From Flaccisagitta enflata (taxonomy: Eukaryota): 64,000 nucleotides of DNA. The stretch is taken from positions 22,692,001-22,756,000 of the forward strand of contig OZ231126.1 in NCBI GenBank assembly GCA_965153355.1, read 5' to 3'. The position numbers were made by a program, and so were the translations under genes. Positions 1-64,000 of this stretch are shown in pieces. Below the pieces are notes generated by a model, which was not told the DNA's origin, did not search any database, and saw only the letters and a program-made list of their open reading frames with translations. How positions within the stretch are numbered: the stretch's first letter is position 1; every line of letters starts with the position of its first letter.

Positions 1-124
1 CGTCTTCTTTCCCCTCTGCTCAAAAGTCCATTAGGCGGTGCCTATAAATCCACGGGATTATGGTTTTCACGCCCATTTCATCCAGGCAACAGTGTTTTCG
101 CTATTTGACGCCCATGCTTGCGTC

Positions 125-480
125 ACGAAAGCCTCGTTTTAGTGCTTGCAACACCAATGTCTCGTTCCAGTGCTTGCAGCGCCAATGCCTCGTTTCAGTG
201 CTTGCAACACTAATGTTTCGTTTCTGTGCAATGCCTTGTTTCAGCGCTTGCCTCACTAATTTCTCGTTTCAGTGCACAAAGCGCCAAAGTCTTGTTTCAG
301 TGCCTGCGACACCAATTCCCCGATTCCGTGCTTGCGGTGCCCTTGCCTAATTCACTACTTGCAGTGCAAGACTCTTGCACTTGCAGCAGTTGTGGGCCAC
401 AGCCTGTGGCTCGTTCCGGTGCATGCAGCACCAATGCAACATTTCAGTTGCACTTTGCCACTTCAATATCACATTCCATT
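125..480. repeat. Degenerate short-period tandem repeat (core TTTCAGTGCTTGCAACACCAATG)
   Basis: Recurrent variants of 'tttcagtgcttgcaacaccaatg' through about 125-480; explains the Cys/Gln-rich pseudo-ORFs. Confidence 0.6.
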
Positions 481-1096
481 TCTTGACGTGGCCATGACGT
501 GCCAAAACGATACTTTGCTCCAGCATTTGCAATAACAACGCTGCATTCCAAAGCTCACAGCATATATGCCTTGTACGAGAGCACTCTTTCCTTTTGGGTG
601 TTTTTCCACAATTCCAAAGCCAAAAAGTAAGTGGTTTTCTACACCACTTCGCCTGCCTAACTCAGTTTTCCCTCACCAAATACCAGTGTGAAATTTCAAG
701 TTTGCACTGCATCATACCTCAATGCTCTGCCCTACACTGTCCTGCCCTGCTCAGCCTTGCCCTTCCCTGCCGTGCCCTGCCATATTCTACCCTGCACTAC
801 ACCGCCGCCTTTGGTGCTTTGCAAACGACGTCATCTCTTTGGAAGTCGGCGGCAATTCCGACGGTTTTCTGAGAATGGTTGCCGCCGGCGCCGCTTAGAA
901 GCCTGCAGCCCTCTCCGCCGACGCTGCCACCTCTGCCGCCACTGCCGCCTCCGCCGCCTCCGCCGCCTCTGCCGCCTCCACCGACGTCGCAGTTGCCGCC
1001 GATTTACGAGCGTGAACGCCCCCTTCGGTCCCATGGATTGGCCCCCAGGTGGCGACGTTATGGAATTATTTTTATCCCAGCGGAAATGAGAGAGAG

Positions 1097-1164
<68 letters not shown>

Positions 1165-1685
1165 GATAGAATAATGGAGGGAAGATTAGACAGTAAAGAA
1201 AGTAATAAGACGGTGGGATGGAAACGGTTTTACCTTTTTGTTTCTGCCAGCTGATGCGCGTTGCACAAGCCAAGTCATTGCAATTGCATGCAACGTCGCG
1301 TCGCTCCCACAATCATGTTTCCACCTTCACTTTCTCTTCTCTTTCCACCAGATGCAGAATCATATGATGATAAACAAGTACCCCGTGGGCATAATCCACT
1401 ATTTTTCCGTTGAAATGTACTTTGTACGCTATTTCCAATTCCACCTCTGATTTGGATGACACTATTCGCAAGTCTTTTGTGGTAGGTTCGCCATAACAAG
1501 CCTTGACTACCTGATCTAATTGTCTGATCTAATTGTTTTTTACTATTCAGCTGTTGTTCGGTTGTTATGCTTGCTCCTGTTCGGTTTCTTCTCCAACAAG
1601 ATTACTGCCTGATAGTCGAAAAAGCTTTTGATGGTCAGTGGTACCTGATGCCCCTGGGCTAGTGTTTGTAGGGATAAGATGGTAA

Positions 1686-2064
1686 GGGGCAGCGGCTCCG
1701 AAGGGACTGATGCCTTATGCATAGACGCAAGGGGAACCATGCAGCATTTTATTGTCCAATAGGGTAATAAGTTACGCAAGGCTGAGATTTGGGCCCTTAT
1801 GGAATTCGAACCCAGAAGCTTTGAGTAGCGCTTTGAGGCTGGGATTTGAGTCATAGGGCTGAGATTTGGGCCTCAAGACTGGGATTTTTGGCTTGAGATT
1901 GGAATTTTGGCCTCTGAGCTGGGATATATATGTTCTTTTAATTCGTCAGCAGAAAAGCGACAGATTCATACAAAATCACGTTCACATCCACAGAATAGGA
2001 AAAAAAAAAAAAGATATACATATAAATGGCAAAAAGTACAAGATTCAATAATAAATACGACGAG

Positions 2065-2115
<51 letters not shown>

Positions 2116-2817
2116 TAAGAAATGACCGGGTTATGATGTGAGAAGAGAGAAGCATCAAATTTTCGTCTTGTCTTATGAAAGATATCAGTCAATGCAAGAA
2201 AGCCGAATTGTTCACGCAAATTTCTGACGCTCTCCCAGCGATTGAAACCGAAGATGAATCTGAGTGCGTCATTTGTCGCTGTACAGCAGTCATGCATTTG
2301 ACGCGATGGATATTCTTTAACCGCACACGCATATGTAAGAATTGGTATGCAACATGAGAATAGTAAGTGCATCAGCACTTCCTCGCTTGGCTTATTTGCC
2401 GCTCGTAAGATGGCATTTGTTGCCCTGTAGAATTTTGCCAGATCGTTTGAAGAGGAAAACGAGAAACCTTTCTTATTAACAATGGTAGCACCTAGGTATG
2501 TGATTGATTCCGTGTATTCAATGGCACGACCGTTGAGAAGAATGGGACAAAGAGTGTCATAATCAATATTTTTCTTTGAAAATACAATTACAATGGGGTA
2601 TGGGGCTGGGTTTGGTATAATCTGGGCTTAGGGTCTAGGATGTGGGCCAGGGGTTTGGCTTTTAGGCCTCGAGGCTTGAATTTGGTCCTCAGGACTGGAA
2701 TTTGGGCCTCAAGGATGGAATTCGAGTGGAGAGGGTACGGCGGACGAAGAAGAAGAAGAAGAAGAAAAAGAAGAAGAAGAAGAAGAAGAAGAAGAAGAAG
2801 CAGAAGAAGAAGAAGAA

Positions 2818-2849
<32 letters not shown>

Positions 2850-2880
2850 AATTTCCCCGTATGTGAATTGTGAAAGCATC
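1686..2880. mobile_element. Non-autonomous element of the GGGCAGCGGCC family (family 2), interrupted by a LINE fragment
   Basis: Starts 'ggggcagcggctccgaaggg' like the copies at 22281, 22581 and 47926. Contains 'ggctgagatttgggcctcaa'-type units on both sides of the LINE, plus a (GAA)n tract. Confidence 0.55.
1925..2593 (-). mobile_element. 5'-truncated non-LTR retrotransposon (end of RT/thumb region plus 3' UTR; L2/CR1-group-like)
   Basis: Open minus-strand frame ...PILLNGRAIEYTESITYLGATI...NDLAKFYRATNAILR...CCIPILTYA...NDALRFIFGFNRWESVRNL...RRKFDASL...NPVI fits the RT domain-9 'YLG' motif and thumb pattern. A (TC)n tract interrupts the 3' end. Confidence 0.8.
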
Positions 2881-4824
2881 TTCTAGTTGGCCCGGTAAGA
2901 CAAAATTTTAACTGTTGTAAGTGTATGTTCCTTGCGCTCACAACGGTTAAGACATTGTCACAACAAGCCAACTAGAAGTTTGTTTTTCAAGCTGTTTATG
3001 CTGGCTTGACTTTGACAATAATCTTGAGACTGGTGTTAAGCATTCATCGTCATTTCGTCTTCTACCTCCCTTTAACCATGAGTATTCCCCCCACTTTTTC
3101 ACAGTCTCACCAACCTTCATTTTGCGCTGCCGCATTTGCAGAGACATAGCATCGGCGGCCTCGGCCATTTTGGCTCCATGACAAACATTTACCCAACAAA
3201 GTTTTGCCGACCAAAACCCATTTCCACCAAATTATTTCTTGGCAAACTCGCCTTAGTTGCCATTTCTTTCTCAAATTGGCCTCCTCCACAAATACACGGC
3301 GTAAGATACCGATCTTTTGGTATCTTTCTTGGCTCATATCTCCATACTCGTCCGCTCCCCTCCCCCTTCTCTCTTTCCTATAATTTCTCTCTCCCTCTTC
3401 TGCGCTTTAGCGTCGGCACGGTGAAAACAGAGAGGAGAGAGAGAGAGAGAGAGAGAGAGGCAATTGTTGCTTCCTTCCAATTTGGTTTTTCATTATTTCT
3501 CGAAATATTTACGAGTGTTTGTGGCCCATTCATCGTCGGCCTTTGAATACGCGGCTTCCAATTGCAGAATGACCTCTTCCCCTCCACAGAGGCCAAACGG
3601 GGAGCCAAGGAGGGTAGATGGTGTTAAGAATTCTAAAACTATCACACGAATTGAACATACAAAGCATCGTCAACTGAGTGTGCATGATGTGGCAAGTGCA
3701 ACAATTCATCCTATATAAAACTCATACAATTATCCAGTTAAGAAACATTAAAACCTTTTAAAAATATGGACATTCATAAAGTGTAAGCTTCCATTACATG
3801 CACATACACTCCTAAAATATGCATTTTTGAAACGCTATAAAAACTCTTTAGGTATATACTATTTACTAAATGTATCATATTTTTAATCTGAAACAAAATT
3901 TTATAGTGTACTTTAGAAAATATTCGATATGTTCTAGGGGTAGGGTACTGATAGAGCTTTCTTCTGGCATTGATCGGGACCATTAACTCAGTCCAATTTT
4001 AGTTAAAATTTACCTAATTGAAAAAAAGGAACCAGAGTGTCCATTTCCCATGGTGATCGGTAGGATGATTACCACGAAGGTGAAGAACTTAGAATTCGCT
4101 TTAACTTTAACGATTGACAACAATTATATTATGAGGAAGCTTTGGTCAAGATTACACAAAAACGCACGGCAACACTATAGCACCTGCAATACTGCCGTCA
4201 ATTCAGGGAAAAAGACAATAACGATTGTACAAAAGGGGCAGATATGCGTGCATGTCAATTGGTCAATGACTGGTGATGTCGTTTTCCATTACTTTCCTAT
4301 AAGGAAGGCAGGTAATAAATCAAAATTGGTAATTAGATATACAGTCAAATCACATCCTAACGAATACGCCTCAGAGCTCACACTTCAAGGCTAGGCATGG
4401 GTTTCCTAATGGGATCTGATTACAGCAGTACCAGGGCGAAAAAGAGTGGAGACTATCTATCTGTTTTTCGACTGCTAAGAATTTCAAGTGTTTTATCGAA
4501 ATTCTTTTCTTTCGACGTGATAGACTCTATTCAAAAACATATGGATCTCTTCGCATAAAACAGATAACTATGGGCAAAACATCATCCGTACATCACCTAT
4601 TTCTACCATAAACTGTTGAAGCTTTTGAGAAAAAGACCAGTTGAAAAAGATTCAAAAGATCTTTGATTTGAATTGTTGAACCAAGTTCTAAATTAAGAAT
4701 TTAAGAAGTTATTATGTCAAGAAATGTAAAAAGGTATGGAATGGAAATCTGCCAGATACTGATTTGAATTCATGCACTATTTGTCTTTGTTTCATTGCCA
4801 TTTCAAAACGGAGCGACTTAGATA

Positions 4825-5417
4825 ACCATGAGTGCAATAAAAATGGCCGATTTTTCAACAGCTTTGAGCACAGGTTTTGGTCAAAAGATTCTTGGGACCA
4901 TCCTAAAATTCATGCATTGTAGAAACATATCAAAATTATCTTTCATATGAGTCCATGCAGCAAATTTTTTCTCAATTCTTTTAGAAAATATGACAGATTA
5001 AGGGCTAACAACTAAATTGCCACCTCATGAAAAAAGGGCTGAATTTGTCACTCGGATTTTCTGAAATGTTTTAGATGAGTAAAAATGATAGAAGATCTTT
5101 ATCGATTTCAATGAAATTTTAGGGGCTAGTTGACCTGTATTTGCCTCAATATCAATTCAATTTTTATCAATATCGGGCAACGTCTTCTGTGATTTTTTAT
5201 GGAACTTTGTAAAAACACCATGGGCAGTTTCAAAATTAAGCGGTTTTGTTAATCTTACTCTCATTTGCATATTCATTGAGTTACTGGTCTCGCAAAATTT
5301 TCAAATGAAAGATCGTTTGAAGGGCTTTCAAGGTGTCATGAATTTTGCCATGTTCAGATGAATTTTTGATCCTTTACAGACCTTTTAAAAATCGGCCATT
5401 TTTATTGCACTTATGGT
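4825..5417. mobile_element. TA-flanked MITE (Tc1/mariner-type), about 30-bp TIRs
   Basis: ACCATGAGTGCAATAAAAATGGCCGATTTTT ... AAAAATCGGCCATTTTTATTGCACTTATGGT, with TA on both sides. Confidence 0.8.
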
Positions 5418-5458
5418 TAGGTCTACTTGCCGATTTTTTGTAAATAATAAGTTAATTA

Positions 5459-7914
<2,456 letters not shown>

Positions 7915-9621
7915 TATTTTCATTTTTCCTTAATTTTTATATAGACAAGCATTATAGGGCATAACTACCAAGAGAATGATGCAAACATAAGAAAATCGGT
8001 GATGTCTGGAAACTTCATCGAATTTCTGAGCTAATGGCGCAAACCGCATTGCATTAAGTTTAGTCGTTAAGAAACTATAAGCAAAACAAAATTGCTACCC
8101 CAAGTAGAAAATGGCAAAAAAATAGCAAAACAAAATTGCTACCCCAAGTAGAAAATGGCAAAAAAATAGCATTTAAGAATTTCATAGTTCCAAGCGCAAC
8201 ATTGTCAGTTACAAACGAGCCTTTTTGTTCAGACCAGGGTGACAAGTTGCTGTCAAGTTGGCGTCGAGTTGGCGTCAAGTTGGCCTACAAGTTGTCCAGA
8301 CATCAATCCGATCAAATTGTCACTGAGTCAGAGGCAGAAGCTAAAGTTGTGGCTGCATGTCCAGGCTCAAGAGAATCATTTTCAAGGTGTAGAAGAACCT
8401 TACACTATCTTACATTCAATCACTTAATGGAAGCATGCCGGGGCTCTCAATAGCCATAGTTAATGCCCAGGAAGGTCGGACAAAATACTAGTTGTGTCTT
8501 ACAAATGTCTATAGTATTCAATGATGAATAAATGGACTGCATTAAATCTTGTCTATATACTTTTTAGCAAGATAGTACATTCTACATTCAGACAAAACTA
8601 GAATTAAACAATTCCTTCAATTTGTATATTACGGAGATGCCCACTTCAAACTGTCGGTATTTCTAAAGGATTAAAGCAACAACTTTGTGCTCCGTCTAGA
8701 TTTAAAGAACTTTCTTTTATTTTTTAAACGGTTACTGAATTTTAGCATTTTTCTACAAACCAAGCAGAAGAAAGCGATCAAAAAACGCCAATGGTTAGAC
8801 TATATGTATTGATGAAAATTTTACAACCCGGGTACAACCAATCAACACCAACACCTCAATCAATTTTTTTTTTCAATTCTCATTCTCAATATTTCATTTA
8901 TTAGACGGTTGCAAATCCACAATAGATTTCTAACGTCAATCAGTCAGTCCAGACCAACAATATTTCTCTGTCCTGTCTATATAACAATAACATTTATTCG
9001 TCGACAAGTGGATTGTGACAGAGCACACGACAACGCATCACATCAGTAGGGTAAAGGAGAGAAAAATAGATGGGAGAAAAAAAAAACAATAGCACTTCGC
9101 TGAACTTGATGGAAGTTTTCAATCGAATCAAAACAGAATTTCCAGTACGATTTAAACCATTTATGAAACTCTTACTTCTTTTGGCAAAGATTTCCGTAAT
9201 GGATACGTGACTTACGAAGTTCACAAGTGCTTTCCCATCGATGAAAACCAAAAAAATTTCTCATACAGTCGTTGAGAGCAACATTTGAAGTAGTCATGTC
9301 GCGTCCATTGTGTCGTTTTACTTCACAAGCATAAGTTAAGATAGGAACACAATTACTTTACTTCTTCACTCCGTCTGTTAAGTACATTCAATATCATGTT
9401 TGTGCTACAGTAAAATGACATCAAAGGTTTACGAATTGGAGTTTCAAATTTCTTGCCTGCTAAAAGATTCATACCAAGATATCTGTAGCTGTTTCAATGG
9501 GCGTACCGTTTAAGTACAGGCGTTCATGAGTTATGGTTTTTCCAAAGACTAAGATATTCGTTTTTGTCGGATTGAACGTGAGACACCAATCTAGACCGTA
9601 ATTTTGGCAAATGTCTAAGAG

Positions 9622-9781
9622 TTTTTAGTTGCGGACACGCAACTCTATAAGTGGCTTTGTCCGTCCGTCCGTCCGTCGGTTGGTCGGTCGGTCCGTCACG
9701 CTCAAGTTGAAAAGTGGAAAAACGCGCATTTCCGCTCCTGCCCACCCGTCCGCAACTGGTGGCCGTGTATCCGGCCTTGTT
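9622..9781 (+). mobile_element. Helentron/DINE-1-like non-autonomous element (family 1)
   Basis: TTTTTAGTTGCG...CGCAACT 5' end, (GTCC/GTCG)n core, 3' subterminal CGCAACT, terminal hairpin GGCCG-tgtatc-CGGCC then TTGTT. Confidence 0.75.
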
Positions 9782-10306
9782 GTACTGATTTTCGCGTAAG
9801 CGCCTATAGAGCTAAGTCATCAGCGTACAGTATCGCTGCTACAAGAAGTTCTTCTATTAAAGTCTGTTTTTCAAAGCCTTATGTCCATACCACAGGGTGT
9901 TTCACATTAAATTGCATGGAAGAGAACAACACTATTTACCAAGGTGATAAAAGGCCATGAATTCTAGAAAAAAAAACTTATATGAAAAATATTTTCATTT
10001 CTTCACAAAATGAATTTTTAAATCAATGTCAATATATCTTTGGCCTCTGAAATATTCTTAACATTAACCAGTAAAGAAACCTGACATTGTCAAAATTGAA
10101 ATCGTTCATATCTTTCTTCTAAATATTACTTAGTTGAACAAAATAGAATAGAATATAACATGGGAACATAATTGTTATTTTGAAAAATATATTCATTTTC
10201 AAAGAAGGGAACCAAAACTTTTTTACCTAATAGATGGAGTTATTTTCTTTAAAGTAATTTGATGTTGAACAGCCTGTATTGTCCTAATTGCCTTCGCGGT
10301 AAGCTA

Positions 10307-11092
10307 CTACTTGTTGATCACTGTCACTTTGCTGGTTCGGGTGTGCTCAACACTGCCCCCGGTCATGGTCACATTGACGCTTCCGCCACCCATGCCTTTC
10401 TCTAAAGCAATCAGATTCCTAGTTGTTTCGTCCTTCAGATCGCCTTCGATATAAAACTTGCTATTATCCTCTTTGCCAACTTTAACCCCAACTCGTTTGA
10501 CATTGATATCATTACGGCCGCTGCTTTCGTTACCATTCGCCATCTGCTCCATCTGCGTCTTAACAGCCTTCCTCAGGTCGTTGAAGCGTTGAAGCTGAAC
10601 CTCTGAGACGTCCTCCAACGGTTGCTCCGCAAACTTGGTGAGTCGGGAGCGGTATTCTTCGCAGTCCGCTCTCTTCATCGAAGACTTCGACGTCCATGTT
10701 TTGAGAATCTTCATCAACGTCTCGATGAGTCTATCGTAGTGGTCTTCAAAGTCGTCATCGTCGAAAGCGGTGAAGTCGTCCTCGCACAACTTGGTCATCG
10801 CTTTCAAATACTTTTGAAGACATTTCCCCATTTCTTCCGAGTGGTCGAGACATTGCATGACGCCGTGAAGCTTGAAGGTGTCGGCTTCCATCAACGGTGG
10901 AGCCGCATTTGATGGAGATGGCGAAGCAAACAAGTAGTCGACTTGGTCATGATTCACTTTGTACCAACGTGGCCAATCTGTTTGCTTCGCCTCGAGAAAT
11001 TTCTCGTGAGCGACGCGTAGCACTTCCGCCCCTTCATCTAGCAAGAGTAGGCCGTAGATAACGCCTCTCTTGTCGTCGTCTGACAAAGGCAT
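10307..11092 (-). CDS. 261-aa protein; putative degenerate DZIP3-like HEPN domain plus Gly/Val/Thr-rich RHIM-like C-terminal tail
   Basis: Long non-repetitive ORF, GC-richer than its flanks. Polypyrimidine tract and AG acceptor (ctctctcttgttag|) 12 nt upstream of the ATG. Motifs LLLLDEGAEVLR / NHDQVDYLF / EADTFKL / FDDDDFEDHYDRLIETL recall HEPN_DZIP3; the domain call is tentative. Confidence 0.75.
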   Translation of the reverse strand: MPLSDDDKRGVIYGLLLLDEGAEVLRVAHEKFLEAKQTDWPRWYKVNHDQVDYLFASPSPSNAAPPLMEADTFKLHGVMQCLDHSEEMGKCLQKYLKAMTKLCEDDFTAFDDDDFEDHYDRLIETLMKILKTWTSKSSMKRADCEEYRSRLTKFAEQPLEDVSEVQLQRFNDLRKAVKTQMEQMANGNESSGRNDINVKRVGVKVGKEDNSKFYIEGDLKDETTRNLIALEKGMGGGSVNVTMTGGSVEHTRTSKVTVINK

Positions 11093-11243
11093 CTTCCGAT
11101 TTCACTAACAAGAGAGAGAGAGGGATTGAAATTTTTACAGTATGGGAAAACGAGAATGGTTGATTTTACATTTCGAGCTAAAAAGGCTCTTTGCCTCACA
11201 TTATACATTTTCCGTTGCTGTAAATGTGTAAGTACAAATACCA

Positions 11244-11860
11244 TATGTCATGGTGTACAGGAACAGGAAATTTTGGTTTCATATTACTCTTTGCTTTTGA
11301 TATAGATCTAAAATCTAAAGATATTGTTTTGATTTCAGATAAGTGTTTTTGTTATAATGTATAAGGTGTTTTAACAATGTTTTAAAACCCAGAATACTGA
11401 CTATAGTTTCATGATGATCAGTAATAAAAATGAAAGTTCAAATTCTTTAGAAAAATAGTGAACAAAATTTTAAAATGTTGTTAGGTGAAATTATATCACG
11501 GCCTCCGTAAAGACAATTTTGCATTTCTAAGAACATGGCCCTTTTCTTATATGTTTTTAAAAAGAAGCTATGTTTTTGGAAATGCAAATTTCGTTATTTC
11601 TATGCAATGATATAATTTCACCTAACAAAAGTGAGATGACAAAATATAATGTTCTGTAAAAAATCTTGTTTTTTCTACTTTATTTCAATACATTATGCAC
11701 ATCAAATCTGTATGTCAGAGAGTATCTATGCAAAAATTTATTGTTCAACATTTAAAAAATGTTTTTTGACAAAAAAAAAAATTGTAAAAAAACAATAAAA
11801 AAGATATTCAAAAAATTGTTTTGACGCATGAAATTTCTTCTTCCTGTACACTGCGTCATA
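11244..11860. mobile_element. MITE with imperfect TIRs and an internal inverted repeat
   Basis: TATGTCATGGTGTACAGGAACAGGAAATTT versus the reverse complement of AAATTTCTTCTTCCTGTACACTGCGTCATA; internal IR TTGTTAGGTGAAATTATATCA / TGATATAATTTCACCTAACAA (about 11478-11628). Confidence 0.55.
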
Positions 11861-12953
11861 TCTAATCTTTCCTAAGTGAGCACCGATAATGTGTAGCGCC
11901 AAGCTTTCAAACCTACAAGAAACAAATAAGCCGGTGTTACAATTTCGTTGCGGACAAGGGGGGGGGGGTGGAAAGGTGCGTGAATGGACGTTTTTCCGTC
12001 ACGGACCCACGTACCCGCGTTCGAACCATAGATGGACCTACAGACGAAAAATACCACTCATAGAGATGCGATTCCGCGACTAAACAGAAGCGAGTGGTGA
12101 TTGTAACTTTTTTAAAAACAAAGCTCTTGGGTCTGCACTGCGCTGTTAATGAAATGATTTATCTCCAAACGGAAGCCTCTCGGGACATGCTGACAGACCT
12201 ATCGACGAATGAGTCAACAAAAGAGTCGCCAGTTTAAAAACGTTTAAAAAAGGAAATTTAAGAAGAAAGTCTTCGTGATAATGCTGTTGATAGAAATCAT
12301 AAGCATGGTTAAGAATTAGGCGGCTTGCATAATTGTTTCTTTTTATATTTGTGTACACGATCATCATCATCAACTTTTTCTTCTTTTTTTTTTCAACAAT
12401 CTTTTTCTGTGCTCTACGATCAATATTTCTTCGATCAAAAATTTGTATCTTTAAATCTACACATTGATTTTTAACCTTTCAATAAAAACCGTTAACTTCG
12501 CCGTCCGGATGGAAAACCCAAGATAAGCCGAAGCCGTAGACGAGACATGCAAGCCCAGCCGAGAGACCTGACGATTTCAATCAGGAAGTTTAAGAAACCT
12601 GAAATGAGTTAAGTATACAACATCATCAGCCTATCCGGTATTCGCGCGCTTTATTCATTTCATCTCATATCAACATTCATACATGACAAGATTTAGCTAC
12701 AAAATTAAACTCATTCATAATTTCATTATTAAAAAATCGGACAATATAATTGTAAAATTACTGACACATAATCATTAGCTAACTTAAGGAAAAAGACATA
12801 ATCGACAGATGGAACGATCTGTAAGCCGAATGACGTACCAACCTATAGAATCGCATATTAACACTGGATGGAGTGTCTTCTAATTGCGTGCTTTGTTGTT
12901 AGTCAGGTAATCCCGACTCTCATCAAGAGACAAAGAAATGAAAACATTCTTAC

Positions 12954-13000
12954 CTGCCCGTCCACTTCGTCAACTTAATACAAGTTCTCTGATATGAAAA
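12954..13000 (-). other. Candidate non-coding 5' exon of the 261-aa gene (upstream boundary uncertain)
   Basis: Consensus donor CAG|GTAAGA on the minus strand at 12954/12953 could pair with the acceptor at 11105/11104. Confidence 0.35.
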
Positions 13001-13018
13001 CGGCTTACGGGTAATTTG

Positions 13019-13068
<50 letters not shown>

Positions 13069-13435
13069 AATGATCTAGACAATCTAAGCAATTACCACAG
13101 TGGGTTTCTCTGGATTTTGAGTAATCTTCAAAATAGAAATTTAAATAAAGATTACATTCTTGAAGCCAGAGTGTCACGAACTATTGATTTTAAAAATCGA
13201 CCAGGTCGAACAAATCATGGTCGAACCCCCCTAAAAATTTGACCTGAAATTGACCATAGGTTGATAGTTTTGCCAGATACCCCTTTTACCAAGTAAAGAT
13301 ATCATTTAGTTACAGCAAAATGGTTTGAAAGTTACTCTATATCACATGATAAGTTATCCACTTTGCAGTCATGTAATAACATGAAAATAGAAAATAGAGC
13401 CAATGAGCACAAACTAATCAGGAGAGACAACTGCG

Positions 13436-13586
13436 TTTTTAGTCGCGGCCAAGCGACTTTACACCTTGCTGTGTCAGTCGGTAGGTAGGTCAGTAGGTCA
13501 GTGACATTTCTGAATTCCGAGTGGTTTTCACATTACTGCTCCTGCCTAACTGTCCGCGACTAGATTGCTGTGTATCCGGCCTTGTT
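13436..13586 (+). mobile_element. Helentron/DINE-1-like element (family 1)
   Basis: TTTTTAGTCGCG ... CGCGACT ... GTGTATCCGGCCTTGTT. Confidence 0.75.
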
Positions 13587-14837
13587 CATTTACTATGCAA
13601 GGTTTTCATTAAAGTCTCCAATTAGCCAGAAAATACTATTCTACTCCAGAGGAGGGGCGCAGGGTATGCCACTTGCCGAAAGAATTCAAATTTCTTTTGT
13701 TCCTAGTCAATTCATGTCTAACTAAGACAAATCCACCGTCAAAACAATTCTTTCGGCCTTAGAGGTATTTCTAACTTTCGGCCAAACATAACTACATCAA
13801 AAACGGCGCAAAAACAATGATTTCTGGTCAACAAGCGACCCTGGAACCAAATGCATTTGGTTCTGCGCTGATCATACTATTGACTACGAGTAACAATTCG
13901 CGTCCGAAAAAATTCACCCACCAGAGCCGCAAATTAATAGAATACAAAATGAATATGTGATAGAAAACAAAATCTTCAAATGATCGATCACCGGTTGGAA
14001 GAAGAGTATTCCTGTGTATATAATTTTGCTCAGTAAGAAACTATCGTGTAAAATGAATCTTTACAGTTATCAAGTCCGACTTAGTGGTATTTAACTTTTC
14101 TTTTTCTTTCTTTTTATTTATTTCGCAAGTTGCGTGGTTTTATTAATCCACAACGGAATGAAAGAACTGGAAAACTAAGCTCGATGTCTCAATGCACAAG
14201 GTATGTTGATCTTAATCAATGGAAGCAGCCAGGTTCGGCCATAGGGGGGGTCACTTTCATCTCAGATGAAGGGACCGGGACCGCACAACGTTTTTTCCTA
14301 TATGAAACTCGACCCACTAATAAATGGAAGGGGCGCGTAGGAAAACGTATCCTACGAGCGTATGAATTTGTGTCTTACGGTTCAGAACGCGTTTGTTACC
14401 ATCCGCGTTAGTTATTGACTGCGTAAGAAAGTAATAACCTCGTGGGTAAAAGGTAAGCAAAACGTAGATCGTTTGTTTTCCGGACAGGCGTAAAAAGAGT
14501 GGTTAAGAGGAAGACATTCTTTCAGCAGTTTTTCTCTGTATACAGAATTTCTTTGCTGGGCAAGTTTTCAATTCAAATGGGTGAGATCGCGTCATTAAAA
14601 ACGTTCAACTATGCCATCGTGTAAGTCCCTTTCTGTCTTTCTCTGTTCGTCTCTGTCTGTCTTTCTGTCTGTCTGTCTGTCCGTCTTTCCATCTGTCTGT
14701 CCTTCTCAGTCTCTGTCCTTCTGTGTCTGTCTCTGTCCGTCTCTATCCGTCTTTTTCTGTCCGTCTTTCTCTGTCTGTCTGTCTGTCTGTCTGTCTGTAA
14801 GTCCGTCCCTATGTCATTCTGTTTGTCTTTCTGTCTG

Positions 14838-14932
<95 letters not shown>

Positions 14933-14936
14933 TCAG

Positions 14937-15556
14937 CACAGTGGGCCTTAACTAGGTATGAGTTCAAAAAAATCCCCAATGGTAGTGACGTGTATGAGTA
15001 GGTACAATTTAAAGTGGAGAATTGATGTAAACTCTTGAAAAAAATCTCCCTTGAAAATTTTTGCAAAAATTGCTAAAAATTATCAATTTTTGCATATATA
15101 TTCACAAATAGATTTCAAGGATATCTTTGTTTCAAAATTCTGACTCAAGATTTACATTCCTGGTGAAATTTCCAATCATTTGATACGTCACACTATATAC
15201 TTTCATGAAAAAATAAGATTTTCATATTTTAAGACACCGTTGCTTTCTTTGTAAAGGCGGCTTAAAAAATGAAAATTTTATTTTTTCATGAAAGTATATA
15301 GTGTGACCTATCAAATGATTGGAAATTTCACCAGGAATGTGAATCTTGAGTCAGAACTTTGAAACTGATATATCTTTGAGATCTATATGTAAATATAAAT
15401 AAAAATTGATACTTTTTAACGATTTTTGCAATAAATTTCAAGGGAAATTTCTTTTAAAGGGTTTACATCAATTCTGCATTATAAGTTGAACCTATTAATG
15501 CCAGTCACTACCCTCGGGGATTTTTTTAAACTCATACCCAGTTAAGGCCCACTGTG
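14937..15556. mobile_element. Palindromic (foldback) MITE, CAC...GTG termini, 4-bp TSD TCAG (Chapaev/CMC-like)
   Basis: CACAGTGGGCCTTAACT ... AGTTAAGGCCCACTGTG. The halves are complementary to a centre near 15245. TCAG at 14933-36 and 15557-60. Confidence 0.85.
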
Positions 15557-16476
15557 TCAGAGCGGAAACGGACACAGACTCAAGCTCAATCAGACATAGA
15601 GACAGACGTAGACAAAATGACAGATTTGGAAACAGTTAAAGACAATTAAATATGGGGACAGACAAGACACACAGACTGACAAAGAGACAGTCAAAAAGGC
15701 AGATAAAAACAAACACAGAAGGGAAATCAGGGTGAACGCCACTTATTTAAATCAACACTCGCTATTACATAGTTAAACGTTCATAATGACATAAATCCAG
15801 TGCATTTGATCGGAAACTTTTCCGTGATGAAAACTTGCGATACAGAAAAGAGTCACCCAAGGGTAGTACGTAAGTATACTTAAAAAAAACGTAAGGTAAA
15901 TGCGGTTGACCAACTCACGCATAAGGAATGGGGGAGAGTAAGGTAAATGCTTACCAAGAAAAGGTAGGGACATGGTAAAGATATTAAGTTCATTTAACTA
16001 CGCACGTAGCCTACGCAGGTTAGAAGGCAGCTAAATCACGTTGTGGGACATAGGGGGGCTCGGAAAGGCCCCTGAAACATGAGGGAAAAGAAGAAACAAA
16101 TAAAAGGGGGAAAAAATGAGGAAAAGCAAAGAATGAAAAAAAGAAGAAAAGAAAGGAAAGGATAAAATAAAAAGATAAATAAAATGATTTTAAGGAAAGG
16201 TTCAATTAAGATAAATAGAAAAATTGATAAATGCTCAATTTTTTCCTAGCACCTTAGCATAGGTGTTTTATTGTTTTTTTTTCTTTTCTTTTCGTCTTTT
16301 TTTTTATGGGGGTAGATAGGGGCAGCGGCCTAGAGGGTCAGTGGAGGGCTCGGTTGGTTCACCACTGCCCCCGCCCACCTGCACGTGGCTTGGGTAACCG
16401 TGTATCCAGCCTTGTTTTCTAATGAATCGATTTAGATTTGATATGAAAGAGAAGAGGTTTTTTGGTTTGTGAATCT

Positions 16477-16560
16477 CACTCACTCACTCACTCACTCACT
16501 CACTCACTCACTCACTCACTCACTCACTCACTCACTCACTCACTCACTCACTCACTCACT
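16477..16560. repeat. (CACT)n microsatellite
   Basis: Direct reading. Confidence 0.95.
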
Positions 16561-16689
16561 CTCTTAGGAGTAGACAGAAATCAACGCGATGATTATGGCC
16601 ACAAGAATTCGCAGTTCACTCCTGGCAAAATGTAAAAAAAAAGATTAGTTCTGTGTAGAAAAAGTATATTCATTCATAAGTTTCCGCTA

Positions 16690-16862
16690 CAGTTGAACCC
16701 CGCTCCAACGGCCTCGCTTTCAATGGAATTCCGCATATAACAAATACTAGTTCCTAGTCCCTTTAATCAGTTTTCTTCTATTTCTTAAGTTGGCTCAAAA
16801 TTCCACTTATAACAAATAAAATTTGTTAGTCCTCTGAAATCCGTTTCAGCGGAATTTAACTG
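16690..16862. mobile_element. Short pogo/Tc1-type MITE
   Basis: TA|CAGTTGAACCCCGCTCCAACGG ... CCGTTTCAGCGGAATTTAACTG|TA. Confidence 0.75.
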
Positions 16863-18619
16863 TATTTTCAAAGAGTCAATTTATGATTATCAAACTGCTT
16901 CTGCACTAAACATACCCACGTGATTATCTCAGGTTCAGAACGACTGCAATCAAAGAACGTTCGAAAGCTCAAATGAATAGGTGACGTCATAGAGTCAGTT
17001 GGAGGCTATAAGATGAAGGTAAAAAAACACGCCCGAGTAGGCCAACAATGCGCCCTCTATGAATGAGCGTTTTTCATGAATGAAAGTTTTTATAAGTGAA
17101 TTTTGTTGGTGAATGATAATTGGTATTGCTTTTTGAAGAAAAAGCCTTGGACCAACCAACCATCCAACTGACCGATGGACACGACCTCTTATGTCAGGAT
17201 GCAAACGAAGAGAAAATTTGATTTTCAGTCACAATAAACTGTTATATATAGTTATCCTAATATGTAATAAGTTTTGAAATAAAGGTTGAAATAAACATAG
17301 AAATAAAAAAAAGCTTCTTTGTATATTCATAAAGATCAAAGTTTTTCAATAAAATAAAAAAAAAATTCAGAAAGTTATTAGGTAAAATTATGATTTTGCT
17401 TTTGAATGCAAAATTTTGCATTTTAAAACACATAGCCCTCATCTTATGAGTTTTTTAAAAAACGCCATGTTTTAGAAAATGACAATTTTTGAATCTCTAT
17501 GCAATGTTATAATTCAATTTAAGACAAATTTTTTTTTGTATTACCTTTATCTTTACATTCCAAGTTACTTTGGATACAAAAATAGTTTTTAATGCAAAAT
17601 AGTTTAAACATAAACTAATCATCATTTTTTATTAATGAATTTTGAAAATTAACAATGTTTATGATATTGCAAAAAATGTGTTGACTGATCAAAGTTTGTC
17701 TTCGATTGCACCCTGACTTATAGAGATGCGAGGACGCATCTAATAAGTGATTACCCAAGTTCTGCACGCACATCTCTAGAAATCCACCTAAAAGAATTTC
17801 AGGCCTGTATACAGTTGCAAATTTTATAATGCTCAACAGAGGAGCTGCATACTATTTTATAATCATATCATTAAAACAAGAGAATGAAATGATTAATGAA
17901 ACAAGGCACGGACAGTTGGGCAAGAGCAGTAATGCAAAGATTGAACGCAATTCAGAAATGTTACTGACGGACGGATGGACCGACACGGCAAGGTGTAGAG
18001 TCGTGTGTCCGCGACTAAAAATAGATGAATGTTTGACAAATAATTGAGAATAAAATTGAATTGGTAAAGAATTCAAATAATCTATTTTGCAAGAGATGTG
18101 ATAATGCACAAAAAACTTAAGGTCAAAAATAGTTTAAAAAAACTGCAATTATTCATATTTCCACTCATACGAGAGAGTGCAAGCAGAGCATGCGGCTAGC
18201 ATAGCTTGTTTACAAAGGCACGCTCTATTTTCAGGACTGCTTAGCCAGCTATTTTTGAAAAAAAAAAAATACAGAACCAAAAGATATAACATTTTATTAA
18301 CCAAATGAAAAAATACTCCAGTCTCCAGTCATTGATCATTCATGACTCTTTTCAAAGTGACTGTGAATTGGTTCTCAAATCAATCAGATTATTAATAAAC
18401 AAGCTTGATCATCACAGATTAATCCCGATCGCATCATTCAAAAACCACAAGGGAAAAAGACTAGTGACGTCTTTGCGTCGACGCAACTCAAGGACGAAGG
18501 TGAGAAGGGAAAAAATAATGATAGGGCCATATGCAAACATGTTGACAACAAGGCTATAAACACTCTCCCCTTCCCTCCCTTCCCCCATCGCGGACTGGTT
18601 GGCAAGAGCGGAAGACCAT

Positions 18620-18767
18620 AACAAGGCTGGATACACGGCAGGACAGTCTCGGACGGTTGGGCAGGAGCAGTAATGCAAAAACCGCTCGCAATTCAGAAAT
18701 GTGACGGACCGACCGACGGACTGACCGACACGGCAAGGTGTCGAGTTGCGTGTCCGCGACTAAAAAA
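18620..18767 (-). mobile_element. Helentron/DINE-1-like element (family 1)
   Basis: AACAAGGCTGGATACACGGC ... CGCGACTAAAAA, the reverse complement of the family consensus. Confidence 0.75.
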
Positions 18768-20268
18768 TGACATTGTGACGTGATGGACCAATGAACAGAT
18801 CGAGCGACACAGCAACGTTACAAAAAGACGCAACCCAAAACCCTGCAATTTAAGCCCGGCGTCAATTTCTCTTATTTAGTTGCATACTAGTGTCTCTTCA
18901 AGGGATTGTGATTTACGCTGTAAACGAGTGCATAAAGGGAGCGATTACGATCGTTGTCAGTTGAAACACGCCTTTTGCCTACTCGTGAATGAACTTTGAC
19001 CAGAGCAGGGGGAATGACAAATAGACTTAAATGGACAAGTAGGCACTACCCGCCAGAACACGGAGTGAGTTGAGGTTGATTGATCATCCTTAACTATGAT
19101 GGTTTTTGGGTCATTGTGGTGTGTACAAAACAAATCTAAAAAAAACTAAAGGTCATTTCCACAATGAACCGGCCCAGCTGAAATTCATGATATAACAGGC
19201 AAAAAAATATTCTTTATTATACTAATATTTTTTTTCATGATGAAAGCTGTTGTAACACATTACTTGGGATCCAGTGTCTAGCTAATATCCTTCATACTTG
19301 AAATTTTTATTAGCTATGTAGCAAAACATAAGCCAAAATCACCCCTTTTTAGTCGCGTGCACGCGACTTTACAACCGCTTTGTCTGTCCATCCGTCCGTC
19401 AGTCCGTCACACTTTTACTTTTTTTTATCAATTCTTTTTTAAGTCATTCAAAGTCATTTAAAAGTATAGTGAGTCATTCTAAGTCATTCTAAGTTAATCT
19501 GTAAGTCTCACGCGACTTATAGGTGTTGGCCGTGTTTTATGTCACACTGGTGTCACACTCAAAACCACACATCAAAAAACTGTTAAGCATACCCAACTTT
19601 AAGTAATTTTTGTTTAAATGCAATCCTTGAGGAAGAACTAAAGATTTGATGGTATCCAGTTGTCTTTTACTAGAGAAAAATTTCACTTACAGTTGATATG
19701 TCCAAAATGATGATTTTTCTGATTTAGATATATACGTATACTATACTTTAAAGGGCAATATCTTAGATATTATTGAAAATTTCTTTTTTCCCCCCTTTAG
19801 TACAGACATATGTTACATGCAAAATTTCAGACCTTATTGTCAATTCTAGCTGGAGATATTGATTTTTTAAAGGAGTGTCCTAATTTGTTAACACCCTGTT
19901 ACACTTTTGTTACTCTGATTATGATAGAAATTAACATAGTTGAATATATTTTGAGTATAAGAATATTCTTTTTTATATGATTTAAAAGAGTATCAAATTC
20001 TGAGAATACGGCTCAAATTTCAGGCTATTAGATGCAACCATCATAAAATCATAACATTTTTAACAATGTTAACAAATTCAGATTGCTTATTTCCGCCAGT
20101 CTAGATTATTGTGGAAATTGCCTAAATCACTTTTGGGGCGCTTTAAGAAATATTTGCAAAAAAGGTGTAAATTTAGTACATTTTTGATCATAACTCTTTG
20201 AGATGATCTTTTTTGGAACTAAATTTATACTATTTCTATAAATATATCAAATAAAGCTCGAAAAATGA

Positions 20269-20500
20269 TTTTTTAGTCGCGTGCTATGCGACTCTACACC
20301 CCGCTTTGTCGGTCTATCGGTCCGTCCGTCGGTCCGTCGGTCCGTCCGTCGGTCCGTCGGTCCGTCGGTCCGTCACACTTTACTTTTTCGGCGTTAATGG
20401 GGTTTTTGGCCTTACTGCTCCTGCCCAAATGCTCACTGACTTCAATTATGGCCCCTGCCCACCCGCACGCGACTGGGGTAGCCGTGTATCCGGCCTTGTT
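20269..20500 (+). mobile_element. Helentron/DINE-1-like element (family 1), well-preserved copy
   Basis: TTTTTAGTCGCGTGCTATGCGACT, (GTCGGTCC)n, CACGCGACTGGGGTAGCCGTGTATCCGGCCTTGTT. Confidence 0.8.
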
Positions 20501-20704
20501 TTTTTTAGATTTGTAATATACACATAATAAGGACTCAAAATCTATCAGAGTTACCAGTAATGGCGGCTGTCGCCGTGAGGAAAAAAGTCGTAAGCGTTGT
20601 TCACTTTTCACCAAGCTTTTGTTTTCAGTCATTGCAACTTTTTATTTGTTAGATCAAATTAAGAGCAATTGTATATAGTGGTTGCACTGAAAATCAGAGA
20701 AAAA

Positions 20705-21130
20705 TAGGACTGAGCCAAATGAGCTAGATGAGCTAAAATATTCAAAATCACTCAATTACGCAACCAGCTATGCTTACTGAGATGCTTTCTTATATTTGCA
20801 TGCTTAAATCAAAACATTTATTTATTCATCGGTTTTGAAATCAGAAAAAAAGAGCAAGCTTAATGAGCTAAATGAGCTAGAATATTTAAAAACACCCTCA
20901 CAGATGAGCAGCTCTGCTCACTGACATGCTTTCTTACAATTGCTTGCTTAAACATCTATCAATATATTTGCTTATTTATTGCATTTGAAATCGGAAGAAA
21001 AAAAAACTGAGCTAAGTGAGCTAAATGAGCTAAAATGCACAAAATCATCCTCACATATGAGCAGCTATGCTCATGAACATGTTTTTTTTGTATTTGCATG
21101 CTTAACCAAACTTAGATACACTCCTTTATT
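20705..21130. repeat. Three degenerate tandem units of about 150 bp (GAGCTAAATGAGCTAAAAT...); related copy at about 28680-28830
   Basis: Repeated 'gagctaaatgagcta...atgagcagct.tgct' blocks near 20712, 20865 and 21018. Confidence 0.6.
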
Positions 21131-21494
21131 GATCCTACACAAAATCATAAAAAATCGAAAAAAATTCAATTTGAATTTTTTGTAAATAAATCTTTAAAAA
21201 TTCATAACGCAAAAAATATTTGTCCCAGAGACTTCTGCTTAGCGCCAAATGAAAGAGAATTATCAAATTTACTTACCCTATCAATTTCATTTGAGGGACC
21301 AATCGCCCTAAGGAGTTCCAAAACTTTCTCATAAGAAAATGAAAACCCTGTTTCTCTCGAATATGTCAAAAAGTCGAAGACTTACTTCGACTTTTTTCCC
21401 GATAAATGATTATTCTACGTAAACTCATTCCGTGTTCTGGCGGAGTGTAGGGTCTGTTTCTAAAAAAGAAAACCGCGTTTCGAAAGTGCCACAG

Positions 21495-21765
21495 AGGGCG
21501 TGTTTCTAGTGACCGCCAAAAACGCGTTTGTTCCCGTGAAAAGCGATCATAGTGTGAACATGTATTCAAGAATTGTAACTGTCCCACGAGGGAGTGAGCA
21601 AAGTGAGTGATCGAGCCCGTGAACGGAGCAAGTAAGCAAAGCGAGCGTAGTGAAGCCAAGTGCTGCGGAGAGAGTGAGCGGAGTGAGCGATGCGAGCGAA
21701 CGAATGTATTGAGCGGCTGAGTGGCCTGTTAAAAACGCGTTTGTCTGTGACTAGAAACATCCCCT
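21495..21765. mobile_element. TIR MITE (GGGCGTGTTTCT ... AGAAAC[A/G]YCCC) with a GAGCG-rich interior; second copy 39301-39571, inverted partial copy about 21775-21962
   Basis: Terminal inverted sequences and internal similarity between the copies. Confidence 0.7.
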
Positions 21766-22539
21766 CAGTCGCTGAATACGTGTTCGCTCACACCGCTCAC
21801 TTGCTCCACAGCACTCCACTTTGCTAAGCTCGCTTTGCTGGTTTGCTCTTTTCACAGGCCTGCTCAATCACTTTGCTCATTCCATGGGACATTGGGACAG
21901 ATGGCAGTTTAGGCTGAAAACATGGAGTAAAAGGATTGATTGTCAGTAGAAACACGCCCTGAGAACGACTCAGAATGACTTGAATTGCCTCAAAAAAAAA
22001 TATCGAATAAACGAATGAAAGCAAGGAACCCCCCCTCCCCGCCAAAAAAAAAAAAAAAAAAAAACGAAAAATAATAGAGAAAGAAAGAAAACGAGAAGGA
22101 AAGAGAGGAAGTACGAACGCGAGAAAGGGGCCAAATGGAAAACTGATGGATATACACATAGCGATTGATAAAGTGATTATTTTGTCTGAAGATGAAGTAT
22201 TCATTTTGGTAAAGGATAGTTGTGAGGTGTCCGGATTAGGCACTAATGAGAGTTCCCAAGACTCTCATCCTTCGTTCTTTGGGCAGCGGCCCAAAAGGGG
22301 ACGAAGTCCTGTAAAACACAGGGAGACTTTTGTTCGTTTGTCCATCCCTTCAGTTTGTTAATTCATCCCCCCCCTTCCCCCAATTCACCTCTCGGACTGA
22401 AACCTGCCTTCTCAGCCCTAGAATTTGTCCTCTCAGGCCCAAGCTCTCTCCTCTCAGGCCCAAAATCTGCCTTCTCAGGCCCAAAATCTTCCCTCTTTAG
22501 CCTGATATTGGCCCTCTCTGGCGCTTTTAGAAATATGTG

Positions 22540-23720
22540 CAAACAGGTCGCCCAAGTGTGACTGTAGCTGATGGTTAGCAGGGCAGCGGCCCCGAAGGGG
22601 ATGATGTCCTGTAGAACACAGGGGGACTTTCATTCGTTCATTTGCTTGCTGAAGCTGGTATTTGAGCCGCAAGGCTGAGATTTAAGCCGCAAGGCTGAGA
22701 TTTAAGCCTTGAGACTGAGATTTAAGCCTTGAGAGGGGGATTAAAGCCTTGAGGATAGGACTCCAGCCTCAACGCTGAGATTTGCGACTCGAGGCTGGAA
22801 TTGAGCCTCAAGGCTGAGATTTAAGCCTCAAGGCTGAGATTTAAGCCTCAAGGCTGAGATTTAAGCCTCAAGGCTGAGATTTAAGCCTCAAGGCTGGAAT
22901 TTGAGCCTCAAGGCTGGGATTTGAGCCTCGAGGCTAAGATATTAGCTTTCAGGCTGGGATTTTAGCCACGGGGCTGATATTTCAGCCTTAAGGCTGGAAT
23001 TTGAGCCCCAAGGCTGAGATTTAAGCCTTGAGAATGGGATTTGAGTCTGGAGGTCAGGATTTGAGCCTGGAGGCTGGGATTTTAGCCTCAAGGCTACGGG
23101 GGGGTTGGGTGCTTCACATAGCAAAAGTTGTTTATTTCTTCTCGCCCTCCTTACCCAATCTGGAGTGGCCAATTTTAGGACCCTCACCATTTTCCTTTTA
23201 TCAAAAATCGTTCATCTTCCGTTTTTTAGAAAATTGTTTTTGAGGGTCTAATTTGCATAATGCAGTGGGATAAAACAATATGCTGATATGGTTTGAATTA
23301 TCTTTTACAAATTTCTTTTTTTTTCAATTTTAATTCTGCTTTTTCATAAGCTTTTTCATAGCTTATGTTTTAAGATTTTAGTTTATTTTTACAAGCGTCA
23401 TGTTTTTTTAAAACAAATAATTGTCCTTTTTGCAACAAAACTACACAGGATTTTGCTGAATTCAGGAAAATCTTTGGAAACTTAAAGGCCAAAACAAAAA
23501 CGGAAGATGAAGGAATTTCGAAAAAAGAAAAATGATCATCTTCATGATTTTTGCATCTCCACATTTCCTAAGCAGGGTGAAGGGATACTCCCAACTTTTT
23601 CTATGCGAAGCATGCAAACGGGGGGGGGGGGACAAACGGAGAAACGAACAAACAAACAAACAAACAAAAGTCCCTCTGTGCTCTACAGGACATCATCTCC
23701 TTCAGGGCCGCTGCCCAAAA
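22540..23720 (-). mobile_element. Family-2 element (GGGCAGCGGCC inverted subtermini) carrying a 20-bp minisatellite
   Basis: GGGCAGCGGCCCCGAAGGGGATGATGTCCTGTAGAACACAG (22581) is inverted to CTCTACAGGACATCATCTCCTTCAGGGCCGCTGCCCAAAA (about 23680-23720). A truncated opposite-orientation copy lies at 22278-22530. Confidence 0.7.
22662..23095. repeat. 20-bp minisatellite AGGCTGAGATTTAAGCCTCA
   Basis: About 20 copies, perfect in the centre (22811-22890); the unit contains an inverted AGGCT/AGCCT. Confidence 0.9.
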
Positions 23721-23874
23721 AGGTGTAAATTTCTTTTCAATTTCTCTGTTGACAGTAGCAGAAATTCGCCTGAAATAAATGTAATTTGTCAGTCCCTTAA
23801 CATCCCTTATTGCGGGGTTCAACTGTATTGCAAACTATTTCACCATTTTTTTGTCCCAATATCCTTTGATGTTG

Positions 23875-24070
23875 GTCTTTTGGTTGACAAAAGATTGAAT
23901 GAAAGCTTTTGGATTTTCTTAGGCGACATCATGCGGCTGGATGTTGATGCTGTCATCAATGTGGCAAATTGGTTGCTGCGTGGCGCCATTCGTCGAGGAA
24001 ACCAAGATTGAGCTGCTGGTCAAATGTAAGCTATTGGGTCGTGTTCAAGCTTACGAGCTACTTTTAAGCT
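23875..24070 (+). pseudogene. Decayed macrodomain (MacroD-type) fragment
   Basis: VDKRLNESFWIFLGDIMRLDVDAVINVANWLLRGAIRRG compared with MacroD [41 protein letters not shown]; the glycine loop is deleted and a stop follows at 24009-11. Confidence 0.6.
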
Positions 24071-24609
24071 AATAAGTCAGAAATGTAAATTTTCCTGGGA
24101 CAGCGGCGTAGAAGAGATAGATAACCATGGGTAAAAACTAAACATACATGGCGGTTTTTATGCCTTTGACCGGCTCAATGAAAACAAAAAAATTGGTGAC
24201 TGTTTGAAAGATATTAGAAAGTTCTTCAAATGTAGACCAAGCAAAAAGTTGTAGCTCAATTTGTTTAGAAATGGAAACAGTGAAACATAACTTATTTTCT
24301 ACAAAATGGTGCCTAGCAGACCTTTCTAAGTCAGTTTAGAAATGGTAATAAAACAAAGACATTTAGTCTATGATTCAAGTTGGTAAAAAACGTTATATCT
24401 GGCAGATTTTTTTGTCCGCGACGGAATACCATTCCGACGCGGACTATAATTCGAGGCGGGTGGGTGTCGTCGTCGTTGTTGTCGTCGTCGTTGTCCACAC
24501 TTTTAAAAATGGGCTAACTTTTGAACGCCTTGACCGATTTGCTTCATATTTGGAGGGAAGTTGTACTAGGGTAAGCCACTTTACATCCTATGCGTATGTC
24601 ATGATCCGA

Positions 24610-25185
24610 CCCACCCAACCGGCCCAACCAGCCTACCAGCCTAAAAGTGAAAAATGTGCATAACTTCGGCATTTTTCAACCGATTTGGTTGAAACTTGGT
24701 ATGTAGTCTCTAAATGGAAGGACTCAACATATGCATTTGATCTGTACCGATTTTAGCATGTTAACCGGCCAAACCGGCCTACCACCCAACCAGCCTACCA
24801 GCCTAAAAGCGAAAAACGTGCACAACTTCGTCATTTTTCAACCAATTTGGTTGAAACTCGGTATGTAGTCTCTAAATGAAAGAGTTCAACATATGTATTT
24901 GAATTGTAAAGGTTTTAGCATGCTAACCGGCCAAACCAGCCTACCACCCAACTGGCCTACCAGCCTAAAAGTTAAAATTGTGCATAACTTCGGGATTTTT
25001 CAACCAATTTGGTTGAAACTTGGTATGTAGTCTCTTAATGGAAGGAATCAACATATGTATTTGAATTGTATAGATTTTAGCATGTTAACCGGCCAAACCA
25101 GCCTACCATCCAACTACCCTCCACCCAACTAGCCTACCAGCCTAAAAGTGAAAAGTGTGCATAACTTCGGCATTTTTCAACCAAC
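24610..25185. repeat. About 162-bp tandem repeat, about 3.5 copies
   Basis: CCTACCAGCCTAAAAG recurs at about 24632, 24794, 24956 and 25133. Confidence 0.9.
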
Positions 25186-26258
25186 AATGTCATTTGATTA
25201 TGTCATTTGAAAATGTCGTTTGATAATGTTGTTTGATAATGTCGTTTAATAATGTCGTTTAACAATGTCGTTTGACAATGTTGTTTGACAACGTTGTTTG
25301 ACAATGTCGTTTGGCAATGTCGTTTGACAATGTCGTTTGACAATGTCGTTTGACAATGCCGTTTTACAATGCCGTATTACAACGCCGCATTACAACGCCG
25401 TATTAAAACGCCGTATTACAATGCTGTATTACAACGCCGTATTACAACGCCGTATTACAACGCCGTATTACAACGCCGTGTTACAACGCCGTGTTACAAC
25501 GCCGTGTTACAACGCCGTAGTACAACGCCGTAGTACAACGCCGTATTACAACTCCGTAGTACAACGCCGTATTACAACTCTGTATTACAATTCCGTTTGA
25601 CAACGCCGTTTGACATCGCCGTTTGACAACGCCGTTTGATATCGCCGTTTGACAACGCCGTTTGACAACGCCGTTTGAGAACGCCGTTTGACAACGCCGT
25701 TTGACAACGCCGTTTGACAACGCCGTTTGACAACGCCGTTTGACAACGCCGTTTGACAACGCCGTTTGACAACGCCGTTTGACAATGTCGTTTGACAATG
25801 TCGTTTGACAATGTTGTTTGACAATGTCGTTTGACAATGTTGTTTGACAACGTTGTTTGACAATGTCGTTTGGCAATGTCGTTTGGCAATGTCGTTTGGC
25901 AATGTCGTTTGGCAATGTCGTTAGACAATGTCGTTTGACAATGTCGTTTGACAATGTTGTTTGACAACGCCATTTTACAACGCCGTATTACAACGCCGTG
26001 TTACAACGTCGTGTTACAACGCCGTGTTACAACGCCGTGTTACAACGCCGTGTAACAACGCCGTGTTATAACGCCGTAGTACAACGCCGTAGTACAACGC
26101 TGTAGTACAACGCCGTATTACAACTCCGTATTACAATTCCGTTTGACAACGCCGTTTGACATCGCCGTTTGACAACGCCGTTTGACAACGCCGTTTGACA
26201 ACGCCGTTTGACAACGCCGTTTGACAACGCCGTTTGACAACGCCGTTTGACAACGCCG
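25185..26258. repeat. 13-bp satellite (TTTGACAACGCCG and variants) with higher-order block structure
   Basis: Variants tttgacaatgtcg, tattacaacgccg and tttgacaacgccg arranged in ordered blocks. Confidence 0.95.
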
Positions 26259-27318
26259 ATTGTCCCCAGTCGCGGACCCATACTCTTTCAAGATTTTTTT
26301 CAAATTAAAACAACATCTAGAGTTTTCAAGTTAGAATTTAAAAGATTTTTTGAAGCTCTTAGAATGGTCATAGATTTTATGCACTTTCTCGAAAGCAGCA
26401 CGAAGTTATGGTAAAAATAAGCAGTGTGCGTATCTAGGCAGATGGATGTCATTCAATGATTTTTTTCCTACTCTCTCTCCCAGGTAATGACAAGTCGAGT
26501 GCTAAATTCTGGATATATTTGTTGCAAAGAAGAGACAGAAAAGAAGACGCTGATTTAAGCAGCCTGACCGGAAAGACAATATTGCATAACTACTACCAAG
26601 TGGATTTTTTACGCATAATGTTCGTCATAATGTTTAAGCTCCCAGTTCATTTATACTTGCAGAACTTCATGATAATAGTTGCATAATAGTTGCAATTTTA
26701 AGTCAGTAATGTCGATTTCATGAATTTTTTTTTCATCTTGTGAAGTATATTTTCTTGGTTTAATGTTGACCTTCAATGTAATGCATAGCCTGTACTTTCA
26801 GAAAGCTGAATAAAAATTACTTTTCACTTGTTTCCACATTGCATTATTTTGTTTACAATAATAAAGAACACTATCCGTCTGCTTGTTTGATTGTCCCTTA
26901 GTCTACTACATTTCGTTTTTGTTTAGATAATGGTTGTGATTGCACCTTCATGAAGGAAAATCGAGGCTCCGGTTTGTTATTGAATGAGGGGAATTGATAG
27001 CCTGGAGCATGATGCTCAGTGCAGTTCATTGTTCATTCTAGTCGCCTGCATGGGACTTGACCACCCGTTATGTTGGATGGCCCATTGGTCTGTCCTCTAG
27101 TCCGTTTGTTAGTTACACTTTGCTTTTTTGACAGATGGGTTATTTTGGCACCACTGCCCCTGCCCACCCACACAGGACCTGGGTAGCCGTGTATCCGGCC
27201 TTATGCTTAGTGGCAAAATAAACTCAGTATGCGCGCGTATTTTGCTTATTCTTTTTTTTATCTCTCCCAGCTAACATTTTAGATATTGAACAAGTTATGA
27301 CGAAGTTACTCATCAGCT

Positions 27319-27390
27319 GTCTCAGTGGCGTAGTTGGTAAAGTCGCCAGTAACAGTCTGCAGGGTTCCAGGATCGAATCCTGAAGTGTCA
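27319..27390 (+). mobile_element. tRNA-derived SINE head or tRNA pseudogene
   Basis: A-box TGGCGTAGTTGG and B-box-like GGATCGAATCC with T-arm CAGG/CCTG at tRNA spacing; the acceptor stem does not pair; followed by TTTT and an A-rich stretch. Confidence 0.55.
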
Positions 27391-28150
27391 TTTTGAAAAG
27401 AATTGAAGATAATATGAAGTTGAATGATTATAAAAGAATGTTATGATAGAGTAAATAAAAGTTAAGTAAAAAAAGATGTATAATAAAAGCGAAATAAATA
27501 ATGTAAAAATAAAAGTAAATAATAACAAAAATAGAAGTGAAAAATGCTTCATAAAAAGTGTGAATACAGTAAAAGTATTGAATACATATCTACCCCCTGC
27601 GCCCCTCCTCTGATTCTACTCAGTGTTCAAGCGCATACTCAGAAAGGCTTTTTTCCAAAATGGGGAAATTTTTAGATGAGAAGAGATTGAGACTTCTTCC
27701 ATCTAGAAGCGAAAAGTTGCTATTTATGCACCACAATCTGAGGTGGGTGTTAACGAGCTTTTGTAGTTGAATATTGTTTCGGAGCGTGTTTGTCCCACAC
27801 CGCCATCTAACTGCCTGGGTTCCGCGATTTTCTACGTATTTTCATACATATGAAATACATTTTATTAACAATTTCCCATTTGTTGATATACCATATTACA
27901 AGAATTCAGTTTTACAAGCTTATTTCTATCTAATGCAAATTCTTTCTTTCTAACGCAAATTCAAATCAGTTTCATTGTCAAATTGCTAGCCAGAGAAAAA
28001 ATGACAAAAAATGGACCTGATACATTTGAGTTTTGGTGACTCAGGAAGATTATTTTGAAAAACTAAAAATTGACCCGATTAATCAACCAGTCGATAGGTT
28101 CGTGACACCTCTGCTTTGAGCCACCAATCTTTCTTTGTTAAGGTAAGTCA

Positions 28151-28680
28151 AACAAGTGACGCGGGGTCACAATATCATTGCGGATGGGTGGGCAGGGGCG
28201 GCCAACCCCCAACCACACTCGACGCCCCACCCAACCCACCTTCCCACACACACACACACACATACACAGACAGCTTCTAAAACACTCATTTTACCACTTT
28301 TCGACTCAATCACCTCCACGGACCGACGGACGGACTGACGGACCGACGGACAAAGCCTCTTATAGAGTTGCGTGTCTGCAACTAGAAATGAAAAATCTAA
28401 TGCTTTGCAAGAGTGTAGAGTGCGACCTATTACATGAAAGGGAATTTCGCATGGATCAACAATATGGACGAACGGACGGACAAAGCCTCTTTTAGAATTG
28501 CGTGGGCGCAACTAATAAGAAAACAAGGCCGGATACACGGCTACCGAAGTCGCGTGCGGGTGGGCAGGGGCCATTTTTGAGGTCACCAGACCATTTGGGC
28601 AAGAGCAGTGAGGTCAAAGAAATAAAATCATAAAAAAAAGTAAAGTGTGACGGACCAACCGACCAACCAACCGACTAGAT
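28151..28680 (-). mobile_element. Cluster of family-1-related Helentron-like elements
   Basis: ACAAGTGACGCGGGGTCACAATATC-type end (also at 33865), (GACG/GACC)n cores, and AACAAGGCCGGATACACGGC at about 28522. Confidence 0.65.
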
Positions 28681-29297
28681 AAGCCAAATGAGCTGAAATA
28701 CTCAAAGGCACCGTCACAGATGAGCAGTTGTGCTGAGAAATATGTTTTCTTGTAATCGCATACTCAAACATGCATTATGATACTCATTCATTGATCCTAC
28801 TTAAAATTAGAAAATACGACAAAAAAATTTAATCAAAATCATTCGTAAAAAAAAAGAGATTAAAGAGATCATAACTCTGATTACAAATGTAAGACAATCT
28901 GAACCATGCACGGACGTAAATTGACCAATTTGACCCGTCTTTGATATCTGTCTAATGTCTAAATCTGTTCATCTTTCTGTACATAGAGCTAGAGGTGGCA
29001 CCTTTTAATTGTAAGTGGATTGAAAACTAGCCCACTATAAAAAAAACGCTTTTTCATAGAGAGGCTCTCTATCCAAGGAATCTGGCTCTAAATCATGTAA
29101 ATAGATGGTCCAACACAAAAATTTGATCTTGGGGCTTCTCTTAAGTGTGCCCGCCACCACCCCCATATCCCATAGGAAATGTATAGGAGGATTTTGGTCT
29201 GCAGAGCCTCCTATCTTTAATAATGGGAAATGGGGAGCCGAAAAGTTTAGAGCAGCAAGCCCTATCCTACGGGGGAAAAGGGGAAATCTAAGGGGAC

Positions 29298-29412
<115 letters not shown>

Positions 29413-30834
29413 GAGAGACAGAGAGAGAGAGAGAGCTACCGAAGGGAGAAAGACCTAAAAGAAAGAAGGAAAAAGATCTAAAGGGAACCTCGCCTGCCAA
29501 ATAAACCCCCGCCCACTTATTCTAGCCTAACAAGAGGATGGAATAAGGGGGGGGAGCCTGCGGTATAACTAACGCTAACTACAACAAGCTAATTACAACA
29601 AGCCCTAATCTGGGTCCTTATGATTTTTTGTCCCAATAAAAAGTAACTAGTAGATTGTCTAGTCGAAACATAAGACAATTAATTGTGTACGATCTTAGAA
29701 AAAAAAATCTTCCGGTACATTTTCATGTATATCTCAGGTTTGAATCAACCAATTCATACCAAAACCATATCAAAAATCTGGTGACATAATTGAAGCCCTT
29801 AAAATTTGCGAGAGATCTACGCAAACCGCAACCCTCTAGCTCTATATGATAAAAAGTTATTCAACTTTAAATGAAATACTTCAATTTTGCGTCTGCCATT
29901 TCTAGGCAAGCTTTCAATGAGATCACTTCACTGTTTTTTAAATTTCTTTTAAACACATTGAGCTAGACAGATGCAGTTTGCGTAGACTGCTTGCAAATTT
30001 GAAGGGCTTCATTTTGGTCACCATTTTTTGTATGATTTGATGAGTCTTTTGGTAGCTGTGAGTGTGAATATAGCGGAAGAATAGATGAAAAAAGATAATG
30101 AGAAAGATCTGGAGACCCATCATCTCAGAATACATCAAGAAGCTCTACGAATCGCTTTCCCAACAAATGACGGTCCTGATTCAGTCGAAAGGATCTTATG
30201 CTAATTATTCATGGATTTGAAACTGATTTATATCTGTTTTTATGCAAATAAAGACGTTTTTATTGCATGGCGGAAGACTTTTCTTTAAGATAGTAGCTAA
30301 TTGAGTAAATGATATAACAAACTAGATTCCAAACTAAATTCAAAACGAAAAACAAACTAGATTCCAAACTAGATTCCAAACTAGATTCCAAACTAAATTC
30401 AAAACGAAAAACGCTTACTGAACATGTAAGCAAAAAAGAAAAAAGAAAAGAAAAAAAGACAGGTACATAACATCATTCATCACAACTATATGATATGTAT
30501 AAAATGAAACAATGTGAGAAAATCTTCTTTTGCCATCGCATTCATCACTCGAAACATAACAATCTGTGTTAGTGCCTTCAAAACGAATTGAGCTAAATGA
30601 AAACAATGCTCGATATTGCGAAAAATTTTGCGAATTAAATCAACATAAGTCCGACATCCAAGTATTACCATTGCCCTGCTCAGGGGGGGGGAGCGAAGAA
30701 GCACGACTTTTGACAGAGCTGATTTCCCCCAAATCGAAATTCATTATTCATGTCTGGTCCGAGGGAAGTAATTTACACGTTTACTCTGCGGTGTTATTGA
30801 GCTAACAAAGTTTTCAATGTTTTTTATCCAGTTC

Positions 30835-30982
30835 TTAGTCGCGGACACGCGACTCTACACCTTGCCGTGTCGGTCCGTCCGTCCGGCCGGCCGTCCGTGA
30901 CATTTTTGAATTGCGGGCGGTTTTCACAGTACCGCTCCTGCTCAACCGTCCGCGACTGGATTGCCGTGTATCCGGCCTCGTT
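30835..30982 (+). mobile_element. Helentron/DINE-1-like element (family 1)
   Basis: TTAGTCGCGGACACGCGACT ... CGCGACTGGATTGCCGTGTATCCGGCC. Confidence 0.75.
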
Positions 30983-31118
30983 TAGTTTTGTCAATCTCAA
31001 AATGCATCAAAGCAAAAAACCCATCGGACAAGATTTCTTGAAACATTTTTTTAAAATGATTGTAAAAAAGGAAATTCGGTGGGACATCAGAGAAATTTCA
31101 GATAACGTCTTGTCTACA

Positions 31119-31119
31119 G

Positions 31120-31150
<31 letters not shown>

Positions 31151-31159
31151 GACGATGAC

Positions 31160-31250
<91 letters not shown>
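31119..31250. repeat. (GAT)n microsatellite, probably in the 3' UTR of the membrane-protein gene
   Basis: Direct reading; about 110 bp downstream of the stop codon. Confidence 0.9.
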
Positions 31251-31362
31251 TCTGTGATGATAATGATAATGAGTAATTAGTGATGATGACGTTCATAATG
31301 ACGATGACGATGATGAGGATGTCAATGATTATGATTATGAATGCTAAAAACTAAGTCAAGCT

Positions 31363-32633
31363 TCACACAGAAGCACCGCCACGAAGAGTTGGCATTTCAA
31401 ACGCTTCATCGGGATTTTTCTCTTCCAACAAGAAATATTTGGGATTTCTAAACACGAAAAGTCCACAACCGATGAGAACCATCAATCCAAACAAAACTCC
31501 TATGATGATTACGGAAATCGAGTATTTGCGTCCCTCAACAACTGAAATCACGGGACATTTTTCGGCCGTTGAGACGAACAAGCTTCCACTTTGCGCGACT
31601 TCTTCATCCAATCGGGATGCCATTTGCATACGGAAGAAAAATCGAGAATTCTCGGCCTCTTTGAACTTCCTCTCGTTGGTGACTGAGACCACATCAGCGA
31701 TGATGCGTTTCTCCATCGGGCCGTTGCTGTCGCTGTTGCCGTTGTTGTTGCTGTTGCTGTTGCTGTTGCCGTTGCTGTCGCTGTCGCTGTCGCTGTTGCT
31801 GTTGTCGTTGCTGTCGCTATTGCTGCTCCATCGAAGAGACGTTTTGAGTCCCGTCTCCAGCTCGTTGTCTCGACTGCAAGATGAGTCGCAGTCCGGGAAG
31901 GTTTTGCTGATGTTGACGCAAGTTGCTTCGGTGACGCTCTCTGCGGTACTTCCGCTACCGCTTTCGCTTCCTCGATCGCCGGCATTAACGCTTCCTTTTC
32001 CGTGTCCATCTGCGTTGAAAAGCAATGTTTTACAGAGTGGCCGGCCTGATGGAATCACGCCGTGCAGAGGGAAAAAAGGCTGTATGTGTATAGTATGGGA
32101 TCACTGGTTTTCATTGCGCCACAGAAGTCAATGGCTAACAAATTCAATGAGAGCTCCATTGGTCCAATTTGTATTCATTGTTATCATCATTGTAAAATGG
32201 AGGTGGCACAACCGTGTAAGCTCTATCAATAATCATAGAACCCTTTAATGGTTACTATCTCTATAGATGTACATTCTGCGAGAGATCATAGATGTACATT
32301 CGGGGATAAGGCCACAAATTTACGCGACATCTTTGTTTCGTAATTGCCCTAACCTGTTTTACCTCTTTCGTTCCCACATGTTTGCAAGACAAACTGATAG
32401 TCTGGTATCGATCCCTTGACGATGACGACATCAAAGATGAGTCTCGCTTCGATCAGACAGATCCCATCTTCCGAATGTTTGACGTCGATGGACGGAGTTT
32501 TTTCCGTGGAATTCCGGCGCAAGATGACGGAAAATCCGCCGCTTGGCGAATCGGCGCTCCTTTGCGCCAGCGACGTTATGTGTAATAAAAGACAACTGAC
32601 TACGCCAATTCGTGATAGGAGCAACTTGGCCAT
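31363..32633 (-). CDS. 320-aa type I membrane glycoprotein (signal peptide, Cys-containing ectodomain with an SN/SD insert, TM helix, YxxL tail); exons 32633-32354 and 32045-31363
   Basis: Donor ACAG|GTTAG at 32354 and acceptor CCATCAG| at 32045 join in phase 1 (G|GC); 280+683=963 nt. N-terminal MAKLLLSRIGVVSCLLLHITSLA; TM ISVIIIGVLFGLMVLIGCGLFVF; tail RNPKYFLL... Confidence 0.8.
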
Positions 32634-32986
<353 letters not shown>

Positions 32987-35985
32987 AAGATATGTTTTTT
33001 TTTCTTGGGTTGTTTTTTATTCATTCATTTTTTTTGTTGTCGTTATTGCTAATGTTTATCTTTTTTGCATAGAAATCGGGGAGGAACTTTGAAAGAAAAG
33101 AAATGGAGCTACAGGCCCGCACCTGTGTCGACATGTGTTCCATAGAAAGATACAGTACCTTAAATGGAGAAACGAATTCGTCTTTTTTTCCTCCGTCGCG
33201 TCAATGATTGAGGAAAAAAAAAGTCTACTTACCATGCCCCTCGGGTATGTCGCCATTCTCACTTTCTTAGTCGGAAGTTTATACACCCTTTTACTCACGA
33301 CTAATTTAAATTCACTGAAAATTAGGGAAGGTTAACTATATAGTATATAGCAAAATTTCACAAAGGACTTTGCGAGAATTTGTCTTTTTTTTTAATCCTC
33401 AGCCAGAGCTAAGCTTTAATTCGAGCAGATTTGGGCTGTAATATCTAAAACCCAACCCGCCCCCAGCCCTAACACCAACCCTATCCCTTACCCTAAAACC
33501 ATCCTCAACCCCACCCATAATTCTAATAAAAAACGCTTAAAAGGACATCTTTTTGGATAGTACCTCAAAATACCATTTTCTTGGTTTGGTTCTCTTTACG
33601 GTTTAGATTGTAAATTTACTTTTGGCCTTGAGGGGGAAAAAACTCTTCTTTGTCGATCCAACGATTGTCAATTAAAGAAGACCAATTAAAAAAAAGTCAT
33701 ATTTCTTGTTTTTTATTTTAATTGGGTAAGAAAGATCAACCATGTAAAAAAAGTTTCCTAAGAGGAGTCGTAAAACAAAAAAAAAGAGTACTTGTCAGAA
33801 AAAAAACTTGTCTACGATGTACTATGACGTAAAATAGATCGAAAAGACGGCTTGAGGAAAAGTAACAAGTGACGCGGGGTCACAATATCGTTGCACACAC
33901 TCATAACTGCTGCATCATAAATGCGCGTTTTCACACTTTTCGAATTGATCACCACGGACCGACGGACGAAACGACGGATGGACAAAGCCTCTTTTAGAGT
34001 AGCATGTCTGAAACCAAAAAAACAAGGCCAAGTAGGATAATAAGGTGCGACGTGTGGATCGTTGAATGAATGCGTTACCAACAGACAGACCGACCAACCG
34101 ACCAACCAACCAACGGACACAGCCAGTTATAGAGGTGCTTTGTCGCACCTAAAAAGCCAATATTAAGCCGACGCGCGCGACGCAGGTCTAGGTTAATGTC
34201 ATGGAAAAGGGTCCGTGGACGGAGTGAAATCCATCAATTTTAAAATGTTGAAATTGAACAAAACCATACATCATCATGTAGCTAGCCTTATATCATGTAT
34301 GAATTGATACTTGGATTTTCTTATGTGAGCTCTTTTTTCATACAAATTAGGCCTAATTACACATTTTTTTTGCAAACGTACTAGGTAATAATAAATTTAG
34401 TTAAATACAATGAAGAAATCAATATGACAGTCAAATTCTTGATGAATATGTTCAAGCAATCATGTATGATCATGTTTCTGAATTTCTTAAAAAAGATTTG
34501 AGTTTTTTGAAAAAAAAAATCTCTATAAGTACCATTTCTGGCTGGGTGGGTTGTTGGAGAAAAAAATTTTTTTTCCAAGCTCTGTTTCATGCCAGTGACG
34601 AGGCATCTTTAACGGAAGCTTCATGCAAAATTTCAACCAGATCAGACAATTATTTCAAAAGTTATGCCCTTTTTTCAATTTTTTTTCTGGTAGGTTGGTT
34701 GGTCTGTCTGTACTCCTCGGCATTCTTTAAGACACACCAGAATATAGGTGTAGAACCCTCTTGATCTAGGTAACAACCATACAAAATTTCGTAGGGCTAG
34801 CTCAAATGGTTTTTGGGATAAGCCAATTTGAATTTTAAGAAATTTTACTAAATTGAGGCACAAAAGCATCGCGCCTTTGTGTGAGAAGCGCTGTGTGGAA
34901 ACAAAGAATTAACTACGAGGCTGCGTCGGCGAGCGTTACAATTCACTCCCTATTTCAGTACTGATCAACTTTGTATTTTCATTGTGACCAAACGAATTAG
35001 AGTTAAAACTTGAAATTTTAGGTGTAGGTACAGAATTTCACCATCTTTCTCATCATATAGATGAATTTTCCGTTAATCATGTTACTATGCCTTGACAGAG
35101 TATGAATCATAGTGTGACACAAGTGTGACACCACCAACAAGGAGCATCTTTGAATTGTAACGCTCTAGGAAAATGTTGATTTCTCCAAAATGAAATAGAA
35201 AAAATCCTTGAAATTTGGATGAAATGTTGTTCAACTAGTTGTAAATGCAATGACAAAAGAAAAAATGCTTAATGTTTGAACAATCGTAGGCTTACAAAAA
35301 AAACTGTCGGCTAATCTCATTTTGAGAAAAAAATGACAGAAAGATGAAGGGAAAGAGTATTATAATTTGCAGTCATTTTTTTTTTCGTCTCACAGTTGAG
35401 TTATTGTGTTCAAATTTTTTGCACATATCAATGGATGGATAGAGATGGCTTACAAGCTATGGGATGACTCTGCTTGACATTTTTTGATTGCTTAAACTAG
35501 CTTTTTGCTTACAGGGACAAAATCGGGACAGGCCAAAAAAGGCCCTCCTATCCCTGTTTTAGACCCCATAGGAGCAGTTAGAGGAGCAAAAATTGGTTTG
35601 GCATGGCGCACCAGGTAGTTAGGTATGTCACCCAACCTTTGTGACCTTATTCAATGCAGCAGCAGAAGCGATGACACTTCTACAATGGTGGAGAGTCAGG
35701 GTTTCTTGGGCGGACCCCGATGCGCGGAATTAACCTCTAATGACCTTGCTTAATGATAAGTCTGTCTTGATGGGTAACCTCAAATAATTGCTTATTACAT
35801 AGAGTATGGATGCCAAGTCAGAATGTGTAAATCGAGATGTATTATTAACATGTTAACGAAACAGAAAATTTCCGAGGAATACAGAGGAATGTAAACAACA
35901 ATAGGTTCATAAAACAGAGAAACTTGTTTTCCATCGATTCTCATCATCTCATAGCGAATGATAGGTGAAACAATATCCCTTACTA

Positions 35986-36486
35986 ACAGGATGTGCAAAA
36001 AATTTGGTAAAAACATAAAAGCAAAAACAAAAACCATATATTTGGGATACTAATTAGTTCTCTAGATTTTAGAATATGCCGTAATCATTGGTTGGCTGGG
36101 AATGAATTATACTCTGGTCAAACTTTCCCATTTCACAGAATTTTTACCAGTAACCTGGAAGTTTTTGTTCAAATCATTCTCCTGTCTAAACGGTTTGAGC
36201 TACAGATGCCAGATTAGTCTCAAATGAAAGATATTTTAATTTTCTTTCATTTGAGTCCAATCTGGCAAACTTCCAGGTTACTGGTAAAAATTCTGTAAAA
36301 TGGGAAAGTTTGACAAGAGTATAATTCATTCCTTTGCCAACCAAGATTATTCTTATGAAAAACGGCACATTCTAACATCTAGTAGAACTAATTAGGAGGC
36401 TATACCCCAAATTTCGTATTACTGGGCCATCGAGAAGTGTGGTTTTTGTGCGTTTATGTTTTTACCAAATTTTTTGCACATCCTGT
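35986..36486. mobile_element. Near-palindromic TA-flanked MITE
   Basis: TA|ACAGGATGTGCAAAAAATTTGGTAAAAACATAAA ... TTTATGTTTTTACCAAATTTTTTGCACATCCTGT|TA; the inner IR extends to about 36165/36265. Confidence 0.8.
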
Positions 36487-36597
36487 TATGTAACATGTAA
36501 CACAACGTCACAATACATGATAAATGCTCTTCGGTAGAAGTTGAAGTAGAAGTTTAGGTTGTTGATAACTAAAATGGTCAAAGTAAGCTCGGTGACA

Positions 36598-36807
36598 TTT
36601 TTAGTCGCGTGCTCGCGACTCTGTGACCCGCCATGTCGGTCGGTCGGTCTGTCGGTCGGTCGGTAGACGTTTGCTTTTTTTACGTTTTCGACGTTTCCGA
36701 GTGTCTTTTGCGTTACTGCTCCTGCCCAAATGGTCGAGTTAGCATGTTTCCTCACTGCCCCTGCCCGCCCGTACGCGAATTCGGTAGCCGTGTATACAGC
36801 CTTGTTT
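36598..36807 (+). mobile_element. Helentron/DINE-1-like element (family 1); opposite-strand copy at about 36930-37073
   Basis: TTTTTAGTCGCGTGCTCGCGACT ... GCCGTGTATACAGCCTTGTT. Confidence 0.75.
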
Positions 36808-37094
36808 AATGGGGATTGACTATGTATTTGCATTCATAAAGCATGGCCCATAAATGCTTAACTGTCGGGAAGAATTTTCGCAACCGCGTAAAAAAAATGT
36901 AAAATAACGATTCAATTTGAAGCGCCAGGAAAACAGGGCCGTATACTCGAGGCCCTAGTCGCGGACGGGTGGGCAGGGACATTGCAGCAAAAACCGCTCA
37001 TATTTCGAACCGTCCGACGTACAGATTGACGGACCGACAGTGCTAGTTTTAAAGTCGCGCGACCGCGACTAAGAATAACAATTAATGACTCAAG

Positions 37095-48783
<11,689 letters not shown>

Positions 48784-48895
48784 AATTGTGCAAAATCAAA
48801 TTCAGAGTTGGTGATTCTTTCTAGTTCCTTGCGTTTTTGTTTAATCTTTATAAATCGTCCACTGATAAGAGGGCGGAAAAACTTATCTTTGCCGG

Positions 48896-49408
<513 letters not shown>

Positions 49409-49672
49409 TGCGCGTGTGACCTGCAGTTTCATTTGGATTTGAACCGCGAGATTGATGAAATGATAAAGTGGAGATAACTAAACGACATGGTCACCAGTGA
49501 AACGTCGCTTGCTTTAAAGAAATATTTCATGCAGACGGACCGACTGACAGGGAAGGTAATCTCTAAGGAAATAACATAAGTAACATCAAATCAGATGTTC
49601 AAAACATACTCTCAAAGGAACAGAAAAGGATATTGTGGTACTGAGTCAGTCAGTCAGTACTACTGACAAATA

Positions 49673-50282
49673 CCGGGTCATCAGCCTGAGATGCCGGATT
49701 CTGTTAAGCTTTTACTCAGAGATGTCACATATCTTGGATTTCATACTGATTGTCTCTTAAAGAACATAGAGTGACGTTTTTCGTATCAAAATTTCATCAA
49801 AATCGGTCGAGTAGTTAAGATTTTACAAGACTTTAAAGTAAAAACTAATTTTCTCTCAGTGGCAGAATTTTCAATAAAAATCGTGGAAGAGAGCATTTCC
49901 AAATTTCTCTCTTTTTTGAACAGTTTGAGCTGGGAACTTGTCAATGGTCTAGTATGAAAGAAAATTGATGTAGTTTCATAAATTTGTCAAATAATCTTTT
50001 ATTTAGGACTAATCTTGTGTCTCTGGCTCAAAATATTGCAAAATGAGAGAATGGAGAAAAACACTATTCCTCCATTTTCCCATCAAAAAACAGAAGTGGC
50101 AGAAAGGAAGTTTTTTACTTAAATACATGTAAAATCTAAACTACTTGACCGATTTTGATGAAATTTTGATACAAAAAACGTCAATCTATACCCTTCAAAA
50201 GACAATCAGTGTGAAATCCGTGATATGTGGCATCTCAGAGTAAAAGCTTAACATTATCCGGCATCTCAGGCTGATGACCCGG
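49673..50282. mobile_element. TA-flanked MITE with long (about 170 bp) TIRs
   Basis: TA|CCGGGTCATCAGCCTGAGATGCCGGA ... TCCGGCATCTCAGGCTGATGACCCGG|TA. Confidence 0.88.
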
Positions 50283-50869
50283 TAAAAGGGACCGGTATTG
50301 CGGCTTAGAGTTTCGTAGATCGCAATTAAAAGGAAAAGCAGCCAGAGAAATTAAGAGTGAAAAAAATATCAACGTTTTTAAAACAGAGAAGAAAAAAAGT
50401 TGGAAAAGAAAATAACTTTCTAATCGTCTGAGGGGCTAAAGGTTGTCGCAAAAATGAGCGCTTAATAAGGCTGAAATGGACAAAAAAAACTTATGAGGAG
50501 AATGGAAAAGAATTAAGAAGAATAAATGAAAATATACGACAGTTGCAAGCTGGATGGGCTTTAAAAAAAAGAAAAACAAATTGTCTAGTGAGGGGGGGTT
50601 CTCCAAAAGGGTTCCAAAGGGGTGGAGTCAAATGAATATCCTCAACTCAAAATGTGACAGATTTGACATGTAGAACACAACATCCTCTTTCCAACTCTAA
50701 CCAAAAAGCCGATCCAGACTATATCTTTTTTTTTTCTCTCTTTTTTTTCAAGGGTGTTTTGAATTTTATACCACCCTCGAGATGAACGATAAGAATTTCA
50801 TATCTTTTTTTCCCTTTTCATATAAAGAGATCGAAAAAAGATGCAACAAGTTGGGAAATTCTTTTGGTT

Positions 50870-51328
50870 CGCCGCGGAAATTTCCCAGAGTTGATAGTGA
50901 AATAAACAAATTAAACTTTAAATAGCGATTAGTGAGAAACTTAACAAGGTGGAAATTACAACGACGTAATCAAACTGGTGACGGGCCCTTGTTTTGATAG
51001 TGTTGCAGTTTTGATGCAAACGCTGAACAGTCAGTGGACAAAACACTATAGGTATATATATCATACCGCTGGCTTCGATCCAACATATTGCTCAAAAACA
51101 AAATACTGACAATCAGTTGCTCAAGTTACACCCGGAATAACGATAACATATTTTTTTTCAATGATAAATGCTACAATTTGTAAATTCTTACGCCGCGGAA
51201 ATTTCCCAGAGTTGGTGAAATACAAATCTTTAAATAGCTTATGAGATCAAGGTGGATTACAACGACGTAATCAAACTGGTGACGGGCCCTTGTTTTGATA
51301 GTGTTGCAGTTTTGATGCAAATGCTGAA
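50870..51328. repeat. Local direct duplication (50870-51027 and 51191-51328)
   Basis: Both copies run CGCCGCGGAAATTTCCCAGAGTTG ... TTGATGCAAA[C/T]GCTGAA. Confidence 0.9.
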
Positions 51329-51829
51329 GTCTGAAGTTAGGCAACCCATATTTGAATTAATGGGAATGTATCAGTATATGAATATCTTAAACGAATAAAT
51401 GAATGGATGATAGGTGAATGAATGGATGAATGTAAATGTAAATGAATAATTGAAATGAACAAATAATTGGATGAATGAGGGAGACAATTTTACAAAATAT
51501 ACAAAAATGTAAAAAAAAAAAAACGATAAAAAGTTATTTTTCAGCAAGATCCTCTAACCAGACCCACATCTACGACATTGGAATATTAAACGTTACGGAG
51601 CACCAACCACTCCCAGTCTGGTTTACACCATCTCAATTAACTGAAATACCTTAAAAAATCTTTTTTAGCATGCCTCGAACATCTAAAACAATCTTAGCCC
51701 AATCAATCAATCCCAGCCAGGTTTACGCGTTCTGTTAGATGATACATCTATCTTCTGTTCAGCACCTCCGTCATGCTCAGTCAAGTTAAAACCCCAAACC
51801 TCCGTGGTGAAAACGTCGGAATTTCTACA

Positions 51830-52775
51830 ACCCCCGCCAAGGATTGCGCTCTTTCAACCCCCCACACATCTATATATCTATCTATCTATCATGCCTCGGC
51901 TATCATAAACCTTGGCCAGAGTTACTTCCAGAAGGGATAAAACCCCCTTAACCCCCCTCACATCTATCCAATGTACTATGTCTCAGCCCCCAACTACACT
52001 CAGCAAGGATAACACCCTCTCAACCCCCCCCAGCATTTATCTTCTTTACCATGCCTCAGCCATCTTGAAACCTAGCCCCCAACAACCCTTAGCGAGGATA
52101 CAACCCCTTCAACTCCCCACATATCTATCTTCTATATTACGCCTCGGCCATCTTAAATTACCCTCAGCATGGATAGTACTGTCTCAATTTCTCACAAATA
52201 TTTTTTCTTTACTCCCAACTACCCCCAGCAGGGATAGTACCTCTTCAACTTCCTACATATTTTTTTTTTACTCCAAACTGTCCTACTCCAAACTGTCCTA
52301 AGCAGGGATAGTACCCTTTCAACTCCCCACACATCTATTTGCTTTACTCCTAACTACCCTCAGCAGGGATAGTACCCTTTCAACTCCCCACACATCTATC
52401 TGCTTTACTCCTAACTACCCTCAGCAGGGATAGTACCCTTTCAACTCCCCAGACATCTATCTGCTTTACTCCTCACTACCCTCAGCAGGGATAGTACCCT
52501 TCAACTCCTCACACATCTATCTTCTTTACTCTTTATTACCCTCAGCAAGGATAGTACCCCTTCAACTCCCCAAACATCTATCTTCTTTACTCCGAACTGC
52601 CATCAGCAAAAATAGTACCCCTTGAACTCCCCACACATCTATCTTCTTTACTCCGAACTACCCTCAGCAAAGATAGTACCCCTTCAACTCCCCATACATC
52701 TATCTTCTTTACTCCGAACTGCCATCAGCAAGGATAGTACCCCTTCAACTCCCCACACATCTATCTTCTTTATCG
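51830..52775. repeat. About 59-60-bp minisatellite (CAGGGATAGTACCCCTTCAACTCCCCACACATCTATC...)
   Basis: About 8 homogeneous copies at 52300-52770, with older degenerate copies to the left. Confidence 0.9.
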
Positions 52776-53372
52776 CGCCTCGGTCGCGTTAAAAACATCG
52801 GAGCCCCAATCCTCGCAGTTAAAGGCATGTTTTAAGAAGGCGTCTGCTTTCATCGGACAACGCCCCTGGAAGAACATGTGAGACCGTTTCTTTCATTAAA
52901 GATAAATTTCGACCAAAAATATCTTTCTACCTCCCCCCTCGCTCCCTGTTTATAGGCAGCGGCCCATCAAGCGACGCCCTTGGATCGACGTTTGAGACCG
53001 TGTCTCCCGTTACCTCACACTCCAATCGCCGATTTGACATCCTCCTTTCTATTCATCTTAGATGAATTTCTACTTGAAATAACTTTTTCCCCCTCCCCCT
53101 CTCCGCTGCAGCCCATTGAACTCACATGTCCGTGTTTCTTATCAATCAAAGATGAATTTCGATTTTGACCAAAAATATGTGTATTCTCGCTACTCTACGC
53201 AGGAGAAAACCCTCGGACCCACCTGGGAATCATAACAATACTGAATGAATACCCAGTGCAATTCTTGCTCAATTTATTTATGAATTTTTACTGAGGGACG
53301 GCGGGCAGCGGATACCCCTTGCGATATAGCCCTTATGAGATTATTTATTCCTTCTGTCTCTCTTAATGAACA

Positions 53373-53475
<103 letters not shown>

Positions 53476-53544
53476 GAATAGAGCTGCACTTCCTTCCTGC
53501 GCCCCCACAGCCTGGTCTGTGGTGGGATAAACCTCTTAGACCTT

Positions 53545-53635
53545 TTCTTGATTGGCCAATGGGCGAGACCCTCGAGTGGCGCCCATTAGAGACTCTTGAT
53601 GTTGATTGGTCCGTTGATTATTGTGACGTCGTGTG
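53545..53635. promoter_or_regulatory. Putative promoter with clustered CCAAT boxes and a CRE-like site
   Basis: GATTGGCCAAT (about 53550), GATTGG (about 53604) and TGACGTCG (about 53624) in a locally CpG-richer patch. Confidence 0.3.
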
Positions 53636-54353
53636 AGGGAAATTTATGATACCGGCTCAACGACGAGAGAAAAAAAATCAAGAACGAAGTGATTAAAGGG
53701 CTAAATGCACGCCCATGAGGAGGTCTTAGAGATTCAAGCCTGTATCATGAGCACTTCTGTTGATTTTTCATTATGTTTTGGTCCAATTATTAGGTCAATG
53801 GAAAATCTTCATCAGTAATTCTTATCGAATAATCCATTTTGGTCAGACAAGATCTTTTTGAAAAAGCGCGATTCACAAAAAAAAAAAAAAAAAAAAAAAA
53901 AATCTTTTTATCTTTTAAACTTTGAAACAGTCTGTTTGCAAACTGGGGAATGATTCTCCATGTGCCATGACAATTTCCAACACTTTTTTCATTCATTTAT
54001 TTTAATTTCTTCTCTTTTTTAACCCGCTTGTCTAAGTTGCCCCGGTAACCTGAGAAGCGAGATTGTCCCAATTTGAAGCAAAGAAGGCATAGGGCAAGAC
54101 AAATTGAGAAAACCTGATAGAATACAAAAGACAATTGAGCAACTCGAGACAATGGGCTGGTGTGGCGCTGCAGGTAAGACAAATGAACCTCAGTACAGGT
54201 TCATCCTCGTGAGCGGGCGGACGAACTTCCTCATAGAGATGGTTGGGCAGTACCTCGCTCTCGAGAATGCAGAAAAGAAACTAGAAGATATCCAAAACAC
54301 TTCCTTGGTGAAAGAATCGAAAGAGTTGAACTTAGACGTAGAGGGATAGAAAA

Positions 54354-54419
<66 letters not shown>

Positions 54420-54508
54420 CCAACCCGACAGACAGACAGACAAACAGACAGACTGAGGCATGCCCGGCAAGAAATGAGTAAACAGACAACAAGACAGACG
54501 GTAAGATA

Positions 54509-55049
54509 CAGTAGATCTCGTCTAGACTTGAGATAATGGGGGCAAGCATTGTGGAAAGAGGAATGAAGGCAGGGGAGCGATATTTTCATCATAGACTAAT
54601 CAAAGGATGCTTAATTCCCCATGATAGCTGGTTGCCATGGAAACACATTTCCATGTATTCTCGCTAAAATATCAATATTTTGAGAAATTTTTTTAGGGAA
54701 CATTGCTTAAAATCAAATTTGCTTCAACTTTCCCACAGTATGTTCTGCTTGCTAGGGAGCGTATCCATGTGTGACAACCCCTAGCAACCGCTAAACGAGC
54801 GACATTCTTACAGAACATACTGTGGGAAAGTTGTAGCAAATTTGATTTTAAAAAATGTTCCCTCAAAAAATTTCTCAAAATATTGATATTTTAGCGAAAA
54901 TACATAGAAATGCGTTTCCATAGCAACCAGCTATCATGGGTAATAAACTATCCCTTTATAAGTCTATGTTTCAAATATCACTCCCCTGGCTTCATTTGTT
55001 TTTCCACAATGCTTGCCCCCGTTATCTCAAGTCTAGACGAGATCTACTG
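54509..55049. mobile_element. Fully palindromic TA-flanked MITE (CAGTA termini)
   Basis: TA|CAGTAGATCTCGTCTAGACTTGAGATAA ... TTATCTCAAGTCTAGACGAGATCTACTG|TA; complementary to a centre at about 54750-54810. Confidence 0.9.
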
Positions 55050-55601
55050 TACCGACTGAGGCGGTCATTGTGGAAAAAAAGCTAAAAATGATGAGGTCTA
55101 ATTAAGTTAATAAGAATAAAGGCATTCTTTGAGCCTGGCTTCTAAGCTGTTTCTTTCTAATTTTTTTTACAATTTGTCGGCAGTTTTTTAAATATCTTAA
55201 CTCGTGAAAACATGTTCATATGGCAATTTGAATACATTCAAAGCCTTTCAAGCGTCAAATAAATTCAGGAAGGTTACAAATAAGCGCGTGATCCGTTTTA
55301 ATTCTTGACTGCGGCTTAGAAGGAGGTTGATGCCATGTCCACTTCTCAGTATCGAGGCCCGTGTGACAAAAAACAACCCACAAGCAGAAGTCCCAGCTGT
55401 TCTTGAAAGGATTTTGTCCAGAAATTCACTTTACAGGAAGAAGTTCCCCGGGAGTTCAATTTTCGGTCGGACAAGGGGACACATTGACAAACCCCCTCTC
55501 ATACTATATTGAAAAGAAAAGAAAATATTTCAAGCTGAAACAAGTAACCAGGGGATACAATTTCCACGTGGACGGGCGGGAAGGGGCGTCGGACCTCCAA
55601 A

Positions 55602-55700
<99 letters not shown>

Positions 55701-55854
55701 ACACACACACAGATTCACACATTTTTACTCGAGCATAAGGAGGGACGGACCGACGGACCGACGGACCGACGGACGCGACTAAAAAAAACATAACTTAGGA
55801 AGACCTTTATTCCAGGTTAGTCACATTCAAATTTTAAAAGGCTTTTTCAACTCC

Positions 55855-55916
<62 letters not shown>

Positions 55917-56041
55917 AAATCTATTTTAACACTTTCCAACTCGAACAGAAGAACGGATGAACAAACGGACAATGATTCTTTTAGGGTCGCGAGTCCTCGT
56001 ATCAAAAGCTTTATATGATGATCATTGCCCTTCCAAAAATG

Positions 56042-56077
<36 letters not shown>

Positions 56078-56081
56078 ACGC

Positions 56082-56147
<66 letters not shown>

Positions 56148-56363
56148 CACACACACAAAACACACACACACACACACACGCACACAGAGGTGCACAAACG
56201 CAAGTACGAATGTAATGACATCAAGGGCGCATCCTGAAAAAAAGTCAGATAAAACTGATGATTGAGTCTCTCTGTCAATGAAATTCGGGTAAAATCGGGT
56301 TTGTGAACTTTTGACCCCATTGGCAGAGTGGATATGTGTACATCGATCGTTCACATTCCCCAG

Positions 56364-56510
<147 letters not shown>

Positions 56511-57927
56511 AAGAAACATAGACGTACCCAAGGACCGACAGAGATATTCAGATGGAAAGATAGTCAGGGTCAGATACAGAAGCCTACATAAATACATGTA
56601 TATATAAGACGCAGACCAAACCAAACAGAGACAATCAGTGACAGCGTCACAGGGAGGTAGAGGTAGAGGTAGAGAGATAGAGAAACGCTGAGACAAAGCC
56701 AGAGACACATAAGACATAACGGAGTGTTAATGAACAATCCTTTTCTACTAAGGACCGGTCACCTTCCTTGTCGTTATCGTCATTGACAATCGTTACCGTC
56801 AATGCCTTTAAGGCCTAACGTCGTCCTCATCTACGTCATCGTCGTCATCGTCGTCGTTGCTTTCATGGTCATCACTTTCCGAAGTAGGGGTCGTAACATT
56901 TGAGGGTAATTTTGAATGTTATGACTTTTTCAAAGTCTCACGATGCACGTGAAATTTGCGACTATGCATGAGAATGAGTTCACATTGCAGCGAAAAAAAA
57001 GAATCATTGTGAATGAGAGCTTGAACGATGGAGTTGATATATGCAATAAAGCATATATTCGAGAGGTTAGATCGGTGGATCTCCTTGTCAAAGTTTGCTA
57101 CACAGTTAAGGTGGAATCCTGGTTGGAAAAGTAACCACCGGTGAGCACTGTATATTTTCAAGCTACCGTTAAAAAAAGTAACGGTGGCTAAAAAGTAAAA
57201 ATTTTATTTCTTCATGAAAATATATCGTATGACCTACCAAATGAAAGGAAATTACATCAGAAATTCAAATATGCTATTTCTACCTGCCCATTCAATTGTG
57301 TGATAGATTAGACATAAAATTGTTTATTTATTTATCTTTTATTTTTCTTTTTTGAAAAATGGCCAGATGAAATGTTTTTTACTGATTGGATCTTGATTCC
57401 TACATGTAAGGACTGTACCAAACTGAAGAAAAACTCATAGTAATCCAAAACTCGTCCTGGCGGTTCTCAGGATCCATAGTGCATTGAAGACAATGCAAAT
57501 TGTAGAGGGGGAAAAAAATTGTATCCAATTGAAGAAGCAATTATGAAAATGTGGATAACTTGCAGAAATTAAATGAAGACCCAAACAAAGGTTCCCACGG
57601 TCTCAGAAGCCTGAAATTTTGCACGGAATATTTTTTTACCAAGCCTCAATTATGGTATGATTGGTGAGAGGTGGTGTCGAAGTTTGGGGCGCTTCACGGG
57701 ACGTAATGAGCATAGAAAACAAACAAACCTCAGAAAGGATCATAAACTGATCATAGGAGAAGAAGCGGTAACGTGGCAAGAAATCGAAACGAACAATCCT
57801 CTTTCATGAACGCCCCCAAAGTGCAAGAAGCCGACAAAAAGCCGACAAAAGTCCATTTCCAATTGGTCAACTTTTATCATTAAAATTCTTCACGTGTTGG
57901 ACGTGAGATCGTAAAAAAATTATCTTT

Positions 57928-57978
<51 letters not shown>

Positions 57979-59574
57979 TCTTTCCCTCTCTCTGTTAACC
58001 ATCACCCCTATCTCCCGCCTGAGGTGTTAAAATTGACGAGTGGTTATGACGGACATAAAGAAAGATATGGGAATTGGGAAGTGGGGAAATTCATTGACCA
58101 AATACCTGCGAAAGTAAATTCAACGAAATTCAAAATACAGTCGGCCGAATCATTGAGCTAAACTGGAGGAGCTGGGTACTCTACTCCTTGTGTGAATAAA
58201 TAGTTGAGCATAATGAAGAATTTTAAAAATGGATTGAGTATGTCTTTCCCTAAAGCGGGTAAAACTAAGGTCTAGAAGAACATAAAATGGAGGAAGTGAG
58301 AAGACCTTACATCTAGTCTTTGAATCTTCATCAGGGAGTTCAATCACTTACTATCTCAAACAATATTTTGAAGAAAAAAATCAAACGAACATTTAGCTCT
58401 CGCTATTTCACGTAAAATCATAACTAAAATGACCAGATGTTCAGGAAGATTTGCCAACCCCAATCACCCGCATCATCCAGTCGCCCAACATCCTGAAAAA
58501 AAAACATGCTTAAAAAAACACACAGAGGTTTCATGCTTATCTTGACACAAGCGCAAACATCGGACAGACTATTTGCATTATACATCGCATTATACATCGC
58601 TGCTTCGACGTATTTAGTCAAGATAAATACGGCCCCCGGAGCATCCATCTTAATAGGGTTATAAAATGCATTCATCGAATTAGGTCAAAAAGTCCTATAC
58701 TTGTGAGAAACTAACTCCAGAGACATACTGAGTACAATATCTGGCTAGTATAACACTTTTTGGCCGATTTTGAACTCATTTAACCGGCCTCAAACATGGA
58801 AAAACGTTAAGATCTCTTTGTTTATTTTTTCAAAGGGACTCTTTTTCAAGAAAAATTTCAAAAAATAGTAAAAAATGTGAAAAAATTGTACTGAAAAGGT
58901 AAATTGATGCAAAATTGCCTGAGTAATCGATTAAAACTGGTCTAAAGTTGATATCCGTAACCGTTTTAGAGTTATAGCGCTTTAGGTGCCGAGTTAAAAA
59001 AATCTACCCATTTTCTAAAATCATTTCATGCAATGGGGGATACTTCTACCCCCCTTAAACTTGTCCGATTTTGATAAAATTTTTACTGTAGCTTCTTTGC
59101 ATCATGTACTTCCATCGTCTAAAATTTCATGACAATTGGTCAACAATAAGATGCCCAAATTGGACTTTAAAGTTAAAAGTCGGCAATTCAATTTTTTGAA
59201 AAATCAACTTCTACAAGAGGAAAATGCTAAAGTATGTAGGGGAGGGGTCGACCATGTCCCGTAAGTTTTTATTGGGGTCGTTGATGATCTCCAAAAAAGA
59301 TTTCAGCCCTAGAATAGCATTTTTGCCTTCCAAAAAAAAAAAATGAACGAAAATCGCGATTATGCGCAAAATGTCAAAAAATCATAATTTTTGGCATTTG
59401 GAAGGTAACTCCATGCTATTGACTCCTGACCCTCTCTGATTTGGTGAGACATGGTAGGATCAAATTGATTTGATCATGTTTGTTAAATTTCAAATGAGCA
59501 AACTATGTGTTTTTGAGTCGAGTGTTACTTATAAGTAAAAAGTCAGAGAGCAAATGCATTTGTTACTTAAAAGT

Positions 59575-59773
59575 AACAAGGCTGGATACATGGCTTTCCC
59601 AGTCGCGTGCAGGTGGGTGTGGGCCATATTTGAGGTCACCAGACCATTTGGGCAGGAGCAGTAGGGTCAGAGAATACAAATCATTAGAAAAGTAAAATGT
59701 GACCAACCAACCAACTGACCAACCGACCGATAAACAAAGCTGGGTGTAGAGTCGCGTAGCACGCAACTAAAAA
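59575..59773 (-). mobile_element. Helentron/DINE-1-like element (family 1)
   Basis: AACAAGGCTGGATACATGGC ... AGTCGCGTAGCACGCAACTAAAAA. Confidence 0.75.
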
Positions 59774-59847
59774 GTCAGCAAATGCATTTGCCCCACTGTC
59801 TCCAATCTCTTTCATGAAATGCGCTTAAGCATCTTTTTAGTTGAGTG

Positions 59848-60204
59848 CAGGGGTGTATATCATTGAGACGCTTTTGTTTTTCCCCCCCCCCTGCCTTTGA
59901 TTTTCTTCCTCGCGATGTGTCGCATCGCGTTTTTATATCCATGAATTTCTTCCTTATATAGCAATGAAACTATGTAGTTAAGGTTTAAATAGTGTTAAAT
60001 TGTGTTTAATTAATTGAGTTTAAATAGTGTTAAATTGTGTTTAATTAATTGAGTTTTATGATTTGGTACTGTCAAAAGTTATGTTTTCCCCAAATCTCCT
60101 TTTCTTCTCTTTTTCCCCCTTTGATTTCTTTCCCCATCTCCAGACCCTTTGATTTTTTTCCCCACCCCACCGAGGGGGGGGAAACTCAAGAATATACAGG
60201 CCTG
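59848..60204. mobile_element. hAT-type MITE, inverted sister of 43099-43380
   Basis: CAGGGGTGTATATCATTGAG ... CTCAAGAATATACAGGCCTG; flanks GTTGAGTG / GTTGAGTC (7 of 8 TSD match). Confidence 0.8.
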
Positions 60205-60524
60205 GTTGAGTCGCAATAGTTAGGACACAGGGGGAATTTTGAGACGTCTGTCCTCCTTCCGTCCGTCCTTCCATTCCCCCTCCTTGGCCATCAGAGCCTC
60301 AAGTCTAAAGTCTGACCCCTAAACCTCAAATCCGCTCTTTTAGACTCAATTCTGCTATCCCGACTTCAAATCCGCCTGAGGACGTCTCAAAATTCACCCC
60401 TGTGCCCTGCTCTCACTCCATTACTTCACATGATCACTCCAAGCAGGGCATCGGTTACCGCTGACCATGTGCGATCCTTGGATAACTAGTTTCCCTCGCT
60501 CTTTTCATGGGCTCGCTTGATCAC

Positions 60525-61725
60525 TCAATTTTTGAGTCTGTGGTCTCAATTTCCGAGTCTGTGGTCTCAATTACCGAGTCTGTGGTCTCGATATCTAAGT
60601 CTGTGGTCTCGATATTTTAGTCTAAGGTCTCAATTTCCGAGTCTGTGGTCGCGATTTCCGAGTCTGTGGGCGCAATTTCCGGGTCTGTGGTCGCAATTTC
60701 CGAGTCTGTGGTCTCAATTTCCGAGTATGTGGTCGCGATTTCCGAGTCTGTTGGCGCAATTTCCGAGTCTGTTGGCGCAATTTCCTAGTCTGTGGGCGCG
60801 ATTTCCGAGTCTGTGGGCGCAATTTCCTAGTCTGTGGGCGCGATTTCTGTGGTCTATTTCTTAGTCTGTAGGCGCAATTTCCTAGTCTGTGGTCTCGATA
60901 TCAAAGTCTGTGGTCTCAATTTTTGAGTCTGTGGTCTCAATTTTTGAGTCTGTGGTCTCAATTTTTTAGTCTGTGGGCGCAATTTCCGAGTCTGTGAGCG
61001 CAATTTCCGAGTCTGTGGGCGCAATTTCCGAGTCTGTGGGCGCAATTTCCGAGTCTGTGGCGCAAATTCCGAGTCTGTGTGCGCTTAGTCTGTGGGCGCA
61101 ATTTCCGAGTCTGCGAATATCCGAGTCTGGCGGGCATCCGAGTCTGTGGGCGCAATATCCGAGTCTGTGGGCGCATCCGAGTCTGTGGGCGCAATTTCCG
61201 AGTCTGTGGCAATTTCAGTCAGGGCGCTTCCGAGTCTGTGGGCGCACTTCCGAGTCTGTGGGCGCAATTTGAGTCTGTGGGCGCACCGAGTCTGTGGGCG
61301 CACGAGTCTGTGGCAATTCCGAGTCTGTGGCATCGAGTCTGTGGGCGCAATTTCCGAGTCTGTGGGCGCAATTTCCGAGTCTGTGGGCGCAATTTCCGAG
61401 TCTGTGGGCGCAATTTCCGAGTCTGTGGGCGCAATTTCCGAGTCTGTGGGCGCAAATTCCGAGTCTGAGGGCGCAAATTCCGAGTCTGTGGGCGCAATTT
61501 CTGAGTCTTTGGTCTCGATCTCTGAGTTGGTGGTCTCAATTTCCGAGTCTGTGGTCTCAATTCTGAGTCTGTGGGCGCAATTCCCGAATCTGTGGGCGCA
61601 ATTTCCGAGTCTGTGGGCGCAATTTCAGAATCTGTGGGCACAATTTCCAAGTCCGTGGTTGCAAGTTTCAAGTTTGTGGTCCCGATTTTGGAGTCTGTGA
61701 TCAAGGTTTCGAGTCTGTGGTCACA
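60525..61725. repeat. 21-bp minisatellite GAGTCTGTGGGCGCAATTTCC
   Basis: Dozens of tandem copies; source of the SLWAQFP and RPQTRKL pseudo-ORFs. Confidence 0.95.
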
Positions 61726-63104
61726 ATAGCCACAGCTTTCTGAGAAAATAATATCCATTATTATATTCATATTCTTCATGAAAAGAGGATTCGAATGATA
61801 TGCTGAAACATATACTTAATCAGTTATTATCTTAAAAAATGGTGCAGGAAGGAAAAATCTTCTTCTGATCAGTATTTGTAACAGCCGGGATTTCGCGGCG
61901 CCTAAACAAGACAACCACCATTATGATTTTTGCTCGATTAAATTTTTTTAACACATGCGCGGCTCCTGCGTAAATCTGCGTCCACCGATTTGGATGCGGT
62001 TTTTTGCTCCAGTTCACATTTTTTACAGAGTACATCCCCATTTGTGAAGATCATTGAAGGCGCCATAAACAGAGCGGAGATTCAAGGACGAACTTGAAAA
62101 ATATTTGGTCGTTCACTGAAATCTTTTCTAAACGATTGAGCTCAATTTTTTTATGTCCTATGAGTGAGTTGCTGTTGCCAACAGGTTGGTACACCTTCTT
62201 TACCAAACATTCAACCTATAAACCACGTAATTTACTCTTTAAACAAACGTTATATTACAATGGATACTCGTTAAAAATTCAAAAGATGAACAAAAGTTGA
62301 AACGGTGGATGCTCCTAGGATTTTATAACCCTAATCTTAAACCAACAAAATTAAGTTGAAAAACCGCCATTTGATTATATTAATCTGATTTGTATAATTT
62401 GTTTTCTATGCGATTTTTTTTCCTCTTTCCCTTCCTCATTTTAAAGTTTGCACAGCCATCATCTTCTCCGCCTTACAAAGAAAAGCCAGCTTGAAAGGCT
62501 TTCATGACCTTAAGGCATTTCCCCAGTTTAACGTTTGAAGAAGCAGACAGAAAATAAATCAAGCGAAGGAATTTGTCCACCCAATGTTTAAACTAATCGT
62601 CCGTTTACCGCGGTCAAACAATCCAAGTACATTCACAAATATCATTCGGACATATTGTCTTTTTCCTTTTGTTTGTTCGTGTGACTTTACTTTGTTTACT
62701 TGATTCCTTTAGTCACTTGTAATTGTTCGTCAGTGGCCCCGGGAAGAAATTTTTACCCATCAATTTGAACCTGAATCTGATCTGTCCTGGTGCATGTTAT
62801 AATATTCACACAAAACTTTGGGCCTAAATGGAGATGTGAGTATTGAAACTGAAACTCAATCTTGGTCAGTATTCTTACCAACCAGGTCATGATTTTGGCA
62901 AATCATTATCAACCTTTTCACTAGTTTTTTTTTTAGGACAAAAATTCTATTTAATCCACCAAATTTTCCGATATTGTACTTTATTTACGCTCAGCTCTAA
63001 AATCTATCAAATTGGGGAGGTAACCGATGTCCGTAAATTTTCTTACCTTCTTTCTCTCTTTTTATTTGGTTTCCAAACTTTGATCTTCATTCTTTCCCCC
63101 CTTT

Positions 63105-63597
63105 TTTAGGTGCACCATAGCACCTCTATAAGAGGCTCTGTCTGTCGGTCGGTTGGTTGGTTGGTTGGTTGGTCGGTCGTTTGGTTGGTCGGTCTAGCTC
63201 GAGTTGAAAATCTCTTAAAGAAGCAAAAATCACTGGAACTGATTCGGAAATATGCTAGGATGATTTTTAGATGCGCCATAGCACCTCTATAAGAAGCTTG
63301 GTCTGTCCCTCGATCCGTCGGTCACGCTCGAATGAAAAATCGCTAAAAATGTTTAAAATCAATTGAAAACTCATTTCGTTCATCACTGATAATACTTGTC
63401 ATTCCATTCACTAAAATAATCAGCTACGGTTAGGTCTGATAGAGCTGGGGATAGGTCGGATAGGTCTGGTGATAGGTCGGATAGGTCTGGGGATAGGTCT
63501 GATAGAGCTCGGGATAGGTCTTATAGAGCTCGGGATAGGTCTAAAAATTATTAACTCCCGGCGCACCGTCTTTGCCCCTGTATCCGGCCTTGTTTAC
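63105..63597 (+). mobile_element. Nested Helentron-like elements with an internal GATAGGTC repeat
   Basis: Two 5' ends TTTTTAG.TGC.CCATAGCACCTCTATAAGA (63105 and about 63264), tandem GATAGGTC units at 63430-63543, and a family-1 3' end TGTATCCGGCCTTGTT. Confidence 0.6.
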
Positions 63598-63654
63598 TAA
63601 TTGCCTGGTTGCTTGCTGCCTGATCGCATGTATTATTATAGTACCCGACAGTCA

Positions 63655-63708
<54 letters not shown>

Positions 63709-64000
63709 ACTACGCAAACACAACACCCAAACTCCCCGGCAGCTACCAGAGAGTACAGAAATGAAAGAGATGCATAAAGAGAGAAGCCAAAACCAATTTT
63801 GAGATCAAACTTGGAAAAGAACAACTAACCCAGGGTTACAAAATCGTTGCGGACAAGTAGGCCGGGGCGTGCAATCTCCCTCCTCAAAACACATAATGTA
63901 CACTGTCTAAAATGTGAGTTTTCACACATTTTGACTTGATCATTATGGATGAACTACCGACGGACCTACGGATGTATCGACTAACTCACGGATGGACAGC

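What the first reader, a model, noticed from the sequence alone, without database searches (positions are those of the whole stretch)
10307..11092. Stand-alone HEPN-like protein with a possible RHIM/amyloid tail
Seen: an intact 261-aa ORF with a splice acceptor just upstream. Residues about 8-135 show the spacing of DZIP3-like HEPN domains (LLLLDEGAEVLR ... NHDQVDYLF ... EADTFKLHGVMQ ... FDDDDFEDHYDRLIETL), but where the catalytic RxxxxH should be it reads KAMTKLCE. The C-terminus has INVKRVGVKVGKEDNSKFYI, resembling the RHIM pattern I-x4-G-[VI]-Q-[VI]-G-x2-N-x-M-x-I, then GGGSVNVTMTGGSVEHTRTSKVTVIN. Known: HEPN_DZIP3 domains occur as N-terminal effectors of invertebrate NLR-like proteins, and RHIMs are amyloid signalling motifs. 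Inference: a catalytically dead HEPN linked to an amyloid motif could be an undescribed innate-immune adaptor or decoy. This is the best novel-system candidate here, but it is speculative.
Basis: partly seen in the sequence, partly recalled or inferred. Interest (0 to 1): 0.75.

Follow-up and report, generated by a model that had tools for sequence, protein, structure and literature searches.

The report
Orphan HEPN-like protein with repeat tail
A real but very rare gene of a marine eukaryote encodes a helical, probably HEPN-like domain that lacks the RNase residues, joined to a conserved tail built from two similar 22-residue units; the tail is not a RHIM, and whether it forms amyloid is untested.

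Summary
The ORF exists, on the minus strand (10310-11092, 261 aa). It is a genuine, low-copy coding gene: GC 0.50 against 0.27-0.30 in the flanks, and 264 stop-free codons against at most 172 in shuffles. It has relatives at 28-46% identity. The family is tiny: 5 hits among 1.84 billion representatives, all unnamed marine contigs, and one of them is an allele-like variant.

- **N-terminal domain:** no Pfam HEPN model matches significantly, and HEPN_DZIP3 not at all. However, AlphaFold models of two family members both rank HEPN structures first (Csm6 Z 7.3 and 8.0, Swt1, HepS, MtlR). A language-model search also points to HEPN_DZIP3 clusters. The fold is therefore probably HEPN-like. No Rx4-6H is conserved, so it is not a canonical RNase.
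- **Tail:** this is the best-conserved part. It is an internal duplication (R1 196-217, R2 239-260; 13 of 5000 permutations reach the observed score) around a conserved, predicted helix.
- **RHIM:** the RHIM core G-phi-Q-phi-G reads G-V-K-V-G, with K invariant, and no RHIM or HET-s model matches.
- **Amyloid:** the HET-s-like layout is suggestive only.
- **Context:** no partner with the motif, no paralogue and no NACHT or death domain lies in the 64 kb.
- **Expression:** one polyA run shows no reads on the gene.

Verdict: a new variant of a known kind, of moderate interest.

The parts
10310..11092 (-). Complete coding sequence, 261 aa (P0001), in a single exon
   Evidence: Searches give the ORF.
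10307..10309 (-). Stop codon TAG, followed by a second in-frame TAG at 10304-10306
11105..11125 (-). Splice-acceptor-like polypyrimidine tract plus AG, ending 12 nt before the ATG. The 12 nt behind it begin with an in-frame TGA. Use as an acceptor is not shown.
   Evidence: No RNA reads cover it.
10688..11092 (-). Residues 1-135: all-helical core (helices 5-35, 40-55, 72-82, 86-104, 112-134). HEPN-like by fold, with no conserved Rx4-6H.
   Evidence: AF2 gives pLDDT about 70-88 here. VIA-align top hits are Csm6, Swt1 and HepS. The same holds for the P0004 model. Motif check.
10538..10687 (-). Residues 136-185: two long helices (141-155, 164-190) that link the core to the tail
10508..10537 (-). 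Residues 186-195: G/S/N-rich linker in front of the tail
10442..10507 (-). Residues 196-217: tail repeat unit R1 (phi-N-phi-x3-G-x-K-phi-G ... phi-x-G). It contains the RHIM-like G-V-K-V-G.
   Evidence: Regex hit. hhalign of R1 against R2. Permutation test, 13 of 5000. Unit HMM i-E 1.1e-10.
10379..10441 (-). Residues 218-238: conserved inter-repeat segment with a predicted helix (221-231) and a G-rich end
   Evidence: Invariant T, L, L, G, G columns in A2. The helix appears in both AF2 models.
10313..10378 (-). Residues 239-260: tail repeat unit R2 (phi-N-phi-x3-G-G-S-V ... phi-I-N). Residue 261 (10310-12) ends the protein.
   Evidence: i-E 2.4e-10.

Best explanation
This is a real, low-copy, lineage-restricted gene with an intronless coding region. 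It encodes a two-module protein.

**Module 1 (residues 1-135, extended by two long helices to about 185).** It is a helical bundle of the HEPN type that has lost, or never had, the Rx4-6H RNase dyad. It would therefore act by binding (RNA or a partner), like MtlR or the Swt1 HEPN, and not by cutting.

**Module 2 (residues 196-261).** It is an internally duplicated beta-rich unit-helix-unit module under the strongest constraint in the protein. I infer that it is a self-association module that brings the HEPN-like domains together; HEPN domains generally work as dimers (recalled).

**What is shown:** the gene, its conservation, the helical N-domain, the absence of the dyad, the internal repeat and the conserved linker.

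**What is inferred:** the HEPN fold (about 0.65), self-association of the tail, and any role in defence. Whether the assembly is a small folded oligomer or a cross-beta (amyloid) stack is open. I put the folded form ahead because the inter-repeat segment is conserved and predicted helical.
For: **The gene is real**
- Composition and ORF length exceed the shuffles.
- Five relatives were found among 1,835,955,588 representatives, two of them full-length with the same build.
- DNA depth over the ORF is 24-170, against 60-94 for single-copy contigs and 1e4-6e6 for the flanking repeats.

**The fold is HEPN-like**
- VIA-align against 48,161 chains ranks 4rgp_B Csm6 (Z 7.3, 114 aligned), 4pqz Swt1 C-domain (Z 6.9) and 9oik HepS (Z 6.5) first. 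At least 11 of the 50 rows are HEPN-type: 1wwp, AbiF, three MtlR/YggD, two more Csm6 and a HEPN toxin.
- The model of the 28%-identical P0004 again puts 4rgp_B first (Z 8.0), then HepS at Z 7.2. Rows titled 'HEPN domain protein' and 'HEPN toxin' also appear; 9 to 11 of 50 rows are HEPN-type.
- In the second look at Foldseek's list, HepS and MtlR come first and the globins fall to Z 3.1 or less.
- The nearest Atlas clusters carry HEPN_DZIP3, DUF4559 or HEPN_Swt1.
- There is a weak HEPN_AbiV hit at E 0.026 and 0.023.

**No dyad:**

**The tail**
- It has the highest identity to relatives: 44% to P0003 and to P0005 over the tail, against 28-29% over the full length.
- The repeat register is the same in all lineages.
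- The linker holds invariant columns and a helix in both models.

**Literature:** HEPN domains without the motif are read as non-catalytic binders (PMC3710099, passages).
Against: - No HEPN model reaches its Pfam cut-off: HEPN_AbiV scores 15 bits against 27.1, and HEPN_DZIP3 is not listed at all.
- Foldseek finds nothing at E <= 0.001.
- All Z-scores are at or below 8, which the tool itself says can arise from a common helical arrangement.
- The two models share one shallow 6-sequence alignment, and the P0004 model is poor, with mean pLDDT 53.5.
- The Atlas score of 0.84 is below the tool's 0.9 line.
- The tail is modelled with pLDDT under 50 and almost no strands, so its beta character rests on sequence pattern alone.
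- The polyA run of the organism gave zero depth over the ORF, with about 6% of the run read.
- Nothing links the gene to defence.
Confidence: 0.45

Rival explanations
1. HET-S-type amyloid signalling effector. The two tail units would form the two rungs of a beta-solenoid, templated by a receptor (for example an NLR) that carries one unit. Polymerisation would then switch on or cluster the N-terminal domain.
For: - There are two 22-residue pseudo-repeats with period 43 at the C-terminus of a helical effector-like domain.
- N and G are conserved at fixed unit positions, and hydrophobic residues alternate.
- The tail is unmodelled as a monomer.
- The architecture parallels HET-S (HeLo plus a prion-forming domain; PMC13506858, passages) and the double BASS motifs (bioRxiv 10.1101/2020.01.06.895854, passages).
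- Anecdotal like-with-like pairs occur at unit position 8 (V/T, R/I, Y/F, E/K), and a G/E swap occurs at position 13.
Against: - The linker between the units is conserved and predicted helical. Described double motifs have a variable P/G-rich linker.
- No Pfam HET-s, RHIM or sigma/PP model matches any of 4 tails at E up to 10.
- 29% of tail residues are charged.
- Within-protein R1-R2 matching is not better than permuted: 6 of 24 permutations reach the matched score.
- No further copy of the unit lies in 2052 ORF segments of the window.
- The tail-profile search among longer proteins found no other carrier: 2 of 8000 scored candidates passed, both already known.
Confidence: 0.18
2. Not HEPN and not defence-related. 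On this reading the protein is a lineage-specific helical-bundle or coiled-coil protein (BAR/THATCH/4-helix-bundle-like) with a small C-terminal domain, and its cellular role is unrelated to RNA or immunity.
For: - There are weak BAR and FCH hits (E 0.014-0.21).
- Many generic helical rows score within 1-2 Z units of the HEPN rows: acyl-CoA dehydrogenase C-domains, THATCH, designed bundles, BAR, ALIX.
- The profile's best PDB sequence hit is the Mx2 stalk, at E 0.0065.
- No defence gene lies nearby.
Against: - HEPN structures hold ranks 1-3 for P0001 and ranks 1 and 3 for P0004. They fill about a fifth of both lists although HEPN chains are, by my estimate, a small part of the library.
- An independent method also points to HEPN families.
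Confidence: 0.27
3. A non-functional or decaying ORF, or cargo of a mobile element. The open frame would be a leftover without present function.
For: - The polyA run gave zero depth.
- No AATAAA or ATTAAA lies within 610 nt downstream.
- The gene sits between very high-copy repeats and a reverse-transcriptase-like fragment at 9469-9624. That label comes from reading and was not tested.
Against: - The frame is intact in both haplotype-like variants: P0001, and P0002 at 95% identity.
- The tail is nearly invariant between them, with 2 conservative changes, while 11 of the 13 changes lie in residues 1-78.
- The distant relatives keep the same build.
- Depth is single-copy, unlike the repeats.
- GC3 is 0.61.
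- Short metatranscriptome contigs lie on it. X8 has a 151-nt contig with 1 difference, and X7 has a 237-nt contig with 7 differences. DNA carry-over is not excluded.
Confidence: 0.05

Closest known systems
Stand-alone DZIP3/hRUL138-like HEPN proteins (Pfam PF18738) of molluscs and cnidarians
   Same: - Size is similar: the nearest Atlas clusters are 201-252 aa.
- The build is a helical domain of HEPN type that stands alone. Such stand-alone proteins are abundant in the pearl oyster (PMC9646362, passages).
- The setting is a marine eukaryote.
   Different: - The PF18738 model does not match any of 6 family members.
- 194 of 202 oyster DZIP3-like HEPN proteins keep Rx4-6H. This family has no conserved R or H.
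- In the passages I read, none of the described architectures has this tail.
Non-catalytic HEPN domains: MtlR/YggD and the Swt1 C-terminal domain
   Same: - They are structural neighbours: 4pqz Z 6.9; 6kcr, 3brj and 3c8g Z 5.5-5.7.
- They too lack the dyad and are read as binders (PMC3710099).
   Different: - There is no sequence relationship.
- The partners and contexts differ: the mannitol operon for MtlR, a PIN fusion for Swt1.
- Neither has a C-terminal repeat module.
HET-S/HET-s of Podospora anserina (HeLo domain plus a two-repeat prion-forming domain)
   Same: - A helical N-terminal domain is followed by two short pseudo-repeats at the very C-terminus, separated by a linker of similar length. 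The repeat and loop lengths of HET-s are recalled, not taken from any call.
- The general description is in PMC13506858.
   Different: - The N-domain is HEPN-like, not HeLo.
- No HET-s model matches.
- The linker is conserved and helical.
- Amyloid formation is untested.
- No cognate NLR is known.
RHIM, cRHIM, PP and BASS3 amyloid motifs
   Same: - R1 holds a G-phi-x-phi-G core within a beta-prone stretch.
- The loose cRHIM string VxxG is present.
   Different: - The shared signature is G-phi-Q-phi-G. Here the middle residue is K in all 5 tails.
- R2 reads G-G-S-V at the same place.
- No RHIM model matches.
Bell-domain proteins with double BASS motifs in filamentous bacteria
   Same: A helical effector carries two copies of a short motif at its C-terminus.
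   Different: - These are bacterial and are paired with an adjacent NLR that carries the motif.
- Their inter-repeat region is variable and P/G-rich.
- No such partner lies in this window.

Membership tests
HEPN superfamily | Four-helix up-and-down HEPN fold | tested here: inconclusive
   HEPN structures rank first for two models: Csm6 at Z 7.3 and 8.0, Swt1 at 6.9, HepS at 6.5 and 7.2. All Z are at or below 8, the models share one 6-sequence alignment, and Foldseek finds nothing.
HEPN superfamily | Conserved Rx4-6H motif. It is present in most but not all families (PMC3710099). | tested here: not met
   The R-x4-6-H strings lie at three different alignment positions in the 4 proteins that carry the N-domain (P0001 and P0002 share one). 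No conserved H column exists.
HEPN superfamily | Match to a Pfam HEPN model above its gathering score | tested here: not met
   The best is HEPN_AbiV at 15.1-15.3 bits (E 0.023-0.026) against a cut-off of 27.1, and only in P0001 and P0002.
HEPN_DZIP3 (PF18738) | Match to the family model | tested here: not met
   It is not listed for any of 6 members at E up to 10. HMMER filters drop most matches above about 0.1, so a very weak similarity is not excluded. The Atlas lead scores 0.84, with PF18738 on 21-83% of cluster members.
HEPN_DZIP3 (PF18738) | Rx4-6H 'mostly conserved'; 194 of 202 in the pearl oyster | tested here: not met
RHIM / PP / BASS3 | Central G-phi-Q-phi-G signature (bioRxiv 10.1101/2020.01.06.895854) | tested here: not met
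   R1 reads G-[VT]-K-[VIM]-[GE], with K in 5 of 5 tails. R2 reads G-G-S-V-[EDG].
RHIM / PP / BASS3 | Match to the Pfam RHIM model | tested here: not met
   No family matched the window's tail. One unrelated weak hit appeared among the 4 tails. Nothing relevant appeared for the full proteins.
RHIM / PP / BASS3 | Forms cross-beta fibrils and heteromeric assemblies with partner motifs | not testable with these tools
   This needs a fibril or in-cell assay.
HET-s-type two-repeat prion-forming domain | Two pseudo-repeats of about 21 residues at the C-terminus of an effector protein | tested here: met
   The units are 196-217 and 239-260. hhalign gives P 0.0013 over 26 columns. In the profile permutation, 13 of 5000 reach the observed score. 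Single-sequence shuffles are significant only for P0005: 3 of 2000, against 137-429 of 2000 for the others.
HET-s-type two-repeat prion-forming domain | Variable, flexible linker between the repeats | tested here: not met
   The linker has invariant T, L, L, G, G columns and a helix in both models.
HET-s-type two-repeat prion-forming domain | The same motif on the N-terminus of an NLR encoded nearby | tested here: inconclusive
   No further unit lies in 2052 ORF segments of the 64 kb. No NACHT or NB-ARC was found in 145 ORF segments. The genome is not held, and eukaryotic partners need not be adjacent.
HET-s-type two-repeat prion-forming domain | Prion or amyloid behaviour | not testable with these tools
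   This needs experiment.

The most novel reading that the evidence does not exclude
The tail is a new family of amyloid signalling motif: a two-rung, HET-s-like beta-solenoid with an asparagine and glycine ladder. It sits on a HEPN-like effector in a marine non-fungal eukaryote. A receptor carrying a single unit would template it, and polymerisation would cluster the HEPN-like domains. This would be the first non-RHIM amyloid signalling module outside fungi and bacteria, and the first such module tied to a HEPN-type domain.
Probability: 0.15. Interest if true: 0.85.

Novelty: new variant of a known kind. Interest (0 to 1): 0.42.

Why it matters
HEPN domains are common effectors of invertebrate NLR-like immune proteins. 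Amyloid signalling outside fungi and bacteria is so far known only through RHIM-type motifs (passages of PMC12261475 and PMC13506858).

A dyad-less HEPN-like domain welded to a strongly conserved, internally duplicated beta module is an architecture I could not find described. The search 'HEPN' + 'amyloid signaling' returned 2 papers, and neither describes it; one I read in passages and the other I saw only in the listing.

If the tail self-assembles, it offers a small, testable model of proximity-driven control of a HEPN-type domain. If it is merely a folded dimerisation domain, this is an ordinary orphan protein of a poorly sampled marine lineage.

Tried and rejected
**Complex prediction.** Complex prediction with 4 copies of the 75-residue tail gave 'no answer'. 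The score was 0.00 twice, the alignment was not used and controls were not run. This is no evidence either way.

**Searches that found nothing useful**
- Atlas search with the tail alone: no usable hit.
- PDB sequence searches:
  - P0001: best is an alpha-glucosidase at E 0.029.
  - Profile A1: best is the Mx2 stalk at E 0.0065 and 19 bits, taken as helical or coiled-coil chance.
  - Tail profile A2: best is a fatty-acid synthase segment at E 0.49, on the linker helix only.
- PADLOC and NCBIfam: nothing relevant.
- Related-loci scans:
  - Metagenome contigs with P0001 and P0004: no relative.
  - Viral contigs with P0004, P0001 and P0005: no relative.
- Own genome: not held, so no paralogue or NLR census was possible.
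- Earlier findings of the scan: none.

**Hits rejected**
- Foldseek's globin rows (E about 1) fall to Z 3.1 or less in the second look.
- BAR and FCH hits are below cut-off.

**Tests that came out negative**
- Within-protein R1-R2 co-variation: 6 of 24 permutations reach the matched score, so it is not significant.
- A canonical polyA signal: none within 610 nt downstream.

**Other**
Full report
**What is there**

The finding's coordinates hold a stop-free frame of 264 codons on the minus strand. From the ATG at 11092 to codon 261 at 10310-10312 it encodes 261 residues, followed by two TAG stops.

Twelve bases upstream of the ATG ends a 21-nt polypyrimidine tract plus AG (11105-11125). The 12 bases between begin with an in-frame TGA, so the ATG is the start whether or not a 5' exon is spliced on. 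No AATAAA or ATTAAA follows within 610 nt.

**Is it a real gene?**

The evidence says yes.
- It is the only long ORF in the window that is not simple-repeat sequence.
- Thirty shuffles of the window gave stop-free runs of mean 146 and at most 172 codons.
- Its GC is 0.496 against 0.296 and 0.273 in the flanks, with GC3 0.61.
- In the DNA run X1 the two bins over the ORF have word depth 24 and 170. Long single contigs nearby have 60-94, and the flanking repeats 1e4 to 6e6. The gene is therefore low-copy and not a repeat.

X1 also holds a second haplotype-like form over 11025-11089, at 92 of 168 depth. Two of its changes (P2S, E23G), and T72A at 10879, are also differences of P0002. P0002 is 95% identical. 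It is therefore an allele-like variant of the same organism and not an independent lineage.

Of the 13 differences between P0001 and P0002, 11 lie in residues 1-78. The tail has two conservative I/V changes.

**Transcription**

This is the weak point.
- The polyA run of the organism (X11; 12.2 million records, about 6% of the run) has zero depth over 9802-11405.
- Two environmental RNA libraries hold short contigs on the gene.
  - X8 has a 151-nt contig at 10675-10825 with 1 difference.
  - X7 has a 237-nt contig at 10238-10474 with 7 differences, and a 329-nt contig at 9846-10174 with 12 differences.
- X7 also touches non-repeat intergenic bins, so DNA carry-over is not excluded.

**Size of the family**

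- A full HMMER pass over 1,835,955,588 representatives found 5 proteins at E <= 0.001:
  - P0002, the allele-like form.
  - P0004: 248 aa, full-length, 29% identity, E 4e-18.
  - P0003: 134 aa, tail region, 44% identity.
  - P0005: 80 aa, tail only, 44% identity.
  - P0006: 163 aa, N-domain only, 28% identity.
- All five are singleton clusters without names, on contigs of 539-1329 nt from ENA or JGI.
- Word-indexed searches added nothing.
  - Near lengths: 1 of 366 candidates.
  - Longer proteins: 0 of 2561.
  - Tail profile among proteins of 236-2000 aa: only P0002 and P0004 of 8000 scored.
- Scans of metagenome and viral contigs found no relative.
- No fused form (NACHT, death, TIR) was seen. 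The tools warn that this is weak evidence.

**N-terminal domain**

*Sequence models.* These do not place it.
- Pfam's best hits are HEPN_AbiV (E 0.026, 15 bits against a cut-off of 27) and BAR (E 0.048).
- HEPN_DZIP3 is absent for all six members.
- PDB, PADLOC and NCBIfam give nothing.

*AlphaFold model of P0001.* The model uses the 6-sequence alignment. It is helical from 5 to 190 with block pLDDT mostly 70-89 (three 10-residue blocks at 58-67), and below 50 from 188 on.
- Foldseek finds no match at E <= 0.001.
- VIA-align against 48,161 representative chains puts three HEPN structures on top:
  - Csm6 4rgp_B: Z 7.3, rmsd 3.6, 114 aligned.
  - Swt1 C-domain 4pqz: Z 6.9.
  - HepS 9oik: Z 6.5.
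- Further HEPN-type rows are 1wwp, AbiF, MtlR/YggD (three), Csm6 (two) and a HEPN toxin. That makes at least 11 of 50 rows. The HEPN assignment of 1wwp, MtlR, AbiF and Swt1 is from PMC3710099. That of Csm6 and HepS is recalled.

*Model of P0004.* Its mean pLDDT is 53.5.
- It again ranks 4rgp_B first (Z 8.0), and HepS at Z 7.2.
- It lists chains titled HEPN domain protein or HEPN toxin. In all, 9 to 11 of 50 rows are HEPN-type.

*Second look at Foldseek's list.* HepS and MtlR come first and the globins drop to Z 3.1 or less.

*Language-model search.* The nearest clusters carry HEPN_DZIP3 (21-83% of members), DUF4559 or HEPN_Swt1. The score of 0.84 is below the tool's trust line.

*Assessment.* No single line is significant. 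Z of 8 or less is common for helical bundles, as the tool says, and the two models share one shallow alignment. The lines do converge, and I put a HEPN-like fold at about 0.65.

*The dyad.* The Rx4-6H dyad is not there. Each protein that carries the N-domain has one such string, at residue 42 (P0001 and P0002), 37 (P0004) or 128 (P0006). These are three different alignment positions, and no H column is conserved. In the DZIP3-like family the motif is 'mostly conserved' and is present in 194 of 202 pearl-oyster proteins (PMC9646362, passages).

**The tail**

*Conservation.* Residues 196-261 are the best-conserved part of the protein.

R1 is 196-217 and R2 is 239-260, with period 43. The shared unit is phi-N-phi-x3-G-x-[KS]-phi-x6-[K]-x2-phi.
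- Pairwise shuffles are significant only for P0005: 3 of 2000, against 137 to 429 of 2000 for the others.
- The register is the same in all lineages.
- hhalign of the R1 block against the R2 block gives P 0.0013 over 26 columns, with probability 18.8%.
- In a column-permutation test of the two profiles, 13 of 5000 permutations reach the observed score. P0002 was dropped as near-identical.

*The segment between the units.* Residues 218-238 are conserved, with invariant T, L, L, G, G. They are predicted helical in both models.

*RHIM.* The tail is not a RHIM. RHIM, PP and BASS3 share G-phi-Q-phi-G (bioRxiv 10.1101/2020.01.06.895854, passages). Here the middle residue is K in all five tails, and R2 has G-G-S-V at that place. 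No RHIM, HET-s or sigma/PP model, and no solved structure, matches the tail. The loose cRHIM string VxxG (PMC13506858) is present but is too short to mean anything.

*Resemblance to HET-s.* The layout of two units of about 22 residues at the C-terminus behind a helical domain recalls HET-S and the double BASS motifs. The HET-s repeat and loop lengths are recalled. Three points speak against a signalling amyloid:
- The linker is conserved and helical.
- 29% of tail residues are charged.
- There is no excess of within-protein R1-R2 similarity: 6 of 24 permutations reach the matched score.

*Structure.* The low pLDDT of the tail is uninformative with so shallow an alignment.

**Surroundings**

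- HMMs of the repeat unit, of the whole tail and of the N-domain find only this ORF among 2052 ORF segments of 20 aa or more in six frames.
- I scanned 145 of the 158 ORF segments of 70 aa or more against Pfam. The 13 dropped were the ORF itself and 12 tandem-repeat frames.
- That scan shows only three exons of a PLP-dependent enzyme (minus strand, 38919-46524) and two low-complexity hits. There is no NACHT, NB-ARC, death-fold or TIR.
- The genome is not held.

**Mechanism**

*Best reading (0.45).* This is a two-module protein. A dyad-less HEPN-like domain binds rather than cuts, as proposed for MtlR and the Swt1 HEPN. A duplicated unit-helix-unit module at the C-terminus mediates self-association.
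- Shown: the gene, its conservation, the helical domain, the missing dyad, the repeat and the conserved linker.
- Inferred: the HEPN fold, self-association, and any role in defence.

*Rivals.*
- A HET-S-like amyloid effector (0.18).
- A non-HEPN helical protein with an unrelated role (0.27).
- A dead ORF (0.05).

**Comparison and novelty**

By fold, the protein resembles stand-alone DZIP3-like HEPN proteins and inactive HEPNs. By layout, it resembles HET-S. It passes the membership test of neither family: no model match, no dyad, no Q core, and a conserved linker.

I found no description of a HEPN-type domain joined to an amyloid signalling motif. The search 'HEPN' + 'amyloid signaling' gave 2 papers, and neither describes it. 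Passages of two amyloid-motif papers name only RHIM-type motifs for animals. Supplements were not consulted.

It is a new variant of a known kind: an orphan HEPN-like family with an undescribed, duplicated C-terminal module. Interest is moderate (0.42). The amyloid reading is kept as the novel case at 0.15.

Noticed in passing
window 9401-9801, 17421-17821, 18624-19826, 20228-21000: Very high-copy dispersed repeats. Word depth in DNA run X1 is 1.6e5 to 6.5e6, against under 100 for single-copy contigs, and these repeats also carry the only RNA reads of X11 in the stretch. Several translate to a recurring 'RPSV/GRSV'-type frame that is also seen at 11880-12080, 30801-31000 and 43820-44000. They look like a SINE-like or other short mobile element.
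   Followed up: partly
window 38919-39299, 43820-44359, 46300-46524 (minus strand): Three separated ORF segments match successive parts of the Pfam PALP profile (positions 156-202, 95-155, 54-96; E 5e-8 to 4e-6). They look like exons of a PLP-dependent enzyme gene (serine/threonine dehydratase or racemase type), with long introns, on the minus strand.
   Followed up: partly
window 1938-2627 and 9469-9624 (minus strand): By eye these ORF pieces look like the C-terminal part of a LINE-type reverse transcriptase. The 229-aa segment (1941-2627) gave no Pfam hit at E 0.001; the 51-aa piece at 9469-9624 was not scanned. The label is unverified.
   Followed up: no
window 32349-33072, 48760-49490, 55847-56726, 37803-38378: Long microsatellites and simple repeats give spurious ORFs of 150-236 aa in several frames: poly-T/poly-A runs of several hundred bases, GAAA-type repeats, and CA/GT and CT/GA dinucleotide runs.
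   Followed up: no
window 25481-25987 and 60998-61815: Two tandem-repeat arrays are open in several frames on both strands. They were not analysed with the tandem-repeat tool.
   Followed up: no
proteins P0005 (80 aa) and P0006 (163 aa), relatives from unnamed contigs: The two modules also turn up apart. P0005 is the tail alone behind 12 residues. P0006 is the N-domain alone with an unrelated end. They may be genuine separate genes, or cuts by contig ends or introns.
   Followed up: no
window 11025-11089 and 10879: There are seven single-base differences to the window. Six lie within 65 nt, at about half depth in DNA run X1. The seventh, at 10879, has the other letter at full depth (113.7 of 113.7). 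They give P2S, G14S, E23G and T72A plus three silent changes. This marks a strongly diverged second haplotype or a very recent paralogue, concentrated in the first 80 codons.
   Followed up: partly
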